A stretch of 64,000 nucleotides of DNA. It comes from an uncultured Microthrixaceae bacterium (GTDB lineage: Bacteria; Actinomycetota; Acidimicrobiia; Acidimicrobiales; MedAcidi-G1). The stretch covers positions 36,082-100,081 of the forward strand of contig CAZPGL010000002.1 of assembly GCA_964586175.1 (NCBI GenBank). The letters run 5' to 3'. This document shows positions 1-64,000 of the stretch, piece by piece (positions within the stretch are counted from its first letter, which is position 1; the number at the start of each line of letters is the position of its first letter). Position numbers and translations under genes: made by a program. The notes beneath the pieces are model-generated. The model did no database searches and had not been told where the DNA came from. It saw only the letters and a list, made by a program, of their open reading frames with translations.

Positions 1-1093
1 CGTCGACCTGATGGTCGCCGGCCAGGCCGCGCACCTGAAGCGCGGCCTCGGCGAAACGGATCATCCCCGACGCCCCGATGGGGTTCGACGACAGCACCCC
101 GCCCGAACAGTTCACCGGCAGATCACCACCGTCGAGCCGGGTCGCTCCCTCCTCGACGAGGCGCCACCCCTCGTCGCGGTCGGCGAACCCGAGGCTCTCG
201 AGCCACATCGGCTCGTACCAGGAGAACGGCACGTACATCTCGACGGCGTCGATCTCGGCCCTCGGGTCGGCGATGCCGGCCTGGCGGTACACCTCGGCGG
301 CGCAGGCCCGGCTGGCCGCCGGATTCACCTCGTCGCGGCCGGGGAAGTTGTTGGCCTCGGAACGCATGGCCGTGCCCTGCACCCACGCCACCGGTCGATC
401 GGCGGCGTCGCCGGCGGCCTCGTCGCCCAGCACCATGGCGCACGCCCCGTCCGACGACGGACAGGTCTCCGAGAACCGGATGGGGTCCCACAGCATCGGG
501 GCGTCGACGACCTGGTCGAAGGTCAGATCATGCTGGTGGAGGTGGGCGTAAGGGTTGCGCAGGGCGTGCTGGCGGTCCTTGAACGCCACCATGCACCCGA
601 TGAGCTCGGGGGCGCCCGAACGGGCCATGTACTGGCGGATGATCGGTGAAAAGTAGCCGCCGGCGCCGGCGTTGATCGACACGGAGAACGGCTGGGGCAA
701 CGAGAGGGCCCACGTGGCGTTGGACTCCGACTGCTTCTCGAAGCCGAGGGTGAGCACCCGGCGGTGGATCCGGGCCTGGACCAGCGAGGTGGCCACCAGC
801 GCCGTCGACCCCCCGACCGAACCCGCGGTGTGGACCCGCAGGACCGGCTTGCCGACGCAGCCCAGCGCCTCGGCCAGGTACAACTCGGGCATCATCAGCC
901 CCTCGAAGAAGTCGGGGGCCTTGCCGATCACCACGGCGTCGATGTCGGTCCAGGCGCACTCGGCATCGGCCAGGGCACGGTCGGCGGCCTCCCGCACCAG
1001 CCCGGCGATCGACACGTCCCCCCGGGTGGACTGGTAGCGGGTCTGGCCCACCCCGAGCACCGCGGTGCGCTCCTTGCCGGCCGAGGCGCCCAC
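1..1093 (-). CDS. thiolase-fold protein (SCP2/Ltp-like); C-terminus lies beyond the window start
   Basis: Absent from the ORF track because it runs off the edge. My minus-strand translation from GTG 1093..1091 reads VGASAGKERTAVLGVGQTRYQ...RVHTAGSVGGSTALVATS...MYVPFSWYEPMWLESLGF...NCSGGVLSSNPIGASGMIRFAEAALQVRG. It starts 1 nt after the stop of the upstream thiolase-like gene. Confidence 0.8.
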   Translation of the reverse strand, partial: MGASAGKERTAVLGVGQTRYQSTRGDVSIAGLVREAADRALADAECAWTDIDAVVIGKAPDFFEGLMMPELYLAEALGCVGKPVLRVHTAGSVGGSTALVATSLVQARIHRRVLTLGFEKQSESNATWALSLPQPFSVSINAGAGGYFSPIIRQYMARSGAPELIGCMVAFKDRQHALRNPYAHLHQHDLTFDQVVDAPMLWDPIRFSETCPSSDGACAMVLGDEAAGDAADRPVAWVQGTAMRSEANNFPGRDEVNPAASRACAAEVYRQAGIADPRAEIDAVEMYVPFSWYEPMWLESLGFADRDEGWRLVEEGATRLDGGDLPVNCSGGVLSSNPIGASGMIRFAEAALQVRGLAGDHQVD

Positions 1094-1094
1094 G

Positions 1095-2150
1095 TCAGTC
1101 ACCCTCCAGGACGCACAGCAGGTTCTGCTGCAGGCACGGACCGGAGGTGGCGTGGGCCAGGGCCCGGTCGGCGGTGCCGGCCCCGATCCGGTTGGCGGCC
1201 TCGGCGATGCGCACCAGACCCGACGCCATCAGCACGTCGGCGGCCAGGGCGCCGCCCGACGGGTTGACGACCGTGTCGGGTTGGAGGCCCAACTCCCGTT
1301 CGAGGACGGCCTCCTGGCTGGTGTACGGACCGTGCAACTCGGCCACGTCCAGCCGGTCGGCGCCCACGCCCACCCGTTCGGCAGCCAGAGCCACGGACGG
1401 CGCTCGGGTGAGGTCGCGGACCCCGAGCCCGTGGGCGTCGATGCGGTGGTCGATGCCCCGGATCCACGCCGGCCGGTCGCACAGGGTGCGGGCGCGGTCG
1501 CCGGCAGCCAGGATCACCGCACACCCACCGTCAGCCTCGGCAGCGATGTCTGAAGGACGCAACGGATCGGCCACGAACCCCTCGGCAAGCAGCTCGTCGA
1601 CCCCGGCGTCCGCCGAGGACCGCACGGCCTGCGGGTTGTCGACCGCGTTGCGTTGACTCCGAATGGCGATCTCGGCCAGCGCCGTCGGGCTGGTCAGGCC
1701 CCCATCGAGCAGCAGGCGGGCCTGGAGGGCGGCCACCGCGTGGGCGTCGGGCCACAGCGGGGTGACGAGGTACGGGTCGAGCTGGGTGGCCAGCACATCG
1801 CGGCGGGAACCCGGCGACGACTTCCCATACGAGTAGACGAGCGCCGTGTCGACCTCGCCGGTCTGGATCTTCACCCAGGCTTCGTACAGGGCGAAGGCAC
1901 CGTCCATCTCGACGTGGCTCTCAGCGATGGGCGGGACGGCACCGACGGCATCGAGGGTGTGCACGAACGAGAACGCCTGCCCGGCCAGGAAGTCACTGCT
2001 GCCCGAACACGTGAACCCGATGTCGGCCTGGTCGAGGCCGGCGGCGTCCCGGACCGCGGTGATGAGCGGCACCAGAAGCTGGACCTCGGTGGTACCGGTG
2101 AGGGCTGGCACCTGGCGGTGGGCGGTGGCGACCACCGCGACGTCACGCAT
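1095..2150 (-). CDS. thiolase-fold protein (paired second subunit)
   Basis: ORF 1095..2369 trimmed to the ATG at 2150 (MRDVAVVATAHRQ...). This start overlaps the stop of the DUF35 gene by 8 nt. Thiolase-like C-terminus: VVNPSGGALAADVLMASGL...SGPCLQQNLLCVLEG. Confidence 0.8.
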   Translation of the reverse strand: MRDVAVVATAHRQVPALTGTTEVQLLVPLITAVRDAAGLDQADIGFTCSGSSDFLAGQAFSFVHTLDAVGAVPPIAESHVEMDGAFALYEAWVKIQTGEVDTALVYSYGKSSPGSRRDVLATQLDPYLVTPLWPDAHAVAALQARLLLDGGLTSPTALAEIAIRSQRNAVDNPQAVRSSADAGVDELLAEGFVADPLRPSDIAAEADGGCAVILAAGDRARTLCDRPAWIRGIDHRIDAHGLGVRDLTRAPSVALAAERVGVGADRLDVAELHGPYTSQEAVLERELGLQPDTVVNPSGGALAADVLMASGLVRIAEAANRIGAGTADRALAHATSGPCLQQNLLCVLEGD

Positions 2151-3120
2151 CGCCGTCCGCCCCCCACGCCCGGTTTCCGGCCCGGTCGGCCGGCACGTCG
2201 GGTTCTCCGGTGGGTACCCAGTAGAGGATGTTCTCGGCCGTGGCCTCGAGCTGGTCGTCGGGCTTCCACACGGCCCGGACCCGCATGCCGGTGCGCACCT
2301 CGTCGTGGGCGCACCCGGCGACGAGGCCGAGGAAGCCGACGTCGGCCCCGTCGAGGTGGATCCAGGCACTGACGTACGGCACCTCGAGGTCGGTGCGGCC
2401 CGGGATCGGCAGGTGGGTCACGCAGAAGTTTCCGACGTGGCCGGTGTCGGCCAACTCAATGGCCTCGGTGGTGGCCACCCCGTGCCGGGTATCGACCCCC
2501 CGGGGCGGGATGAACACCGCCCCATCGACCGGGGAACGGTGGCCCAGGATGCGACGCTCGGCGTACCCCCGCAGATACTCCTGGGAGGCGTCGGAGGGCA
2601 CGAAGTCGTAGGTCAGCCGAATGGGTGTCCGTACCGAGCGCACCGGCTCGTCACCGTGCGCGGTGACGGGTGCAGCGTCCGTCGCCCCATCGGCGGGGAC
2701 GAAGCCGGCCAGGTCGGCGATGTGCCCGACCCGGTCGTCGCGCCAGACGGCCTGCACCCGCATCCCGGTCGACATGGAGGCGGCCGAATCGACCAGCACC
2801 GCGTGGAGCATCGGGGTGTCGGCACCGTCTGGGCGCACCAGGGCCAGGGCGTGCGGGTCGTCCCACGGCGACTGGGGACGGGGCGGGTCCACCCACGTCC
2901 ACGAGACCACGGTGCCGGCCTGGCCGACCTCGACGATCTCGTCGAGCGGCGCACCGGTCGCCGGATCGAACTCGACCGGCGGGCACGACACCGTGCCGTC
3001 GCTCCGCCGGACGCCGTACAACCGGCCGTCACGGAGCCCGGTCAGGAACGCACCGATCACCGGACCAGTGGTCCGGGTGAAGGGGTACTCGAGCACCAGG
3101 TCGGTGCGCAGCAACGCCAC
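2143..3120 (-). CDS. tandem DUF35 / OB-fold acyl-CoA-associated protein (two DUF35 units fused)
   Basis: 325-aa ORF. Two repeats of the DUF35 pattern: ...GRLYGVRRSDGTVSCPPVEFDP...GTVVSWTW...MRVQAVW and ...GAVFIPPRGVDTRHG...GNFCVTHL...MRVRAVWKP. It lies immediately upstream of two thiolase-fold genes, the usual partner arrangement. Confidence 0.75.
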   Translation of the reverse strand: MALLRTDLVLEYPFTRTTGPVIGAFLTGLRDGRLYGVRRSDGTVSCPPVEFDPATGAPLDEIVEVGQAGTVVSWTWVDPPRPQSPWDDPHALALVRPDGADTPMLHAVLVDSAASMSTGMRVQAVWRDDRVGHIADLAGFVPADGATDAAPVTAHGDEPVRSVRTPIRLTYDFVPSDASQEYLRGYAERRILGHRSPVDGAVFIPPRGVDTRHGVATTEAIELADTGHVGNFCVTHLPIPGRTDLEVPYVSAWIHLDGADVGFLGLVAGCAHDEVRTGMRVRAVWKPDDQLEATAENILYWVPTGEPDVPADRAGNRAWGADGDA

Positions 3121-3163
3121 GACGTCTACCTCCCCGGCACCCGTCGATCCCTGGCCGACCGGA

Positions 3164-4246
3164 TCAGAAATCGATGACCTGGCGGATGACGTCGGCGTCG
3201 CCCATGCACGCCATGGCGTCGTTGACCTCGTCGATGGCGATCCGCCGCGAGATCATGCCTTCCAGGTCGAGCCGTCCGGCCTTGTAGAGGCGGAGGAACC
3301 GGTTGAAGTCGGTGCGCACGTCGGCGCCGCCGTACATCGACCCCACCAGGGTCTTCTCCGAGAAAAACATCTCGAAGGCGGACAACGAGAAGGTCTCCTC
3401 GGCCCGACCGACGCCCACGATGCACGTGGTGCCGCCACGCCGGGTCAGGTCGAAGGCCTGCCGCATGGTGGACGGCATGCCGATGCACTCGAGGGCGAAG
3501 TCGAAGCCCTCGCCGCCGGTGACCTCGGCCGTGGCCGTCGGCAGGTCGTCGGGCACCACCCCGTGGGTGGCACCGAACGACTTGGCCCGGTCCAGCTTGC
3601 CCTCGTGCAGATCGACGGCGACGATCGCCGACGCCCCGGCGATACGGGCCCCCTGGATGGCGGCGACGCCGACGCCGCCGGCACCGATGATGACCACCGA
3701 CGATCCCGGCGTGACCTTGGCCGTGTTGAGGGCGGCACCCACGCCGGTGGTGACCCCGCACCCCACGAGCGCCGCCACGTCCAACGGCACGTCGTCGTCG
3801 ATCTTGATGGCCGCCATGCCGGGCACGATCGTCTCCTCGGCGAACGTGCCGCATCCGGTCATGGCGCCGATGACCGTGTCACCCTGCCGGAACTGGGGTG
3901 CGGCACTCATGGCGATCAGGCCGTTGATGCACAGGTTCGGCTGGCCGCGTCCGGTGCAGAAGGCGCAGGTTCCACAGGGCGGGGAGAAGGCGATGATGAC
4001 GTGATCGCCGGGGGCCACGTGGGTGACCCCGGGGCCGACGTCGGTGACGACACCCGCCCCTTCGTGGCCGAGCACCGCCGGCGGCGGCTGGGGAATCGTG
4101 CCGTTCATGGCCGACAGGTCGCTGTGGCAGACGCCGCTGTGGGCGATCTTTACCTTGACGTCGCCGGGCGCCATGTCCCGCAGGGTGACGTCGTCGGCGA
4201 CGACCAGTTCGTCGGTCGGGACCTGGGTCAGGATGGCAGCGAGCAT
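3164..4246 (-). CDS. zinc-dependent alcohol dehydrogenase (MDR family)
   Basis: ORF 3164..4558 trimmed to the ATG at 4246 ([10 protein letters not shown]...), with GGAGGAAA 3 nt upstream. Motifs: [23 protein letters not shown] and the GAGGVG Rossmann motif. Confidence 0.9.
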
Positions 4247-4333
4247 GGTTTCCTCCGCGTGGTGCGTGCTGGTTGAGGACCGTAGTTGCTCCCTCCCCGT
4301 GGCGAGAAGGCGGCGGGCTAGCGTGACCGGTCC

Positions 4334-5155
4334 ATGGAGTTGAAGACGACCAGCTGGGCGCTCACCGGCTCGACGGCTGTCATCACGCTGTCGCGGCCGG
4401 CCCGCCGCAACGCCTGGACCGGCCGGATGCACACCGAGTACCGATGGCTGTTGGAGCGGGCCGAGCACGACCCGGCGGTCAAGGCCATCGTGGTGACCGG
4501 CGACCCCGACGGCCGGGCCTTCGGGGTGGGTGCCGACGCCGAGGCCCTCGACGGACACGTCGAGCGCGGCGGCTACGACGCCGGCCTACCTGATGACGTG
4601 CCGATGCCCGGCCACGGTGTGCACCCGGCCTTCGACGCCGACTTCGCCTACCACTTCGGCCTGACCAAACCGGTGGTGGCCGCCCTCAACGGGGCCACGG
4701 CAGGCGTCCACCTGGTGCTGGCCTGCTTCTGCGATCTGCGCTTCGCTGCCGCCGGGGCCAAGCTCACCACGGCCCACGGCAAGTTGGGCCTGCCGGCCGA
4801 GTACGGGCTGTCGTGGCTGCTTCCCCGGCTCATCGGCGTGACCCGGGCCAACGACCTGCTCCTGACCAGCCGGGTGGTCCTGGCCGAGGAGGCCGAGGCC
4901 ATGGGCCTCGTGAACGGGGTCGCGCCCGCCGACCGGCTCATGGGCCATGTCATCGGATGGATCGACGAGTACCTCGGGCCGGTGGCCCGCAGCAGCCTGG
5001 CGGCCACCAAACGCCAGATCTACTCCGACCTGCACGGTGACGCCGCCTCGTCGGTCGCCGAGTCCCTGACGTTGTTCGACCACCACATGGGTGGCGACGA
5101 CTACACCGAGGGCGTGGCCGCACTCAACGAGAAGCGGCCGCCCCGGTTTCCCTGA
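4334..5155 (+). CDS. enoyl-CoA hydratase/isomerase (crotonase) family
   Basis: 273-aa [55 protein letters not shown] and a C-terminal [14 protein letters not shown]. Confidence 0.9.
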
Positions 5156-5168
5156 GCCGTCCCTCCGG

Positions 5169-5645
5169 TCAGAACAGCGGACCGTCGGCGACAACGACCC
5201 CGTCGTCGTCGGCCCACAGGAACATGCCGGGCCGCACCTCCACACCGCCAACGCTGACCGGCACGTCGCGGTCACCGGCTCCGGCCTTGACGCTCTTGCG
5301 GGGGCAGGTACCCCGGGCCCGGATCCCGACGGCCTGGTCCCGTAGTTCGACGGCGTCGCGGACACAACCGTCGACCACGATGCCGGCCCAGCCGTTGGCG
5401 ACCGCCAGCTCACCCAGGTTGCCCCCCACCAGCGCACAACGGGTCGAACCGCCGCCGGCGACGAGGAGCACCCGGCCTTCGCCCGTCTCCTCCAGCGCCG
5501 CACGGACCAGCGTGTTGTCCTCGAATACCGACAAGGTCGTGACCGGTCCGGCGAACGCCGGGACCCCGCCGTAGGAGCCGAAACCGCCGCCGAGCACCTG
5601 CACGGCATCGCCGTGATCGTCGCACAGATCGGCGGTGGCCCACAT
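5169..5645 (-). CDS. rraA: RraA-family protein (RNase E regulator / HMG-CHA aldolase-like)
   Basis: 158 aa. Aligns by eye along its full length with E. coli RraA: TADLCD...FGSYGG...TLSVFEDN...GRVLLVAGGGSTRCALVGGNL...GIVVDGCVRD. Its ATG overlaps the upstream TGA stop (TGATG at 5647..5643). Confidence 0.85.
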   Translation of the reverse strand: MWATADLCDDHGDAVQVLGGGFGSYGGVPAFAGPVTTLSVFEDNTLVRAALEETGEGRVLLVAGGGSTRCALVGGNLGELAVANGWAGIVVDGCVRDAVELRDQAVGIRARGTCPRKSVKAGAGDRDVPVSVGGVEVRPGMFLWADDDGVVVADGPLF

Positions 5646-6031
5646 CAGCCGTCGGCCCCCAGAAACTCGTACAACGCGTCCTTGGGTCGACCGACCCGGG
5701 CGGACAGCGGCCCGTCACCACCCAGATCCCCCCGCACCAGCACCGGACGCTGCAGCAGGGCTTTGCGCCGGGCCAGCAGCTCGACCACGGCGTCGGCGTC
5801 GCCGACATAGTCGTCGGGATCCAGCTCCAGCTTCTTGAACTGCGAGTCCTTGCGCACAAGGTCCTCGACCGGCCCGTCGAGGCCGGCGGCGATGCGGGAC
5901 AGCAGGGCCGCGTCGGGCGGCTCCTTCATGTAGAGCACGACGTCGATCTGCACCCCCAGTTCCTCGGCGACCGCCAAGGCGTTCTTGGAAGCGTGTCAAT
6001 GCGGGTTGTGGAAGACGGTGATGTCGGCCAT
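5645..6031 (-). CDS. ArsC/Spx/YffB-family reductase with in-frame UGA at the catalytic Cys position (candidate selenoprotein, 128 aa)
   Basis: The track lists only 5645..5977, which starts at an internal TTG. The same frame continues upstream: ATG(6031..6029) A D I T V F H N P H TGA(5998..5996) H A S K N A L A V A E E L... GAGGGG lies 6 nt before the ATG. ArsC Arg positions are conserved (LVRKD, LLQRPV, VGRPKD). Confidence 0.7.
5962..5979 (-). other. SECIS-like hairpin downstream of UGA (7-bp stem, GGUC tetraloop)
   Basis: mRNA sequence CCUUGGC-GGUC-GCCGAGG. It starts 17 nt after the UGA at 5998..5996. The stem contains one G.U pair. Confidence 0.4.
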
Positions 6032-6055
6032 CGGGGCCCCTCGTGGTCGGCGGGC

Positions 6056-6361
6056 TCAAGCCCGGTGTTCGATGTGGGCACGCAGGTGGGTGCCGGCGGG
6101 GTCGGTCCAGCCCTTGGACCGGGCGTAGTCGACCATGGCCGTGAAGCCGGCCTCCCAGTCGTCGTCGGCCCGTACCCCGACCCAATGCCGGATCGCCCGC
6201 TCGGCGATCCAGAGGTAGCCGTTCTCGGCCCTGGTTCCTTCGCCCATGGTGGCGGCCAGACGGTCGGCGGCGCCGTCCCCGTCGGCTTCGACGTGGAACC
6301 CGGTGAACAGGTCGTAGTCGTCGACGGTCACGTCGCCGGCTGAACTCACCTTGATGATCAC
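6056..6361 (-). CDS. hypothetical protein (101 aa), first gene of the hyp-ArsC-RraA operon
   Basis: ORF with a GTG start and AGAGGGCG upstream. High GC3. It ends 24 nt upstream of the ArsC-like ATG. I do not recognise the family (…GYLWIAERAIRHWVGVRADDDWEAGF…). Confidence 0.55.
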   Translation of the reverse strand: MIIKVSSAGDVTVDDYDLFTGFHVEADGDGAADRLAATMGEGTRAENGYLWIAERAIRHWVGVRADDDWEAGFTAMVDYARSKGWTDPAGTHLRAHIEHRA

Positions 6362-6402
6362 GCCGTCACGCCCTCTGGTCGCCCCACGTCGCCCGACGGT
6401 AT

Positions 6403-7233
6403 CTAGAACCCGCGCCAGTGCGGTTCGCGGCGTTCGCGGAAGCTGGCGATGCCCTCGGCGGCGTCCACCGTGGAGTTGTTGAGCTCAACGGCCCACGCCT
6501 CGTTGTCCTCGAGGGTCCGACGGTCGACGTCCAGCGACCGGTTGAGCATCCACTTGGTGAGCATGAAGCTCCGGGTGGGGCCGGTCGCCAACCGCTCGGC
6601 CCAGGCCGTTGCCGTGGCCATGAGATCGTCGCCGGGCACCACGGCGTTGCACAGGCCGATGCGGAGTGCCTCGTCGGCCGGAACGTCATCGGCGAAGAAC
6701 AACAACTCCTTGGCCTTTTGCAGGCCGACCAGGCGGGGCAGGATCCAGGCGCCCAGGCCGTCGGGCACCAGGCCCCGCCGGGCGAACACCTCGATGAACT
6801 TGGCGTGCTCGGCCATGATCACCAGGTCGCAGCACAGGGCCAGGTGGGCGCCGACCCCTGCTGCCGTGCCGTTGACGGCGGCGATGACCGGGAGCTCGCA
6901 GTCGAGGATGGCCGGCATGAGGGCCAGCTGGCCCTCGAGCATCATGCGCCGGGCCTCACCGACGGCCAGTTCGGGAGCGTCATCGGGGCGAGGGGCGAAC
7001 TCCCGGCCGACGCTGATGTCGGCCCCCGGGCAGAACAGCTTGGAGCCCTCGGCGGTGATGACGATGGCCCGGGCCTCGAACCTTCCGTTGCACCCCTTCA
7101 CGAGGCCGGCGATGCGGTCCCGCATGCCCGGCGACAGGGCATTGCCCTTGTCGGGGTTGTCGATCGTGATCCAGGCCACCTGGTTCACGATCTCGTACCG
7201 GACGAGTTGTTCGAGGTCGGTGATGTCGCTCAT
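6403..7233 (-). CDS. enoyl-CoA hydratase/isomerase family
   Basis: ORF 6403..7515 trimmed to the ATG at 7233 (MSDITDLEQLVRYE...). Motifs: ITIDNPDKGNAL, FCPGADIS, AAVNGTAAGVGAHLALCCDL, EGIASFRERREP. Confidence 0.9.
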   Translation of the reverse strand: MSDITDLEQLVRYEIVNQVAWITIDNPDKGNALSPGMRDRIAGLVKGCNGRFEARAIVITAEGSKLFCPGADISVGREFAPRPDDAPELAVGEARRMMLEGQLALMPAILDCELPVIAAVNGTAAGVGAHLALCCDLVIMAEHAKFIEVFARRGLVPDGLGAWILPRLVGLQKAKELLFFADDVPADEALRIGLCNAVVPGDDLMATATAWAERLATGPTRSFMLTKWMLNRSLDVDRRTLEDNEAWAVELNNSTVDAAEGIASFRERREPHWRGF

Positions 7234-7247
7234 CGGTTCCGACGGTA

Positions 7248-7286
7248 GTCGGCCCCGCCCTGCCGCAACGGGCCGGGCGGGGCGAC
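7248..7286 (-). terminator. GC-rich hairpin just downstream of the PII gene (putative intrinsic terminator without a U-tract)
   Basis: GTCG(G)CCCCGCCC ... GGGCGGGGCGAC forms 12 bp with one bulge. An inner GCC/GGC extension is possible. It starts 9 nt after the PII stop (7295..7297). Confidence 0.45.
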
Positions 7287-7294
7287 CGGAGGCG

Positions 7295-7708
<414 letters not shown>

Positions 7709-7749
7709 CTAGGCAAGAATATGGCCCATTTCTGACGTTCTACTGTGCT

Positions 7750-7764
7750 TTGTACTGTTACAAT
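7750..7764 (+). promoter_or_regulatory. palindrome TTGTA-CTGT-TACAA overlapping a TACAAT -10-like hexamer (candidate GntR autoregulatory operator/promoter)
   Basis: TACAAT at 7759..7764 ends 10 nt before the ATG at 7774. GT..AC palindromes are typical GntR operators. Confidence 0.4.
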
Positions 7765-7773
7765 GACCAACGC

Positions 7774-8238
7774 ATGCCGTCCCCAGCCGTGGTCTCCTAC
7801 CTCGATCAGACCGGCCAGCCGCGCCGCCTCGTCGTCCGGCTGGACACCGACGGCACCGTCCCCGTCTTCGAACAACTCCGCGCCCAGCTCTCGGTAATGG
7901 TGGCCGTGGGCCATCTCCCACCGGGGGTCCGGCTACCGACGGTCCGACACCTCGCCGACCGGCTGTCCCTGGCCCCGGGCACGGTCGCCCGCACCTACCG
8001 CGAACTGGACCAAGACGGCGTGGTCACCGGGCGGGGCCGACTCGGGACCTTCGTGGTCGACGAGCCGCCGGAGTCCGAACCGCTGCATGAACGGCGACGC
8101 CGACTCGACGAGGCCGCGACCCGATTCGCCTTCGCGGCCCGGCAACTGGGGGTCGACGCCGTCGGCGCCCACACCGCGCTGGACCGGGCCATCGAGTCGG
8201 TGGCGGCCGGAGAGGCCGACGACACCCGGGAGATCTAG
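7774..8238 (+). CDS. GntR-family transcriptional regulator (short, YtrA-like)
   Basis: ORF 7750..8238 trimmed to the ATG at 7774. wHTH region: PVFEQLRAQLSVMVAVGHLPPGVRLPTVRHLADRLSLAPGTVARTYRELDQDGVV. Confidence 0.85.
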   Translation: MPSPAVVSYLDQTGQPRRLVVRLDTDGTVPVFEQLRAQLSVMVAVGHLPPGVRLPTVRHLADRLSLAPGTVARTYRELDQDGVVTGRGRLGTFVVDEPPESEPLHERRRRLDEAATRFAFAARQLGVDAVGAHTALDRAIESVAAGEADDTREI

Positions 8239-9131
8239 GCGCCGAACACCGGAGCCGGCTCCGGCGCGCCGGCAATCGACGCCCGGGCCGCGTCACCCGC
8301 CTCGGCGACGGTGAACCGGCGGTCGCCGATCGACACGACCGGGCCGTGCTGCCATCCGTCGCACACGTTGAGCTGGCCTCCGGTGGCCTCGAACATCCGC
8401 CCGGTGACGTCACACCCGTCACTGCCCAACCACACGACGAGCGGCGACACGTTGCCCGGGTCCTTGTCGTCCCAACCATCGGGCGCCGCGGCGTCGTAGA
8501 TCACGCCTTCGGTCATGCGAGTGCGGGCATCGGGGGCGACGCCGTTCACCAGCACCCCGTAACGACCCCACTCTGCGGCCGCCTGCACCACCAGGAGGGC
8601 GATGCCCGCCTTGGCCGCCGCATAGTTGCCCTGCCCGATACTGCCCATCAGCCCGGCGCCCGACGAGGTCATGACGATTCGGCCCGCCACCTGCTCGCCG
8701 GCCTTGGCCCGGTCCCGCCAGTGGGCGATGGCGTGGCGGGCCGGGGCGAAGTGGCCCTTCAGGTGGACCCGGGTGACCGAATCCCACTCGTCCTCGGACA
8801 TGTTGGCCAGCATCCGGTCGCGGAGGAACCCGGCGTTGCACACGAGGGTGTCGAGGCGGCCGAACGTGTCGACGGCCTGGGCCACCATGGCCTCGGCCTG
8901 ATCCCAGTCTGCGACGTCGGCACCGTTGGTGATGGCGGTACCGCCGGCAGCCTCGATCTCGGCCACGACCTGCTCGGCGGGCGTGCCGCCGGCCTCCTCG
9001 CCGTCGCGGCCGACGCCCAGGTCGTTGACGACGACCATCGCCCCTTCGGCGGCGAAGGCCAGGGCGTGTTCGCGTCCCAGGCCGCGCCCGGCTCCGGTCA
9101 CGATCACCACCCGTCCGTCTGCACTGCCCAT
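8235..9131 (-). CDS. short-chain dehydrogenase/reductase (SDR)
   Basis: 298 aa. VVIVTGAGRGLG, NAG, and SSGAGLMGSIGQGNYAAAKAG (the YxxxK motif). Confidence 0.9.
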   Translation of the reverse strand: MGSADGRVVIVTGAGRGLGREHALAFAAEGAMVVVNDLGVGRDGEEAGGTPAEQVVAEIEAAGGTAITNGADVADWDQAEAMVAQAVDTFGRLDTLVCNAGFLRDRMLANMSEDEWDSVTRVHLKGHFAPARHAIAHWRDRAKAGEQVAGRIVMTSSGAGLMGSIGQGNYAAAKAGIALLVVQAAAEWGRYGVLVNGVAPDARTRMTEGVIYDAAAPDGWDDKDPGNVSPLVVWLGSDGCDVTGRMFEATGGQLNVCDGWQHGPVVSIGDRRFTVAEAGDAARASIAGAPEPAPVFGA

Positions 9132-9172
9132 GTCGTTCCTCGAATCGCCGTTCCGTGTCGTTGCGTTGGAGC

Positions 9173-10147
9173 CTATGGAATCTGACGGTCAGTCAGGTCA
9201 TCGGCGACGGCCAGCGTCCCGACCACGCGGCCGGCATGGTTCACCAGGTCCTCCCGACCGTCACCGTCGACGGCCTCCAGGCGGCCCAGCAGCCATCCCA
9301 TGGCCACCGCCGACGCCCGGGCCGCGCCGTCGCGGACCTTGACGGCCAGCCCCAGACCCCGGCCGGGCATCACGCCGCAGAACACCCCTTCGGCCCCGGT
9401 CTTGACCACGGCCCGACCAGCGGCCGCGGTGATGAGCCTCGTGCAGGCCCGCACCGTCCCGGCCACGTGGAACGGTTCCGCCACCATGGCGTCGAGGAGC
9501 CGGCGGCCGGCCGGTCGGGCCGCCAGACCGACCCACCCCGCACCCAGCCCGCGGAGTGGCATCGTCCACACGGGGATCCCACAGCCGTCGATGCCGGGGA
9601 CCTGCCCGTCGGGGTCGAACCCGCACAGTTCGGCCAGGGCCGGGGTGAGGTGGTCGCGGTGCAACGCATGCCCGGGCTCGAGGTACCCCACCGGGTCGAG
9701 GCCGCTATGGGCCATGAGGGTCAGGAACCCGGCGTGCTTGCCGGAACAGTTGTTGTGGACGGCCGTGGGCTCATGGCCGCCACGCGCCAGAGCGGCCGCG
9801 GCGGCGGCATTGCCCGGTGGATGGGCGCCACATCGGAGGTCTCGGTGATCGAAGCCCAGGCGGGCCAGCCACGCCTCGACGGCTGCCACGTGGGCCGGTT
9901 CCGCATCGTGGCTCGAGCATGCCAGGGCCAGCTCGGCGTCGCTCAGGCTCCAGGCGTCGGCCGCTCCGGACTCGACGAGGGGGACGGCCTGCAGCGGCTT
10001 GATCGCCGAGCGGGGCAGCACCGGGCGATCGGGATCACCCCAGGACGCCACCACCCCACCGGCGTCGACGACCACGGCGTCGACCTCGTGCCTGCTCTCG
10101 ACCCGGTCGCCCCGGGTCGCCTCGACGATGAGTGGTCCGGGGCTCAC
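9173..10147 (-). CDS. asparaginase family protein (Rhizobium-type L-asparaginase II, PF06089-like)
   Basis: 324 aa. ESRHEVDAVVVD, PRSAIKPLQA, HNNCSGKHAGFL, DGCGIP, KTGAEGV. Confidence 0.8.
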   Translation of the reverse strand: MSPGPLIVEATRGDRVESRHEVDAVVVDAGGVVASWGDPDRPVLPRSAIKPLQAVPLVESGAADAWSLSDAELALACSSHDAEPAHVAAVEAWLARLGFDHRDLRCGAHPPGNAAAAAALARGGHEPTAVHNNCSGKHAGFLTLMAHSGLDPVGYLEPGHALHRDHLTPALAELCGFDPDGQVPGIDGCGIPVWTMPLRGLGAGWVGLAARPAGRRLLDAMVAEPFHVAGTVRACTRLITAAAGRAVVKTGAEGVFCGVMPGRGLGLAVKVRDGAARASAVAMGWLLGRLEAVDGDGREDLVNHAGRVVGTLAVADDLTDRQIP

Positions 10148-10377
10148 CCCACGGACTGTAGGGCGTGCAACTCCTGGATCTCGTCGTTGATCTCACCGAC
10201 CGTCACGCTGGCCGTGGTGGTGAACCAGGCCGGCACCACGGCGTGGATCATCGCTGCCACGGCGGCACCGAAGAGCCGGAGGCTGGTACGCAGCGCCCGC
10301 CGGCAGTGTTCGCCGTAGGTCTCACCAACGGCCGTCGGATGGCCGAGGAAGTGGTCACGGAAGGTCTGTCGCAGCAT
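10144..10377 (-). CDS. small hypothetical membrane protein (77 aa)
   Basis: Its stop overlaps the asparaginase start by 4 nt. One hydrophobic segment: LFGAAVAAMIHAVVPAWF. Confidence 0.5.
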   Translation of the reverse strand: MLRQTFRDHFLGHPTAVGETYGEHCRRALRTSLRLFGAAVAAMIHAVVPAWFTTTASVTVGEINDEIQELHALQSVG

Positions 10378-10400
10378 GCGGTCACCGTACGGGGGCCGGG

Positions 10401-10446
10401 ATGCACTGGATCATGCATTCGTGCATGCTTCTGGAACTTTTATGCA
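10401..10446. promoter_or_regulatory. cluster of ATGCA/GCATGC boxes in a low-GC divergent region (candidate Lrp/AsnC operator)
   Basis: ATGCA at 10401, 10413 and 10442, and TGCATGC at 10422..10428. The boxes lie between the asparaginase operon (minus) and the Lrp/AsnC gene (plus). Confidence 0.35.
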
Positions 10447-10490
10447 CGACTGTTCCTCTATATTCCGATGTTGTGCGATATTCTTTGACT

Positions 10491-10949
10491 ATGGATCAGA
10501 TCGACCGGGAAATCCTCCATCTCCTCCAGGACGACGGCACCCTCACCGCGGCCGAGATCGGCGGGACCGTGGGGCTGGCGGCCACCACGGCGTGGCGGCG
10601 GGTCCACAAGCTCCAGGAGCGCGGGGTGATCGACCGGCGGGTGGCCCTGCTGGACCCGACCGCCCTCAACCTCGGCGTGACGGCCCTCGTCGAGATCCGG
10701 ACCGGCGACCATTCTGCGGCCTGGCTGGACCGCTTCACCAGCGGCATCGCCGAGTTCCCCGAGATCGTCGCCGCCTGGCGGACCAGCGGCGAGATCGACT
10801 ACATGCTCCGGGTCGTCGTGCCCGACATCCGCGCTTACGACGACTTCTACAAGCGGCTCATCCAACGGGTCGCGGTGACCGACGTGCGCAGCATCTTCGT
10901 GATGGAAGAACTCAAGGCCACCACGGCCCTCCCCCTCGACTACGCCTGA
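10491..10949 (+). CDS. Lrp/AsnC-family transcriptional regulator
   Basis: ORF 10401..10949 trimmed to the ATG at 10491. MDQIDREILHLLQDDGTLTAAEIGGTVGLAATTAWRRVHKLQERGVI, followed by a RAM domain (…EIDYMLRVVVPDIRAYDDFY…). Confidence 0.9.
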   Translation: MDQIDREILHLLQDDGTLTAAEIGGTVGLAATTAWRRVHKLQERGVIDRRVALLDPTALNLGVTALVEIRTGDHSAAWLDRFTSGIAEFPEIVAAWRTSGEIDYMLRVVVPDIRAYDDFYKRLIQRVAVTDVRSIFVMEELKATTALPLDYA

Positions 10950-10975
10950 CTACCAGCGGGTGACCGGCGGGGTGC

Positions 10976-11458
10976 TCAGCGGGCCGTGACATCGGCCAAC
11001 CGGCCGACGGTGGACACGATCAGAAGGTCGGGCCGGATCGGGAACACGGCGTGCGGAGCCCCGGCTGCAGCCCAGACCTCGTCGAGGCCGGCCAGATGTG
11101 GATCGACGAAGGTCAGCAACTGCTCGGGATGCCCAAAGGGCGCCACCCCGCCGATGACCTGACCGGTGGCGGCCCGGGTCTCGTCCGGCGTGGCCATCCG
11201 CACGTCATCAACGGCCACACCCAACTCGTCGGCCACCCGGCCCAGGTCCAATCGGTTGATTCCCGAACACAGCACCAGCACTCGGCGATCCCCGACCGCC
11301 AATACCAGAGACTTCACGATCTGTTCGAGGCGGCAGCCGAGCGCGGCCGCCGCGTCCACCGCGGTCCGGGTGCCTTCCGGAAACCATCGGGCCTCGAGTA
11401 CGACACCGAGCGGATCCAGCCCCACCCAGAAGCGGCCTTCCGGGTCAGCGCCGGCCAC
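10976..11458 (-). CDS. YbaK/EbsC/ProX-type aminoacyl-tRNA deacylase domain protein
   Basis: 160 aa. IVKSLVL...VLVLCSGINRLDL...ATPDETRAATGQVIGGVAPFGHP. Confidence 0.75.
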   Translation of the reverse strand: MAGADPEGRFWVGLDPLGVVLEARWFPEGTRTAVDAAAALGCRLEQIVKSLVLAVGDRRVLVLCSGINRLDLGRVADELGVAVDDVRMATPDETRAATGQVIGGVAPFGHPEQLLTFVDPHLAGLDEVWAAAGAPHAVFPIRPDLLIVSTVGRLADVTAR

Positions 11459-11541
11459 AGCCCCGCCGGGTCACCACGTTGTCGCATCCATCGCCTGCAC
11501 GGTAGACGGTCGACGCCCTGTCGGCCGATACCGTCCCGACG

Positions 11542-12396
11542 ATGTTCGTGCTTCTGGCTGCACTCTCAGCCGTCGCCTACGGCGTCAGCGACCTCACCGG
11601 CGGTTTGGCCGTACAGCGCTCGGCGCGACCCGGGGCCTCCCTCACCTTCTCGTCGGTCGTCACCGCCGTCGGCGCCGTCTACACCGGTGTGTGGTTACTG
11701 GCCGTTCCGCCTGAGGCCGTCACCCGGACCGACCTCGGGTGGTCGCTGCTGGCCGGGCTCATCATGGCCGTCGCCCGTCCGGTCCTCTTCCAGGGCATGG
11801 CGGTCGGCCCCATCGCAGTGTTCGCTCCGGTGTACGGCCTGACCGGTATCACCCTGCCTGCATTGGCCGGACCGTTCATCGATCAGCACCTCGGCAACTG
11901 GGAGATGTTCGGGGTGCTGATGGCTGTTCCCGCGGTCGTATTGTTGTCGAGTCAGCGCCAACCAGCCCGGCCCGGCCTGATGATGCACGGCCCGGTGCTC
12001 GCCCGGGCGGTGTTCGTCGGCGCCTGCATCGGCGGCTCCGGGGTCTGCTTCTCGTTCGTTGACGAAGCCGCAGGGGTCTTCCCCGTGTTCACGACCATGA
12101 TCATCGGTTCGCTGGTCGTGACCACCGCCGCCGGTGTCACCGGTGTCGGACGTCCCACGCTTCGTCTCGCCGCGTCCGGCGCGCTCGTCGCCATCTCCCT
12201 GACCCTGGCCTTCGCCCTGGTCACCGCGGCGTACCAGCGGGGTTCAGCAGCTGTGGTGACCGCCGTGGTGTGCCTGGGCCCGGGGGTGTCGATGGTTCTG
12301 GCGTGGCGTTTCCTCGGCGAGCGGATCAGCCGGCTCCAGATGGTCGGCGGTGTTTTCGCCGTGTCGGCCGTGGCGGCCTTCGCTCTGGGTATCTGA
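11542..12396 (+). CDS. EamA/DMT-family membrane transporter
   Basis: 284 aa with about 10 hydrophobic segments. Typical EamA end: FLGERISRLQMVGGVFAVSAV. Confidence 0.8.
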   Translation: MFVLLAALSAVAYGVSDLTGGLAVQRSARPGASLTFSSVVTAVGAVYTGVWLLAVPPEAVTRTDLGWSLLAGLIMAVARPVLFQGMAVGPIAVFAPVYGLTGITLPALAGPFIDQHLGNWEMFGVLMAVPAVVLLSSQRQPARPGLMMHGPVLARAVFVGACIGGSGVCFSFVDEAAGVFPVFTTMIIGSLVVTTAAGVTGVGRPTLRLAASGALVAISLTLAFALVTAAYQRGSAAVVTAVVCLGPGVSMVLAWRFLGERISRLQMVGGVFAVSAVAAFALGI

Positions 12397-12428
12397 GCGT
12401 CACCGTCACCGGCGACTACGGTCGCCCC

Positions 12429-12779
12429 ATGACCACGACTGAACGCCTGCTGCTGTACCACAACCCCGGTTGAGGCAAGTCCCGAGGCGCCCTCGGCCTG
12501 CTCGAGGAGCGCGGCGTCGAGTTCGACGTCATCCAGTACCTGCAACAGCCCCTCACCCGCTCGGTCGTCGAGGGCTTCCTCGACATGCTCGACGGGCCAC
12601 CCGCCGACCTGGTCCGGGCCGACCCGGCCAAGGGCATCGACCCGACGGGCCTGGACGCGGCCGGCGTCGTCGACCTGCTGCTCGCCCACCCGCAGGCCAT
12701 GCAGCGGCCGGTGGCCGTGCACGGCGGCCGGGCCGTCATCGCCCGACCATCGGAGCTGGTCCTCGACCTGCTGGACTGA
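12429..12779 (+). CDS. ArsC-family reductase with in-frame UGA at the catalytic Cys position (candidate selenoprotein, 116 aa)
   Basis: Track ORF 12270..12473 ends ...MTTTERLLLYHNPG at the TGA 12471..12473. ORF 12585..12779 is in the same frame. Joined reading: MTTTERLLLYHNPG-U-GKSRGALGLLEERGVEFDVIQYLQQPL...LVRAD...AMQRPVAV...VIARPSELVLDLLD. Confidence 0.7.
12482..12496 (+). other. GC hairpin 8 nt downstream of the UGA (possible SECIS core)
   Basis: CCGAGG-CGC-CCUCGG. An alternative pairing is CCUCG(12491..12495)/CGAGG(12503..12507) with a 7-nt loop. No clear GU-containing apical loop. Confidence 0.3.
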
Positions 12780-12784
12780 CCGCC

Positions 12785-13333
12785 ATGTCCGGCGACCCGA
12801 CCCCGCCCCCGGCCCCCGAGGGTCCTCCTGACGCCGAGGAGCCGGTCGAGGTCGTCGATACCGGGCGACCCGCCCGATCGAATCCCCGGTTCTCGATCAT
12901 CCACGAGGCCGACGTTCCGTGGACCGAGGTGCGGGCCCAGCAGCACGGCGACCGGCGGGTATCGGTCCACGAGAAGTTCCTGGAGTGGTCCACCGACCGC
13001 ATGGTGGTGCTCGGCCACTACGACCCGGGCATGATCGTCGAACGCCACGGCCACCGCTCCGACCACCTGGTGTACGTCATGGAGGGCGCGGTCGACGTCG
13101 GCGGCCGCCACTGTCCGGCCGGCACCCTGATCGTGCTCGAGGAGGGAGCGGCGTTCGGCCCGCTCATCGCCGACGCCGACGAGGGATGCCTCATGTTCGA
13201 GACCTGGCTGGACGACCCGTTGCCGGTCCGGGCCGACGAGGCCGGCTTCCACGCCCTGCTGGACGAGCACGGGGCCGTCGAGCTGCCCAACCCGCCGTTC
13301 GAGCCGCCCCCCCACCTGTCCGGCCCCACCTGA
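12785..13333 (+). CDS. cupin-domain protein
   Basis: ORF 12470..13333 trimmed to the ATG at 12785. Cupin motifs: GMIVERHGHRSDHLVYVMEGAVDVGG...PAGTLIVLEEG. Confidence 0.65.
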   Translation: MSGDPTPPPAPEGPPDAEEPVEVVDTGRPARSNPRFSIIHEADVPWTEVRAQQHGDRRVSVHEKFLEWSTDRMVVLGHYDPGMIVERHGHRSDHLVYVMEGAVDVGGRHCPAGTLIVLEEGAAFGPLIADADEGCLMFETWLDDPLPVRADEAGFHALLDEHGAVELPNPPFEPPPHLSGPT

Positions 13334-13337
13334 GCCG

Positions 13338-14825
13338 ATGCTCGCCCGAACCGTCACCGAGGCGGCCCGCGCCCACGGCGACCGCACGGCCCTGGTCACC
13401 AGCGCCGGGTTGTCGGTGACCTACCGGCAGCTCGGCGTGGCGGTCGGCGAGGTGGCCGGCGGCCTGGCTGAACGGGGTGTCGGCGACGGTTCCACCGTGC
13501 TGCTGTCGCTGCCCTCGGGGTCCGACTACGTGGCCGTCTACGCGGCGGCCGACCACCTCGGCGCGGCAACCGCCGGCGTCAACCCTCGCCTCACCGCCCG
13601 CGAGCGGGCCGGCATCGCGGCGGCCGTCGCCCCTGACCTGGTCGTCACTACGGCGACGCTGGCCGCAGGACTGCCGCCGGAGGTGCCGACCGTGGAGTTC
13701 GACCCAGCGGCCGACGGCGGCCGGGTGGCCGCCGGACTGCGGTCCGCGGGGCCCGTCCCGCCCGCCGCGCCGCCCGACCCGGAGCGCCCGGTGTGCATCT
13801 GCTTCACCTCCGGATCGACCGGCGACCCGAAGGGCGCCTGGTTCGCCGAACGGCAGCTGGCGGCCGTCGCCCGGTTCGACACCGACGGCGCCTGGGGAGG
13901 GGTCGGCCACACCATCGCCGCCACGGCCATGGCCCACGTCGGGTTCATGACCAAGCTCCCCTGGCAGCTGGCGGCCGGGGTGACCATCCACGTACTCGAC
14001 CGGTGGAACGCCGCCGAGGTGCTGGACCTGGTGGTGCGCCACCGGATGCCCGCGGTCACCGGCGTGGCGGCCCAGATCGCCCTCATGCTGGCCCACCCCG
14101 GGTTCGACGACCTGGACCTCTCGGCCGTCCAAGCCATCGTGGTCGGCGGCGGCCCGTCACCCCCGGCCATGGTCGACGAGGCTCGGCGGCGCTTCGGTGC
14201 GCCCTATTCGATCCGTTACTCGTCCACCGAATCGGGAGGCGTCGGCCTGGGCACGGCGCTCGACGCCGACGACGAGGAGGCCCTGCACACCATCGGTCGG
14301 CCCCGTCCAGGGGTGGAGGCCGAGGTCCGCGGCGACGACGGCGAGCTGCTGATCGACGGCGGGGTCGGCGAGCTGTGGCTGCGTACCCCGACGGCCATGT
14401 CCGGGTACTGGCTCGACCCCGAGGGCTCGGCGGCGACCCTGGTCGATGGGTGGCTGCGCACCGGCGACCTGGCCCAGATCGACGAGCGGGGGTGCTTCCG
14501 GCTGGCCGGTCGGGTCAAGGAGATGTACATCCGCGGCGGATACAACGTCTACCCCCAGGAGGTCGAGGCCGTCATCGGCACCCATCCGGCGGTGGCCCAG
14601 GTGGCCGTCGTGCCCCGGTCGGACCCGGTGATGGGTGAGGTCGGGGTGGCCGTCGTCGTGCCCGTCGACCCCCGGAACCCCCCGGACCTCGACGACCTGC
14701 GCCGCCATGGGCGGGGTGGCCTGTCGGGTTACAAGCTGCCCGAGGCGGTCCGGATCGTCGACGCCCTGCCCCTCAACAGCGGCGACAAGCTGGACCGGCG
14801 GCGCCTGACCGACGAGTCGGCCTGA
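13338..14825 (+). CDS. AMP-dependent acyl-CoA synthetase/ligase (FadD-like)
   Basis: 495 aa. ICFTSGSTGDPKGA (AMP-binding motif), YSSTESGG, TGDLAQIDERGCFRLAGRVKEMYIRGGYNVYPQEVE, SGYKLP. Confidence 0.9.
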   Translation: MLARTVTEAARAHGDRTALVTSAGLSVTYRQLGVAVGEVAGGLAERGVGDGSTVLLSLPSGSDYVAVYAAADHLGAATAGVNPRLTARERAGIAAAVAPDLVVTTATLAAGLPPEVPTVEFDPAADGGRVAAGLRSAGPVPPAAPPDPERPVCICFTSGSTGDPKGAWFAERQLAAVARFDTDGAWGGVGHTIAATAMAHVGFMTKLPWQLAAGVTIHVLDRWNAAEVLDLVVRHRMPAVTGVAAQIALMLAHPGFDDLDLSAVQAIVVGGGPSPPAMVDEARRRFGAPYSIRYSSTESGGVGLGTALDADDEEALHTIGRPRPGVEAEVRGDDGELLIDGGVGELWLRTPTAMSGYWLDPEGSAATLVDGWLRTGDLAQIDERGCFRLAGRVKEMYIRGGYNVYPQEVEAVIGTHPAVAQVAVVPRSDPVMGEVGVAVVVPVDPRNPPDLDDLRRHGRGGLSGYKLPEAVRIVDALPLNSGDKLDRRRLTDESA

Positions 14826-14838
14826 CCGGCCGGCCCGC

Positions 14839-15840
14839 TCAGCGCCGGCGCCCGCCCCGGGCCCGGCGCTCCCGTTCGACCTCCCGGGCCCGCTGCTGGT
14901 CCAACTCGGTGCGTAGCGCCCGGTAGCGGGCGACGCGGCGGGCGTCGACCTCGCCGGCGGTGACGGCTCCGACCACCGCACAGTCGGGTTCGGCACCGTG
15001 GGCGCAGTCGGCGAACCGGCATGACGCCGCCCGTTCCTCGAGGTCGCCGAACACCCGGTCGAGGGCTTCCTCGGCGTCCCAGATCCCCACGGCCCGGATG
15101 CCCGGCGTGTCGATCAACAGGGCTCCGTCGGCGGCCCGAACCAGCTCACGGTGCACCGTCGTGTGCCGACCCTTGTTATCGCCGGCCCGGACCTCTCCGG
15201 TGGCCAGGAGATCCTCACCCAGCAGGGCGTTGATCAGCGTCGACTTGCCGGCCCCCGACTCGCCGAGGAGTGCGACGGTGCGCCCGGCCCCCATCCACGG
15301 AGCCAGGGCCTCCAGGCCTTCGGGTTCCGTTCCGCCGAGCCCGACGGCGAACACCGGAACATCGTCGGCCACGGCACGCACCGTCGCCATCACCTCGCCC
15401 GCATCGGCGACCCGATCGGCCTTGGTCAGCACCACCGCGACGTCGGCACCGCTGTCCCGGCCGACGATCAGGAACCGCTCGAGCCGGCCCGGCGGGAGGG
15501 GCCGGTCGAGACCGTGGACGATCAGCACCGTGTCGACGTTGGCCACCAGCACCTGCTCGACGACCGCCTCGGACGGGTCGCGCCGGGACACCGTGTTGGA
15601 CCGGGGCAGCACCCGGGTGATGAGCGGCCCGAGGTCCGGGTCGTCGGCGACGGCGACGAAGTCCCCGGTCGCCGGGGCCACCTCGCCCTGGGCCCGCTGG
15701 GAGTCGGAGAGGACCCGGACCCGCCCGGCGCTGGTGACGACATCGCACTCGCCGCGGTCGACCCGCACGATGCGTCCAGGTACGCCCTCGTCGGGGAGGG
15801 GGCGGTCCCCCCAGCCGTAGTCGTCGAGGTCGTCGGTCAT
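14839..15840 (-). CDS. rsgA: ribosome small-subunit-dependent GTPase A
   Basis: 333 aa. VLTKADRV, GESGAGKSTLINALLG, GRHTTVHRELV, IDTPGIRAVG, and the zinc motif CRFADCAHGAEPDCAV. Confidence 0.95.
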   Translation of the reverse strand: MTDDLDDYGWGDRPLPDEGVPGRIVRVDRGECDVVTSAGRVRVLSDSQRAQGEVAPATGDFVAVADDPDLGPLITRVLPRSNTVSRRDPSEAVVEQVLVANVDTVLIVHGLDRPLPPGRLERFLIVGRDSGADVAVVLTKADRVADAGEVMATVRAVADDVPVFAVGLGGTEPEGLEALAPWMGAGRTVALLGESGAGKSTLINALLGEDLLATGEVRAGDNKGRHTTVHRELVRAADGALLIDTPGIRAVGIWDAEEALDRVFGDLEERAASCRFADCAHGAEPDCAVVGAVTAGEVDARRVARYRALRTELDQQRAREVERERRARGGRRR

Positions 15841-15882
15841 ACCCCCCCGATGGTAGGCGGCGACCCGGCCGGCCCCGGCCGA

Positions 15883-17073
15883 TCAGCCCAGACGGAGAGC
15901 CTCCAGCGGTTCCAGGCGGGCCGCCTTGGAGGACGGGTAGAGCCCGGCCACCACGGCCACAGCCACCGACACCGCGGCCCAGCCGATGAGCCCGGAGACC
16001 GACAGCACCATGGTGAAGCCCCGGTTGGCCGCCACGGCCCACACCACCCCAGCGCCGACGCCGGCGCCCACGATGCCACCGAGAACGCCGACGATCAGCG
16101 CCTCGAACAGGAACTGGATGGCAATTGTGCCCCGTCGATGACCGAGCGCCCGTCGGATGCCGATCTCCGAGGAGCGCTGGATGACCGAGATGGACATGAC
16201 GTTGGCGATGCCGACACCGCCGACGATCAGAGCCAGACCGCCCATCATCTTGGTCAGGTTGTTGAGGTTCTCGTCGACCTGGGACTGGGCGTCGAGCAGG
16301 TCGGTGGGGACGCTGGCCGTCGCCCCGTCCGGCCCGCCGAGGCTCACCACGGTCGGGATCTCCTCGGCCACCAGCCGGGTGTTGGTCGGCGCCCGGACGT
16401 ACAGCCGGGTCGGGTCGGGTTCCTCGACGTCCCAGTCCTCCATGGCGTTGGCCATCGTGAGGAACACCGCCGAGTCCATCGAGGGCTCCAGCAGGACGTA
16501 GTCGAGCACCCCGACCACGCCGTACTCGAGGCCGTCCAGCTCGATGGTCCGGACCTCCCCGGGGAGGTAGCCGTACTCGTCAGCCAGGTCCCGGCCGATG
16601 ACCGCGGCCCGGGCTGCAGTGGCCACGTCGAATTCGTTGAGGAAGCGTCCGCTCACCATCGGCACTTCGAGCGTCGCCGGCAGGTCGAGGTCACTGACGA
16701 TGACCGGCACCGGGAAGGCCCGGTAGTGGTCGGCGGCCTCCGGGAACGGCAGGGTCACGATGTTGGACAGCTGGAGGGTGCCCGATACCGACGTCACATC
16801 GGGCAGCCGGGCCACCCGGTCGGCCGCCGTGGCCGGGATGACCGGTTCGCTGCTGAAGCCGCCGAGCGCCGACTGGGCATTGACCACGATCAGGTCGGTG
16901 CCCAGGTCCCGAAGCTTGGCCTTGAGGTCGCCCTTGGAGCTCTCGTTGATACCGATGGCGGCGACGATGGCCGCCACGCCGAGCACCGGGCCCAACATGA
17001 TGAGCAGGGTGCGGACCTTGCGGGCCGTGAGACCGGCCACGGCCACCCGGAGCAGTTCACCGAACCGGCTCAC
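15883..17073 (-). CDS. ABC transporter permease, FtsX/MacB type
   Basis: 396 aa. N-terminal TM helix, large extracytoplasmic domain, and a C-terminal FtsX 3-TM bundle (IQRSSEIGIRRALGHRRGTIAIQFLFEAL...). Confidence 0.9.
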   Translation of the reverse strand: MSRFGELLRVAVAGLTARKVRTLLIMLGPVLGVAAIVAAIGINESSKGDLKAKLRDLGTDLIVVNAQSALGGFSSEPVIPATAADRVARLPDVTSVSGTLQLSNIVTLPFPEAADHYRAFPVPVIVSDLDLPATLEVPMVSGRFLNEFDVATAARAAVIGRDLADEYGYLPGEVRTIELDGLEYGVVGVLDYVLLEPSMDSAVFLTMANAMEDWDVEEPDPTRLYVRAPTNTRLVAEEIPTVVSLGGPDGATASVPTDLLDAQSQVDENLNNLTKMMGGLALIVGGVGIANVMSISVIQRSSEIGIRRALGHRRGTIAIQFLFEALIVGVLGGIVGAGVGAGVVWAVAANRGFTMVLSVSGLIGWAAVSVAVAVVAGLYPSSKAARLEPLEALRLG

Positions 17074-17774
17074 GGCGTGCTCCCGACGCCGGCCTGGCGC
17101 TCGTCGCCGACGATGCGGCCATCCAACATGGTGATGCGCCGATCCGTACGGGACGCCACGTCCAGGTCGTGGGTCACGATGCAGATGGCCCGATCCGAGG
17201 ACCGCAGATCGGCGAACACCTCGAGCACGTTGGCCGCGTTGGCCGTGTCGAGCGCCCCGGTGGGCTCATCGGCCAGGACCAGCAGCGGTTCGGTGACCAC
17301 GGCCCGGGCGATGGCCACCCGCTGTTGCTCGCCGCCGGACATCTGGATGGGCAGGTGGTCCTCCCGGTCGACGAGACCGACACGATCGAGGGCGGCCATG
17401 GCCCGCCGCCGCCGCTCCCGGCGGGTCAACCCGCGGTAGAGCAGGGCCGTCTCGACGTTGCCCCGGGCCGTCAGGTACGGGATCAGGTGGAACTGCTGGA
17501 AGACGAAGCCCACGACGTCGCCGCGCAACTGGGAGCGGGAGCCGTCCGGCAGCACCGTGATGTCCCGGCCGTCGATGCGGATCACCCCGGAGCTGACCTG
17601 GTCGAGCACCCCCAGCAGCCCGAGCATGGTGGACTTGCCGGAACCGGACGGCCCGACGATCGACAGGTAGTCACCGGCGGCGATGTCGAGGTCGACGTCG
17701 CGCAGGGCGTGCACCGGTGAGATCTCCCCGTACACCCGGGACACCCCCTCGAGGGTGATCAGCGACCGGCCCAT
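17070..17774 (-). CDS. ABC transporter ATP-binding protein (MacB/LolD-like)
   Basis: 234 aa. GPSGSGKST (Walker A), MSGGEQQRVAIARA (signature), LVLADEPTGALD (Walker B). 4-nt overlap with the permease gene. Confidence 0.95.
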   Translation of the reverse strand: MGRSLITLEGVSRVYGEISPVHALRDVDLDIAAGDYLSIVGPSGSGKSTMLGLLGVLDQVSSGVIRIDGRDITVLPDGSRSQLRGDVVGFVFQQFHLIPYLTARGNVETALLYRGLTRRERRRRAMAALDRVGLVDREDHLPIQMSGGEQQRVAIARAVVTEPLLVLADEPTGALDTANAANVLEVFADLRSSDRAICIVTHDLDVASRTDRRITMLDGRIVGDERQAGVGSTP

Positions 17775-17795
17775 CGGACGTCGAACGCCGCCGGC

Positions 17796-19988
17796 TCAGC
17801 GCCGGTCGATCTCGAGGATCACGTACTCGCCCGGGGCGACGCCGGATTCGATCTCGACCCAGGCGCCGTCGAGCATCCCGGTCGTCACGGGGCGGCGTTC
17901 GATGGCCCCCTCGGGGGTCACGACCCGGACGAGGCTGTCGGCGCCGTCGCGCAGCACGGCGGCGATCGGCACGACGACGGCATCGACCGCTTCATCGACG
18001 ACCACGTCGATAGCCACCGCGGCACCGTCGACCCCGGCCAGCGGAATCGACGTCTCGACGACCCCCTCGTAGGTCTCGGTGCCCCCGGCGGTCGACGCCG
18101 AGTCGTCGAGCTGGGTGATGGTGCCGTCGACCTCCTGGTCGCCGGCCGACAGTTTGACGAGCACCTCCTGGCCGACGTCGAGCGACGCCCGCTCGGTCGG
18201 GGTGGCGAAGAGCCGGATGGTGAAATCGGGTTCGGTCAGCGACAGCAGGGTGCTGCCCTGCAGCACGAACTCGCCCTCGTCGACGGCCACGCTGCCCACC
18301 CGGGCCGGCCAGTCGGCCACGATCATGTCCGTCGGGAGGAAGACCACGTCGTCGTCGATGGTGCGGATCTCGATGACCACCTCGGTCTCTCCGGCCGGCA
18401 GGAGGGCGGTGCCGCTGATCACGTCGTAGTCCAGGCCGGGCTGGGCGCTGCCCGACACCGTGTAGTTCACCGACGTGTCCTCGTCGGGGGCCTGGTCGGC
18501 CACGATGGTTACCGTGCCAGTCTGCCCCTCGCTGACCACCCCGCCACCGCGGAGGGTCAGCTCGGGGAGGTCATCGGACACGATCTCGATCGACGCCGAC
18601 TTGGGGCTCACCGCCGTGTACGCCGCTTCGCCGTCGCCGTCGATATCGGGGTCGTCGATCACCGTCACCGTCAGGTATTCGCCGGCCTCGACCCGGTCGT
18701 CGGCCCGCAGGGCGATGTCCAGGTCCACCGAGTCGTTGCCGGTGGTGATGATGACCGAGCCGTCCGGCGTCACATAGTCGCGTCCCGCCGAGGCCCCGCC
18801 GCCGACCGAGTAGTGGATCTCGACGTCCTCGATGACGTCCCGGTGGGTGTCGAAGGTGAACGAGGCACTGCCGCTCTCCCCGACCGACTCGGAGTTGGCA
18901 TGCACGTGCACCTCGGGTACGAAGTCGGCCGTCGGGTCGACCACGACGACGATCGCCTCGGAGCGCCCGCCCACCGTGTACTGCGGCGAGTTGCCGAACA
19001 GGGCGCCGATGGTGACCTCCAGGTCCTCGTCGGGCTCGACGTCGTCGTCGACGAGGGTGGTGACGACCAGATCGACGGTGGTCTCGCCCGCCGGGAACAA
19101 CACCGAGTCGCCGACCTCCTCGTAGTCGTCGCCCGACGTGACGTCGCCGCCGACGACCACGTTGACGATCAGGTCCGAGGACGGCGCCGGGTCGGCGGCG
19201 AAGGTGAAGGTCACCGAGTCGCCCTCGTCGACCGTCTCGGCGGAGGCCGACACGGTGATCGACGGCGGGTCGGCCGGCGCACCGACGGTGAGCAGGCGGC
19301 CCGTGCCGGCCGCCGACGCCCGGCGGGTCGTGTAGAGCAGGCCCCCGCCGGTGTCCCCGGACGGGGCGGCGACCGGTTCGACGGCCTCGACGGGCACGGC
19401 CTGGATGGTGAGCGACGCGGCGTTGCGGGCCCCGACCCGGTAGCCGGCACCGTTACTCAGCAGGGTCACCGTGACCACCTCGTCGACCTCGGAGGTGGCC
19501 GCCCCGTAGCCGTGGACGGCCTGCCAGGCCGCCAACCCGGCCCGGGTGTCCTCGGTGTAGTGGGTGTCGACGATGCCGACGTCGTGGCCGGCCGAGGTGA
19601 GGATGGTCTCCAACTGGAGCACGTCGGGCCCTTCGGCGCCCACGTCGAGTTGCCGGTAGAAGGCGAAGTCACCGTCGACGGCGACGGCCCGCCGGCCGTC
19701 GAGGGCGACCAGGACGTCGCCGGCGGCGATGGTGTCGCCATCGTCGATGAGCACGTCGCTCACCTTGCCGTCGACGGCCGAGTTGATGACCTGGAGCTCG
19801 TCCCGGCGCAGCTCGCCCTGAACGGTGATCTCGTCGGTCAGGGTGCGGACCGACACCACCTCGGCGATGGCCCGGTCCAGCCCGTCGTCGACGATGGTGG
19901 GCTCGTCGCTCCACGGCTGCCACAGGGCGACGGCCACGCCGGCGGCCACGACCACCGCCACAGCGGCCCACGCAACCCGGCCGCTCAC
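17796..19988 (-). CDS. HlyD/MacA-type membrane-fusion (periplasmic adaptor) protein with inserted PG-binding and three Calx-beta-like repeats
   Basis: 730 aa. N-terminal TM helix. Lipoyl-like VDGKVSDVLIDDGDTIAAGDVLVAL. PG_binding_1-like GPDVLQLETILTSAGHDVG...AGLAAWQAVHGY. Three repeats with DY...PAGET...DDDVE patterns, then C-terminal adaptor beta domains. Confidence 0.8.
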   Translation of the reverse strand: MSGRVAWAAVAVVVAAGVAVALWQPWSDEPTIVDDGLDRAIAEVVSVRTLTDEITVQGELRRDELQVINSAVDGKVSDVLIDDGDTIAAGDVLVALDGRRAVAVDGDFAFYRQLDVGAEGPDVLQLETILTSAGHDVGIVDTHYTEDTRAGLAAWQAVHGYGAATSEVDEVVTVTLLSNGAGYRVGARNAASLTIQAVPVEAVEPVAAPSGDTGGGLLYTTRRASAAGTGRLLTVGAPADPPSITVSASAETVDEGDSVTFTFAADPAPSSDLIVNVVVGGDVTSGDDYEEVGDSVLFPAGETTVDLVVTTLVDDDVEPDEDLEVTIGALFGNSPQYTVGGRSEAIVVVVDPTADFVPEVHVHANSESVGESGSASFTFDTHRDVIEDVEIHYSVGGGASAGRDYVTPDGSVIITTGNDSVDLDIALRADDRVEAGEYLTVTVIDDPDIDGDGEAAYTAVSPKSASIEIVSDDLPELTLRGGGVVSEGQTGTVTIVADQAPDEDTSVNYTVSGSAQPGLDYDVISGTALLPAGETEVVIEIRTIDDDVVFLPTDMIVADWPARVGSVAVDEGEFVLQGSTLLSLTEPDFTIRLFATPTERASLDVGQEVLVKLSAGDQEVDGTITQLDDSASTAGGTETYEGVVETSIPLAGVDGAAVAIDVVVDEAVDAVVVPIAAVLRDGADSLVRVVTPEGAIERRPVTTGMLDGAWVEIESGVAPGEYVILEIDRR

Positions 19989-20752
19989 GATCCGTCCCCG
20001 CCCTCGAGGTTGATCCGGCTCACGCAGTCACCGATCTGGTCGGCGTCGATGCGGCCGTCGGGGCTGCTGAACTGACCACCCGTGTTGAGCAGGCCGTTCT
20101 CGTCCGGAGTGAGCTCACCGATGTCCCAGCCCTTGCCCCGCAGGCAGTCGGTGATCAGGATCGTCTGCTCGTTCTCGACCATGATCTGGTCGGGGGTCAT
20201 CGAGGCCCGCGACGACTCATAGGCCTGGAAGGCCTCGGCGATCCCGGTGCGGCTGTTGCAGAGTTGGAGCGCCGAGATGTAGTCGGGGTTGTTGACCGGG
20301 GCACCGGCGCCGAGGTCGGGATTGGGCAGGCCGAGGAACTCCCAGCCCTCGACGTCCAGGCACTCGTTGAACCCGCCCAGCGCCTCCAGCAGCTTGAGGC
20401 CGGTCGGCGTGTCGTCCTCGGCCAGGGGCACCGTCTCCTTGGGCGGCTCGGTCGAGGTGGCCGACCCGTCCTCCACCGACCCGTCCTCCACCGACCCGTC
20501 CTCCGCCGACCCATCCTCCGCCGACCCATCCTCGACCGGCTCGTCGGAGGCGGGGTCCTCCCCGACGGTGGCCGTGTCGGTGGTGACGACCTCGGGGACC
20601 TCGTCAACCCCGTCGGGCAACACGATCTCCACCGCGTCGTCGGCGCTGAGCACGACGATCGATCGGGTGCCCGAGGCGTCGCCACCCCCGGAACAGGCGG
20701 TGGCGACCAGCAGGCCGACCACAGCCAGGACACCACGCGATGCTCCGAACAT
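19985..20752 (-). CDS. secreted lipoprotein with acidic (EDGS[AV])x5 repeat; function unknown
   Basis: ORF trimmed to the ATG at 20752. MFGASRGVLAVVGLLVATAC is a signal peptide plus lipobox Cys. The C-terminal domain has 4 Cys. 4-nt overlap with the adaptor gene. Confidence 0.7.
   Translation of the reverse strand: MFGASRGVLAVVGLLVATACSGGGDASGTRSIVVLSADDAVEIVLPDGVDEVPEVVTTDTATVGEDPASDEPVEDGSAEDGSAEDGSVEDGSVEDGSATSTEPPKETVPLAEDDTPTGLKLLEALGGFNECLDVEGWEFLGLPNPDLGAGAPVNNPDYISALQLCNSRTGIAEAFQAYESSRASMTPDQIMVENEQTILITDCLRGKGWDIGELTPDENGLLNTGGQFSSPDGRIDADQIGDCVSRINLEGGDGS
20461..20535. repeat. 15-bp tandem repeat x5 (CCGACCCGTCCTCCA and variants), in-frame within the lipoprotein gene
   Basis: Units read directly at 20461, 20476, 20491, 20506 and 20521. 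They encode DGS(A/V)E repeats on the minus strand. Confidence 0.9.
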
Positions 20753-20830
20753 GGGGCGGACTATAGGGACCGAACCCCGGCCACCCGGCACCCGACCCGA
20801 TCCCCTTAGTCAGACCCTAATGTTGTCCGG

Positions 20831-22060
20831 GTGCCCGACTTCTTCCAGAACGGGGTCATCGCCACCCTTCACCGGCTGGGCGACCGGCCGGTCGCCGAGC
20901 TCGAGGCCGAGCTGACGGCCTGGGGTGCCGACCGGCCCATGGCGTTGGTGATCCCGTGCCTGTACGCCGAGCTGGACGGCCCGGCGCTGAAGCACATCGT
21001 GGACGAGCTGGCCGCCGTGCCCTACCTGGACGAGATCGTGATCGGCCTCGACCGGGCCGACGCCGACGGCTTCGCCCACGCCCGCCAATTCTTCTCCCGA
21101 CTCCCCCAGCATCACCGCATCGTCTGGAACGACGGCCCCGGGCTGCAGGCGGTCGACGACGAGCTGGCCGACCATGGCTTGGCTCCGGCCGAACCGGGCA
21201 AGGGGCGCAACGCCTGGTACTGCCTGGGCTACCTCCTGGCCGCCGACCGGGCCCGCATCATCGCCCTCCACGACGCCGACATCCTCACCTACGACCGGTC
21301 GTTGCCGGCCCGCCTGCTCCACCCGCTGGCCCATCCCGACCTCGACTTCGCCTTCGCCAAGGGCTTCTACGATCGGGCCGTTCCCGGAACCGACGGCTCC
21401 AGCGGCTTCAACGGACGGGTCTCCCGACTCTGCCTGACCCCGCTGGTCCGCGCCCTGGCGATGACCTTCGGGTCCAGCGACCACCTCGATTACCTCGACA
21501 GCTTCCGGTACCCGCTGGCCGGCGAGTGCGCCATGGACCTCAGCGTGGCCCGTTCGCTGCGGGTGCCCTCGGACTGGGGGCTGGAGATCGGCGTGCTGTC
21601 GGAGGTGTTCCGCCGCTACACCCCGAACCGGGTGTGCCAGGTCGACCTGGCCGGCGGCTACGACCACAAGCACCAGGGCCTGTCACCCGACGACCGAACT
21701 GGCGGCCTCCACCGGATGAGCGGGGACATCGCCAAGGCCCTGTTCCGCAAACTGGCCGTGTCCGGGGTGGTGCTCACCTCCGAGAGCTTCCGGACCATCC
21801 GCGCCACGTACACGCGGGTGGCCGACGACCTCATCGACCGCTACCAGGCCGACGCGACCATCAACGGCATCCGGTACGACCGGGCGGCCGAGGAAGCGGC
21901 GGTCGCCCTGTTCGGCGAGGCCATCCTGCGGGCCGGAGCCGAAGTGCTCGCCGACCCCACCGGATCGCCGTTCATCCCCAGCTGGGCCCGGGTCGCCGAG
22001 GCCCTCCCCCACCTGCCGGCCCGTCTGGTCGAGGCCGTGGAGGCTGACGCCGGCCGCTGA
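20831..22060 (+). CDS. GpgS/Mgs-family retaining glycosyltransferase (glucosyl- or mannosyl-glycerate / -3-phosphoglycerate synthase-like)
   Basis: 409 aa, GTG start. By-eye similarity to M. tuberculosis GpgS and R. marinus Mgs: PGKGRNAW, ALHDADILTYD (DxD), KGFYDR, GRVSRLCLTPLVRAL, YPLAGECAM, SDWGLEIGVL, YDHKHQ. Confidence 0.6.
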   Translation: MPDFFQNGVIATLHRLGDRPVAELEAELTAWGADRPMALVIPCLYAELDGPALKHIVDELAAVPYLDEIVIGLDRADADGFAHARQFFSRLPQHHRIVWNDGPGLQAVDDELADHGLAPAEPGKGRNAWYCLGYLLAADRARIIALHDADILTYDRSLPARLLHPLAHPDLDFAFAKGFYDRAVPGTDGSSGFNGRVSRLCLTPLVRALAMTFGSSDHLDYLDSFRYPLAGECAMDLSVARSLRVPSDWGLEIGVLSEVFRRYTPNRVCQVDLAGGYDHKHQGLSPDDRTGGLHRMSGDIAKALFRKLAVSGVVLTSESFRTIRATYTRVADDLIDRYQADATINGIRYDRAAEEAAVALFGEAILRAGAEVLADPTGSPFIPSWARVAEALPHLPARLVEAVEADAGR

Positions 22061-22155
22061 TCGGCGCTCATCAACTCCTCACCTCCCGCTCAACCCGCGG
22101 TCACCTGGGCCCTCGATGGTGGGACCATGACTCCGATGACCTCCGCTCCCGGTCG

Positions 22156-23454
22156 ATGACCAGTCGAGCCGACCTGGCCTGGTTGACCCGCCGTACCGGC
22201 TTCGGCCCCGCACCGGGCCAGCTCGACGACCTGGCCGCCCTCGACCGCGACCAGGTCATCGCCCGGGTGCTCGACCCGACCGCCCACGGTTCCCCGACCC
22301 CGCCGTCGCTGTTCGGGGACGTCGACATGGACATCCCCCAGGACACCGAGCCGACCGACCGACCGAATCTCCGGGCCGAGATCAACCTGCGTCTCCTCGA
22401 TGCCTGGCTGGACGCCCTGCGCGATTCGACCGACCCGCTGCTCGAGTGGCTGACGTTCTTCTGGCACGACCACTTCGCCGTCAACGGGGCCGTGGTCCTC
22501 AGCCCACGGTCAATGGCCGTCCACATCGAGTTGCTCCGCACCCACGCGCGGGGCGACTTCGGCGCCATGCTGCGCGACGTCACCGTCGACCCGGCGATGC
22601 TCAAGTTCCTCGACGGTCGGACCAACGTGGCGTCCCATCCCAACGAGAACTACGGGCGCGAGCTGCTGGAGCTCTACTCGCTCGGCATCGAGCACTACAC
22701 GGAGGCCGACGTGGCCGCGGCGGCGACCGCCCTCACCGGGTGGCACACACCGCCGGAGATCTACGGCGAAGCGGTGTTCCGCCCCCGGCGCCACGACGAC
22801 ACCCCGCAGACGCTCCTCGGCGTCGACGGGGTCCACGACGTCGACACGGTCATCGACGCCGTCCTCGGTCACGAGGCGCTCCCAAGGTTCATCGCCGCCA
22901 AGATGGGCCGGGCCATCCTCGGCGACGATCTCGACGACTCGATCGTCGACGGGCTCGCGACGACCTTCGCCGCCAACGACCTCCAGATCGCCCCGCTCGT
23001 GGAAGCGGCGGCCGCCGCCGGCTTGGACCTCCCGTCCCGCACCCCGCTGATCCGCCATCCGGTCAGCTGGCTGGCCAACGCCGAGCGAACCACCGGCGCC
23101 CGACCCGAGGCGCGGGTCCGCATGCGCATCCTCCGGGGTATGGACATGCTGCCCGGACACCCCCCGCACGTAGGGGGATTCCCGCCACCGGAGAACTACC
23201 TGAGCGCCTCATCGACCGCAGCACGCTTCACCGTGTCCGGGCATCTCGCCGGGCTCATCCCCGAGGACGCACCGGTGCGGGTCGCCGCCGACGACGGACG
23301 ATGGGACGAGCTCGCCGACCTGCTGGGCCGGCCCGAGGGGTTCGGTGCCGCCACCACGACGGCCCTCGACGACCTCGCCGCCACCCGGGACCGGGGACGG
23401 GTCACCTCGGTGCTCGCCCTGGCCCTGGCCTCTCCCGAACTCCTCCTGGTCTGA
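22156..23454 (+). CDS. DUF1800-family protein
   Basis: 432 aa. Contains LEWLTFFWHDHFAV, NENYGRELLELYSLGIEHYTEADV and GWH, typical of DUF1800. It is immediately followed by a DUF1501 gene. Confidence 0.75.
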   Translation: MTSRADLAWLTRRTGFGPAPGQLDDLAALDRDQVIARVLDPTAHGSPTPPSLFGDVDMDIPQDTEPTDRPNLRAEINLRLLDAWLDALRDSTDPLLEWLTFFWHDHFAVNGAVVLSPRSMAVHIELLRTHARGDFGAMLRDVTVDPAMLKFLDGRTNVASHPNENYGRELLELYSLGIEHYTEADVAAAATALTGWHTPPEIYGEAVFRPRRHDDTPQTLLGVDGVHDVDTVIDAVLGHEALPRFIAAKMGRAILGDDLDDSIVDGLATTFAANDLQIAPLVEAAAAAGLDLPSRTPLIRHPVSWLANAERTTGARPEARVRMRILRGMDMLPGHPPHVGGFPPPENYLSASSTAARFTVSGHLAGLIPEDAPVRVAADDGRWDELADLLGRPEGFGAATTTALDDLAATRDRGRVTSVLALALASPELLLV

Positions 23455-23458
23455 TCCC

Positions 23459-24766
23459 ATGTCCGATCTCAGCCGCCGCCGATTCCTCACCATCACCGGA
23501 GGTGCCACCGCCGCCGGCGCCCTCGGGTTCAGCACCTGGGCTGCGCTCATCCGGGAGCAGGTCGAGACGGTCGGGGGGCCGACCAGCACGACGACGAGCA
23601 CCACGACCACGAGCACCACGACCACCATGGCCCCCTCGACCACGACCCGGCCCCCCACCATCGTCCGGCCGACCGCACCCGTCCTCGTCGTCATCCAGAT
23701 GGCAGGGGGCAACGATGGGCTGAACTCCCTCGTCCCCGTCGACGGCCGCTACAACGACGCCCGGCCGACCATCGCCATCGACCCTGAGGAGCTGACGGCC
23801 CTGACCGGGGTGACCGACTTCGGCCTGCACCCCGCCCTCGCCCCCCTGGCCCGACTCTGGGAGGACGACCGGCTCCTCGCCGCCACCGGCCTCGGCGTCC
23901 CCGATCAGGGCCGATCCCACTTCACTGCGTCCGACGCGTGGATGAGCGGTGGACCCGATCGGACCACCACCGGCTGGATCGGCCGCTGGCTGGATGCGAC
24001 ATCGGACGGCTCCGAGAACCCGCTGCGGGCCATCGCCCTCGGTGGTGGCGCATCCATCCTCACGGCCGAGACCAGCATCAGCACGTTCATCCGCTCTCCG
24101 GCCGGCTTCGGGCTGGCCACACCCCGCGGCATGGACGGGGACGACATCGTCGAGGCCTTCCTCGCCTGCGCGTCACCGCTGTCCGATCAGCCGGCCCACG
24201 CCGCCGCCCAGGCCGCCATCCCTGCCACCCTCGAAGCCGTCGAGCTCCTCGCCGCGGCATCCGACGAGCCGGTCGGCGAGGATGACGCGGTCGGGTCGGC
24301 CGGCGGCCACGAGGGTTTCGCCAGCATGCTCGACACGGCCGCCGGCATCATCGACATGGACCTGGGGACCGAGGTGATCGTGGTCAGCGTCCACGGCTTC
24401 GACACCCACAGCGACCAACTGTCCCGCCAGGAGGCGCTGCTGACCGACCTGGGCGCCGGTCTCGCCTCGTTCTGCGAGCGGCTCGACCGGGACGGCAACG
24501 GCGACCGGGTCCTCGTGGCCACGACCAGCGAGTTCGGTCGGCGGGTGGCCGAGAACGGCTCGGGAGGCACCGACCACGGGACGGCGGCCTGCCAGTTCCT
24601 GATCGGAGCCGGTTCGGGTCTGATCGGCGGCATCGACCTGGACCATCTGGTCGACGGCGACGTGCCCGTCTCGATCGACACCCGCTCGATGTACGCCACC
24701 TGCCTCGACTGGCTGGGCGGCCCCACCGACGAGGTGCTCGGCGGCTCCTACGAACGCCTGGTGTGA
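23459..24766 (+). CDS. DUF1501-family protein (sulfatase/phosphatase-like fold) with Tat signal and Thr/Ser-rich linker
   Basis: ORF 23345..24766 trimmed to the ATG at 23459. MSDLSRRRFLTITGGATAAGALG is a twin-arginine signal. Also TSTTTSTTTTSTTTT, SVHGFDTHSDQ and SEFGRRVAENGSGGTDHG. Confidence 0.75.
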   Translation: MSDLSRRRFLTITGGATAAGALGFSTWAALIREQVETVGGPTSTTTSTTTTSTTTTMAPSTTTRPPTIVRPTAPVLVVIQMAGGNDGLNSLVPVDGRYNDARPTIAIDPEELTALTGVTDFGLHPALAPLARLWEDDRLLAATGLGVPDQGRSHFTASDAWMSGGPDRTTTGWIGRWLDATSDGSENPLRAIALGGGASILTAETSISTFIRSPAGFGLATPRGMDGDDIVEAFLACASPLSDQPAHAAAQAAIPATLEAVELLAAASDEPVGEDDAVGSAGGHEGFASMLDTAAGIIDMDLGTEVIVVSVHGFDTHSDQLSRQEALLTDLGAGLASFCERLDRDGNGDRVLVATTSEFGRRVAENGSGGTDHGTAACQFLIGAGSGLIGGIDLDHLVDGDVPVSIDTRSMYATCLDWLGGPTDEVLGGSYERLV

Positions 24767-24799
24767 ACGGATCTCCACCCCGGACCGCGTCCACCGCAG

Positions 24800-24873
24800 T
24801 GGAGGTGAGCGGAATCGAACCGCCGACTTCTACGTTGCGAACGTAGCGCTCTAGCCAACTGAGCTACACCCCC
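24800..24873 (-). tRNA. tRNA-Ala (anticodon CGC)
   Basis: Minus strand: GGGGGTGTAGCTCAGTTGGCTAGAGCGCTACGTTCGCAACGTAGAAGTCGGCGGTTCGATTCCGCTCACCTCCA. The cloverleaf folds by hand. Anticodon loop TTCGCAA. G3:U70 Ala identity pair present. CCA is not encoded. Confidence 0.95.
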
Positions 24874-24922
24874 GTGGATGGGCTGGAGCGTAGCGGCGCC
24901 CGGAGACGCTGCCGTCGGCCGA

Positions 24923-25396
24923 TCAGTTGGCTTGACGGCGGAGCACGGCCTCGTCACGCATGGCCACCCCGGCCGGGGCGCCCATGGAGTTGGCCATCAC
25001 GGCCGACGACGGACGGAACGGCACGATCGTCTCGGTGCGCTCGACGGCCCGCTGATACCGCATGGTGAGCATCACGGCGTAGCCGACGAGGACGACGTCG
25101 GCGAGGAAGTGGACCATCCACAGCACGCTGCCCACCGCCATGGCGGCCATCAGGGTGAGGGTGGCGATGCCGCCCAGCGCCAGGAGGACGTCGCGGCGAC
25201 GGCGACGGGCGTCGCGGGCCGACGACGGGACGGAAGATGCGGCCTGCTGGAGGCCCCGGAGGCTGGACCGGTCGAGGCCGCCGACGGCGACGAGCGCCCT
25301 GCCCGGGCGGGCCACCGGTGGGGCGCCCGATCGACGGACGAGGGGCGGTAGCAGGACGACCGCCCACAGCACTCCGAGTCCCACGAGGATCAGCAC
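24923..25396 (-). CDS. hypothetical membrane protein (about 157 aa)
   Basis: ORF 24923..25480. I favour the GTG at 25396, which is preceded by AAGGAG with a 7-nt spacer. Two or three TM segments (VLILVGLGVLWAVVLL; LLALGGIATLTLMAAMAVGSVLWMVHFLADVVLVGYAVML). Confidence 0.55.
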   Translation of the reverse strand: MLILVGLGVLWAVVLLPPLVRRSGAPPVARPGRALVAVGGLDRSSLRGLQQAASSVPSSARDARRRRRDVLLALGGIATLTLMAAMAVGSVLWMVHFLADVVLVGYAVMLTMRYQRAVERTETIVPFRPSSAVMANSMGAPAGVAMRDEAVLRRQAN

Positions 25397-25511
25397 CGTC
25401 GATCTCCTTCGTCCTGTCGGGGCCTGTCTGCGGTTTCGCCCGGTCCGGTGCCGGACCCGTCGCCCGACACGTGTCCGCACGGTAGTACGACATCCCTGTA
25501 ATTCGGTGGAT

Positions 25512-25553
25512 GATCACGCGCGAATCGCGCGTGATCTCGCGCGCTTCGCGCGA
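25512..25553. other. two adjacent perfect GC hairpins built from four CGCGCG blocks
   Basis: GATCACGCGCG-AAT-CGCGCGTGATC (25512..25536), then TCGCGCG-CTT-CGCGCGA (25537..25553). They lie 41 nt downstream of the moaC stop on the minus strand. Confidence 0.85.
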
Positions 25554-25593
25554 AGCCCGATGAAAGCCACCACGAGCGGTGGCCGGGGCGGGA

Positions 25594-26073
25594 TCAGCCG
25601 ACGGACCGCCGCCAGGATCCCGACCGCCCGCCGTCCTTCTCCCACAGGGCCACCGGCCCGATGCTCATGGAGCGGTCCAGGGACTTGCACATGTCGACCA
25701 CCGTGAGGGCCGCCACCGAACAGGCGGTGAGGGCCTCCATCTCGACCCCAGTCCGGTCGACGGTCTCGACGACGGCCTCGATGTCGACCGCCCCCTCCCC
25801 CACCACGAGCTCCACCACGACCGAGCTGAGCGGCAACGGGTGACACAGCGGGATGAGCTCCGAGGTGCGCTTGGCGGCCTGGATGCCGGCCACCCGGGCC
25901 ACGGCCAGCACGTCGCCCTTGGGCACGCTGCCGCCGGCCAGGGCCGCCGACGTCGTCGGGGCCATCTCGACCCGGGCCCGCGCCAGGGCGCGACGCCGGG
26001 TGACGGCCTTGTCGCCGACATCGACCATGCGGGCCCGGCCGTCGGCGTCCAGGTGGGTGAACTCGGCCGACAT
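25594..26073 (-). CDS. moaC: cyclic pyranopterin monophosphate synthase
   Basis: ORF trimmed to the ATG at 26073 ([12 protein letters not shown]...), which overlaps the moaA stop. Motifs: [49 protein letters not shown]. Confidence 0.95.
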
Positions 26074-27110
26074 CAGCCGCCGATCTGGGACATCGACCGG
26101 GCCGGCCGGATGAAGTCGACGGTGCCGATGCCGTGTCCGGCCCATTTGGCACCGACGGCCCGCTCCACCAGGGCTCCGATCTCGTCGTCGCCGGCCCCCG
26201 ACCGCAGCAACCCGCGCAGGTCGTACTCGTCGAGCCCGAACAGGCAGTTGCGGAACTGGCCGTCGGCGGTGAGCCGGATCCGATCGCAGGTATCGCAGAA
26301 CTTGCGGGTCACGCTGGCGACGACGCCGATCTCGCCGCCGCCGTCCGCGTATGCGAACCGGGTGGCCGGCGCGGCTGTGCGCTCCACGGCCTCCAGCGGA
26401 TACACCTCATGGATCCGGCCCACGATGTCGTCCTGGGTCACGACCTTGGTCGCCGACCAGCCCTCCTCGGCATCGAGCGGCATGAACTCGATGAACCGCA
26501 CCGTCACCCCGGCCTCCCGGCCGAAGCGGGCGAAGTCGATGATCTCGTCGTCGTTGACGCCGGCCATCACGACCATGTTCACCTTGACGGGATCCAGCCC
26601 GGCCTCGAGGGCGGCGTCGATGCCGTCGAGCACCTTGGCCAGATCGTCGCGTCTCGTCAGCTCGGCGAACCGCTCGCGCTGCAACGAGTCGAGCGACACG
26701 TTCACCCGCCGCAACCCGGCCGCGGCCAGCGCAGGAGCGGCCAGGCGCAGGGTCGCCCCGTTCGTGGTAAGCGACAGGTCGGCCGGCAGTTCGGCCAGCA
26801 TGGCGACCAGGGTGGGGAGGTTGGCCCGCAGGGTCGGCTCACCGCCCGTGAGGCGAATGCTGTCGATGCCGTAGCGCTCCACCAGCAGGCGGGACACCCG
26901 GGCGATCTCCTCGTAGGTGAGCACCTCGTCGCGGGGCAGCCACTCGAGACCGTCGGCCGGCATGCAGTAGGTGCACCGGAAGTTGCAGCGGTCGGTGACC
27001 GAGATGCGAAGATCCCGGTGGCGGCGGCCGAAGGAGTCGGTGAGGTGGCGATCCACACCCTGCAGGCTAGAGGTCCGATGCCGCACCAGCCATCCGGCGC
27101 GGGGATTCAA
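26073..27110 (-). CDS. moaA: GTP 3',8-cyclase (radical SAM)
   Basis: [27 protein letters not shown], and a C-terminal [20 protein letters not shown]. The start is uncertain: TTG at 27110 overlaps the moeA stop, and in-frame GTGs lie downstream. Confidence 0.9.
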
Positions 27111-28309
27111 CGCAGGACCAGCACCTCGACCGGTCCGCCGTCGGCGACACCGTCACCGTCGGGCAGCACGGCCAGCGCATCGGCGGCCGCCATCGCCGAG
27201 AGCTGATGCGATCCCTGGCCACCGGCGGAACCGGCGAGCACCACACCGTCGACGACCCGCAACGACACCCTGGCGAAGTGGGTCTTGCCGTCGGGGCGAC
27301 GGCGGAGATCCCCCTCGGCGACGGCCCGCAGGCGCCGTCGATCCAGTTCGGCGTGCCCCGACATGGCCAGCAGTGCCGGCCGGGCGAACAACTCGAACGA
27401 CACCATCGACGACACCGGGTTGCCCGGTAGCCCGAACACCGGCACCCCGCCGACCGTACCGAAGGCCAGGGGTTTGGCCGGCTTGATGGCCACCTGCATC
27501 CAGCGCATGTCGCCCAGCCGGTCGAGCACCGTCTTGACGTAGTCGAAGTCACCCATGCTCACACCCCCCGACGACAGCACCGCGTCGCAGGCACCGTCAC
27601 CATGACAGGCGGAGCGGAACGCCTCCTCAATGGCCGTCTCGTCGTCGGCGATGATGCCCAGATCGACCCCGTCGAACCCGGATTCGGCGAGCAGGGCCAG
27701 CAGGGCGTGGCGGTTGGCGTCGCGGATCAGGCCGGGAGCCAGCGGGGCGTCGCCGTCAACCAGCTCGTCGCCCGTCGACAGCACCCCGACCCGCAGCCCT
27801 CGGGCCACGGCGATCTCGGTGCACCCGATGCTGGCCAACACTCCGAGATGCCCCGGCGTCAGCAGGGTCCCGGCAGCGAACACCGTCTGCCCGGGCTCCA
27901 GGTCCTCGCCGGCCGCCCGCACATGGTTGCCGGCGGGCACCTCGATCTCGACGGTGACCAGTTCGCCGTCGGTGCTGGTGCGCTCGACCATGACGACTGC
28001 GTCGGCCCCCGGCGGGATGAGCGCCCCGGTCATGATGCGCACCGCCTCCCCGGCGGCGACGGTGGCCCCATGGGCCGCACCGGCGGCCTGGGTCCCGACG
28101 ATGCGGAGCACGCGGGGCGCCCCGACCGTGTCGGCGGCCCGGACGGCAAACCCGTCCATGGCGGTGTTGGCGAACGGCGGCACCGCCTCGGCGGTCACGA
28201 TGTCCTCGAACAGCACCCGGCCCCGCGCCTCGTCGGGGTGCACCCGCTCGACCCGCGGCCCCGGGCAGCGTTCCAGAACGTGGGCTCGGGCCTCCTCGAG
28301 CGGAATCAT
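27107..28309 (-). CDS. moeA: molybdopterin molybdenumtransferase
   Basis: 400 aa. PPFANTAMDGFAVRAAD, VLSTGDELV, SGGVSMGDFDYV, KPAKPLAFG, GLPGNPVSS. Confidence 0.95.
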   Translation of the reverse strand: MIPLEEARAHVLERCPGPRVERVHPDEARGRVLFEDIVTAEAVPPFANTAMDGFAVRAADTVGAPRVLRIVGTQAAGAAHGATVAAGEAVRIMTGALIPPGADAVVMVERTSTDGELVTVEIEVPAGNHVRAAGEDLEPGQTVFAAGTLLTPGHLGVLASIGCTEIAVARGLRVGVLSTGDELVDGDAPLAPGLIRDANRHALLALLAESGFDGVDLGIIADDETAIEEAFRSACHGDGACDAVLSSGGVSMGDFDYVKTVLDRLGDMRWMQVAIKPAKPLAFGTVGGVPVFGLPGNPVSSMVSFELFARPALLAMSGHAELDRRRLRAVAEGDLRRRPDGKTHFARVSLRVVDGVVLAGSAGGQGSHQLSAMAAADALAVLPDGDGVADGGPVEVLVLR

Positions 28310-28375
28310 GGGGCTCCCATGGGTGACATCGTGTGCGCCGGTCGGCGGGAAGGCGAGGCTACCCAGGCCGGGCGC

Positions 28376-28963
28376 TCAGCCGCCCGCCCAGGACCCTTCG
28401 GCTCCCGACAGCAGCCTGCGGATGTTCTCGTAGTGACGGCCGACCACGACGACGCTCAGGCCGATGGCCGCCAGCAGCTCGGCCGTCGTCGCGTCGAGCC
28501 ACACCCCGGCGATCACCGGCAGGAGGGCGGCGATGACCAGCGAACCCAGCGACGCCCGACCGGTCAGCCGGGCCACGACGACGAACACCACCATGCACAC
28601 CGCTGCGGCCACCGGGAACAGCACCCAGCTCCCACCGCCGGCCGTCGCCACACCCTTGCCGCCCCGCAGGCGACGGGTGATGGGCGCCATGTGCCCGATG
28701 GTGGCCGCCACCCAGCAGGCGGTGGCCAGCGGGCGACCGTCGACGGCCAGCCCAGCGCCGGCGGCCAGGATGCCCTTGCCCAGGTCGGCGGCGAACACCA
28801 CCAGGCCCGAGCGGCGTCCGGCGACTCGGTAGACGTTGGTCGCTCCGGGGTTGCCCGACCCGGCGGTGGTGGGGTCCAGGCCCTTTCGCCCGGCGACCAG
28901 GTGGGCCGACGGGAAGGTCCCCAACAGGTACGACCCCACGACGAGTAGCACGGACACGACCAC
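28376..28963 (-). CDS. plsY: glycerol-3-phosphate acyltransferase PlsY
   Basis: ORF 28376..29302 trimmed to the GTG at 28963 (VVVSVLLVVGSYLLGTFPSAHL...). Motifs: GSGNPGATNV, KGILA, GHMAPI, GGKGVAT. The upstream in-frame part is Arg/Trp-rich noise. Confidence 0.85.
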   Translation of the reverse strand: MVVSVLLVVGSYLLGTFPSAHLVAGRKGLDPTTAGSGNPGATNVYRVAGRRSGLVVFAADLGKGILAAGAGLAVDGRPLATACWVAATIGHMAPITRRLRGGKGVATAGGGSWVLFPVAAAVCMVVFVVVARLTGRASLGSLVIAALLPVIAGVWLDATTAELLAAIGLSVVVVGRHYENIRRLLSGAEGSWAGG

Positions 28964-29072
28964 GGGACCAGCATCCCCTCTCGGGCTTCGTCGGTGATGG
29001 ACCCGCCCCTTGGGGCCCGTCCGGGTTCGACGGTACACTAGCCCTGCCGCCGGGCCCCGCCCGTGCCTGCAC

Positions 29073-29099
29073 CATCTCCTCCATCTCCTCCATCTCCCC
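29073..29099. repeat. 9-bp tandem repeat x3 (CATCTCCTC CATCTCCTC CATCTCCCC) in the plsY/fmdB divergent intergenic region
   Basis: Read directly. Polypyrimidine and anti-SD-like on the plus strand; GGAGGAGATG x3 on the minus strand. Confidence 0.85.
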
Positions 29100-29125
29100 C
29101 ACCGCGACCGCCGACGGGCCCCGCC

Positions 29126-29473
29126 ATGCCGACCTACCAGTACCGCTGCAAGTCCTGCACCCGCGAGTTCGAGGTGCGCCAGTCGTTCGCCGAGGACCCG
29201 ATCGTCGCCTGCCTGGACGACGCCTGCGACGGGTCGGTCAACAAGGTTTTCAGCGGGGTCGGCATCTCGTTCAAGGGCGACGGCTTCTACAAGAACGACC
29301 ACGGATCCAACCGGTCCACCCGCACCACCGACTCGTCGCCGTCGACCGACGCCTCGTCGACCCCGGCATCGACCGGGACCTCTTCTTCTTCTTCCTCCTC
29401 CGAAGGCTCGTCGGGCTCATCGGGCTCATCGGGCTCGCCAGCTCCGGCCTCCGCCTCCACCTCGTCCGACTGA
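29126..29473 (+). CDS. FmdB-family zinc-ribbon protein with Ser/Thr-rich tail
   Basis: ORF 29063..29473 trimmed to the ATG at 29126. MPTYQYRCKSCTREFEVRQSF...ACLDDACDG..VNKVFS is the characteristic CxxC...CxxC regulatory zinc ribbon. Confidence 0.85.
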   Translation: MPTYQYRCKSCTREFEVRQSFAEDPIVACLDDACDGSVNKVFSGVGISFKGDGFYKNDHGSNRSTRTTDSSPSTDASSTPASTGTSSSSSSSEGSSGSSGSSGSPAPASASTSSD

Positions 29474-29530
29474 CGAACAGGCGGCACCGCGCCGCTTCCC
29501 CGACCGGTCCCGATGTTGACGGGAGCCTCC

Positions 29531-29962
29531 ATGGGGTACCTGCTCGCCCGCCTGCGGTCCTGGGCCGCCCACCGCCGCGCCGCCTGGTGGCTGGCCGCCG
29601 CCGTACTCGCCGTCGTTACCGGTATGGGCGTCGACGCCGCACTGACCCCGGCGACCTGCCCCCCCGGGGTGTCGTCGGCCGTACCGCGACCACCCGACGA
29701 GAACCGTCCCGTACCCGGCGAACGGGCCCTGGCCCTCGACCAGCCGGAAGGCCGGCTGGTCCTGGTCGCCGGAGACCGGGTCGACCTGTACGCCGTGGAC
29801 GACTACTCGCCCTCCGGGCATCTCCTCGTCGGCGACGCCCGGGTGCTCATCCCCGGTGACCGGTCGGTGACGGTCGCCGTTCCCGTCGACCGGGTGGCCG
29901 ATGTCGCGGCGGCCCGCCGCTGGGGTGAGATCGCCCTCGCTCTCGCTCCCACCGCCCCCTGA
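29531..29962 (+). CDS. SAF-domain-like membrane-anchored protein (usual neighbour of fmdB in Actinobacteria)
   Basis: GGGAG lies 6 nt before the ATG at 29531; an alternative ATG is at 29513. N-terminal TM segment AAWWLAAAVLAVVTGMGV, then a beta-rich domain (LVLVAGDRVDLYAV...VTVAVPVDRVADVAAA). Confidence 0.55.
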   Translation: MGYLLARLRSWAAHRRAAWWLAAAVLAVVTGMGVDAALTPATCPPGVSSAVPRPPDENRPVPGERALALDQPEGRLVLVAGDRVDLYAVDDYSPSGHLLVGDARVLIPGDRSVTVAVPVDRVADVAAARRWGEIALALAPTAP

Positions 29963-29968
29963 CGGGGG

Positions 29969-30787
29969 TCAGCGGACGCCGGTGGCCAGCAGGCCGAGCA
30001 CCGCGGCGCCCAGCAGCACCCGGTAAACCACGAACCCGTCGAACCGCCGATGGGCCACAAGGCGCAGCAGCCAGTGCACGGCCAGCCAACCGCTGACCGC
30101 CGCCGCTGCGACGCCGACGAGGAACGGCGGCCACCAGCCGGCGGGCACCTCGACATCGAACGCCTTGACGATTCCGGCCCCGGCGATGACCGGCAGGCTC
30201 ATCAGGAACACCAGGCGGGCAGCCTCGGTGCGCTCGAGACCGATCCCACGGGCGACGGTGAGCGTGGCCCCCGACCGGGACACGCCGGGCTGGAACGCCA
30301 GACCCTGGGCCACCCCGAGGGCCACGGCGTGACGGACCCCGAGGTCGCCGATGCGCTGGTCGACCGGCCGACGGTCGGCCCACCAGAGCAGCGCACCGAA
30401 CACGATGAGCGCCGTGGCGACCAGCCAGGTGCGGTCGCCGAGGTCGTCGGTGAACGCCAACACGGCGACGCCCATGAGTCCGGTGGGCACCGCGGTCAGC
30501 GCCAACAACCCGGCAATACGGGCATCACCGGTGAGGGGGCCCCGTCCACCCCAGCGGAGGACCGCCGTGGTGTACCTGGCGATGTCGGCCCGCAGATACC
30601 ACGCCGCCCCGAGCAGGGTGCCGACGTGCAGGGCAACGTCGAAGGCGTTCTCGAGTGCCTGGTCGTCGCCGAAATGGTCCCAGTCGAACAGCCACGGCAA
30701 CAGGGCGAGATGACCGCTCGACGACACGGGCAGGAACTCGGTCACCCCCTGGACGATGCCGTAGACCACGGCGTGCAGGAGGGGCAC
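29969..30787 (-). CDS. uppP: undecaprenyl-diphosphate phosphatase
   Basis: ORF trimmed to the GTG at 30787. This start is preceded by AAGGAGG, which directly follows the pmbA TGA. Motifs: GIVQGVTEFLPVSSSGHL and PGVSRSGATL. 272 aa, as in E. coli BacA. Confidence 0.9.
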   Translation of the reverse strand: MPLLHAVVYGIVQGVTEFLPVSSSGHLALLPWLFDWDHFGDDQALENAFDVALHVGTLLGAAWYLRADIARYTTAVLRWGGRGPLTGDARIAGLLALTAVPTGLMGVAVLAFTDDLGDRTWLVATALIVFGALLWWADRRPVDQRIGDLGVRHAVALGVAQGLAFQPGVSRSGATLTVARGIGLERTEAARLVFLMSLPVIAGAGIVKAFDVEVPAGWWPPFLVGVAAAAVSGWLAVHWLLRLVAHRRFDGFVVYRVLLGAAVLGLLATGVR

Positions 30788-30801
30788 GGCGACGACCTCC
30801 T

Positions 30802-32142
30802 TCAGGCGCCCGACACGGTCAGCTCGCCGATGACCAGGGTGACGCCGGCCGCCGTCATCGGCAGCCACTCGAGGTCGTTGCCCACCGCGGCCACGTCGTG
30901 CAACATCTTCTGGATGGTGGAGGCGATGGTGAACTCACGCACCGGTTCGGCCACCTCGCCGTGGCGGATCCGCAGGCCTTCGGCGCCGGTCGAGAAGTCG
31001 CCGCTCACCGGGTTGACACCCGAATGCAGGCCGCTCACCCCCTGGACGAGCAGACCGTCATCGATGCCGGCGATCAACTCGGCCGGGGTGTGATCGCCGG
31101 GGGCGACCGCCACCGCCTGGACCCCCACCCCCGGGGTCGAGGCGTAGCCCCGCACCGCCGACCCGGTCGACGCCGTGGCGGCCCGCCGGGCCGTGTAGCT
31201 GTTGTGCACGAAGCGTTCCAGCCGGCCTCCGTCGATGAGCACGTTGCGGCGGGTGGCCAGCCCTTCGCCGTCGGTGGCCGTGGCTGTGAAGGCCGCCGGA
31301 TCGGTCGGGTCGTCGACGAGTGTCAGCACCCCGGCACCGACGTCCTCGCCGAGCCGGTCGGCGAACAGCGAGCGGCCCTTCTGGACCATCTCGGCGCTCA
31401 AGGTACCGCCGACGATGCCGAGGAACTGGGCGCTCACCCACGGGTCGAGCACCACGGTCAGGCGGGCCGACGGCGGCTTGGTCGCGCCCAGCATGCGGGT
31501 GGCCCGTTCCACGGCGTCGGCCGCGGCCCGCCCGACGTCGAGGTCGTCGGGTTGGCGGCCCACCGAGAACCCGAAACCGGTCTGGGTCTCACCACCGGAT
31601 TCGGCCAGCGAGTAGGCGGACAGATAGCACCCCGTCTCCCGGGTGGCGGCGCGGATGCCCGTGGTGGTGGCCACCGCGGTCTCGGTGACGGAGTCGGCGT
31701 ACTCGGCCGATTCGACCCCGACGATCCGCGGATCTGCGTCGCGGGTTCGGCGTTCCAACTCGAGGGCCATGGCCACCTTGGCGTCGGTCGGATGGTCGAC
31801 GAGGGCGGCCCGGTGGATGTCGAGCACCGCCGGTTCGACGCCGTCGGGTTCGGCGACACCGCAGTGCTCGTCCGGGGTGGCGAACGTCAGGTTGTCGCGG
31901 GCGTCGGCCAGCGTCTCGGCCAGTGCGTCGGGTTCCAGGGTGCCTGCATAGGCGAACCCCTGTCGGCCGTCGCGCACGACCCGGACGCCGATGCCCTGCG
32001 ATTCCGCGGCGGTCAGTGATTCGAGGTCGCCCTCATAGGCCCGGATCTCCGTTTCGCGTTCGTGGACGGCGACCACCTCGATCTGTTCGCCGGCCACCGC
32101 CCAGCCGACGACCCGTTCGCAGAGGTCGAGGAGTTCGGGCAC
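30802..32142 (-). CDS. pmbA: TldD/PmbA-family metalloprotease, PmbA-like subunit
   Basis: 446 aa. ...GIGVRVVRDGRQGFAYAG..., a C-terminal GDFSTGAEGLRIRHGE and TIAS. Adjacent to tldD. Confidence 0.85.
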   Translation of the reverse strand: MPELLDLCERVVGWAVAGEQIEVVAVHERETEIRAYEGDLESLTAAESQGIGVRVVRDGRQGFAYAGTLEPDALAETLADARDNLTFATPDEHCGVAEPDGVEPAVLDIHRAALVDHPTDAKVAMALELERRTRDADPRIVGVESAEYADSVTETAVATTTGIRAATRETGCYLSAYSLAESGGETQTGFGFSVGRQPDDLDVGRAAADAVERATRMLGATKPPSARLTVVLDPWVSAQFLGIVGGTLSAEMVQKGRSLFADRLGEDVGAGVLTLVDDPTDPAAFTATATDGEGLATRRNVLIDGGRLERFVHNSYTARRAATASTGSAVRGYASTPGVGVQAVAVAPGDHTPAELIAGIDDGLLVQGVSGLHSGVNPVSGDFSTGAEGLRIRHGEVAEPVREFTIASTIQKMLHDVAAVGNDLEWLPMTAAGVTLVIGELTVSGA

Positions 32143-32143
32143 G

Positions 32144-33562
32144 TCAGGCCGCCGTTCCGCCGACGGTGAGGCGGGTGACCCGCAGGGTCGGCGTGCCGTC
32201 GCCCACCGGTACCCCTTGACCGTCCTTGCCGCAGGTGCCTGGCGACCCCATGGCGAAGTCCCCGGCGATGGCGTCGATGTCGAGGAGCGTCTGGGGACCG
32301 TTGCCGATGAGGTTGCCCTCCCGGATCGGTGCCGTGAGCTCGCCGTCCTCGATCAGATAGGCCTCGGTCATGCCGAACACGAAGTCGCCGGTGGCCGTGT
32401 TGACCTGGCCACCGCCGAGCTGGGCGACGTACACCCCGTGGTCAGTGCCGGCGACGATCTCGGCCGGGTCGTCCGGACCGGACCCGAGGTAGGTGTTGGT
32501 CATGCGTACCATCGGAAGGTGGCGGTAGCTCTGGCGGCGGCCGTTGCCGGAGCTGGGACGGCCCTCCTTGACGGCTCGCAGGCGATCCCACATGTAGTCG
32601 GTGAGCACACCGTCCTCGATGAGCACGTTGCGTTGGGCCGGCCGGCCCTCGTCGTCGATGGCATAACGGCCCCACTCACCGTCCATCGTGCCGTCGTCGA
32701 CCAGGGTCACCATCGGGGCGGCGACGGTGTCGCCCCGGCGCCCGGCGAACACCGACGCCGACTTGGCGATCAGGTCGGCCTCGAGGCCGTGGCCGCAGGC
32801 CTCGTGGAACAGCACGCCACCACCCCCGGGACCGACGACGACCGGCATCTCGCCGCTCGGCGCGGGGACGGCGGCCAACTTGGTGAGTGCCCGCCGGGCC
32901 GCCCGTTCGGCCAGCTCGTCGACGTCGATCCGGTCGAAGAGCTCGAAGCCCATGGTGTGGCCGACCGACTCGCGCCCGGTCTGCATGCCGGTGTCGCCGT
33001 TGGCGACACACGAGATCGAACAGAGGGTGCGGACCTGGTCATCGCCGGTGAGCAGGCCTTCGCTGTTGGCGATCTGGATGCGGCGGCGGCCGTCGCCGTA
33101 CCGGGCGGTGACCTGGGCGATCGCCGCGTCCTGGGCCCGCGCCGCAGCATCGGCCCGGAGCAGCAGCGCCACCTTGTCCGCCTTGGGGACGTCGCCGGGC
33201 ATCACCTCGGCCCGCGGCGCAGGGAGCCGACCCGTCCCGGTCAGGGCGACAGCTCGGGTGCCGCCACCGCCGGAGCGGGCAGCGGCTGCCGCCGCTGCGG
33301 CGGCCGATTCCAGGCCGGCGGCCGACAGGTCGGCGGTGTGGGCGAACCCGGTGGTGTCGCCGACGACGACACGGACGCCGGCCCCGCGGTCGCGGCCGCT
33401 GGTGAGTTCTTCGATACGCCCGTCGTCGAGCACCGCCGACATGGACCGCCGGTCCTCGACGAACACCTCGGCGAAATCGCCACCGGTGCGCAGACCGGCT
33501 CGCACGGTGGCCTCCAGCAGATCGGGGTCGAGCAGGGATCCGTCGTCTCGGTGGTCGCTCAC
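32144..33562 (-). CDS. tldD: TldD-family metalloprotease
   Basis: 472 aa. GAGVRVVVGDTTGFAHT, the HEACGHGLEAD zinc motif, GDFVFGMTEAYLIEDGE. Confidence 0.9.
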   Translation of the reverse strand: MSDHRDDGSLLDPDLLEATVRAGLRTGGDFAEVFVEDRRSMSAVLDDGRIEELTSGRDRGAGVRVVVGDTTGFAHTADLSAAGLESAAAAAAAAARSGGGGTRAVALTGTGRLPAPRAEVMPGDVPKADKVALLLRADAAARAQDAAIAQVTARYGDGRRRIQIANSEGLLTGDDQVRTLCSISCVANGDTGMQTGRESVGHTMGFELFDRIDVDELAERAARRALTKLAAVPAPSGEMPVVVGPGGGGVLFHEACGHGLEADLIAKSASVFAGRRGDTVAAPMVTLVDDGTMDGEWGRYAIDDEGRPAQRNVLIEDGVLTDYMWDRLRAVKEGRPSSGNGRRQSYRHLPMVRMTNTYLGSGPDDPAEIVAGTDHGVYVAQLGGGQVNTATGDFVFGMTEAYLIEDGELTAPIREGNLIGNGPQTLLDIDAIAGDFAMGSPGTCGKDGQGVPVGDGTPTLRVTRLTVGGTAA

Positions 33563-33636
33563 GTTCGGGATCTTCCCTCACGCCCCGCGAGGGGCTCTGG
33601 TCGTCGTTGCTGGTCGGGACCGGCCAGCCGCCCACG

Positions 33637-34077
33637 ATGCCTCACGGACACCCGGCGAATGCGTATCGTACCGTTGTGCCTCCGACCGTCGGCCTCCGGG
33701 CCTCCTCCACCCACACCGTCACCGAGGCCGACACGGCGATCAACCAGGGTTCGGGCGAGGTCCCGGTGCTGGCCACGCCGCGGCTCGTCGCCCTGTTCGA
33801 GCAGACGACCCTGACCGCCCTGGCCGGCCATCTGGAGGCCGACCAGACCACGGTCGGTATGCGCATCCACGTCGACCACCTGTTCCCGTCGGGCGTCGGC
33901 GACACCATTCGCACCGACGTCGAGGCCGAACAGGTGGAGGGCCGTCGCATCACGTTCCGCGCCACCGCCACCTGCGTCGACCGGTGCGCCGAGGGGGACC
34001 CCGCGGCCGTCGTCGGAGCGGCCACCATCGTGCGGGTCGTCGTCGACACCGACCGCTTCCTGCAGCGGGTGCGCTGA
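33637..34077 (+). CDS. hotdog-fold thioesterase (FlK-like family)
   Basis: ORF 33607..34077, using the ATG at 33637. Motifs: VTEADTA...VLATPRLVALFE...TVGMRIHVDHLFPSGVGD...EGRRITFRATA. Confidence 0.65.
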   Translation: MPHGHPANAYRTVVPPTVGLRASSTHTVTEADTAINQGSGEVPVLATPRLVALFEQTTLTALAGHLEADQTTVGMRIHVDHLFPSGVGDTIRTDVEAEQVEGRRITFRATATCVDRCAEGDPAAVVGAATIVRVVVDTDRFLQRVR

Positions 34078-34094
34078 ACCTTCGTCCCGGCGGC

Positions 34095-34922
34095 ATGCCC
34101 TCCTCCACCCCCTCGACCCCGTTGAGCGCCCGGCTCCGCCGTCTCGGCGAGGAAGGGGTGGGCACCGGCCTGCACTGGTGGGCTGAGGTACTGCTCGTCC
34201 TGGTCTTCTACACCGTGTACACGGCAGCCCGGAACCTGTTCGGCTCGGCCTCGGTCGACCCCGGTGAGGCCCTGGACAACGCCCAACGGGTCATCGACCT
34301 CGAGCGGGCGCTCGGCCTCTACCAGGAACTGCGCATCCAGGACGCCTTCATCGACCATCGCTGGTTCATCCAGTTCTGGAACGTGTTCTACGGCACGTTC
34401 CACTTCGGCGTCACCATCTTCACCCTGGTGTGGCTGTACCGCCGGTTCCCGGTGCTCTACCCGCGGTGGCGGTCGGCCTTCCTGTGCACGACCGGCCTGG
34501 CCCTCATCGGGTTCAGCCTGTTCCCGCTCATGCCGCCCCGACTCCTCACCGACTGCGGCGAGTTCGGCGGCTGCATCACCGGACAGCCGTTCGTCGACAC
34601 CCTGTCCGACATCGGGGGGTTGTGGTCGTTCGACTCGGGGACCATGCAGAAGGTTTCCAACCAGTACGCCGCCATGCCCAGCCTCCACTTCGCGTGGGCC
34701 GCCTGGTGCGCCGTGTCGTTGTGGCCGGTGCTCCGGCGCCGCACGACCCGCTGGCTCATCGCCGCCTACCCGGTGGCCACGCTGTTCGCGGTCATCGTGA
34801 CCGGCAACCACTACTGGATCGACGCCGTCGGCGGCCTGCTGGTGTTGGGGGCCGGCATCTGGCTGGGCCGGGCCCTGGCCGACGGTTGGCACCGCTGGAG
34901 CCTGCGCCGCACCACGGCCTGA
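34095..34922 (+). CDS. PAP2_C-type membrane phosphatase/phosphotransferase (IPC-synthase-like fold)
   Basis: Only the C-terminal 275 aa of track ORF 32688..34922 look real (ATG at 34095). Six TM segments. Motifs: PSLHFAWAAW and GNHYWIDAVGG (the PAP2 C2/C3 motifs). Confidence 0.7.
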   Translation: MPSSTPSTPLSARLRRLGEEGVGTGLHWWAEVLLVLVFYTVYTAARNLFGSASVDPGEALDNAQRVIDLERALGLYQELRIQDAFIDHRWFIQFWNVFYGTFHFGVTIFTLVWLYRRFPVLYPRWRSAFLCTTGLALIGFSLFPLMPPRLLTDCGEFGGCITGQPFVDTLSDIGGLWSFDSGTMQKVSNQYAAMPSLHFAWAAWCAVSLWPVLRRRTTRWLIAAYPVATLFAVIVTGNHYWIDAVGGLLVLGAGIWLGRALADGWHRWSLRRTTA

Positions 34923-34993
34923 GCCCGGCGGACGCCCGTCCGATCGGTAATGCGGGTACCGTTGGGCGGCACCCGCCCGTCAGGATCCCCGTC

Positions 34994-36829
34994 TTGCGCC
35001 TCGAATCGATCCGGAACCCCGGTGACCTCCGTTCCCTCGGCATCGAGGACCTGGAGACCCTGGCCGCCGAGATCCGCGGCCAGGTCGTCGCGGCCGTCGA
35101 CCGCACCGGCGGGCATCTGGGCTCCAACCTGGGTGCCGTCGAGTTGACCCTGGCCCTCCACCGGGTCTTCGACAGCCCGAACGACGCGATCCTGTGGGAC
35201 ACCGGGCACCAGGCCTACGTCCACAAGATGCTCACCGGCCGGCTGGCCGAGTTCGCCGAACTCCGCCAGGAGGGCGGTCTGTCGGGCTACCCGTCGCGGA
35301 GCGAATCCGACCACGACTGGATCGAGAACTCGCACGCCTCCACGGTTCTGTCCTACGCCCACGGCCTGGCCACAGCGTTCGAAGCGTCGGACCGGGACCG
35401 CCGGGTCGTGGCGGTGATCGGCGACGGGTCGATGACCGGCGGCATGGCCTTCGAGGGGCTCAACAACCTGGGACACAGCGGCCTCGGTGTCACCATCGTC
35501 CTCAACGACAACGGGCGGTCCTACGCCCCGACGGTCGGCAAGCTGTCCGAGAGCCTCATCCACATCCGCGCCAACCCGACGTACATGCGCCGGCAGCGTC
35601 GCCTCGAGGAGTTGGCCGAGCAGCTGCCGTGGGTCGGTGAGTTGGTCGAGCGGGGCATCAACGCGACCAAGGCGGCCATCCGCGAGATGTTCGAGCCCAC
35701 GGCGTTCTTCGAGACCCTCGGCGTCCACTACCTCGGCCCGTTCGACGGCCACGACATCGCCGAGGTGGAGGAGGCGCTCACCAACGCCTCGGCGTTCGAC
35801 GGCCCGGTGGTGGTCCACGTGCTCACCCAGAAGGGCCGGGGCTACGAACCGGCCGAACGGGACCCCATCAAGCACATGCACGACACGTCGGGGGTCAAGC
35901 CCGGCAGCTACACCGAGGCCTTCACCGAGGCCCTGGTCAAGGCGGCTGAAGCGCGTCCCGAGCTCGTGGCCATCACCGCGGCCATGCCCGACTCGACCGG
36001 GTTGCTGCCGTTCCGGGACCGGTTCCCCGACCGGTGCTTCGACGTCGGCATCGCCGAACAGCACGCGGTGACCGCAGCGGCGGGCATGGCCATGGGCGGG
36101 CTCCGCCCGGTGGTCGCCCTGTACGCCACGTTCCTGACCCGGGCCTTCGACCAGGTGAACCTGGACGCCGCCCTGCACGGGATGCCGGTGGTGTTCTGCC
36201 TCGACCGGGCCGGCGTCACCGGCGACGACGGGCCGTCCCATCACGGGGTGCTCGACATGGTGCTGCTGTCCAAGGTGCCGGGCATGACCGTGTTCGCGCC
36301 GTCGTCGTACCAGGAGCTGCAGCAGATGCTGGGCGACGCCCTCGACATCACCGACGGACCGTCGGCCATCCGCTGGGCCAAGACCCCGGCCCCCCATGTC
36401 GACTGGTCCGACGTCGGCAGCGGCCTGTCGGCCCGGCTGGTCCGGGCCGCCGAACGGCCGGACGTGTGCCTGCTCGGTGTCGGCAAGATGCTGGCCCCGA
36501 CCCTCGAGGCGGCCGACCTGCTGGCCGAGGCCGGGGTGGAGGCCACGGTCTGGGACCCCAGGGTGGTCCGACCGGTCGATCCCGCGATGCTCGCCGATGC
36601 CGCCCGCCACGACCTGGTGGTCACCGTCGAGGACGGGTTCCGGGAGGGCGGCTTCGGCTCCACGGTGCTCGACTCACTGGCCGACACGTCGCCGGCGACC
36701 CGCGTGGCGGTGCTGGGGGTGCCGGTGGCCCACCATGCCCACGCCAACGCCGACGCGCTGCTCGCCGGGTTCGGCCTGGACGCCCGGGGCATCGCCGACG
36801 CTGCCCTGGCCCGCATCCCCAGACCGTGA
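34994..36829 (+). CDS. dxs: 1-deoxy-D-xylulose-5-phosphate synthase
   Basis: ORF 34430..36829. The first plausible start is the TTG at 34994 (LRLESIRNPGDLRSL...). Motifs: GGHLGSNLGAVELTLALH, WDTGHQAYVHKMLTGR, GDGSMTGGMAFEGLN, DVGIAEQHAV. The start codon is uncertain. Confidence 0.9.
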   Translation: MRLESIRNPGDLRSLGIEDLETLAAEIRGQVVAAVDRTGGHLGSNLGAVELTLALHRVFDSPNDAILWDTGHQAYVHKMLTGRLAEFAELRQEGGLSGYPSRSESDHDWIENSHASTVLSYAHGLATAFEASDRDRRVVAVIGDGSMTGGMAFEGLNNLGHSGLGVTIVLNDNGRSYAPTVGKLSESLIHIRANPTYMRRQRRLEELAEQLPWVGELVERGINATKAAIREMFEPTAFFETLGVHYLGPFDGHDIAEVEEALTNASAFDGPVVVHVLTQKGRGYEPAERDPIKHMHDTSGVKPGSYTEAFTEALVKAAEARPELVAITAAMPDSTGLLPFRDRFPDRCFDVGIAEQHAVTAAAGMAMGGLRPVVALYATFLTRAFDQVNLDAALHGMPVVFCLDRAGVTGDDGPSHHGVLDMVLLSKVPGMTVFAPSSYQELQQMLGDALDITDGPSAIRWAKTPAPHVDWSDVGSGLSARLVRAAERPDVCLLGVGKMLAPTLEAADLLAEAGVEATVWDPRVVRPVDPAMLADAARHDLVVTVEDGFREGGFGSTVLDSLADTSPATRVAVLGVPVAHHAHANADALLAGFGLDARGIADAALARIPRP

Positions 36830-36857
36830 TCGGGACGGGGACGACGGAACGACGGAA

Positions 36858-37499
36858 CTACGTGTAGAAGGGGTTGTCGCCCGCGGTGTGGTCGGTGGCG
36901 TCGACCACCTCGGTGATCTCGGGGATCGCCTCGACGATGGCGGCCCGGATGCCTTCGGTGAGGGTGGCCTGGCTCATCGCACACCCCTGACAACCACCGC
37001 CCATCATCACGAACGCCGTCTCGTCCTCGATACCGACGAGGGTGGCGTAGCCGCCGTGTGAGGCGAGGGCCGGGTTGATGCGCTGGGCGATGAGCTGCCC
37101 CACCCGTTCGGCCACGTCGCCGGACAGCTCAAGGGTGCCGAGATCGCCCAACGGGTTGGGCCGGTTCGGATTCCGGATGACCAGCCCGCCCTGCACCGGG
37201 TTGCTCGGCAGGTCGAGGGTGGCGCCGGCCAACTTGTCCCGGCTGTCGTCGGGCACGGCCATGGCCAACTCGCCGATCGTCCAGACGTGGTCGGCGACGG
37301 CCTCGTCGGCGTCGATGAAGGCCAGGTCGTAGGCGTAGTCGACACCCTGGACACCGGTGACCGAGATACGCAGCACCAGCGTCTCGGGCAGGTCTTCGGC
37401 CGACCGGGCCTCGAGCACCTTGGCCAGGGCGCCGTCGGTGACCTCCATGACCGCCGTCGATGCGGCGTCGTCCGTGCGCTCGGTGGTGGCGTCGCTCAT
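36858..37499 (-). CDS. NfuA-like Fe-S cluster carrier (degenerate IscA/HesB-like N-domain plus Nfu C-domain)
   Basis: VLRISVTGVQGVDYAYDLAF... then INPALASHGGYATLVGIED...VMMGGGCQGCAMS (the Nfu CxxC). Confidence 0.75.
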   Translation of the reverse strand: MSDATTERTDDAASTAVMEVTDGALAKVLEARSAEDLPETLVLRISVTGVQGVDYAYDLAFIDADEAVADHVWTIGELAMAVPDDSRDKLAGATLDLPSNPVQGGLVIRNPNRPNPLGDLGTLELSGDVAERVGQLIAQRINPALASHGGYATLVGIEDETAFVMMGGGCQGCAMSQATLTEGIRAAIVEAIPEITEVVDATDHTAGDNPFYT

Positions 37500-37559
37500 G
37501 GGCACCAGCCTACCGGCGGCCTCTTGCGGGCCAGTCGGCGCCCGCTAGGTTCTGCGGCC

Positions 37560-38264
37560 ATGAGCGACACTCCGGTCTCCGTCCGCGCCGAGGGCCAGGT
37601 AGCCGTCATCGACTGGGACGACGGCAAGGCCAACGCCATCGGTCCCGACGCCGTCGCCCATCTGCTCGCCGCGTTCGACCGGGTCGAGGCCGACGCGGCC
37701 GACGCCGTGGTGCTGACCGGCCGCCCGGGCCGGTTCTCGGCCGGATTCGACCTGAAGGTCATGCAGGAGAGTCCGGCGGCTGCCCGCGACCTGCTGGCCG
37801 CCGGCGTCGACCTGTTCATGCGCATGTACCTCTTCCCCCGGCCCGTGGTGACGGCGTGCACCGGTCACGCCATCGCCGCCGGGGCCATCGTCCTGATGTC
37901 GACTGACCTGCGGATCGGGACCCGGGGCGAGTTCAAGATCGGCCTGCCCGAGGTGACCATCGGCATGTCGCTCCCGTTCTTCGCCACCGAGCTGGCCCGC
38001 GACCGTCTCTCGAAACGCCACTACACGAGGGCCACCGCACTGGGCACCATGTACACCCCCGACGAGGCCGTCGACGTCGGGTATCTCGACGAGGTGGTCG
38101 AGCCGGACGACGTGGTGACCACCGCGGTCGAGCGGGCCACCGCGCTGGCCGGCATCAGCCGGGGCGGCCTTTTGCACACGAGGTCCACCACCCGGGGCGC
38201 CATAGCCGCCGCCATCACCGACGGCCTGGCCGAGGACCTCTCCCAGTTCAACGTCGACGGCTGA
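37560..38264 (+). CDS. enoyl-CoA hydratase/isomerase (crotonase) family
   Basis: ORF 37287..38264 trimmed to the ATG at 37560. Motifs: VAVIDWDDGKANAI, VVLTGRPGRFSAGFDL, ACTGHAIAAGAIVLMSTDLR. Confidence 0.85.
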   Translation: MSDTPVSVRAEGQVAVIDWDDGKANAIGPDAVAHLLAAFDRVEADAADAVVLTGRPGRFSAGFDLKVMQESPAAARDLLAAGVDLFMRMYLFPRPVVTACTGHAIAAGAIVLMSTDLRIGTRGEFKIGLPEVTIGMSLPFFATELARDRLSKRHYTRATALGTMYTPDEAVDVGYLDEVVEPDDVVTTAVERATALAGISRGGLLHTRSTTRGAIAAAITDGLAEDLSQFNVDG

Positions 38265-38274
38265 CGACGTCGAC

Positions 38275-39273
38275 GTGAACCTCGGCCCGCCCCGACCGAC
38301 GGCCCTGCTCCTGACGGCGTTCGGTGGCCCCGAGGGCCCCGACGACGTCGAACCGTTCCTCGCCCACGTAGCCGACGGTCGCGCCATACCGCCAGAGCGC
38401 CTCGCCGAGGTGGCCGACCGGTACGCCACGGCGGGCGGGCGCTCGCCGATCAACGAGCGCATGCGTCGGCTGGCCGCCCGGGTCGGATCGACGGCGGAGG
38501 ATCGGGGCGTGAAGCTGGCCGTGGCCTGCGGTAACCGCCACTGGCACCCGTTCATCGACGAGTCGGTGCGCCGCATGTGGGAGGGCGGCCACCGCGACAT
38601 CGCAGCGTGGATCACCTCGCCGTACCGGTCCTACGCCACCTGCCGCTCCTACCTCGAAGGGATCGACGCGGCGACGGCCGGCCTCGAGGACCCGGCCGGC
38701 CCGGTCTCCATCACCCCGATCCGGACCCCGTGCGACCACCCGGGCCTCATCGAACCGGCGGGCGACCGGCTCGCCGACGCCCTGGCGTCACTCGCCCCGG
38801 ACGTCCGGCACCGGGCCCACGTGCTCTTCACCGCCCACAGCATCCCCGAAGCCTCCGCTGCCACCTGCGACTACGAGGCCGACCTGCGGGCCGCCGCGGC
38901 ACTGGTCGCCGACCGGGCCGACCCTGCAGGGCGGCACCCGTGGGAGCTGGTGTGGCAGTCCCGCAGCGGCCCCCCCGACGTACCGTGGCTGGCCCCCGAC
39001 GTGGGCGACCGGATCGACGAGCTGGCCGCGGCCGGCGTGCCGGCGGTCGCCGTCTCCCCCATCGGCTTCCCGGTGCTCAACTTCGAGATCCTCTGGGACC
39101 TCGACCACGAGGCGGCGCGGCGGGCCGAGGCGGCCGGCATGGCCTTCGCCCGTGCGGCCACCGTCGACGACGATCCCCGGTTCGCCGCCATGATCTTCGA
39201 CCTGTTCACGGCGTGCGTCGCCGTCAACCCGGCCCCGTGTCCGGTCGGCTGCTGTCCACCACCGTCACGCTGA
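38275..39273 (+). CDS. hemH: ferrochelatase (actinobacterial coproporphyrin ferrochelatase type)
   Basis: 332 aa, GTG start. Motifs: LLLTAFGGPEGPDDVEPFL, GGRSPIN, LFTAHSIP, WQSR.GPP..PWL.PD, SPIGF. Confidence 0.85.
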   Translation: MNLGPPRPTALLLTAFGGPEGPDDVEPFLAHVADGRAIPPERLAEVADRYATAGGRSPINERMRRLAARVGSTAEDRGVKLAVACGNRHWHPFIDESVRRMWEGGHRDIAAWITSPYRSYATCRSYLEGIDAATAGLEDPAGPVSITPIRTPCDHPGLIEPAGDRLADALASLAPDVRHRAHVLFTAHSIPEASAATCDYEADLRAAAALVADRADPAGRHPWELVWQSRSGPPDVPWLAPDVGDRIDELAAAGVPAVAVSPIGFPVLNFEILWDLDHEAARRAEAAGMAFARAATVDDDPRFAAMIFDLFTACVAVNPAPCPVGCCPPPSR

Positions 39274-39326
39274 CCGAACGGGCACGGGATCCCCGGGCAC
39301 TCCCGGACCCGCCACTACGGTTGACG

Positions 39327-39644
39327 ATGATGAATCACACCCGGATCGCCGCCGAAGCACTGCGATTCCGCCTCGGCACGCTCACCCAGGTGGGTGGGCC
39401 GTCCACGGTCATCGACGTCGAGGAGGCCGCTGAGTTGGTGGTGGCCTGCGCCGATCCCGGCGTCGACCGGGCCCTCCGGCTGGTCGGCGAGACCTGGCAC
39501 GCCGCCGGGCTGCCCACCAACGCCATTGACCAGCCGTGGACACCGGGGGCCACGGCCCGGCTGCGCAACGTCGGTGGCGGCAACCTGCTCGATGCCCTCG
39601 ACGACCTCGTCACGGGCATCGGACGCTGCCAGGTCCGCCCCTGA
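39327..39644 (+). CDS. hypothetical protein (105 aa)
   Basis: C-terminal part of track ORF 38577..39644, starting at ATGATG 39327. Coding-like GC3. No family recognised. Confidence 0.4.
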   Translation: MMNHTRIAAEALRFRLGTLTQVGGPSTVIDVEEAAELVVACADPGVDRALRLVGETWHAAGLPTNAIDQPWTPGATARLRNVGGGNLLDALDDLVTGIGRCQVRP

Positions 39645-39807
39645 ACCAGGCTGGCCCGGCTCCTCGGGGCTTGCCGCGATTCGCCGAATCGGCCGGGGTA
39701 CGGTCGGACCAGACCCTTACCGGCGGCCCTGTCACCGGTCGTCGCCACAATGCCTGCATGGCACCAGCCCCCCACCGACCAACCCCCCACCACGAGACAC
39801 CGACACC

Positions 39808-42222
39808 GTGAGCACCCAGCAGCGACTGCTCGACGACGAGTCCTTCGCCCGCGCCGTCAACCCGGTGCCGGTGGCGACCGAGATGCGCGAGTCGTTCCTC
39901 GCCTACTCGCTGTCGGTCATCACCGCCCGCGCCATTCCCGACGTGCGCGACGGCCTCAAGCCGGTCCAGCGCCGCATCCTGTACGCCATGCTCCGCATGG
40001 GGGTCCGGCCCGACACCCCGCACCGCAAGAGCGCCCGGGTGGTGGGCGACACCATGGGCCGCTACCACCCGCACGGGGACGCCGCCATCTACGACGCCCT
40101 GGTGCGCATGGGCCAGTCGTTCGCCCGGGGCATCACGTTCGTCGACCCGCAGGGCAACTTCGGTTCGCTCGACGACCCGCCGGCGGCCCCCCGCTACACC
40201 GAATGCCGCCTGTCTGAGGCCGCCATGGCCATGGTCGGCGAGCTCGACGAGGACACCGTCGACTTCCGCCCCACCTACGACGGCGAGTCCAGTGAACCCG
40301 CCTGTCTGCCCGGCCTACTGCCCGGCCTCCTCGTCAACGGCACCACCGGCATCGCCGTCGGCATGGCCACCAACATGCCGACCCACAACCTGCTCGAGGT
40401 CGCAGCGGCCATCGAGCTGGTCATGAAGAAGCGACGGCCCAAACCGACCATCGACGAGTTGCTGGCCGTGCTCCCCGGCCCCGACTTCCCGAGCGGTGGG
40501 ATCATCGTCGATGACGGCATACGCGAGGCGTACACCTCCGGCCGGGGTTCGATCCGCGTCCGGGCGGCCGCCCACGTCGAGTCCTTGCCGCGGGGCCGCC
40601 AGGCCATCATGGTCACCGAACTGCCCTACCAGGTCGGCCCCGAGCGGGTCATCGGCAGGCTCAAAGAGCTCAACGAGCAGGGCAAGGTCGCCGGCATCGC
40701 CGACTTCAAGAACCTGTCCGACCGGCACACCGGCCTCCGGCTCCAGATCACCGTCAAGCCGGGCCACAACCCCCAGGCCGTGCTCAGCGAGTTGTACCGG
40801 CTCACCCCGATGGAGGAGTCGTTCGGCATCAACAACGTGGTCCTCGTCGACGGCGAACCCCGCACCCTCGGGCTCTACGAGCTGTGCCGGCTCTACGTCG
40901 AGCACCGTCTCGACGTGGTGGTGCGCCGCACCCGGTTCCGGCTGGCCAGGGCCACCGACCGGCTGCACATCGTCGAGGGGCTGCTCATCGCCCTCGACGC
41001 CATCGACGAGGTCGTGGCCATCATCCGGGGCTCCGACGACACCGCGGCGGCCCGCACAGCCCTCATGGAGCGCTTCGGACTCAGCGTGATCCAGACCGAC
41101 CACATCCTCGACATGCCCCTGAAGCGCCTCACCGCGCTGGAAAAGCAGCGCATCGTGGACGAACACGACGGGCTGGTCGCCGACATCGACGACTTCAACA
41201 AACTGCTCAAGTCCGAGGCCCGTCAGCGCACGCTCGTGCTGAACGAACTCCACGAGGCGGCGGAGCGGTTCGGCCGGGAGCGCCGGACCCAGATCGTCCA
41301 CCCCGACGACATCCAGGTGTTCGAGGCCAACGAGGTGGCCGACGACGTCACCGACGAACCGTGCGTCGTCACCCTGTCGACGTCCGGGCAGATCGGCCGC
41401 ACCCCGGTCGACGGTGGGCGGCGGGCCAACCCGGGCCGCCACGACGTCCTGCTGGCCGCCATCGTGGCCCGCACCACGTCCACCGTGTCGGCCGTGACCT
41501 CCGAGGGCCGGGTCCTCCAGGTGCTGGCCGCTGAGCTGACCGACGCTGGCGGTCGGGCCCGAGGTGCCGGTGCCGCCCAGGCCTTCGGGGCCAATCGGGG
41601 CGAGGCCCTCCATTCGCTGGTCGCCGAAGGCCGGGAGCATCTGGTCATCGTCACCGCGAGCGGCATGGCCAAGCGGCTCACCCTCGACGAGATCCGCGGC
41701 ACCCGCCCCGGCAAGCCCGTCATCAAGCTCAAGCCGGGCGACCGGGTGGCCGCGGCGTTCTGTGCCCCCCACGGCGTCGACTGCCTACTCGTCGCCTCCG
41801 ACGGCCAGGTGCTGCGCACCGCGGTCGACGGCATCAGCGTGCAAGGCCGCAACGCCGGCGGCGTGGCCGGCATGAAGTTGCGGGCCGACGCCGAGGTCGT
41901 CGCCGGCGGGGTGATCCTCGGCGACGACACCCTCATCACCGTGTCGGACGACGGCACGGCCAAGGCCACCCCGGTCACCGAGTTCGACACCAAGGGCCGT
42001 GGCGGGGTGGGCGTCCGGGTCACCCGGGTCGCCGACGGTGCCGCCCTCACCACCGCCTACGTGGGCCAGCCGTTCGGCCTGCTGGCCGTCATGGCCGTCG
42101 ATGACGACCCGAAGAAGCCCGACCCCAACCCGGTGCCCCTGCTGCTCGATCCCAGCGCCCGGGACCTGGTGAGCACGGCCACCGAGCGCCAGATCCTGGC
42201 CCTTGGGCCGTCCCGGTGGTGA
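39808..42222 (+). CDS. type IIA DNA topoisomerase subunit A (GyrA paralog, ParC/topo IV-like)
   Basis: ORF 39394..42222 trimmed to the GTG at 39808. Motifs: EMRESFLAYSLSVITARAIPDVRDGLKPVQRRILYAM, GRYHPHGD, YTECRL (active-site Tyr), ELPYQV. I saw no GyrA-box (QRRGGKG) in the C-terminal domain. Confidence 0.9.
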   Translation: MSTQQRLLDDESFARAVNPVPVATEMRESFLAYSLSVITARAIPDVRDGLKPVQRRILYAMLRMGVRPDTPHRKSARVVGDTMGRYHPHGDAAIYDALVRMGQSFARGITFVDPQGNFGSLDDPPAAPRYTECRLSEAAMAMVGELDEDTVDFRPTYDGESSEPACLPGLLPGLLVNGTTGIAVGMATNMPTHNLLEVAAAIELVMKKRRPKPTIDELLAVLPGPDFPSGGIIVDDGIREAYTSGRGSIRVRAAAHVESLPRGRQAIMVTELPYQVGPERVIGRLKELNEQGKVAGIADFKNLSDRHTGLRLQITVKPGHNPQAVLSELYRLTPMEESFGINNVVLVDGEPRTLGLYELCRLYVEHRLDVVVRRTRFRLARATDRLHIVEGLLIALDAIDEVVAIIRGSDDTAAARTALMERFGLSVIQTDHILDMPLKRLTALEKQRIVDEHDGLVADIDDFNKLLKSEARQRTLVLNELHEAAERFGRERRTQIVHPDDIQVFEANEVADDVTDEPCVVTLSTSGQIGRTPVDGGRRANPGRHDVLLAAIVARTTSTVSAVTSEGRVLQVLAAELTDAGGRARGAGAAQAFGANRGEALHSLVAEGREHLVIVTASGMAKRLTLDEIRGTRPGKPVIKLKPGDRVAAAFCAPHGVDCLLVASDGQVLRTAVDGISVQGRNAGGVAGMKLRADAEVVAGGVILGDDTLITVSDDGTAKATPVTEFDTKGRGGVGVRVTRVADGAALTTAYVGQPFGLLAVMAVDDDPKKPDPNPVPLLLDPSARDLVSTATERQILALGPSRW

Positions 42223-44309
42223 CCGTGGCCACCAGGACGCAGCCCGCTAAGAAGCCCGCCAAGAAGCCCGCCGGCAAGCAGACCGGTTACGACGCCGACG
42301 CCATCCAGACGCTCGAGGGCCTGGAGGCGGTCCGCAAGCGACCCGGCATGTACATCGGCGGCACCGGCAGCCCCGGCCTCACCCATCTCGTCTGGGAGTT
42401 GGTCGACAACGCGGTCGACGAGGCGGCCGCCGGCTTCGCCAACCGCATCGAGATCACCCTCCACCGCGACCAGTCGGTCGAGGTCGCCGACAACGGCCGC
42501 GGGATTCCCATCGACACCCACGCCAAGCGCAAGGTCTCCGCCCTCGAGGTGGTGCTCACCGAACTCCATGCCGGCGGCAAGTTCGGCGGCGGTGCGTACG
42601 GGGCTTCCGGCGGGCTGCACGGCGTCGGAGCGTCGGTCGTCAATGCCCTTTCCACCAAGCTCGTCGCCCAGGTCGACCGCGACGGCCACACCCACGAGCT
42701 GGCGTTCCGAGAACGGGTGGCCGGCCAGTTCTCGGGCTCGTCGTTCAAAGCAGGGCATCAACTCCAGAAGGTCAAGCGCATCGCCAAGACCAAGTCGGGG
42801 ACCCGGGTCAGGTTCTGGCCCGATCGCGACATCTTCGACGCCGACGCCCGCATCGACCCCGACGAGATCTGCGACCGTGTCACCCGGGCCTGCTTCCTCG
42901 TGCCCGGGGTACGGATCCGGGTGGTCGACAAGCGGGCCGGCGGCGCCAAGGAGCCGTTCGACTTCGTGTCCCGGGGCGGGCTGGCCGACCTGGTCGACCA
43001 CCTGTCCAGCGGCGAGAATGTGTGCGAGATCATCACCCTGTCGGGCATCGACACGTTCAGCGAGCGCGTGCCGGTCGACGGCAAGATGCGCGACGTCGAA
43101 CGCGAGTGCACCGTCGAGGTGGCCCTGCGTTGGGTGCGCAACTACGAGGCCCAGGTGCAGTCGTTCGTCAACACGATCCCCACCAGCCAGGGCGGCACCC
43201 ACACCGCGGGGTTCGATCGGGCTCTCACCAGGGCCGTCAACGACATCCTCCTCAAGGACACCCGGAAGCTGGCCAAGTTGGCCAAGGAGAACAAGCACCG
43301 GGCCGGCAAGGATGACGTCCAGGAGGGCCTGGTCGCCGCGTTGAAGGTGATCGTGCCCGAACCGCAGTTCCGGGGTCAGACCAAACAGGAACTGGGCACC
43401 CCGGCCATCGAGAAGATCGTCTACGACATCGTCAAGCAGGGTTTGGCCGACTGGTTCACCGGTGGCGGTCCCAAGACCCACGTCAACGCCGTCCGCGACA
43501 AGCTGGCCACCGCGGTCATCAACCGGGTCAGCTCCAAGCAACTGCTGGAGAACAAGCGCAAGGCCGCCTCGATGGGCTCCACCGGGATGCCCGACAAGCT
43601 GGCCGACTGCCGGGTCCACGGCCCCGACGCCGAGCTGGTGATCGTCGAAGGGGATTCGGCCGCCGGTCCGGCCAAGGCAGGACGCAACTCGGAGAACACC
43701 GCCATCCTCCCGCTGCGGGGCAAGGTGGTGAACGCCGGCAAGGCCACCCTCAAACAGGTGCTCGACAACGCCGAGGCCCAGGCCCTGTTCACCGCAGTGG
43801 GTGCCGGTTCCGGCAAGGAGTTCAACCTCGACGACGCCCGATACGGCCGCATCGTCATCCTGTGCGACGCCGACGTCGACGGAAGCCACATCCGATGCCT
43901 GCTCCTCACCCTGATCCACGAGTACATGCGGCCCATGCTCAAGGAAGGCCGGGTCTTCGCCGCCCAGCCTCCCCTCTACACATGTCGGGTCGGCGACACC
44001 GTGCACCGGGCGTTCTCCGACGACGAACGCGACGCGCTCACCGCCGAACTCACCAAGGGGAACCGCAAGGCCGAGAACCTGCGCTGGAACCGCTTCAAGG
44101 GGCTCGGCGAGATGAACGTCGAAGAGCTGGCCGAATGCGCCCTCGACCCCGCCACCCGCATCCTGCGCCGGCTCACCATGGCCGACGCCAAGGAGGCCAA
44201 GGAGGCGGCTCGCATGTTCGACGTCCTGATGGGGGCCGACGTCGCCAAGCGACGCGACTACCTGGTCGCCAACAGCACGCTGCTCGACCCCGACGCCCTG
44301 GACATCTGA
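42216..44309 (+). CDS. type IIA DNA topoisomerase subunit B (GyrB paralog, ParE-like) with Lys-rich N-terminal tail
   Basis: 697 aa. GLEAVRKRPGMYIG, LVWELVDNAVDE, GGLHGVGASVVN, VEGDSAGG, PLRGKVVN, ILCDADVDGSHI. Overlaps subunit A by 7 nt. N-terminus: TRTQPAKKPAKKPAGKQ. Confidence 0.9.
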   Translation: MVTVATRTQPAKKPAKKPAGKQTGYDADAIQTLEGLEAVRKRPGMYIGGTGSPGLTHLVWELVDNAVDEAAAGFANRIEITLHRDQSVEVADNGRGIPIDTHAKRKVSALEVVLTELHAGGKFGGGAYGASGGLHGVGASVVNALSTKLVAQVDRDGHTHELAFRERVAGQFSGSSFKAGHQLQKVKRIAKTKSGTRVRFWPDRDIFDADARIDPDEICDRVTRACFLVPGVRIRVVDKRAGGAKEPFDFVSRGGLADLVDHLSSGENVCEIITLSGIDTFSERVPVDGKMRDVERECTVEVALRWVRNYEAQVQSFVNTIPTSQGGTHTAGFDRALTRAVNDILLKDTRKLAKLAKENKHRAGKDDVQEGLVAALKVIVPEPQFRGQTKQELGTPAIEKIVYDIVKQGLADWFTGGGPKTHVNAVRDKLATAVINRVSSKQLLENKRKAASMGSTGMPDKLADCRVHGPDAELVIVEGDSAAGPAKAGRNSENTAILPLRGKVVNAGKATLKQVLDNAEAQALFTAVGAGSGKEFNLDDARYGRIVILCDADVDGSHIRCLLLTLIHEYMRPMLKEGRVFAAQPPLYTCRVGDTVHRAFSDDERDALTAELTKGNRKAENLRWNRFKGLGEMNVEELAECALDPATRILRRLTMADAKEAKEAARMFDVLMGADVAKRRDYLVANSTLLDPDALDI

Positions 44310-44343
44310 TGCTGTTGCCCCCGTCCGACCGGGCCGGTCGCTG

Positions 44344-45165
44344 ATGGCCGACCTCCCGGCCTTCCTGTCGCCGTCGGCGGCCGGCACCTACCGGCAGTGT
44401 CCGCGCCGCTGGAAACACCGTTACGTTGACAAGTTGCCCGACCCGCCGGGCGAGGCCGCCCTCGTCGGCACCTTCGCCCACCGGGTGCTCGAGCTGTTGT
44501 GCGACGAGCCGCCCGACCAGCGCACCGCCGACCGGGCCCGCGCCCTGGCCCGCGAGGTGTGGCCCCAGATCTCGGCCCACCCCGACTACCGCGGCCTCGG
44601 ACTGGCCGACGACGCCCAACGGGAATTCCGATGGAAGTCCTGGCAGGCCATCGAGGGGCTGTGGCAACTCGAGGATCCCGCCGGCATCGACGTGCGGGCC
44701 ACCGAGCAACGGCTGTCCACCGTCGTGGCCGGCGTGCCGTTCCGCGGGGTGGTCGACCGCCTCGACGACGACGGCGACACCCTCGTGGTCACCGACTACA
44801 AGTCCGGCCGGCCCCCACGTGCCGCCGACCGGCAGAAGTCGCTCGACCAGGTGCTGCTCTACGCGGCGGCCGTCGAGGCCGAGACCGGGGAACGTCCCGG
44901 TCGGGCCCGGCTGCTGTACCTCGGCCGGGAGATCATCGAGACGACCGTCGACGACGGCGCGCTCGACGGCGCCACCGGCCGTCTGGCCGGCACCTGGTCG
45001 GACCTGGGGGGCGACTGCGCCGGCGACACGTTCGCCACCAGCCCCGGACCCCTGTGCGGCTGGTGCCCCTACGCCGGCATCTGCTCCGACGGGCAGGCCG
45101 AGATCAAGCGGCGGCTGGCCGCCGGGCGCATGCGCACCGACGCTCCCGCCCTGGCCCTGATCTGA
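44344..45165 (+). CDS. PD-(D/E)XK nuclease with Cas4/AddB-type 4-Cys cluster
   Basis: 273 aa. YRQCPRRW (N-terminal Cys), GVVDRLD...VVTDYKSG (D...D-x-K), QVLLY (QxxxY), and a C-terminal CGWCPYAGIC (CX2CX5C). Confidence 0.8.
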   Translation: MADLPAFLSPSAAGTYRQCPRRWKHRYVDKLPDPPGEAALVGTFAHRVLELLCDEPPDQRTADRARALAREVWPQISAHPDYRGLGLADDAQREFRWKSWQAIEGLWQLEDPAGIDVRATEQRLSTVVAGVPFRGVVDRLDDDGDTLVVTDYKSGRPPRAADRQKSLDQVLLYAAAVEAETGERPGRARLLYLGREIIETTVDDGALDGATGRLAGTWSDLGGDCAGDTFATSPGPLCGWCPYAGICSDGQAEIKRRLAAGRMRTDAPALALI

Positions 45166-45175
45166 CGCCGGACGC

Positions 45176-45508
45176 TCAGCGGCGACCGCGCCGGCGCCGC
45201 CAGGCCAACAGCAGCAAGCCGGCGGCCACCACGGCCCCCAGCACCCCGAGGCGGTGCAACCGGTCGGCCCGCTCGTCAGCCATTTCGACCGGCGGGGCGT
45301 CGAAGGGGCGCACCTCGCCGTCAGCTCCCGAAGCATCGCCAACCTCGGGATCGGCCGCAGCCCCGTCGACGGCCGCCTCCGGTTCCGCCGGGTGTCCGTC
45401 AGGTGATTCGGGAGGTGCCTCTGGCTCGTCTCCCAACAGGCCGTCGACCGGGCTGACCTCGGGTGGGGCGGCACGTCCTCGCCGTGCCTGGGGGTCGTAA
45501 CCGCTCAC
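45176..45508 (-). CDS. small acidic Pro/Ala-rich protein with C-terminal TM anchor (110 aa)
   Basis: The GTG start overlaps the ParA stop (GTGA). The C-terminus LGVLGAVVAAGLLLLAWRRRRGRR is a tail anchor. The rest is low-complexity, so coding status is uncertain. Confidence 0.45.
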   Translation of the reverse strand: MSGYDPQARRGRAAPPEVSPVDGLLGDEPEAPPESPDGHPAEPEAAVDGAAADPEVGDASGADGEVRPFDAPPVEMADERADRLHRLGVLGAVVAAGLLLLAWRRRRGRR

Positions 45509-46296
45509 GGGGCACCTCCATCCAGTACGTGGTCGAGCAGGACGTCGAACTCAGCGGAGGCCTCGGTCGCCCCCGGGCGCTTACCCAGCCCGTGGATGGG
45601 CAGCGACTGGGCAGCCGCCTCGGACACCGCGGCCCGCTGATGGACCGGCGGCAGGCAGATTCCGGGGTAGGCCTCGACCAGCTGCCCATGCCAGTACCGG
45701 GCGTCGCGGGTGCGGCCCAGACGATTGATGGCGATGCCGGCCAGCCGGGGCCGACCGTCGGGCCGACGCATGCGGATGCGTTCGATGGTCTGGAGCATGC
45801 GGGCCACACCGTCGGCGGCCCAGGCTCCCGGTTCGGTGACGAGCAGCACGGTGTCGGCCGCGAACAGACCGTTGATGGTCAGCAGGCCCAGCGACGGCGG
45901 GCAGTCGAGCACGACGAGGGGCCAGCCGGACGATCCGTCGCCATTGAGCGCCATCTGCAGGCGGTCCTGGCCACCCAACGGGTCGGTGGCCAACTGAGGT
46001 TCCCGTACCGCCAGGCCCGGGGACGACGCAGCCACGAGGGGACGGCGGCCGCATTCGACCGGCCATCCCGACGTCTCGACCACCATGCGGACACCGCCGG
46101 GCTGCTCCTCGGCCAGCACGGTGTCGATGCTCCGGGTCGGTTCGAACACGCCGAGGCCGGTGGTGGCGTTGCCTTGAGGGTCCAAGTCGACCACGAGGGT
46201 CTCGATGCCCCGGGCCGCGGCCGCCGAGGTCAACCCGAGGGCGACCGTGGTCTTCCCCACCCCACCCTTCTGGTTCACCACGGCGACGGTCGGCAT
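45505..46296 (-). CDS. ParA/Soj-family ATPase (orphan; no parB nearby)
   Basis: 263 aa. VAVVNQKGGVGKTT (deviant Walker A), VVDLDPQGNAT, VLDCPPSLG. Confidence 0.9.
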   Translation of the reverse strand: MPTVAVVNQKGGVGKTTVALGLTSAAAARGIETLVVDLDPQGNATTGLGVFEPTRSIDTVLAEEQPGGVRMVVETSGWPVECGRRPLVAASSPGLAVREPQLATDPLGGQDRLQMALNGDGSSGWPLVVLDCPPSLGLLTINGLFAADTVLLVTEPGAWAADGVARMLQTIERIRMRRPDGRPRLAGIAINRLGRTRDARYWHGQLVEAYPGICLPPVHQRAAVSEAAAQSLPIHGLGKRPGATEASAEFDVLLDHVLDGGAP

Positions 46297-46365
46297 GGAC
46301 GAAACCTAACCCACCGACGGCCCGGGCCGAGGACCCGTCGACCCACCTGCCGCTACGTTGACGCC

Positions 46366-47166
46366 GTGCCCGAGCTCCCCGAGGTCGAAACCATCCGGCG
46401 GCACCTGGAGCCGCTGCTCCTCGATGCCCGGGTGCGGTCGGCCACCGCCCATCCGTCGGCCAAGTTCCGGCCGGCCGTCGACGCCATCGGACACCGCATC
46501 GACGCGGTGGACCGTCGGGGCAAGTACCTGCTCATCGACCTGTCGGGAACCCACGAGCTGATCATCCACCTCGGCATGACCGGTGCCCTCCTGCTGGCCG
46601 ATGGGCCGGCCACTGGCGCCCACGTCCGGGCCGACTGGGAGCTCGACGACCGTCGCCACCTCGTGTTCGACGACGTGCGACGGTTCGGACGCCTCGCCGT
46701 CGTTCCCCGCGGCGTGTACGACGGCCTGCCCACCCTGCACCACCTCGGACCGGAGCCGTTCGACCCGGAACTGGACGACCACCGGTTCCATCGTTCGCTG
46801 CGGGCCAGCCGCCGCCGGGTCAAGACCAGCCTGCTGTCTCAGCGACCCATCGCCGGTGTCGGCAACATCTACGCTGACGAGGCGTTGTGGCGGGCCGGCA
46901 TCAACCCCGGAGCCCGCCGGGTGGGCCCCGAGCGGGCGGCCCGGTTGCTGGCGGCCATCCGCGACGTGCTGGCCGAGTCGCTCGAGAACCGGGGCACCAC
47001 GCTGCGCGACTACCGCACCCCGGACGGGTCGACGGGCGACAACCAGCGCCGGCTGGACTGCTACGGCCGGGGGGGCCAGCCGTGCCGGTGCTGCGGCGAG
47101 GCCCTCGTCGCCCGCCCCCTGGACCAGCGCACCACCACCTGGTGCCCGAACTGCCAGGCCCGCTGA
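46366..47166 (+). CDS. mutM: formamidopyrimidine-DNA glycosylase
   Basis: ORF 45463..47166 trimmed to the GTG at 46366, giving (M)PELPEVETIRR. Motifs: RRGKYLL, HLGMTG, and a C-terminal zinc finger CRCCG...TTWCPNCQ. Confidence 0.9.
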   Translation: MPELPEVETIRRHLEPLLLDARVRSATAHPSAKFRPAVDAIGHRIDAVDRRGKYLLIDLSGTHELIIHLGMTGALLLADGPATGAHVRADWELDDRRHLVFDDVRRFGRLAVVPRGVYDGLPTLHHLGPEPFDPELDDHRFHRSLRASRRRVKTSLLSQRPIAGVGNIYADEALWRAGINPGARRVGPERAARLLAAIRDVLAESLENRGTTLRDYRTPDGSTGDNQRRLDCYGRGGQPCRCCGEALVARPLDQRTTTWCPNCQAR

Positions 47167-47222
47167 CCGGCGGGCGGGCGGGTGCCCCTGAGCGGCACTC
47201 GGGGGCCTCTACGCTCGTCGCC

Positions 47223-48797
47223 GTGCGGCATCGACTCCTCCTCGGCATGGCCCTCGTGGGCCTGGCAGGCAGCCTGGTCGCCGTCGCCGCAGTGGGCGCC
47301 CAGACCTACGCCGAACTCATCGCCGCCGAAGAGCGCAGCATCGGTGACCTCCACGGCGAGATCGCCGCCTACGAGGCACAGGTCGTCGGCTACGAGGCCG
47401 ACCTCGATGCCCTCGACGCCCTGATTGCCGAGATCGACGCCCTGATCGCCACCGAGGACGCCGAACTGGCCCTGTTGCCCATCCACCTCGAGTTGCTGGC
47501 CGACGACCTGCTGGACCGCTACATCGCCCTCGACGAGCCCACCGCCGTCCGCCACGCGATGGCGATCGACGCCTACGTCCGCAACGACGAACACGTGAAC
47601 GCAGTGCTCACCCAGTCGGTGGAACTCACCGACGAGGCCCTGGAGGGAATCCGGTCCCGGCTGCTCTACGAGGCGGTGATCGACGACGCCAACGACCAGC
47701 TGCTGGCCCTCTACGCCGAGCTGCGGCTCCTGGGCCGTCGGGTCGACGGGGTCAACGAGCAGATCCGACGGACCGGCGATCGCCGGCAGGACGCAGTGGA
47801 CCACCGGGAGGACACCGTCGACCTGATACCCGGCATCGAAGCCCAGATCGGCGACGCGGAGGCCGGTATCACCGTGGCTGAAGCGAACATCGCCGCGGCC
47901 CGAGCCGAAATCGAGCGACTCGAATCGCTGCTGGTGACGATGCGCTGGACCGCCGAGCTGGGCCAGGACATCGGCCGGCCCGCCCTGGCCGTCAAGATCG
48001 ACAACGTCAAGGCGGCGTGGCCCCAGACCGGCGTCAACCAGGCCGACGTCGTCTACGAGGAGATCGTGGAAGCCGGGCTGACCCGCCTGGTCGCCATCTT
48101 CCAGACCCAGAGTCCCGGCACCGTCGGACCGATCCGCTCGGCCCGCACCTCCGACCCCCCGTTGCTCGCCGGGTTCGACCGTCCGCTGTTCGCCTACTCG
48201 GGCGCCAACCACATCACCCTGCAGATCGTGCGCAACAGCGAGCTCGAGCTGGCCGGCTACGACGACGAGCCGGGCGCCTACTGGCGTTCCGATTCCCGCA
48301 GCGCCCCCCACAACCTGTACGCCTCCACCACCCGGCTATGGAACCGGTTCCCCGAACGCACCGAGATGCCGCCGGCACCCTTCGAGTTCCGGGTACACGG
48401 TGAGGCCCTCCACCCGGACGCCGAGCCGGCCGAGGGGGTCGAGGTCGACTTCGGTCGTACCGAGGTCGACTACTCGTGGAACGGCTCCGGGTGGGCCCGC
48501 CGCCAGGGCGGATCCGCCCACATCGACTCAGCGGGTGTCCAGGTCGCACCGGCCAACGTCGTCGTCCAGTTCATCCGGTACGGCACGAGTCCGGCCGACG
48601 GCCGCTCCCCCGAGGCCCACACGACCGGGTCGGGGGTGGCGTGGATCCTGACCGCGGGGCACGTCATCGTCGGCGAATGGGACCGTCCCGACGAGTCGGC
48701 ACCCGCCGTGTACCACATCGACGGTGAGACGATCCGCCTGTCGCCGGGCCGCACCTGGGTCGCCCTGGCCGAGGACGGGTCGGCCGAACTGCGCTGA
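47223..48797 (+). CDS. secreted/membrane-anchored protein: long coiled-coil N-region fused to a DUF3048-like C-domain
   Basis: ORF 46887..48797 trimmed to the GTG at 47223 (VRHRLLLGMALVGLAGSLVAVAAVGA). About 280 aa of heptad-like Ala/Glu/Leu sequence, then PALAVKIDNVKAAWPQTGVNQADVVYEEIVEAGLTRLVAIF...RSARTSD, typical of DUF3048. Confidence 0.7.
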   Translation: MRHRLLLGMALVGLAGSLVAVAAVGAQTYAELIAAEERSIGDLHGEIAAYEAQVVGYEADLDALDALIAEIDALIATEDAELALLPIHLELLADDLLDRYIALDEPTAVRHAMAIDAYVRNDEHVNAVLTQSVELTDEALEGIRSRLLYEAVIDDANDQLLALYAELRLLGRRVDGVNEQIRRTGDRRQDAVDHREDTVDLIPGIEAQIGDAEAGITVAEANIAAARAEIERLESLLVTMRWTAELGQDIGRPALAVKIDNVKAAWPQTGVNQADVVYEEIVEAGLTRLVAIFQTQSPGTVGPIRSARTSDPPLLAGFDRPLFAYSGANHITLQIVRNSELELAGYDDEPGAYWRSDSRSAPHNLYASTTRLWNRFPERTEMPPAPFEFRVHGEALHPDAEPAEGVEVDFGRTEVDYSWNGSGWARRQGGSAHIDSAGVQVAPANVVVQFIRYGTSPADGRSPEAHTTGSGVAWILTAGHVIVGEWDRPDESAPAVYHIDGETIRLSPGRTWVALAEDGSAELR

Positions 48798-48798
48798 G

Positions 48799-49737
48799 TC
48801 AGACGCCCGGGTCGACCAGCACGTCGGCCGGCACGGTTCCGTCGCCGGCGACGGTGAGGATCTCGAGGCCGTCGTCGGTGACCAGCACGGTGTGCTCGAA
48901 CTGGGCCGTCCGGCGCCCGTCCCTGGTCACCGCCGTCCAGTCGTCGTCCCACAGGGCACACGCCGGATCACCGAGGGTCAGCATCGGCTCGACGGTGAAC
49001 GTCATGCCCGGCACCAGCACCGTCGACGCCCGGGGGTCGTGGTAGTGCGGGATCTGCAGGCCGCTGTGGAACTCGGTGCCGATGCCATGGCCGATGAACT
49101 CCCGTACCACGCCCAGCCCGTGGCGCCGGGCGTGGCGTTCGATGGCCCGGCCGATGGCGTGCACCGGTTGTCCGGGTCCGGCGGCGGCGATACCGGCGTT
49201 CATGGCCGTGCGGGTCTCGGCGACCAGCCGGCGCGAATGGTCGTCGACATCGCCCACCAGCAGGGTGACGGAACTGTCGCCGTGGACCCCGTCCAGGTAG
49301 ATCGTCACGTCCACGTTGACGATGTCGCCGTCGGCCAGCGGCCGGCTGTCGGGAATGCCGTGACAGATCACTTCGTTGACCGACGTGCACACCGACTTCG
49401 GGTACCCCCGGTAGTTGAGGGGACTCGGGTAGCCGCCGCGAGCCACGCTGGCCTGGTGGACCACCTCGTCGATCCGGTCGGTGGTCACGCCCGGGACGAC
49501 GGCGGGCGCCGCCTCCAACAGGATCTCGGCCGCTGCCCGACCGGCGGCCCGCATCCGTTCGATCTCGTCGGGGGTGCGCACGCTCGACGACTGGGACGGC
49601 CCCGGATCGCCGGTGGCGGCATACGGGGGTCGCCCGATCCCGGCCGGCACGGTGCGCATCGGGCTGAGGAGCCCAGGCCGCACCGGTGGCGAGGAGACGG
49701 GAGGAAGGTTCGCGTTGCGACGCTTGCGCTTGGCCAC
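48799..49737 (-). CDS. map: methionine aminopeptidase type I (with Pro-rich N-terminal extension, type Ic-like)
   Basis: 312 aa, GTG start. Motifs: SVNEVICHGIP, GDIVNVDVT, DGVHGD, GHGIG, TFTVEP, QFEHTV. Confidence 0.9.
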   Translation of the reverse strand: MAKRKRRNANLPPVSSPPVRPGLLSPMRTVPAGIGRPPYAATGDPGPSQSSSVRTPDEIERMRAAGRAAAEILLEAAPAVVPGVTTDRIDEVVHQASVARGGYPSPLNYRGYPKSVCTSVNEVICHGIPDSRPLADGDIVNVDVTIYLDGVHGDSSVTLLVGDVDDHSRRLVAETRTAMNAGIAAAGPGQPVHAIGRAIERHARRHGLGVVREFIGHGIGTEFHSGLQIPHYHDPRASTVLVPGMTFTVEPMLTLGDPACALWDDDWTAVTRDGRRTAQFEHTVLVTDDGLEILTVAGDGTVPADVLVDPGV

Positions 49738-49760
49738 GGCCGGAGGCTATCGGGACGGCT

Positions 49761-50216
49761 TCAGCGCAGGAAGCGGCTGACGCTGTCGACCACGCACGCC
49801 GGGCGGTCGTGGCCTTCGATCTCGACGGTGATCCGGATGACCACCTGGACGCCACCGGCCACCTCGTCGACCTCCACGACCTCGGCCCCGGCCCGAACCC
49901 GCGCATCCACGGGCACCGCCGACGGGAACCGCACCTTGTTCACCCCGTAGTTGACGCCCATGGAAACGCCCCGCACCTCGAGGAGGGTGGGGAGCAGCAT
50001 GTTGGTGAGCGACAGGGTCAGATACCCGTGGGCGATGGTCGACCCGAACGGGCCGTCGGCGGCAGCCGCCGGGTCGACGTGGATCCACTGGTGGTCGCCG
50101 GTGGCGTCGGCGAACCGGTCGATGCGCTCCTGGTCGATCACCATCCAGTCGCTGTGGCCGAGATGGGTGCCGACGGCGTCGGCCAGAGCGTCGGGACTGT
50201 CGAAGACGGTGGGCAT
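49761..50216 (-). CDS. MaoC-like (R)-hydratase hotdog-fold protein
   Basis: ORF trimmed to the ATG at 50216. Motifs: ERIDRFADATGDHQWIHVDPAAAADGPFGSTIAHGYL. Confidence 0.85.
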   Translation of the reverse strand: MPTVFDSPDALADAVGTHLGHSDWMVIDQERIDRFADATGDHQWIHVDPAAAADGPFGSTIAHGYLTLSLTNMLLPTLLEVRGVSMGVNYGVNKVRFPSAVPVDARVRAGAEVVEVDEVAGGVQVVIRITVEIEGHDRPACVVDSVSRFLR

Positions 50217-50313
50217 GGCAGGCCTCGGGGTCGGGTCGGTCGTGGGTCCGGAGCCGACACTACGCTGCACGGGTCCACCGTCCCTCGTCCGAGCACCGGG
50301 AGCCCGACACGAC

Positions 50314-51219
50314 ATGGCAACCTCCGGCGGCACCAAGGCCGTCCTCGCCGCACTCTTCGCCAACCTCGGCATCGCCATCGCCAAGATGGTCGGCTTCATC
50401 ATCACCAGGTCGTCGTCGATGCTGGCCGAGAGCATCCACTCGGCGGCCGACACCGGCAACCAGGCTCTGCTGCTCCTCGGCGGTCGCCGCGCATCCCGTC
50501 CTGCGACACCGTCCCATCCCTTCGGACACGGGCGCGAGCGCTACTTCTGGTCGTTCGTGGTCGCCATCGTGCTGTTCACCCTGGGCGCCGGCTTCGCCCT
50601 GTACGAGGGCATCGAGAAGATCCGCCACCCCCACGCCGTCGACCATCTCGAATGGGCGGTCGGCATCCTTGCCATCGGCATCGTGCTCGAAGGCTTCTCG
50701 TTCCGGACGGCGATCGTCGAGGCCAACCGGGTGCGGGGCGACCTGTCATGGTCCCGGTTCGTGGTGCGGGCCAAGCAGCCCGAGCTGCCGGTGGTCCTGC
50801 TCGAGGACGCCGGGGCCATGCTGGGTCTGGTCATCGCCATGGCGGCCGTGGTCCTGAGTGACGTGACCGGCGAACCCCGCTGGGACGGGGTGGGCACCCT
50901 GACCATCGGGTTGCTCCTGGCCGCCATCGCCGTGGTCCTGGCCCGGGAGATGAAGAGCCTGCTGATCGGTGAGGCCGCAAATGCCAGCGACCGGGAGGCC
51001 ATCATCACCGCCATCACCGGGGTCGACGCCGTCGTGTCGCTGGCCGACCTGCGCACCCAACACCTCGGTCCCGACGACATCCTGGTGGGGGCCAAGGTCG
51101 TGCTGCGGGCCGACCTGAGCACGGCCGGCGTCGTGGCCGCCATCGACGAGATCGAGGCCGGTGTACGGGCCATGGTACCGACCGCCCACCCGATCTACGT
51201 CGAGCCGGTCGAGGGCTGA
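50314..51219 (+). CDS. cation diffusion facilitator (CDF) family transporter
   Basis: ORF 49951..51219 trimmed to the ATG at 50314. Motifs: SSSMLAESIHSAADTGNQ, HPFGHGRERYFWSF, and a C-terminal cytoplasmic domain. Confidence 0.85.
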   Translation: MATSGGTKAVLAALFANLGIAIAKMVGFIITRSSSMLAESIHSAADTGNQALLLLGGRRASRPATPSHPFGHGRERYFWSFVVAIVLFTLGAGFALYEGIEKIRHPHAVDHLEWAVGILAIGIVLEGFSFRTAIVEANRVRGDLSWSRFVVRAKQPELPVVLLEDAGAMLGLVIAMAAVVLSDVTGEPRWDGVGTLTIGLLLAAIAVVLAREMKSLLIGEAANASDREAIITAITGVDAVVSLADLRTQHLGPDDILVGAKVVLRADLSTAGVVAAIDEIEAGVRAMVPTAHPIYVEPVEG

Positions 51220-51902
51220 TGCGGCGGCTGGTGTCGCTGGCGGCCGCCGTGATCTGCGCGGTCGCCGCGTGGGCGTGGTTCGACGTGACGGTGGGCCGCC
51301 ATCGCCTGTGGGACGCCTACGCCGGCGGTCGCCGGGCCCGCCGCCGCTCGCAGCTGGCTGTCCACCCGGTGCAGGCTGGCGACACGGTGTTCCTCGGTGA
51401 CAGCCTCACCGAAGAAGGCTCTTGGGCGGCGGCGTTTCCCGGGCTGGCGGTCTGCAACCGGGGGGTCGGCGGGGACACCACCGCCGACGTCCTTGAGCGG
51501 CTCGACGATGCCGTGACCGGGCCGCCGGCCGCGGTGATCCTGTGCATCGGCACCAACGACCTCTGGTATTCGGTCGCCCACGCCCAGATTGTGCGCAACA
51601 CGGCCCGCATCTTGGACCACGTCATGGAATCCACACCGTCGACCCGGCTGGTGCTGCAGGCCGTGCCACCCCGACGGGACCGGTACCAGGCGGTGATCCC
51701 GGCCCTGAACACCGCGTTGCGCCGGGTGGCCGACGAGCGGGGCATCGAGTTCGTCGACCTGACCGAGGCCCTGTCGGGCCGCGACGGGCTGCTCGACGCC
51801 ACGCTGACCAACGACGGCCTCCACCTCAACGGCGACGGCTACCGCCACTGGTACAGGGTGCTGGAACCGGTGCTCGAACCGGTGCTGCACCCGACCCACT
51901 GA
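51219..51902 (+). CDS. SGNH/GDSL hydrolase
   Basis: 227 aa. FLGDSLTE (block I), GVGGDTT (II), IGTNDL (III), DGLHLNGDGY (V). Confidence 0.85.
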   Translation: MRRLVSLAAAVICAVAAWAWFDVTVGRHRLWDAYAGGRRARRRSQLAVHPVQAGDTVFLGDSLTEEGSWAAAFPGLAVCNRGVGGDTTADVLERLDDAVTGPPAAVILCIGTNDLWYSVAHAQIVRNTARILDHVMESTPSTRLVLQAVPPRRDRYQAVIPALNTALRRVADERGIEFVDLTEALSGRDGLLDATLTNDGLHLNGDGYRHWYRVLEPVLEPVLHPTH

Positions 51903-51946
51903 GGGCGGATCGTCGCAGCGGCCGGCCCCGCCCGTACGCTCGGACC

Positions 51947-54052
51947 ATGGCCGCGGACAGCACGGACCGCATCGAGTTGCCGATCGACGGCATGACGTGT
52001 GCCGGCTGCGTGGCGTCGGCCACCAGGGCCCTCGAAGGGGTAACGGGGGTCAGCGCCGCTGCCGTCAACCTGGCCACCCGATCGGCGATGGTCACCGTGG
52101 GCCCCGAGGTCACCGAAGCCGACCTGCGGCTGGCCGTCGAACAGGCCGGGTACACGGTGCCCGTCGGCGAACGGGAGGACGACCGGGCCTCGATCGACCG
52201 GCGACTCCGTGCCGCCGTCCCGCTCACCGTGCTGGCCATGGTGCTGGCCATGGTGCCGGCGGTCCCCGACGACCTGGCCCACTGGGGATCGGCGTTGGCC
52301 GCCCTTCCCGTGTATCTGTGGGCGGGCGCCGACATCCACGCCAGGGCGTTGTCCGGTCTGCGGCACCGGGTCACGTCGATGGACACCCTCATCACGATGG
52401 GAACCACGGCAGCCGTCGGCTGGTCGGTGGCCGGGCTGATGGTCGACGGGGTCGACGCCTACTTCGAGACCGCGGCGGTGATCATCACCCTCGTACTGGT
52501 GGGTCGCCGCCTCGAGGCCGGTGCCCGCCGGAGCTCCGGCAGCGCCCTACGGGCCCTCCTCGACCTGGCCCCGGCCACCGTCACACTGGCCGACGGCCGG
52601 GAGGTGCCCTTCGCCGAGCTCCGGGTGGGCGACCGGTTCATGGTCCGTCCAGGTGAGCGGCTGGCGGCCGACGGAACGGTCGTCGAGGGCTTCGGGTCGA
52701 TCAACGCGTCGATGCTGACCGGCGAACCGCTCCCGGTCGACGTGGTACCCGGCGACGAGGTGGCCGGCGGCACGGTGAACACCACCGGTGTGCTGACCGT
52801 CGAGGCCGACCGCACCGGCGACGACGCCACCGTCGTGCGTCTGGCCCGCATGGTGGCCGACGCCCAGGCCGGCCGGGCACCGGCCCAGAGGCTGGTCGAC
52901 CGGGTCTCGGCCGTGTTCGTCCCACTGGTCCTCGTCCTGGCCACCGCCACGTTGACCGGCCGACTACTCATCGGGCACACCGGTGACGACGCCGTCACCG
53001 CCGCGGTCACCGTGTTGATCATCGCCTGCCCGTGCGCCCTGGGGCTGGCCACACCGACCGCCCTGCAGGTGGGCACCGGTCGGGCGGCCCAACTCGGGGT
53101 GCTGCTCCGGTCGGCTGGCGTGCTCGAGACGACCCGCCGACTCACCACGGTCGTGGTCGACAAGACCGGCACGCTCACCAACGGCCGGATGTCGCTGGTC
53201 GACCTGGTGGCCGTCGACGACCACGACCGCTCCGAGACTCTCCGGCTGGCCGCCGCCGTCGAGGCCGGTTCCGAGCACCCGGTGGGCCGGGCGATCGCCG
53301 CCGCGGTCGACGACGCTCCCTGGGCCGTCGACGTGACTGCCGAACCGGGCTTCGGCATCTCGGGCACCGTCGACGGCCGGATGGTGGCTGTCGGGCGCCT
53401 CTCGGACGAGGCAGCCGCCCGACCCGGCATCGCGGACCTGGTCGGCCGAGGCCACACCATCGCCGAGGTCACCGTCGACGGCACCACCGTCGGGGCGGTC
53501 GCCGTCGGCGACACCGTCCGGCCGGAGGCCCGACAGGCCGTCGAGCGGCTCCACGCCCTGGGCCTCCATGTGGTGATGCTCACCGGCGACGGGCCCGACA
53601 CCGCCCAACGGGTGGCCGCCGAGGTCGGGATCGGCGAGGTGGTCGCCGGCGTGCGCCCCGACGGCAAGGTCCAGGCGGTGCTCGACCTACGCTCCCCCGA
53701 CGCCCATATCGCCATGGTGGGCGACGGACTCAACGACACGCCGGCCCTGGCCGCTGCCGATCTGGGCATCGCGATTGGAGGGGGCACCGACGCCGCCACC
53801 GAAGCCGCTGGCGTGGTGTTGCTGACCGACGACCTGCGAGCGGTGGCCGACGCCATCGCCCTGTCGCGACGCACCGTCGCCACCATCCGGACCAACCTGG
53901 TCTGGGCGTTCCTCTACAACGTGGCTGCCCTGCCGCTGGCCGTGGCCGGGGCCCTTGCCCCGCCGATCGCCGCCGGTGCCATGGTGGCGTCGTCGCTGTT
54001 CGTGGTGGGCAACTCGCTGCGCCTCCGGAGCTTCACCGGCAGCACCAACTGA
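51947..54052 (+). CDS. copA: heavy-metal P1B-type ATPase, Cu(I)-type (CopA-like)
   Basis: ORF 51542..54052 trimmed to the ATG at 51947. Motifs: GMTCAGCV (HMA domain), CPCALGLATP, DKTGTLT, GDGLNDTPAL. YN...M..SS in the last TM helices suggests Cu+/Ag+ specificity. Confidence 0.85.
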   Translation: MAADSTDRIELPIDGMTCAGCVASATRALEGVTGVSAAAVNLATRSAMVTVGPEVTEADLRLAVEQAGYTVPVGEREDDRASIDRRLRAAVPLTVLAMVLAMVPAVPDDLAHWGSALAALPVYLWAGADIHARALSGLRHRVTSMDTLITMGTTAAVGWSVAGLMVDGVDAYFETAAVIITLVLVGRRLEAGARRSSGSALRALLDLAPATVTLADGREVPFAELRVGDRFMVRPGERLAADGTVVEGFGSINASMLTGEPLPVDVVPGDEVAGGTVNTTGVLTVEADRTGDDATVVRLARMVADAQAGRAPAQRLVDRVSAVFVPLVLVLATATLTGRLLIGHTGDDAVTAAVTVLIIACPCALGLATPTALQVGTGRAAQLGVLLRSAGVLETTRRLTTVVVDKTGTLTNGRMSLVDLVAVDDHDRSETLRLAAAVEAGSEHPVGRAIAAAVDDAPWAVDVTAEPGFGISGTVDGRMVAVGRLSDEAAARPGIADLVGRGHTIAEVTVDGTTVGAVAVGDTVRPEARQAVERLHALGLHVVMLTGDGPDTAQRVAAEVGIGEVVAGVRPDGKVQAVLDLRSPDAHIAMVGDGLNDTPALAAADLGIAIGGGTDAATEAAGVVLLTDDLRAVADAIALSRRTVATIRTNLVWAFLYNVAALPLAVAGALAPPIAAGAMVASSLFVVGNSLRLRSFTGSTN

Positions 54053-54056
54053 CCGG

Positions 54057-54761
54057 TCAAGCCACCGAAGCCCCGAGGAGACCGCCGATCCACCAGGTGA
54101 CCAGGCAGGCTCCGGCCGCCACCGCCACCTGACGGGCCACGGTCCGCACCACCGACCGTTCGGTGAGCCAGGCAAGAGCCACCCCCACACCGGCGACCGA
54201 ACCGACCCCCAATCCGACCGATCCCCACATGGCGGCGTCACCTGAACCCCCCAGCCACGGCAGCAACGGCACCAGAGCGCCGAGAGCGAACGCTCCGAAG
54301 CTGGCTGCCGCGGCACCTGTCGGGTTGCCGAGTTGGGTCGGGTCGACCCCGAGTTCTTCACGGGCATGCACGTCGAGCGCGACATCAGGGTCCGACATCA
54401 GCACCTCTGCGACCTGATCAGCCTCTTCGGCGCCGAGGCCTCGCTCCCGGTAGATGGCCGCCAGTTCCTCCGTCTCGTCCTCGGGGTTCTCGGCGATCGA
54501 CTCCCGTTCGATCTGAAGTTCCCGCTCGACCAACTCGGTCTGAGCCTTCAACGAGATGTATTCGCCGGCCGCCATCGACACCGCCCCGGCCAGAAGGCCG
54601 GACACGCCGGCGACCCGGATCACCGCCGGATCGGAGGTCGCTCCGGCGATCCCGAGGATCAGAGCCACGTTCGACACGAGGCCGTCCGACACCCCGAACA
54701 CCGCGGCTCGTGCGGTGCCACCCTGCACGTCACGGTGTCGATGCACCATCGAAGGGCCCAT
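54057..54761 (-). CDS. VIT1/CCC1-family iron/manganese transporter
   Basis: 234 aa. AAVFGVSDGLVSNVALILGIAG, MAAGEYIS, and an acidic cytoplasmic helix ERELQIERESIAENPEDE. Confidence 0.85.
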   Translation of the reverse strand: MGPSMVHRHRDVQGGTARAAVFGVSDGLVSNVALILGIAGATSDPAVIRVAGVSGLLAGAVSMAAGEYISLKAQTELVERELQIERESIAENPEDETEELAAIYRERGLGAEEADQVAEVLMSDPDVALDVHAREELGVDPTQLGNPTGAAAASFGAFALGALVPLLPWLGGSGDAAMWGSVGLGVGSVAGVGVALAWLTERSVVRTVARQVAVAAGACLVTWWIGGLLGASVA

Positions 54762-54823
54762 GGCCTCCGAACCTAGTGGCTGGGTCCGGGTACGCCGCGA
54801 CGGCCCACTAGCCTCGACCGCCT

Positions 54824-55918
54824 ATGCCCACCGCGCTCGTCATCGGCGGCACCGGACCGACCGGACCGCACATCGTGGAAGGGCTGGGGGCCCGCGGTTT
54901 CGACGTCACCGTGTTCCACTCGGGTCACCACGAGGTGCCCGAGGTCGACCACGTCCCGCACCTCCACGGCGACGCGTTCTCTGCTGACGGCATCGCCGGC
55001 ACCCTCGGCGACCGCGGATTCGACTTGGTCGTCGCCTGCTACGGGCGACTCCGAGCCATCGCCGAGTTCTTCGCCGACCGGTGCGACCGGTTCATCTCGG
55101 TGGGCGGGATCCCGGCCTACCGGGGCGTGTTCGACGCCACCCGGTTCGACCCGCCCGGCCTGCCAATCCCGACCGCCGAATCGGCCCCGCTGGCCGACGA
55201 GGACGACGACGGCAAGAGCTACCGGGTGGCCAAGACCGAGGAGCGGCTGTTCGAGCATCAGCCGGACGCCACCCATTTCCGGTACCCGTTCGTGTACGGG
55301 CCCCGTCAGATCGCACCCCAGGACTGGGTCATCGTGCGCCGGGTCCTCGACGGACGGCCGGCGATCATCGTGCCCGACGGGGGCCTGGCCGCCGAGACCC
55401 GCGCCTATACCCGCAATGCCGCCCACACCGTCCTGTTGGCCGTCGACGTCGACGAATCGGCCGGCCGGGTGTTCAACGTGGGCGACGAGGAGTCCCTCTC
55501 GATCAGCCAGCGCATCCAGTTGATCTGTGACGAGTTGGGCCACGACATGGCGATGGTCAGCGTGCCCACCGACGTGGCGCTGCCGGCCCGGCCCTTGTCC
55601 GGGCAGCACGTGCCGGGTCACCGCATCCTCGACCTGTCGGCCACCCGGTCGGTGCTCGGCTACCGCGATGTCGTTCCGGCCCGCCAGGCGATCCGGGAGA
55701 CGGCCCGCTGGCTGGCCGAGAACCCGCTCCCGGTGGGAATCCGCGAGGAGGCGGTCCTCGAGGACCCGTTCGACTACGAACGGGAGGACCGGCTGCTCGA
55801 CGCCTGGCGCACCGCCATGGCCACGCTCCCCGACCTCGACTACCCGCAGGAACCCGGTTACGGGTGGGCGTACAGCGGGCCGGGCACCAACTACCGGCGG
55901 GACGACACCCGGATCTGA
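54824..55918 (+). CDS. NAD-dependent epimerase/dehydratase family protein
   Basis: 364 aa. ALVIGGTGPTGPHIVEGL is the Rossmann motif. The rest is an extended-SDR-like fold. Confidence 0.75.
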   Translation: MPTALVIGGTGPTGPHIVEGLGARGFDVTVFHSGHHEVPEVDHVPHLHGDAFSADGIAGTLGDRGFDLVVACYGRLRAIAEFFADRCDRFISVGGIPAYRGVFDATRFDPPGLPIPTAESAPLADEDDDGKSYRVAKTEERLFEHQPDATHFRYPFVYGPRQIAPQDWVIVRRVLDGRPAIIVPDGGLAAETRAYTRNAAHTVLLAVDVDESAGRVFNVGDEESLSISQRIQLICDELGHDMAMVSVPTDVALPARPLSGQHVPGHRILDLSATRSVLGYRDVVPARQAIRETARWLAENPLPVGIREEAVLEDPFDYEREDRLLDAWRTAMATLPDLDYPQEPGYGWAYSGPGTNYRRDDTRI

Positions 55919-56829
55919 GCGTCGGCCGACGGGCCGGCCCGCGAGGTCAGCCACGCTCCGCTCAACAACACCACGGTGCCGAGGATCTGCCAGGTGCCCA
56001 GCACCTCGTCCAACACGACGACGCCGAGCACCCCGGCGACCACCGGGATCAGATAGGTCACGATCGACATGCGCACCGCCCCGACCCGGCCGTTCAGGGT
56101 GGCCGCGGCCAGGAAGGCCAGGCCGGTCCCGCCGACCCCGACGGCCACGTTGGCGGCCACCGCCTCTCCCGACCAGGACGACGAGGCCAGGCCCACCAAC
56201 CCGAACGGCAGCGTGGCGACGGTGGCCACGGCCAGCACCCGGGACAACACGGCCAACGAGCCGTAGCGGCGCTGCAACGGGCCGGCCAGGTTGGCGGCGA
56301 AGCCGTAGGAGCACACGGCCAGCAGCACCAGAGCCACCCCGAGGGCATTGGTGTCCCCCGCCGACGCGGTGGGCAGGCCGACCATCAGGATCCCGGCGAC
56401 GCCGACCAGCACGCCGAGGACCTGGACGCGGCTGGTTCCGACCCCGAACAGGGCGGCCGCGGCGATCACCGTGGCCACCGGCATGCCGCTGTTGAGCATC
56501 CCGGTGACCGATGAGTCGATCCACTGTTGGGCCAACGGGAACATGGTGAGCGGAAAGGCCATCCAGGTGACGCCCAGCAGAACCAGGCGCCCCCGGTCCG
56601 CCGGGTCGACGGGGCGCCGGGCCGCCGGAAACACCAGCACGGTCACCAAACCCATGGCGGGACGCAGGAACGTGACCAACCCCGGGTGTTCGGCGTCGAG
56701 AGCGACGTCCATGAACAGGAACGACGACCCCCAGATACCGGCGGCGCAGACGAGCAGCAGCCAGTCGACAGGGGCGAACGGCCGGGCTTCGGCCGGGAGC
56801 ATGGTCGGGGGGCTGGCCTGGTCGTCCAT
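55891..56829 (-). CDS. EamA/DMT-family membrane transporter
   Basis: ORF 55891..57651 trimmed to the ATG at 56829 (MDDQASPP...). Ten hydrophobic segments. Its 3' end overlaps the convergent epimerase gene by 28 nt. Confidence 0.8.
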   Translation of the reverse strand: MDDQASPPTMLPAEARPFAPVDWLLLVCAAGIWGSSFLFMDVALDAEHPGLVTFLRPAMGLVTVLVFPAARRPVDPADRGRLVLLGVTWMAFPLTMFPLAQQWIDSSVTGMLNSGMPVATVIAAAALFGVGTSRVQVLGVLVGVAGILMVGLPTASAGDTNALGVALVLLAVCSYGFAANLAGPLQRRYGSLAVLSRVLAVATVATLPFGLVGLASSSWSGEAVAANVAVGVGGTGLAFLAAATLNGRVGAVRMSIVTYLIPVVAGVLGVVVLDEVLGTWQILGTVVLLSGAWLTSRAGPSADAQIRVSSRR

Positions 56830-56892
56830 AAGCTGCCGACGATAGTGGCGGCCGATTCTCCGGCGCGCGTGCGGCCGGGCCAGACTCCGGTC

Positions 56893-58218
56893 ATGCGCCG
56901 GATGTCCACCGCCCTGTTGGCCCTCGGCCTGGTCGCGGCATCGTGCGGGTCGTCCGGTTCGCCGACCGGACCGGCCGCCTCCGCACCGTCGACGACCACG
57001 GCGGCACCCACCACCACCGCACCGTCGACGACCACGGCGGCACCCACCACCACCGCACCGTCGACGACCACGGCGGCACCCACCACCACCGCACCGTCGA
57101 CGACCACGGCGGCACCCACCACGACGCTCCCACCGTGGACGGCCTTGACCCTCGCCGAGGACACGGCACCGCTCGGTGCTCTGCTGGCCGCCGAGACAAT
57201 CGGGCTGGACTGGCCGGACGCCCCGGCCGTGGCCTGGCGGGTGCGGTACCGGTCGGTGTCGGTCATGGGCGACCCCATCGAGGTCACCGGGCTCATCGTG
57301 GCTCCGGCCGAGCCGGCCACCAGCCCCCGGCCGGTGTTCTCGGTGGTCCACGGCACCACCGGCGTGGCCGACCAGTGCGCGCCGTCCCTCGACTTCCCTG
57401 AGGGCTGGTCGACCGAGTTGATGGTCCCGGCCATCGCCGACGGCTGGGTGGTCGTGGCCACCGACTACGAAGGCATGGGCGGGCCGGGCCTCCACCCGTA
57501 CATCGTCGGCCAGAGCGAGGCCCAGGGCGGCTTCGACATCGTGCGGGCCGCGGCGTCGATCCCCGAGCTGATGGCTACCGGGCCGCTCGTGGTGTGGGGA
57601 CATTCGCAGGGCGGCCACGCCGCCATGCACTCGGCGCAACGCTGGCAGCAACTGGCCCCCGAGCTGAACCTGGTGGGCGTGGCCGCCGGCGCACCCCCCA
57701 GCCAGCTGGGGCTACTGTCCGACTTCCTCAGGGGCTCCGACTTCCAGGGCTACATGGTCATGGCCGGTGCCGGCCTGGCCACCGCCTACCCCGAGCTGGA
57801 GCTCGCCGACGTCGTCAATCCCGACTATCTGCACCTGCTCGACGAGTTGGAGAACGGCTGCAACGACCACATTTTCGAGACGTTCAACGGCATCCCGTAC
57901 GAGGACCTGCTGCTGGTCGACGACATCTTCGCCGAGCCGGACTGGGCGGCCCGACTGACCGAGAACGACACCAACCAGCTGCCGGTGCAGGTACCCACGA
58001 TCATCCTGCACGGCGACCAGGACGAGCAGATCCCGGTCATCTCCAGCCAGTGGCTGTTCGAGCAGGTCTGTGCGATGGACGGCCGGTCGACCCTCGAGCG
58101 CATCGTGTACGAGGGTCACGACCACAGTTCGACCGTCGACGCTTACTGGCCCGACCTGATGGCCTGGACCGGTGACCGGGTAGCCGGTGTCGAAGCGACC
58201 GACGGGTGCCCGGCATGA
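56893..58218 (+). CDS. secreted lipoprotein of the secretory-lipase (LIP, alpha/beta hydrolase) type with (APSTTTAAPTTT)x4 linker
   Basis: ORF 56527..58218 trimmed to the ATG at 56893. MRRMSTALLALGLVAASCG is the lipobox. Motifs: ATDYEGMG, and GHSQGG (the nucleophile elbow). Confidence 0.75.
   Translation: MRRMSTALLALGLVAASCGSSGSPTGPAASAPSTTTAAPTTTAPSTTTAAPTTTAPSTTTAAPTTTAPSTTTAAPTTTLPPWTALTLAEDTAPLGALLAAETIGLDWPDAPAVAWRVRYRSVSVMGDPIEVTGLIVAPAEPATSPRPVFSVVHGTTGVADQCAPSLDFPEGWSTELMVPAIADGWVVVATDYEGMGGPGLHPYIVGQSEAQGGFDIVRAAASIPELMATGPLVVWGHSQGGHAAMHSAQRWQQLAPELNLVGVAAGAPPSQLGLLSDFLRGSDFQGYMVMAGAGLATAYPELELADVVNPDYLHLLDELENGCNDHIFETFNGIPYEDLLLVDDIFAEPDWAARLTENDTNQLPVQVPTIILHGDQDEQIPVISSQWLFEQVCAMDGRSTLERIVYEGHDHSSTVDAYWPDLMAWTGDRVAGVEATDGCPA
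56983..57126. repeat. 36-bp tandem repeat x4 (GCACCGTCGACGACCACGGCGGCACCCACCACCACC), in-frame in the lipase gene
   Basis: Three copies are identical. The fourth diverges only in its last few bases. Confidence 0.95.
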
Positions 58219-59375
58219 GCGAGACGTTGGTCCGGGAGCGCATCGACGCCCTGCTGGCCCACGACCCCGCCGATCGGGCCGGGTTCCTCGGCGCCCAGTA
58301 CGACCTGGGCCTGGCCTGGGTGCACTTCCCCGAAGGGGCCGGCGGGCTGGCCGCCGACCGCAGCCTCCAGACCCTCGTCCACGAGGCGGTGGTCGACGTG
58401 GGCGGCCCTCACCCCCGCTACGACATCGGCTACGGCATGGGCGCACCGACCATCGTCGCGTGCGGTACCCCGGAGCAGTCGGACCGCTGGCTACGCCCCC
58501 TGTTCACGACGGCCGAGGTCTGGTGCCAGCTGTTCTCCGAGCCCGGTGCCGGATCGGACGTGGCCGGCCTGGCCACCCGGGCCGTGCGCGACGGCGACGA
58601 GTGGATCGTCAACGGGCAGAAGGTCTGGACCAGCAACGCCCACGAGGCCGACTGGGGCCTGCTCGTCGCCCGGACCGACCCCGATGTGCCCAAGCACCGG
58701 GGGCTCACCTATTTCGCGGTGCCGCTCGACCAGCCAGGGGTCGAGATCCGACCGCTGCGCCAGATCACCGGCCAGGCTGAGTTCAACGAGGTGTTCTTCA
58801 CCGACGCCCGAATCGCCGACGCCGACCGGATCGGCGACATCGGCGAGGGCTGGCGGGTGGCGCTGACGACGCTCATGAACGAGCGGGTGGCCATCGGCGG
58901 CACCACCAGGGACGCCGGCACGAGCACCATCGACCGGGTCGTCGATGCGTGGCGACGGTACGGCCACGACGACCCCGCCCGGCGCGACGAGCTGATGAAG
59001 TTGTGGATCCGTTCGGAGGCGCTGCGCCTGAACAACCTGCGGGCCGAGGCGGCGCGGGCGACGGGCACGCCGGGCCCCGAGGGTTCGATCGGCAAGATCC
59101 TGTCCGCAGACCTCAACAAGGACGCCTTCGCGTTCGGTGTCGGCCTGGCCGGTATGGCCGGCACCCTGTTCGACGCCGGGTACGTCATGGACCAGTCCCG
59201 GCCGGCGATGCAGTACGACTCGCTGGCCGAGTACTTCCTGCGTTCGCGGGCGAACTCGATCGAGGGCGGCACCACCGAGGTGATGCGCAACATCCTGGGC
59301 GAACGGGTCCTGGGTCTCCCCGGCGACGTGCGGGCCGACAAAGACCGGCCCTGGACCGAGGTCCCCCGCAACTGA
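58215..59375 (+). CDS. acyl-CoA dehydrogenase
   Basis: The ATG at 58215 overlaps the lipase TGA (ATGA). Motifs: WCQLFSEPGAGSD, DEWIVNGQKVWTS, GEGW, IEGGTTEVMRNILGERVLGLP. Confidence 0.9.
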   Translation: MSETLVRERIDALLAHDPADRAGFLGAQYDLGLAWVHFPEGAGGLAADRSLQTLVHEAVVDVGGPHPRYDIGYGMGAPTIVACGTPEQSDRWLRPLFTTAEVWCQLFSEPGAGSDVAGLATRAVRDGDEWIVNGQKVWTSNAHEADWGLLVARTDPDVPKHRGLTYFAVPLDQPGVEIRPLRQITGQAEFNEVFFTDARIADADRIGDIGEGWRVALTTLMNERVAIGGTTRDAGTSTIDRVVDAWRRYGHDDPARRDELMKLWIRSEALRLNNLRAEAARATGTPGPEGSIGKILSADLNKDAFAFGVGLAGMAGTLFDAGYVMDQSRPAMQYDSLAEYFLRSRANSIEGGTTEVMRNILGERVLGLPGDVRADKDRPWTEVPRN

Positions 59376-59408
59376 CCTGCAGGATGGGGACTGTCCCCTT
59401 CCTGCAGG
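59376..59408. terminator. long near-perfect hairpin between convergent genes (bidirectional terminator candidate)
   Basis: CCTGCAGGATGGGGA-CTG-TCCCCTTCCTGCAGG forms 14 bp plus one T.T mismatch, with a 3-nt loop. It starts 1 nt after the ACAD stop and ends 9 nt before the aquaporin stop. Confidence 0.6.
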
Positions 59409-59417
59409 TTGGGGAGG

Positions 59418-60095
59418 TCAGGCGGTTCGGGGGAAGAGGGAGCGGACCACCACCACGGCCACCGCCACCCCCACCACCTGCATGATCACGAACATCGGGG
59501 CACAACCCGGATCGATGCCGGCGAAGGTGTCCGACATCGTGCGGGCCACGGTGACCGCCGGGTTGGCGAAGCTGGTCGACGACGTGAAGTAGTAGGCCCC
59601 GCCGATGTAGGCACCGACCACATACGGGATGCTGCCCAGCCGGGCGGTACGCACCAAGCTGAACACCACCAGCAGCAGTCCGACCGTGGCCACGACCTCC
59701 GCCAACCAGAGGTGGCCCCCCGACCGCTGGGTCGTCGACCACTCCACGGCCGGCAGGTCGAACATGAGGTTGGCCAGGATGGTTCCCAGCACGCCGCCGA
59801 CCACCTGGATGGCGACCATCGGCGCCACCTGGCGCCCGTCACGGTGGCCGAGGGCCCACGCGGCCAGGGTGACCGCCGGGTTGAAGTCGGCTGAGATCGT
59901 GCCGAAGATCGAGATGATGGCGACCAGCACCGCCGCAGTCGCCGCGGCGTTCTGGAACAACTGGAGGCCCACATCGCCGGGCGACAGGCGCTGGGCCATG
60001 ATCCCCGACCCGACGACCCCGACCAGCAGGAACATCGTGCCCAGGCCCTCGGCCAGCAGGGTGCGCCGGAAGCCCGGCGAGCTCAACGCGTTCAT
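59418..60095 (-). CDS. MIP/aquaporin-family channel
   Basis: ORF trimmed to the ATG at 60095 (MNALSSPGFRR...), which overlaps the upstream stop (ATGA). Two NPAVT motifs. Confidence 0.9.
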   Translation of the reverse strand: MNALSSPGFRRTLLAEGLGTMFLLVGVVGSGIMAQRLSPGDVGLQLFQNAAATAAVLVAIISIFGTISADFNPAVTLAAWALGHRDGRQVAPMVAIQVVGGVLGTILANLMFDLPAVEWSTTQRSGGHLWLAEVVATVGLLLVVFSLVRTARLGSIPYVVGAYIGGAYYFTSSTSFANPAVTVARTMSDTFAGIDPGCAPMFVIMQVVGVAVAVVVVRSLFPRTA

Positions 60096-61021
60096 CCGGT
60101 GAACAGATCCGGGTGACGGGCCTCTGCCATGCGACGCAGGCCGTCCCGCCAGTCGACGGCACACGGGCCTATCAGCCCGTGCAGGCGGGTGACGTCGACG
60201 GCCCGGCTGGACACGCCGTCCGGCGTGGCCGCGATGTCGACGTCGAGTCCGCAGACCTCAGCCAGGTGGCTGACGTACGTCGTCACCTCCACCGGGTGGT
60301 TGCCGGCCCAGTTGACGACGGTCGCCGGCACCGACGCCACGTCCAGCAGCGGTCCGACCTGGGCGTTGATGTCGTCTTGGTGGATCAGGTTGAACCACGA
60401 CGGTTGGTCGTGGACCGGAACCGCCATACCGGCCCTCATCATGTCCAGTTGGTAGGCGGGCAGGCCGCCGTTGGGCCCGTACGACATGTTCATCCGGGCG
60501 ATGACCGTCGGCAATTCCAGGCTGCGGGCCATCGTCCGGGCCACCGCCTCCTGGGCGTTCTTGGCGACCGAGTACGTCGGCGCATACGTCTGGGCGTGCT
60601 CACCCAGCGGGTCGTCCTCGTGCAACAGGTGTTCAGGGTCGTCGTTGTGGCGGTACACGGCGCTCGACGACATCACCAGCACCGACTCGGCCTCGGCGAA
60701 GCGGGCCATCACCAGCCCGGTGCCCTCGGCGTTGATGCGCAGAGCCTGTTCGAAGTCGTCGCCGACGATGTAGGCGGCCAGGTGCAGCACGTGGTCGAAC
60801 CGGTCCGGCAGGGCCGACCAGTCCGGGTCGGCCAGATCCACGGCAGCGGTCCGGCATCCCGTGGCCTCGACCCGCTCCCGGGCCGCCGGGTCGCCGAACC
60901 GGGCGATCCCCCACACCTCGTTGTCGGCGACCAGCGACTCGACGATCGGGAACGCGATCTGGCCGGCCGGCCCGGTGACGAGGATCCGACGGTCGGCGAG
61001 CCCGGCCGCCGGATCAGCCAT
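60092..61021 (-). CDS. NAD-dependent epimerase/dehydratase family protein
   Basis: 309 aa. RILVTGPAGQIAFPIV is the Rossmann motif. YSVAKNAQE is the YxxxK motif. Confidence 0.8.
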   Translation of the reverse strand: MADPAAGLADRRILVTGPAGQIAFPIVESLVADNEVWGIARFGDPAARERVEATGCRTAAVDLADPDWSALPDRFDHVLHLAAYIVGDDFEQALRINAEGTGLVMARFAEAESVLVMSSSAVYRHNDDPEHLLHEDDPLGEHAQTYAPTYSVAKNAQEAVARTMARSLELPTVIARMNMSYGPNGGLPAYQLDMMRAGMAVPVHDQPSWFNLIHQDDINAQVGPLLDVASVPATVVNWAGNHPVEVTTYVSHLAEVCGLDVDIAATPDGVSSRAVDVTRLHGLIGPCAVDWRDGLRRMAEARHPDLFTG

Positions 61022-62630
61022 CGGTGTACAGCAGCCCGTAGACGATCGAGTCGACCAGGGCCTGCCACGAGGCTTCGATGATGTTCTCGGACACGCCGAT
61101 GGTCGTCCAGGTGCGGGACCCGTTGGTGGTGTCGAGCAGCACCCGGGTGACGGCCCCGGTTCCCTTGCTGGTTTCCAGCACCCGCACCTTGAAGTCGGTG
61201 AGATGCAGACGGGACAGGGCCGGGAACCGGCCGTTCAGGGCCCGGCGCAGGGCCGCATCGAGGGCGTTGACCGGGCCGTTGCCCTCACCGGTGGCGACCA
61301 CCCGCTCGCCGTCCACCCAGATCTTGACCGTGGCCTCGGTCTCGACATCCACGGCCACGTCGTTCCACGCCCGGCTTCCGCTACCGGAACGGTGCCCGAC
61401 GTTGACCGAGAACGACTCGAGGGTGAAGTAGTCGTGTTCCCAGCCCCCTGCCGCCCGCATCAACAGCTCGAGCGACGCGTCGGCGGCCTCGAAGTGGTAG
61501 CCGCGGTGTTCGAGCACCTTGAGCGTCTCGACGATCTCCCCGAGGGTCTCACCGCCGAGGTCGAGCCCCAACTGCTGTGCCTTGAGCTCGATGGTGGACC
61601 TCCCCGACATCTCGGACACGAGGAACCGGGTGCCGTTGCCGACCAGGTCGGGGTCGATGTGCTCGTAAGCATCGGGGCGTCGGGAGATGGCGCTGGTGTG
61701 CAACCCGGCCTTGTGGGCGAACGCCGTGGCCCCGACGTACGGCTGCTGCGGGTCGGCGGTGAAGTTGACCAACTCGGCGACGTGCCGGGCCACCGCGGTG
61801 AGGTGTTCGAGGCGCCCGTCGGGCAGGGTCCGGATCCCCAGCTTGAGGCTGAGGTTGGCGATGATCGGCACCAGATCGCAGTTGCCGACACGTTCCCCGT
61901 AGCCGTTGATGGTGCCCTGCACCTGGGTGGCACCGCCCATGACCCCGGCGATGGCGTTGGCCACCCCGCAGCCGGTGTCGTTGTGCAGGTGGACCCCGAT
62001 CGGCGTGTCCACGTGTGCGCAGACCTCGCGCACCGTCTGCTCGACGTGGAAGGGCAGCGAGCCGCCGTTGGTGTCGCACAGCACGAGGCAGTCGGCCCCG
62101 GCCATGGCCGCCCCTTCGAGCACACGGAGGGAGAACTCGGGGTTGGCCCGGTAGCCGTCGAAGAAATGCTCGGCATCGAAAAACACCTCGAGCCCCTGGT
62201 CCTTCAGGTGGCGCACCGAGTCGGCGACCATGGCGACGCCTTCGTCGAGGGTGGTGCGCAGGGCTTCGGCGACGTGGTAGTCCCACGCCTTGCCGACGAT
62301 GCACACCGTCGAGGTGCCGGCGGCGACCAGGTTGGCCAGCGTGGGGTCGTCGTCGACCTTGCCGTTGACGCGCCGGGTCGACCCGAACGCCACGAGCCGC
62401 GAGGTGGTCAGGTCCAGTTCGGAGCGGGCCCGGGCGAAGAACTCCTCGTCCTTGGGGTTGGCGCCCGGCCAGCCGCCCTCGATGTAGTGGACGCCCAGCC
62501 GGTCGAGCTGCTCAGCAATGCGCAGCTTGTCGTCGACGGTGAGCGAGATGCCCTCGAGTTGGGCACCGTCGCGCAGCGTCGTGTCGTAGATATCGACCGC
62601 GGTAGGCGGCACGGTGTGCTCAGCCGACAT
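61014..62630 (-). CDS. cimA: citramalate synthase (LeuA/CimA family, long form with LeuA-dimer regulatory domain)
   Basis: ORF trimmed to the ATG at 62630 (MSAEHTVPP...). Motifs: IYDTTLRDGAQ, HLHNDTGCGVAN, GTINGYGERVGN, and a C-terminal GNGPVNALD. Confidence 0.85.
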   Translation of the reverse strand: MSAEHTVPPTAVDIYDTTLRDGAQLEGISLTVDDKLRIAEQLDRLGVHYIEGGWPGANPKDEEFFARARSELDLTTSRLVAFGSTRRVNGKVDDDPTLANLVAAGTSTVCIVGKAWDYHVAEALRTTLDEGVAMVADSVRHLKDQGLEVFFDAEHFFDGYRANPEFSLRVLEGAAMAGADCLVLCDTNGGSLPFHVEQTVREVCAHVDTPIGVHLHNDTGCGVANAIAGVMGGATQVQGTINGYGERVGNCDLVPIIANLSLKLGIRTLPDGRLEHLTAVARHVAELVNFTADPQQPYVGATAFAHKAGLHTSAISRRPDAYEHIDPDLVGNGTRFLVSEMSGRSTIELKAQQLGLDLGGETLGEIVETLKVLEHRGYHFEAADASLELLMRAAGGWEHDYFTLESFSVNVGHRSGSGSRAWNDVAVDVETEATVKIWVDGERVVATGEGNGPVNALDAALRRALNGRFPALSRLHLTDFKVRVLETSKGTGAVTRVLLDTTNGSRTWTTIGVSENIIEASWQALVDSIVYGLLYTDG

Positions 62631-63537
62631 GCTCGTTCCACTCGGCGTATTCGGGACGCTTGCCCCGCACAGCCTCGAAGAAGACCTCTTGGATGGCCCT
62701 GGTGATCGGCCCCGGATCGCCGATCTGACGGTCGTCGACCGAGCGGATCGGCACGACCTCGGCGGCCGTGCCGGACAGGAACGCCTCGTCGGCGACGTAG
62801 AGGTCGCTGCGGAGAATGTTGCCTTCCACGTACGGGATGCCGAGGTCTTCGGCCATGCGGTGCACGGCGTTCTGGGTGATGCCCTCGAGGGCACCGGCCG
62901 ACGTGGGCGGGGTCACGATCGTGCCGTTCTTGACCATGAACAGGTTCTCGCCGCTGCATTCGGAGACGTAGCCCTGTGGGGACAGCAGGATGGCCTCGTC
63001 GTAGCCGGACCGCAGGGCCTGCACCTTGGCCATCTGCGAGTTGATGTAGTGCCCGCAACCCTTGGCGGCCGGCGGCATGGCGTTGGCGTCGTGGCGCTGC
63101 CACGACGAGATCATTGCGTTGATGCCGTTCTGGATGCCTTCGTCGCCGAGGTAGGTCCCCCATGGCCAGCAGGCGATCGACACGTCGACCTGGCACGGCA
63201 GCGGGTTGAGGCCCATCTCGCCGTACCCCAGATAGGCGAGGGGGCGGATGTAGCACGACTCGAGGCCGCTGGACCGAACGGTGTCCTTGACCCCTTCGAC
63301 CAGCTGATCAACGGTCCATGGGATGTCGATGAGCAGGATCTTGGCCGAGCGGAACAGCCGCTCGATGTGCGGGGTGAGCCGGAACACCGCCGGTCCGTCG
63401 TCGGTCCCGTAGGCGCGGATACCTTCGAAGACGCCGTTGCCGTAGTGGAGGGTGTGGGTGAGCACGTGCACGGTGGCGTCGTCCCAGTCGACGAGTTCGC
63501 CGTTCATCCAGATTTTGGCTGCCTTCTCGATCGGCAT
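62620..63537 (-). CDS. ilvE: branched-chain amino acid aminotransferase
   Basis: 305 aa. IWMNGELVDWDDATVHVLTHTLHYGNGVFEGIRAY, CGHYINSQMAK, EGITQ. Confidence 0.95.
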   Translation of the reverse strand: MPIEKAAKIWMNGELVDWDDATVHVLTHTLHYGNGVFEGIRAYGTDDGPAVFRLTPHIERLFRSAKILLIDIPWTVDQLVEGVKDTVRSSGLESCYIRPLAYLGYGEMGLNPLPCQVDVSIACWPWGTYLGDEGIQNGINAMISSWQRHDANAMPPAAKGCGHYINSQMAKVQALRSGYDEAILLSPQGYVSECSGENLFMVKNGTIVTPPTSAGALEGITQNAVHRMAEDLGIPYVEGNILRSDLYVADEAFLSGTAAEVVPIRSVDDRQIGDPGPITRAIQEVFFEAVRGKRPEYAEWNEHVG

Positions 63538-63581
63538 CGCCGGTCTCCTGTTGTCGTCGGGATGGTGGTCGGGGTTGCGGG

Positions 63582-64000
63582 TCAGGCGACCCGTTCGGCG
63601 ATGGCGTCGCCGGTGGCGGCCGTGCCGGTGACCTGGGTGGCCGGGTCGGCACAGGCGGCTTCGATGCGGGCCGCGGCGTCAGTCTCGCCGAGGAAGTCGA
63701 GCATCATGGCACCCGACAGGATGGCCGCCGTGGGGTTGGCCACACCCTGGCCTGCGATGTCGGGGGCCGAGCCGTGCACGGGCTCGAACATGGAGGGGCC
63801 GGTGCGGGCCGGGTTGAGGTTGGCCGACGAGGCCAGGCCGATGCCGCCGGATACCGCTCCGCCGAGGTCGGTGAGGATGTCACCGAACAGGTTGTCGGTG
63901 ACGATCACGTCGTACTGCTCGGGCGACTGCACGAAGTAGATACACGCCGCGTCGACATGGTTGTAGGCCGTTTCGACCTCGGGGTACTCGGCGGCCACCT
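63582..64000 (-). CDS. leuB: 3-isopropylmalate dehydrogenase, C-terminal part (5' end beyond the window)
   Basis: [35 protein letters not shown]....[27 protein letters not shown]. Confidence 0.9.

Follow-up and report, generated by a model that had tools for sequence, protein, structure and literature searches.

The locus studied here raises the question of whether a UGA codon inside a reading frame of the ArsC family, on the minus strand of the 64-kb stretch of DNA analysed (the window), is a plain stop or is decoded as selenocysteine (Sec). A mechanical ORF list holds a 110-residue ORF at 5645..5977 (minus strand) that starts at an internal TTG, and the preliminary description regarded this as a truncation. 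Read upstream in the same frame, the translation of 6031..5645 agrees with that description: it runs MADITVFHNPH, an in-frame stop, HASKNALAVAEELGVQ and onwards to GADG and the terminal stop, the TGA at 5998..5996 being the single internal stop. This frame (gene 1) has 128 codons, including the one for the predicted Sec, and extends from ATG 6031..6029 to TGA 5647..5645. The ribosome-binding site proposed for it was located in the sequence as a Shine-Dalgarno-like GAGGGG at 6042..6037 (minus strand), 5 nt before the ATG, and orthologs carry AGGAG-type motifs at the same spacing from an ATG or GTG at the homologous site. An in-frame fusion with the upstream 101-residue ORF was also considered and was rejected, because the sequence 5' of the start shows no protein-level conservation and contains a stop in most orthologs.

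With Sec written as Cys for the profile search, gene 1 matches Pfam PF03960 over profile positions 1-78 of 79 (E=7e-10, with 39.5 bits where the gathering threshold is 24). Full-length phmmer matches were obtained to R773 ArsC, a glutaredoxin-coupled arsenate reductase from an E. coli plasmid (1I9D/1JZW, 1.3e-11), and to Yersinia 3RDW (2.7e-13); the best-matching solved structures are arsenate reductases and align end to end. In these alignments the UGA falls on the nucleophile Cys12 of R773 ArsC, the position for which it had been proposed, and His8, Asn9, Pro10 and Ser15 of the HNPxCxxS loop are conserved. The three catalytic arginines reported as retained are also found, LVRKD, LLQRP and VGRPKD of gene 1 corresponding to LLRKN, LINRP and LCRPSE of R773; the Arg60/Arg94/Arg107 triad is invariant in alignment A1. 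Gene 1 differs from R773 ArsC in having a predicted Sec for Cys12, in a seven-residue insertion before the Arg107 motif that characterizes its subclade, and in lying outside any ars operon.

Conservation of the codon was assessed in 80 Acidimicrobiales species, represented by marine or aquatic MAGs of 42-72% GC. TGA is present at the U12 column in 80/80 orthologs, each from a different GTDB species, and all are colinear with gene 1; the frame disruptions elsewhere that had been named as a mark of decay were seen in none of them. The protein sequence encoded by the 11 codons 5' of the UGA is conserved, whereas their synonymous sites vary freely (all four codons are used at Pro-2, and 4/4 at Thr-7), so that on codon-level comparison this N-terminal segment is under purifying selection, as is the segment that follows the UGA. 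Taken together, the UGA aligns with the Cys of homologs, is conserved among orthologs and is flanked on either side by coding conservation. A pseudogene, or a gene of which only the 110-residue ORF from TTG 5977 is made, the TGA being a plain nonsense codon, would account for the fact that ORF finders and public gene callers give only the short ORF (110 or 102 residues for identical DNA), and TGA is a normal stop in this genome. However, a nonsense mutation would not sit at one codon in every species across this range of GC content with no other lesion, the start codon and Shine-Dalgarno motif are conserved together with the upstream codons, which vary only synonymously, and the 110-residue product would be devoid of the HNPxC active-site loop. 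A paralog with the same pattern (see below) further argues against this explanation, which we consider highly improbable and, given the uniform TGA, effectively refuted; the view that the gene is under selection and not decayed has thus held. The truncated ORF 5645..5977 is an annotation artefact. A sequencing or assembly error for TGC or TGT can be raised as a general possibility only, and is extremely improbable, being refuted by two observations: four independently produced assemblies, from JGI and ENA, agree over all 387 nt of the gene with 0 mismatches and with the TGA in place, and 80 other genomes also have TGA.

The hairpin that had been described 17 nt after the UGA is present at 5979..5962 (minus strand), with a 5' arm CCUUGGC (5979..5973), a loop GGUC (5972..5969) and a 3' arm GCCGAGG (5968..5962). 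Its stem begins at the 17th nucleotide past the UGA and its loop starts 23 nt past it; the range used by bSECISearch is 16-37 nt from the UGA. Single-sequence folding gave z-scores of -0.26, with 71 of 200 shuffles folding equally well or better, and -1.07, so that the hairpin by itself does no better than chance; in DNA of 71% GC such significance values are uninformative. Comparison of sequences is far more telling. The GGUC loop and 7-bp stem occur in 81/81 sequences, the loop being invariant and 99.8% of stem cells paired, and three of the seven stem pairs show compensatory double changes, from GC to AU (16 sequences), CG to UA (7) and UA to CG (1). None of 500 shuffles reaches the observed covariation score, and controls slid along the alignment are just 30-57% paired. 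Synonymous sites are frozen inside the hairpin only: Ala+8 is GCG in 79/79, Val+9 is GTC in 80/80 and Leu+7 is TTR in 78/80, TTG making up only 6.9% of the Leu codons in the window. A lower extension of the stem, suggested by the MFE fold (A2 columns 10-13 with 41-44), was rejected, its pair 12-42 failing in 27/80 sequences.

Homologs with cysteine at this position provide a control. As the preliminary description had suggested comparing this column in relatives, 82 Cys-form homologs were set beside the TGA-bearing orthologs; 78 of them have TGC and four TGT at the U12 column. Some carry the motif HNPHCHASRNA, with the Cys from TGC. The hairpin is absent in the Cys forms, with merely 2-6 of 7 pairs (n=82), and their local folding energy averages -4.7 kcal/mol, compared with -11.3 kcal/mol for the Sec forms. 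The uniform TGA (80/80), the stem pairing and covariation, the frozen synonymous sites and the lack of the hairpin in Cys forms place it far above chance, and on these comparisons the conserved hairpin almost certainly directs selenocysteine insertion at the UGA. Rfam has poor coverage of bacterial SECIS elements, and scans with its models gave nothing at E<=10 over 5900..6050, with only tRNA-Ala at the gathering threshold elsewhere. As Rfam finds nothing at the site, the hairpin would be useful as a covariance-model seed, a use for which a covariation-supported bacterial SECIS could serve.

By the SECIS criteria used here, described in PMC1088965 and PMC8659212, the element is a stem-loop immediately 3' of the UGA whose small apical loop contains G (GU). 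Its likeness to the SECIS of E. coli fdhF, which had been put forward, was borne out: of 5426 E. coli genomes, 5419 contain the fdhF sequence TGACACGGCCCATCGGTTGCAGGTCTGCACC, whose apical hairpin is GCA-GGUC-UGC, in a gene annotated as fdhF. Both elements are hairpins within coding sequence, directly 3' of the UGA and with an identical GGUC apical tetraloop, of which G23 and U24 are SelB determinants in fdhF (PMC8659212). They differ in that the loop of gene 1 starts at nt 27, with the U of the UGA numbered 1, and that of fdhF at nt 22, 5 nt closer; the stem of gene 1 runs for 7 bp without interruption, includes one U-G wobble and has no equivalent of the bulged U17.

TGA is the stop codon of 39 of the 44 Pfam-supported genes in the window, gene 1 itself included, which excludes genome-wide reassignment of UGA; since the codon is a normal stop, also at the end of gene 1, recoding must be context-dependent, as had been pointed out. 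An amino acid other than Sec might still be inserted, either by hairpin-stimulated read-through with a near-cognate or suppressor tRNA for Trp, Cys, Arg or Gly or through a lineage-specific meaning of UGA. Two observations can be cited for this: Sec machinery was not found in the window and related loci, and in some publicly stored ortholog translations the Sec position is filled by G or W (P0019, P0094). The latter most likely stem from gene callers using codes 25 or 4. Against it, besides the use of UGA as a stop, the site corresponds to the catalytic Cys in a redox enzyme and is Cys in homologs, which is the classic Sec/Cys signature; Trp, Gly or Arg as nucleophile would inactivate an ArsC-type enzyme; the loop is of the SelB-type GGUC sequence at a distance typical of SECIS elements; and the family is one of the selenoproteins already on record. 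We regard insertion of another amino acid as improbable.

The search for selA, selB, selD and tRNA-Sec covered the 64-kb window and about 1.3 Mb of related loci. ARAGORN detected no tRNA-Sec in either the window or loci L001-L080. SelA, SelB and SelD were likewise absent from Pfam scans covering some 50 window ORFs, and the three E. coli proteins used as tblastn queries gave no match in the window and 80 loci, which counts as a weak negative. Missing sel genes are expected by chance, because the window and loci are a small share of each genome. In Actinomarinales, another order of the Acidimicrobiia, selA, selC, selD and a divergent selB are reported from all 84 complete genomes (bioRxiv 10.64898/2026.04.03.716425); by this analogy, support for a Sec machinery serving gene 1 is at class level only. 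A literature search for selenocysteine together with Microtrichales or Ilumatobacter returned nothing relevant.

The interpretation we favour, with a probability of about 90%, is that 6031..5645 is an intact gene for a PF03960 glutaredoxin-type ArsC-family protein of 128 residues in which Sec replaces the Cys12 nucleophile (HNPH-U-HAS). Transposing the established bacterial Sec pathway to this gene, we infer insertion by SelA, SelB, SelC and SelD. Translation would start at ATG 6031; when the UGA at 5998..5996 is reached, the hairpin 5979..5962 would be bound by SelB carrying Sec-tRNA(Sec), and delivery of Sec would compete with RF2. Elongation would then run on to UGA 5647..5645, a normal stop that lacks a hairpin of this kind.

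A second gene with the same UxxS UGA was found by tblastn at 12429..12779 on the plus strand. This paralogous Sec-ArsC-family gene (gene 2) is 38% identical to gene 1, and its translation contains an in-frame UGA (12471..12473) in the motif YHNPG-U-GKS. TGA is present in 13/13 syntenic orthologs of gene 2, and a candidate SECIS hairpin at 12487..12512 (plus strand) is 95% paired with two compensatory pairs. Gene 2 often accompanies gene 1, about 6 kb away. Wider scans added no further selenoprotein gene: a search for TGA with a stem of at least 6 bp and a GGUY loop returned gene 1 alone in a coding frame, a GC3-based scan of TGA-split ORFs gave adjacent same-frame genes only, and when read-through peptides from the loci were clustered, conserved non-coding frames dominated the outcome.

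The statement that Sec-containing ArsC-like proteins come from marine selenoproteome surveys proved correct. The Sargasso Sea survey of Zhang, Fomenko & Gladyshev (2005) contained 14 Sec-ArsC sequences (PMC1088965), and the GOS survey of Zhang & Gladyshev (2008) contained 77 designated 'ArsC 1, pfam03960, UxxS' (PMC2398784). ArsC of COG1393/pfam03960 with UxxS is an established selenoprotein family, for which reviews of 2022 and 2026 list the example MBT3519430.1 (PMC13188914, PMC9312934). Gene 1 (U-H-A-S) and gene 2 (U-G-K-S) fit this definition in domain and motif, and orthologs of gene 1 show U-N-S-S and U-G-S-S, likewise UxxS. Gene 1 also shares with the published sequences Sec at the catalytic Cys column, a marine metagenomic origin and a predicted SECIS right after the UGA with G in a small apical loop; nothing essential differs, subfamily identity resting on motif, domain and habitat. 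Gene 1 genuinely belongs to this marine selenoprotein family, which was first described in 2005. With the group named 'Arsenate reductase 2 / arsenate reductase-like' (cd03032/NF041106, Spx-like, UxxC), genes 1 and 2 have in common the PF03960 superfamily and Sec at the first position of the redox motif, but they are UxxS proteins that match TIGR00014 better than Spx models and do not match NF041106.

Such genes had been said to be easily mistaken for truncated ORFs, and this is what the databases contain. The closest database homologs of gene 1 are 101-111 residues long, and gene 1 and its orthologs are stored publicly as 'hypothetical' or 'arsenate reductase' fragments without the active site. 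As the ortholog entries are such fragments or the G/W forms, the locus is mis-annotated in every Acidimicrobiales genome examined, together with the paralog where present. Gene callers routinely truncate this gene.

An RraA-family gene lies directly 3' of gene 1 at 5169..5645 on the same strand (Pfam RraA-like 1e-43; NCBIfam NF006875 above cut-off). The start codon of this gene and the stop of gene 1 overlap within TGATG, and the two genes are therefore probably co-transcribed and translationally coupled; an RraA neighbour also adjoins the ortholog in a relative of 45% GC (locus L027). Genes near gene 1 and its orthologs encode RraA-like protein, enoyl-CoA hydratase, P-II, asparaginase II, aminotransferase and LysR. 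We took association with ars genes as supportive context for assignment to the ArsC branch and not as a strict requirement; arsR, arsB/ACR3 and arsM were found neither in the 64-kb window nor flanking the ortholog in six diverse relatives.

With the Arg60/Arg94/Arg107 triad kept, the most likely chemistry of the gene 1 product, judging from its sequence, is one in which the selenolate attacks arsenate or an oxyanion like it and a thiol-dependent reduction follows. The protein could instead be a selenoprotein that is no arsenate reductase, namely an ArsC-fold selenol/thiol oxidoreductase with another substrate and a housekeeping redox role. The best NCBIfam match of gene 1 is TIGR00014 (arsC) at 71.3 bits, and gene 2 scores 81 bits with it; both are below the equivalog cut-off of 106.05, so membership of the same-function family is not established for either. 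The lack of an ars operon context, the maintenance of two paralogs side by side and a core-gene-like presence in all species examined point in the same direction, and reviews call the functions of such selenoproteins uncharacterised (PMC13188914). On the other hand, the full R773 catalytic set is kept (H8, N9, P10, U/C12, S15, R60, R94 and R107), and arsenate reductases account for both the closest solved structures and the closest curated family. It is, moreover, common for ArsC genes to lie outside ars operons. We therefore consider a different substrate doubtful, though deserving of some weight, and oxyanion reduction by the selenolate as the more probable activity.

General knowledge of selenoproteins is unchanged by the finding, the family having been listed since 2005. 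What is new is that the family is assigned to Acidimicrobiales and conserved throughout the order (80/80 species), together with the SECIS covariation and the linked paralog. The 19-nt SECIS (GCCUUGGCGGUCGCCGAGG) is near-invariant from 42% to 72% GC. Sec is the only form of the ArsC-like protein in the 80 species examined. A tentative and rather unlikely extension of this is that the Sec form may be the sole ArsC-like form in marine and aquatic Acidimicrobiales, as a core selenoenzyme not acting on arsenate or as an obligatory defence against arsenate under low phosphate, and that the near-invariant SECIS might reflect an unusually sequence-specific SelB in the lineage. The frequent second paralog, the lack of adjacent ars genes and the coupling to the RraA-family gene would fit such a role. 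The result indicates selenium dependence of an abundant group of marine Actinomycetota.

Gene 1, of the ArsC family, starts at an ATG (6031..6029, minus strand) preceded by the ribosome-binding site GAGGGG (6042..6037), and reads MADITVFHNPH-TGA-HASKNALAVAEELGVQ... to a terminal TGA (5647..5645). The in-frame TGA at 5998..5996 is the sole interruption of the frame. Only the post-TGA portion is given in the mechanical ORF list (5645..5977, minus strand, TTG start, 110 amino acids), a truncation already recognized in the preliminary description, and public gene calls on identical DNA are likewise shortened, to 110 or 102 amino acids. With Cys substituted for the in-frame stop, the protein exceeds the gathering score of Pfam ArsC (PF03960); its top NCBIfam match is TIGR00014 arsC with 71.3 bits, not reaching the equivalog cut-off of 106.05. 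It aligns end-to-end with solved arsenate reductases (3RDW, 2.7e-13; plasmid R773 ArsC, 1I9D/1JZW, 1.3e-11). In this alignment, the nucleophile Cys12 of R773 ArsC falls in the column of the TGA, and Arg60, Arg94 and Arg107 correspond to LVRKD, LLQRP and VGRPKD. The preliminary description had placed the UGA at the catalytic cysteine, with the three arginines retained and a GAGGGG before the ATG; all its sequence statements are correct. R773 ArsC has Cys106 just before the Arg107 motif, as do many orthologs, whereas the window protein has Arg there. A 7-residue insertion, DLGGDGP..., precedes this motif in the window's subclade (5690..5720 region, residues ~102-111), relative to Cys forms (TGC or TGT at the Cys12 column) and to other Sec forms (TGA there).

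Among the 1411 homologs from a protein database search with gene 1, nearly all of those most similar to it (70-98% identity) are 101-111 amino acids long, being cut at the same place, and full-length relatives of ~60% identity have Cys within the same motif, e.g., HNPHCHASRNA. The database proteins P0019 and P0094 have Gly and Trp, respectively, at the Sec column, most likely because genetic code 25 or 4 was used in gene calling; such translations are a second type of mis-annotation of Sec orthologs, besides truncation. The analysis covered the best 80 of 486 relatives obtained by scanning one genome for each GTDB species; every one of the 80 is a MAG or single-cell genome of marine or aquatic Acidimicrobiales, and their GC content spans 42% to 72%. 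Alignment at the UGA column, proposed earlier as a check, yields TGA in 80/80 of these orthologs, with no further disruption in any, and Cys in other homologs. The homologous start is ATG or GTG with an AGGAG-type Shine-Dalgarno sequence; no conservation was found further upstream among the orthologs. Before the UGA, the amino acids are kept and synonymous sites vary, with all four codons used for Pro-2; therefore, translation begins at the ATG and proceeds through the UGA. The gene is under selection and not decayed, as had been supposed. Two loci labelled Chthoniobacterales and Verrucomicrobiales (L053, CAXMRH010000073.1, and L077, JBLIMK010000048.1) share both the ortholog and its SECIS with the Acidimicrobiales genomes; they could be mis-binned contigs or reflect lateral transfer.

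Sequencing error is ruled out by four independent assemblies (JGI, ENA), in which gene 1 is identical, TGA included. A reassigned UGA codon is also ruled out: TGA is the ordinary stop of 39/44 Pfam-supported genes in the window, gene 1 among them, so recoding must be local to the gene 1 site, bearing out the context dependence anticipated for it. In 79/80 orthologs (L001-L080; window codon 5999..6001) the Sec UGA directly follows a U, and the preceding His codon is CAT in 71/72, while CAC makes up 83% of the window's His codons. This preference suggests a constraint on the 5' context.

The hairpin CCUUGGC-GGUC-GCCGAGG (5979..5962, minus strand), with its loop starting 23 nt after the UGA, is unremarkable when folded as a single sequence (z = -0.26) in this 71% GC DNA; it is the comparative data that make it more than chance. 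In an ungapped alignment of 81 sequences, the GGUC loop is without variation and 99.8% of the cells of the 7-bp stem are paired. Double compensatory changes, with wobble intermediates present, occur in three of the seven pairs (G-C to A-U in 16 sequences, C-G to U-A in seven, U-A to C-G in one). The covariation score is matched by 0/500 shuffles, and sliding the 3' arm lowers pairing to 30-57%. Synonymous sites in the hairpin are frozen (Ala+8 GCG 79/79, Val+9 GTC 80/80, Leu+7 TTR 78/80); invariant four-fold codons elsewhere in gene 1 use all four codons (1.6-1.9 bits), and in the window TTG accounts for only 6.9% of Leu codons. As a negative control, 82 Cys-form homologs (78 TGC, 4 TGT) form 2-6 of the seven stem pairs, a GGTC loop is present in just two, and they fold locally with a mean energy of −4.7 kcal/mol, compared with −11.3 kcal/mol for Sec forms. 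By these comparisons, the SECIS-like hairpin noticed earlier is a conserved RNA element specific to UGA forms. With a probability of about 0.9, gene 1 encodes a genuine selenoprotein and is recoded by way of the SECIS at 5979..5962; the comparative evidence supports the original interpretation of a Sec-containing ArsC-family gene.

The resemblance to the E. coli fdhF SECIS is confirmed for the GGUC apical loop, its GCA-GGUC-UGC sequence being verified in 5419/5426 E. coli genomes. The SelB determinants of this element are G23 and U24 (PMC8659212). However, the gene 1 loop is 5 nt farther from the UGA, the stem lacks the bulged U and, unlike for fdhF, the comparison gives no support for a lower stem.

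A tblastn search with gene 1 revealed a paralog, gene 2 (12429..12779, plus strand; 38% identical), with an in-frame TGA (12471..12473) at the catalytic Cys column (YHNPG-U-GKSRGA), the same Arg triad and a TIGR00014 score of 81 bits. Its orthologs, at 13 related loci, have TGA in 13/13; they are encoded on the strand opposite gene 1, at a distance of ~6 kb. A candidate SECIS hairpin (12487..12512) has the same loop-UGA distance as in gene 1 and is 95% paired, with two compensatory pairs in 14 sequences; this points in the same direction as for gene 1, but more weakly. A second, perfectly conserved hairpin, GGCGUCG-AGUU-CGACGUC (12513..12530), is 97% paired and without compensatory changes in the 14 sequences, and may merely reflect preferred codons for GVEFDV.

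Genes for tRNA-Sec, selA, selB and selD were not found in the 64-kb window or ~1.3 Mb of related loci, which is unsurprising because the searched share of each genome is so small. In Actinomarinales, another order of Acidimicrobiia, selA, selC, selD and a divergent selB are reported from 84/84 complete genomes (bioRxiv 10.64898/2026.04.03.716425), which supports Sec machinery at the class level only. The window has a single RNA gene, tRNA-Ala(CGC) (24799..24873, minus strand). Molybdenum-cofactor genes occupy 26073..28375 (minus strand; MoaA-like radical SAM, 26073..27152; MoeA, 27107..28375); genes for formate dehydrogenase or other classical selenoenzymes were not seen in the window.

The ATG of an RraA-family gene (5169..5645, minus strand) overlaps the gene 1 stop (TGATG), which suggests a translationally coupled operon. 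Even relatives with 45% GC retain the two genes side by side (L027, 7802..8278). Directly upstream of gene 1 lies a 101-residue ORF (6056..6361, minus strand), called as a gene in the organism's public assemblies and matching nothing in Pfam or NCBIfam; it ends at a TGA that shares the frame of the gene 1 ATG, which comes 24 nt later. Other neighbours encode enoyl-CoA hydratases, P-II, asparaginase II, an aminotransferase and a LysR regulator. About 45-54 kb from gene 1, a metal and solute transport cluster (49951..60257) encodes a cation-efflux (CDF) protein (49951..51219), a heavy-metal P-type ATPase carrying an HMA domain (51497..54052) and, at 59418..60257, a MIP-family channel. Arsenite can pass through MIP channels. 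That the substrate is something other than arsenate is rather unlikely. In favour of another substrate, both genes score below the TIGR00014 equivalog cut-off and no arsenic-resistance genes lie near gene 1 in the window or six diverse relatives; against it, the full set of R773 ArsC catalytic residues is present. The gene 1 product probably reduces arsenate in vivo.

The 2005 Sargasso Sea survey described 15 new selenoprotein families, one of them a Sec-containing arsenate reductase (COG1393) for which it had 14 sequences and showed a predicted SECIS (PMC1088965), in line with the marine metagenomic origin given in the preliminary description. Reviews of 2022 and 2026 list it as "Arsenate reductase, COG1393/TIGR00014, UxxS" (PMC9312934, PMC13188914). 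Both window genes have the UxxS motif and are therefore members of this family, unlike ArsC 2 (cd03032), which has UxxC and is listed separately in the 2008 GOS survey (PMC2398784), where ArsC 1 (pfam03960, UxxS) has 77 sequences. New here are the assignment to Acidimicrobiales, the occurrence of the Sec form throughout the 80 species examined, the linked paralog and comparative proof of the SECIS structure. Gene 1 can help to correct annotations and offers a well-supported example of a bacterial SECIS.

Follow-up and report, generated by a model that had tools for sequence, protein, structure and literature searches.

A putative selenocysteine codon and a conserved downstream hairpin in an ArsC-family gene of marine Acidimicrobiia

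Two ArsC-family (arsenate-reductase-like) genes in the window, by which we mean the whole 64-kb stretch of DNA that was analysed, carry an in-frame TGA in the column of the catalytic cysteine. Are these genes inactivated, or is the UGA read as selenocysteine (Sec), and if so, which element of the mRNA would direct the insertion? The question is asked here for gene 2, and gene 1 is its paralog. The coding features are as follows:

12429..12779, plus strand: gene 2, ArsC-family coding sequence, 116 codons including one in-frame UGA
12471..12473, plus strand: in-frame TGA of gene 2, putative selenocysteine codon, in the column of the catalytic Cys12 of R773 ArsC
5645..6031, minus strand: gene 1, paralogous ArsC-family coding sequence, 128 codons, motif HNPH-U-HAS
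5998..5996, minus strand: in-frame TGA of gene 1, in the Cys12 column, as in gene 2

Reading frame and family of the two genes

The original prediction had joined the open reading frames 12270..12473 and 12585..12779 into one ArsC frame across the TGA and had aligned the product along its full length with E. coli ArsC, with the stop replacing the nucleophilic Cys. Both parts were borne out. The two open reading frames share the frame of gene 2, and its translation (12429..12779, plus strand) reads MTTTERLLLYHNPG, the TGA, GKSRGALGLLEERGVEFDVIQYLQQPL...IARPSELVLDLLD and the terminal stop, the TGA at 12471..12473 being the sole internal stop. The N-terminal motif is HNPG-U-GKS, that is, UxxS. 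For the homology searches, the stop at 12471..12473 was replaced by Cys. In this form gene 2 matched Pfam ArsC (PF03960) above the cut-off (E=2e-6), and residues 7-115 aligned with solved arsenate reductases (2MU0, E=2e-16; R773 ArsC, 1I9D, E=4e-12), with the stop falling on the catalytic Cys of HNPxC. PF03960 is matched by both genes, each of which combines pfam03960/COG1393 with UxxS (U-G-K-S in gene 2 and U-H-A-S in gene 1).

The likeness of gene 2 to R773 ArsC (PDB 1I9D, 1JZW) comprises alignment over the full length at 33 % identity, an HNPxC-type loop and the three arginines. The equivalents of Arg60, Arg94 and Arg107 are retained in LVR(63)AD, MQR(93)P and IAR(106)PSE, the Arg60 region being ambiguous in pairwise BLAST owing to a 4-residue deletion. 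Gene 2 differs in having a Sec codon at nucleophile position 12 in place of Cys12, in being shorter by about 25 C-terminal residues, in its score against TIGR00014 and in its lack of an ars operon. TIGR00014 arsC is the best NCBIfam match of gene 2 (81.0 bits), and gene 1 scores 71.3 bits against it; neither reaches the equivalog cut-off of 106.05. Spx/MgsR (TIGR01617) was rejected as an assignment, since the two proteins score 30.7 and 35.1 bits where 75.05 is required, and the motif is UxxS, not CxxC. No ars operon (arsR, arsB/ACR3, arsA/D) turned up when about 60 ORFs of the window were surveyed with Pfam. Gene 2 is genuine and encodes a small enzyme of the arsenate reductase type. Since the scores lie below the TIGR00014 cut-off and no ars operon is nearby, the arsenate reductase activity of both proteins is putative. 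The neighbours of gene 2 are an EamA transporter, a ChrR-type cupin, an AMP-ligase and RsgA; in relatives, the neighbours are DUF6356 and RsgA. A MIP channel is found 47 kb away.

Gene 1 begins with an ATG at 6031, passes through the TGA at 5998..5996 and stops at 5647..5645, reading MADITVFHNPH, the TGA and then HASKNALAVAEELG... The two genes are 6.47 kb apart and share 35 % identity (BLASTP), in agreement with the earlier description of two diverged paralogs about 6.4 kb apart with TGA in the same column.

Conservation of the UGA

All 15 gene-carrying species-representative MAGs of Actinomycetota keep the TGA of gene 2 at the same codon; their proteins are 57-79 % identical to that of the window. 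This supports the original prediction that the UGA at the nucleophilic Cys column is read as Sec and does not reflect inactivation. Among contigs sampled at one genome per species, TGA was found in 16 of 16 Sec-clade loci (15 of them labelled Acidimicrobiia, Microthrix or Actinomycetota) and TGC in 15 loci from other phyla. Orthologs at syntenic loci retain TGA in both genes, and the TGA of gene 1 is kept in 11 other loci and in 18 distinct sequences. Nonsense mutations at random positions were not seen in the orthologs; the TGA always stands at the same codon.

We reached the Sec forms in the genome scan only via the peptide pattern EER[NG]VEFD, which could bias an estimate of how well the downstream RNA is conserved at hairpin 2 (see below). 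The bias was corrected by a scan of metagenome DNA keyed on the UGA context alone (HNPxU-GKSRGA), which returned 118 stretches and yielded 91 distinct metagenome sequences. There are 111 full-length Cys homologs. The closest database relatives are truncated calls that start just past the UGA (P0001, 95 aa; P0021, 92 aa; P0078, 64 aa), and in full-length relatives, which are about 60 % identical, the motif is HNPxCGKSRGA.

Codons -8 to -1 and +1 to +4 relative to the UGA show much synonymous change while the amino acids are kept, so both sides of the UGA are translated in the frame of gene 2. The 12-14 codons 5' and the approximately 100 codons 3' of the UGA form a single frame under purifying selection. 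About 41 of the 46 Pfam-supported genes of the window end in TGA, gene 2 itself included. Since TGA is the stop of these ordinary genes, the in-frame TGA points to local recoding and not to decay. Scans for further genes with an in-frame TGA in the window gave only ordinary gene junctions.

Structured RNA downstream of the UGA

The RNA features 3' of the two UGAs are as follows:

12474..12486, plus strand: spacer of 13 nt, codons G-K-S-R, with free synonymous variation
12487..12512, plus strand: hairpin 1, GCGCCCUCGG-CCUGC-UCGAGG-A-GCGC, -14.9 kcal/mol
12513..12530, plus strand: hairpin 2, GGCGUCG-AGUU-CGACGUC, 7 bp, -9.3 kcal/mol, loop 12520..12523
5962..5979, minus strand: upper hairpin of the candidate SECIS of gene 1, CCUUGGC-GGUC-GCCGAGG, loop 5972..5969

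Nucleotide-level constraint acts on the mRNA of gene 2 between about 16 and 60 nt past the UGA. Minor-codon cells make up 7.5 % in codons 5-19 versus 39 % elsewhere (p=1.9e-6). Out of 18, the minor-codon counts of the spacer are 12, 3, 5 and 11 for the four codons +1 to +4; since its synonymous positions vary freely, it carries no RNA-level constraint. The hairpin singled out by the original prediction, CCGAGG-CGC-CCUCGG at 12482..12496 (-8.1 kcal/mol), is present as described, but it is not the MFE fold of the region, with which it competes, and was rejected as the conserved signal; conservation is lacking, since the 5' arm falls within a freely varying Arg codon. The conserved structure consists of the alternative fold that had been considered beside it, here hairpin 1, and chiefly of the second hairpin, at 12513..12530. 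Hairpin 2 is under nucleotide-level constraint and provides the conserved structure that was looked for 3' of the UGA in orthologs.

Hairpin 2 starts 39 nt past the UGA, and its loop is 46 nt away. Its core, GUCG-NGUN-CGAC, occurs in 75/76 distinct Sec-type sequences that were found without conditioning on the downstream sequence, compared with 1/15 Cys forms (Fisher p=2e-14), and the MFE of the hairpin is -9.0 in Sec forms versus -4.4 in Cys forms (p=2e-9). Third codon positions across the hairpin are almost invariant. The loop is AGUU or CGUG in 91/91 sequences; where it switches from AGUU to CGUG, the stem and the GU are kept and the encoded peptide changes from VEFD to VACD. VEFD is present in 0/111 Cys-type proteins. 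RNAalifold on the 91 sequences retained hairpin 2 as the sole structure and dropped hairpin 1. In the window as a whole, on both strands, only 20 hairpins combine a stem of at least 7 bp with an NGUN tetraloop, and two of these come after the two ArsC TGAs. Of the TGA triplets in the window, just 0.8 % have such an NGUN hairpin loop 16-50 nt downstream. Hairpin 2 is the element that stays invariant and goes with the UGA, and we propose it as the apex of the SECIS to which SelB would bind.

The site of hairpin 1 always folds, with a sequence and pairing register that vary between subfamilies. Neither of the first two loop nucleotides is a G in 72/91 family members, and hairpin 1-like folds are found in Cys-type homologs too. 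For this hairpin, we propose the role of a structured spacer or of an alternative SelB site.

Other statistics on these folds were not significant. The MFE z-scores of the downstream folds against dinucleotide shuffles were -0.95 and -0.36, in a context of 71 % GC. Cys-type homologs fold equally stably across the same 63 nt, and raw folding energy is therefore uninformative. Covariation statistics on 18 and 12 orthologs were also not significant, since the stems barely vary. The case for constraint on the RNA thus rests on other evidence, namely the suppression of synonymous change, the contrast between Sec and Cys forms, a few compensatory changes and the loop swap.

The bacterial SECIS model specifies a loop of 3-9 nt whose first two nucleotides include a G, a stem of 4-16 bp, a distance of 16-37 nt from the UGA to the loop and an MFE of -7.5 kcal/mol or lower. 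The hairpin of gene 1 (7 bp, GGUC loop starting 23 nt past the UGA, -10.7 kcal/mol) agrees with the model on every count. It is extended by a lower stem, in which about 5990..5984 pairs with 5959..5953. The GGUC loop is invariant in 18/18 sequences, the stem shows two compensatory changes (G-C to A-U and U-A to C-G), and synonymous variation in the hairpin region is low (9.5 % versus 36 %, p=4e-4). ALAVAE, the peptide encoded by this hairpin, is present in 11/11 UGA forms and 0/11 Cys forms. For gene 2, no one hairpin fits the whole model throughout the family. The spacing of hairpin 1 (23 nt) agrees with it, but the loop G is present in only 19/91 sequences; hairpin 2 fits in loop, stem and energy, but its 46 nt spacing exceeds the 16-37 nt range.

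The hairpins of both genes resemble the SECIS of E. coli fdhF, a coding-region hairpin directly past the UGA with a GU-containing tetraloop. The fdhF loop, GGUC, is the loop of gene 1, whereas hairpin 2 of gene 2 has AGUU. Counted from the U of the UGA, the loop occupies nt 22-25 in fdhF; the corresponding positions are 27-30 for gene 1 and 50-53 for gene 2. Gene 2 is unlike fdhF in that a separate 26-nt hairpin is interposed between the UGA and hairpin 2.

Decoding of the UGA and relation to known selenoproteins

From the comparisons above, the catalytic Cys of gene 2 is very probably replaced by Sec. The reading that we favour, with a probability of about 0.85, is that gene 2 encodes a 116-residue R773 ArsC-type oxidoreductase (glutaredoxin-coupled) with a Sec nucleophile inserted co-translationally at the UGA 12471..12473. 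SelB carrying Sec-tRNA(Sec) would bind hairpin 2, as suggested by the match of its GU tetraloop to the GGUC of gene 1 and E. coli fdhF. Hairpin 1 would fold away the intervening 26 nt, and this would bring the SelB site to about 13 nt from the UGA at the ribosome mRNA entrance, despite a linear distance of 39 nt. In the predicted enzyme, the selenolate would take the role of the Cys12 thiolate and attack a substrate (arsenate, or else a related oxyanion or a disulfide) that is bound by the conserved equivalents of Arg60, Arg94 and Arg107, and the adduct would be resolved by a thiol/glutaredoxin-type partner. Gene 1 (6031..5645) would be another Sec paralog, diverged long ago, whose SECIS is a conventional single hairpin. 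Each paralog is about 60 % identical to Cys-containing proteins and only about 35 % identical to the other, and the two SECIS architectures differ; an independent origin of the two UGAs is therefore plausible.

The Sec decoding machinery of this organism is assumed, since selA, selB, selD and tRNA-Sec were found neither in the 64-kb window nor in 1.38 Mb of related loci. ARAGORN detected no tRNA-Sec in the window or in any fetched locus, and Rfam at gathering thresholds gave only tRNA-Ala in the window. The Pfam survey of about 60 window ORFs contained no selA, selB or selD, and tblastn with approximate E. coli SelA and SelD queries found none in the window or in 172 loci, a weak test given that these loci mostly represent the same syntenic region.

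Three other accounts of the UGA were weighed. That both genes are decaying pseudogenes with chance nonsense mutations is hardly tenable. Nothing but the stop codon itself speaks for it, and the comparative data already refute it: every clade member, at 57-79 % identity to the window, has TGA at this codon, other stops and frameshifts are absent, selection is purifying on either side, and the linked RNA element is conserved. It is very improbable that the short products (64-95 aa ORFs starting 3' of the TGA) are the real ones and that the upstream 14 codons are a leader, either untranslated or translated separately. Automatic pipelines do call such products (P0001, P0021, P0078 and ORF 12585..12779), but the called starts vary between lineages (L..., M...), the peptide LLLYHNP upstream keeps its frame and sequence through synonymous substitutions and bears the active-site motif of the family, and a product without the N-terminal strand and the nucleophile would lose the catalytic centre. 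An improbable but somewhat less remote account is that the UGA is read as Cys or Trp, either under code 4 or by a near-cognate or specialised tRNA (for instance a tRNA(Cys) that has a UCA anticodon and depends on SelB); the protein would then be no selenoprotein. Some gene callers do place W at the UGA position in gene 1 relatives (HNPHWGSS...). Reassignment of the code is excluded by the use of TGA as the terminator of about 41/46 window genes, gene 2 among them, and Trp at the nucleophile position would be inactive. The UGA-linked hairpins, moreover, bear the GU-tetraloop signature of SelB sites, the gene 1 loop being identical to that of E. coli fdhF, and the ArsC family is a standard Cys/Sec pair (PMC2398784, PMC1088965).

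Within the Sec reading, the division of labour between the two hairpins of gene 2 is less certain. Hairpin 1 may itself be the true SelB-binding SECIS, with hairpin 2 as an accessory or stabilising element that acts, for example, by stacking or by slowing the ribosome. Its loop starts 23 nt past the UGA, within 16-37 nt and at the same position as the loop of gene 1; it is the more stable hairpin (-14.9 kcal/mol); its codons show less synonymous change within the Acidimicrobiia clade; and in the window its loop begins with G if the closing G-U pair opens. We regard this assignment as rather unlikely, given that sequence, loop and register vary by subfamily (a G among the two opening loop nucleotides in 19/91, G[GU] in 2/91), that similar hairpins occur in Cys-type homologs and that RNAalifold on 91 sequences keeps hairpin 2 only. 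The arrangement that we put forward tentatively, at slightly under even odds, is a two-part SECIS in the gene 2 family, in which 12513..12530 would be the apex and 12487..12512 a spacer hairpin giving the register. The stem of hairpin 2 pre-exists in many Cys-type homologs (V-A-C-D, encoded GUCG....CGAC). If the two-part SECIS holds, the family would thus be a case of a 'pre-SECIS' that enables repeated switches from Cys to Sec.

The Sec-containing ArsC itself is already known as a predicted selenoprotein family. Zhang, Fomenko and Gladyshev predicted an arsenate reductase with Sec (COG1393/pfam03960, UxxS) from the Sargasso Sea in 2005 (PMC1088965), the UxxS family 'Arsenate reductase (ArsC) 1' was predicted in GOS by Zhang and Gladyshev in 2008 (PMC2398784), and a Sec arsenate reductase family is listed in a 2022 review (PMC9312934). 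The puzzle of two paralogs with a UGA therefore has a known answer, and the Sec-containing ArsC raises no long-standing question. The genes described here share with the published UxxS ArsC family (PMC1088965, PMC2398784) the Pfam domain, the UxxS motif (UGKS in gene 2, UHAS in gene 1), a marine-metagenome habitat, abundant Cys homologs and a stem-loop 3' of the UGA. The published work gave no organism assignment or analysis of co-resident paralogs and treated the SECIS by the generic model only; here, the carriers are marine Acidimicrobiia, the paralogs are syntenic and the gene 2 hairpin lies outside the spacing range. The 'Arsenate reductase 2 / ArsC-like' proteins (cd03032, Spx-like) and the ArsC-like selenoproteins of deltaproteobacteria (PMC1794560, PMC2398784) likewise belong to the ArsC/Spx superfamily and have Sec first in the redox motif. 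They are UxxC proteins with a resolving Cys from a Spx/YffB-like branch, whereas the genes here are UxxS and match TIGR00014 arsC best.

In the literature on selenocysteine in Acidimicrobiales, Microthrix and Ilumatobacter, we found only the preprint 'Actinomarina, resolved' (bioRxiv 10.64898/2026.04.03.716425), which reports selA, selB, selC, selD and about 5 predicted selenoproteins per genome in the Actinomarinales (Acidimicrobiia, marine). These belong to the same class but to a different order, with genomes of about 1.1 Mb, and ArsC is not named among their selenoproteins (10.64898/2026.04.03.716425). The preprint does not deal with the lineage of the window, and published support for Sec machinery is thus at the level of the class.

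The novelty of the locus is modest and lies in the conserved loop of gene 2 at 46 nt from the UGA, beyond the 16-37 nt bacterial SECIS consensus. Should the arrangement of two hairpins be functional, it would represent a class of SECIS that is mis-assigned by the 16-37 nt model used by SECIS-based gene finders, and an example of a distance requirement met through RNA folding. Annotation pipelines cut these genes to 64-110 aa or render the UGA as Trp, and consequently an abundant marine Acidimicrobiia lineage appears in public annotation without two redox/arsenic-detoxification enzymes. These data point to selenocysteine use in marine Acidimicrobiales/Microthrix-like lineages as well, where two Sec paralogs are retained in synteny.

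The ArsC-family frames and their in-frame TGA

The frame at 12429..12779 (+; gene 2) translates as MTTTERLLLYHNPG*GKSRGALGLLEERGVEFDV...IARPSELVLDLLD*, and its sole internal stop is the TGA at 12471..12473; the coordinates in the original prediction were accurate. With Cys placed at the stop, the protein matches the ArsC family (PF03960). The top NCBIfam model is TIGR00014 (arsC), at 81 bits and under the cut-off of 106. Arsenate reductases of known structure align with gene 2 along its whole length, and equivalents of the three catalytic arginines are present. The stop falls on the catalytic Cys, as had been claimed, and there is indeed a second paralog with TGA at the same codon: gene 1 (6031..5645, minus strand; TGA at 5998..5996) shows the same behaviour and is 35% identical to gene 2 (BLASTP).

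The nearest database proteins to gene 2 are gene calls of 95, 92, and 64 aa that start right after the TGA, and full-length relatives (approximately 60% identity) carry HNPxCGKSRGA. The DNA upstream of the truncated calls contains the same in-frame TGA after M-S-D-R-L-L-L-Y-H-N-P-x, on contigs of only 55–57% GC. On these contigs, a gene 1 ortholog, likewise with TGA, lies a few kb from the gene 2 ortholog. In a set of genomes limited to one per species, TGA occupies the nucleophile codon of gene 2 at 16 loci, 15 of which bear the labels Acidimicrobiia, Microthrix or Actinomycetota (57–79% protein identity to the window). TGC is found at that codon in 15 homologs from Binatia, Deltaproteobacteria, Myxococcota and others. 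The orthologs thus carry TGA at one same codon instead of random-position nonsense mutations, in line with the earlier view that chance inactivation is very hard to accept. In a codon-by-codon table, synonymous substitutions abound while the amino acids are conserved, upstream of the TGA (codons −8 to −1) as well as downstream, so both sides are translated in this frame.

Two other readings of gene 2 are effectively excluded: a pseudogene, since the TGA is kept across species with both flanks translated, and a downstream start, since the codons upstream of the TGA are translated in frame. TGA terminates approximately 41 of the 46 Pfam-supported window genes, gene 2 included, so this is site-specific recoding and not an altered genetic code. 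Scanning the window for in-frame TGA in coding context returned only gene 1 and gene 2.

Public calls for some gene 1 relatives (P0186, P0202, P0212, P0214, P0216, P0219–P0222, P0227, P0231) have the sequence HNPH-W-GSS. Code 4 (UGA=Trp) was apparently used by the gene finders on these contigs, and probable Sec sites are thereby stored as Trp. The calls for other gene 1 relatives are truncated to 93–111 aa.

RNA structure downstream of the two UGAs

Folding of 18 gene 2 orthologs gave two adjacent hairpins; gene 1 has a single conserved hairpin.

12487..12512, plus strand: hairpin 1 of gene 2, nt 17–42 after the U of UGA
12513..12530, plus strand: hairpin 2 of gene 2, GGCGUCG-AGUU-CGACGUC, nt 43–60 after the U of UGA
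5979..5962, minus strand: gene 1 hairpin, CCUUGGC-GGUC-GCCGAGG

The GC hairpin originally proposed at 12482..12496 is real, but the minimum-energy fold is a different one and the hairpin is not conserved. Folding-energy z-scores downstream of the gene 2 UGA are not significant at the GC content of the window, and since there is so little variation in the stems, classical covariation is weak. Synonymous variation collapses exactly over the two-hairpin stretch, with 7.5% minor-codon cells in codons 5–19 versus 39% in the remaining conserved codons (p=1.9e-6). Variation is free in the four codons right after the UGA.

The Sec forms (TGA at the nucleophile codon) from the genome scan were retrieved via the peptide EER[NG]VEFD, a possible bias; sampling was therefore repeated with a DNA pattern fixing only HNPxU-GKSRGA (118 metagenome stretches). 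The core of hairpin 2, GUCG-NGUN-CGAC at nt 46–57, is conserved in 75 of the 76 distinct 63-nt downstream sequences. Of these, 67 have the loop AGUU and 8 have CGUG; the latter carry the peptide VACD in place of VEFD but preserve the stem and the GU in the loop. Across 91 distinct 105-nt sequences, RNAalifold retained hairpin 2 alone. In the DNA of Cys forms (TGC), hairpin 2 occurs in 1 of 15 (Fisher p=2e-14), and among Cys-type proteins VEFD is found in 0 of 111. The stability of the hairpin 2 region is −4.4 kcal/mol in Cys forms versus −9.0 in Sec forms (p=2e-9).

The one Sec-context sequence without hairpin 2 (L123, Ga0209402_10229924) diverges totally from its relatives after nt 38 (after TGA); a chimeric assembly or disruption of the copy is the probable cause. 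A TGC homolog in a Myxococcota MAG (L048:7414, JANQFA010000014.1) has the exact hairpin 2 sequence GGCGUCGAGUUCGAC and the peptide GVEFD; it may have reverted from Sec to Cys, or may show an ancestral state that was pre-adapted. V-A-C-D stands at the hairpin 2 position in 30 of 111 Cys-type proteins, and was also noted in locus L025 (GUCG-CCUG-CGAC). In such homologs the stem is already there and only the loop GU is missing, which suggests a pre-SECIS that may ease Cys-to-Sec switching. The Sec-type VACD subgroup has GCG (loop CGUG) in 8/8 distinct sequences. CAYWPF010000075.1 (L028, 52% GC), labelled as an Enterobacteriaceae MAG, carries a gene 2 homolog of Sec type that has both hairpins; the label looks like a binning error, unless the gene was transferred.

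In gene 1, the start of the loop is 23 nt from the UGA, and the hairpin is prolonged by a lower stem. The GGUC loop is invariant (18/18 distinct sequences), the only stem changes are two compensatory ones (G-C to A-U; U-A to C-G), and synonymous variation is suppressed (p=4e-4). The hairpin encodes the peptide ALAVAE, found in 11/11 UGA forms and 0/11 Cys forms. The E. coli fdhF SECIS, its sequence verified against 5,419 E. coli genomes, folds with an identical GGUC loop at nt 22–25. [quoted passage not shown] Hairpins that combine an NGUN tetraloop with a stem of 7 bp or more are rare, numbering 20 on both strands of the window, and two of these follow the ArsC TGAs.

Proposed decoding and enzyme function

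Gene 2 has a conserved UGA at the nucleophile position, its coding continues through it, and a UGA-linked RNA element is under selection. In bacterial Sec decoding, the apical loop bound by SelB contains GU and lies immediately outside the mRNA entrance. By the same established route, SelB with Sec-tRNA(Sec) would bind the NGUN hairpin and deliver Sec at the UGA. Within this model, we favor hairpin 2 as the SelB site and hairpin 1 as a structured spacer (probability about 0.6). With hairpin 1 folded, the base of hairpin 2 would lie approximately 13 nt from the UGA, comparable to the 16 nt of the gene 1 hairpin and the about 11 nt known for the E. coli SECIS. The rival we keep is that SelB binds hairpin 1, whose spacing fits the bacterial SECIS model; however, while some fold forms there in every case, its sequences and registers vary, and comparable folds occur in Cys forms too.

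In the enzyme, a selenolate would replace the Cys12 thiolate, and the Arg triad would bind the oxyanion. The protein presumably works like R773 ArsC; arsenate reduction is putative, given the sub-threshold scores and the lack of an ars operon. The differing SECIS designs and the Cys relatives of each paralog (approximately 60% identity, versus approximately 35% between gene 1 and gene 2) suggest that the two UGAs may have arisen independently.

That gene 2 is a known kind of selenoprotein gene is well supported, and the original observation is correct. A Sec-containing 'arsenate reductase' (COG1393/pfam03960) was predicted in 2005 from the Sargasso Sea, with 14 sequences and a drawn SECIS (PMC1088965). 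The GOS listing 'ArsC 1, UxxS' has 77 Sec sequences versus 784 Cys homologs (PMC2398784), and the family appears again in a 2022 review (PMC9312934). Genes 1 and 2 are both UxxS and thus members of this predicted family, whereas the ArsC-like selenoproteins of Deltaproteobacteria are UxxC, a different branch (PMC1794560). A side result, modestly novel and testable, is the SECIS geometry of gene 2. A 2026 preprint (10.64898/2026.04.03.716425) reports Sec machinery in Actinomarinales, which belong to the same class but to another order; a literature search found none for Acidimicrobiales/Microthrix-like lineages. None was seen in the window or in 1.38 Mb of related loci, an absence expected of a syntenic sample.

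Genomic setting

The window has 71% GC and carries ordinary chromosomal housekeeping genes (dxs, topoisomerase subunits, leuA/ilvE/leuB, Moco biosynthesis and several CoA-metabolism genes). The labels on related contigs are Acidimicrobiales, Acidimicrobiaceae or 'Candidatus Microthrix sp. UBA2131/UBA2983' MAGs. Many contigs from marine metagenomes, reaching the 0.2–1 Mb size class, carry exact copies of one window protein.

Gene 2 of the window lineage belongs to a run of genes on the same strand, between an EamA transporter (11542..12396, +; 32-nt gap) and a ChrR-type cupin (12785..13333, +; 5-nt gap), followed by an AMP-dependent ligase. Relatives have gene 2 by itself, flanked by DUF6356 and RsgA, so its immediate surroundings are specific to the lineage and unrelated to arsenic. 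A stem resembling a terminator, with a T-run after it (12329..12348, +), was the sole such site in a scan of 12200..13000; it lies within the 3' end of the EamA gene, approximately 80 nt before the gene 2 start. Three transport genes lie 37–47 kb from gene 2.

49951..51219, plus strand: cation-efflux (CDF) protein
51497..54052, plus strand: HMA-domain P-type ATPase
59421..60257, minus strand: MIP-family channel, potentially arsenite/glycerol

A 101-aa ORF (6056..6361, −) with no Pfam match separates gene 1 from an enoyl-CoA hydratase gene, and is also called on near-identical metagenome contigs (L050–L053). It is missing from lower-GC relatives, where gene 1 adjoins a P-II gene.
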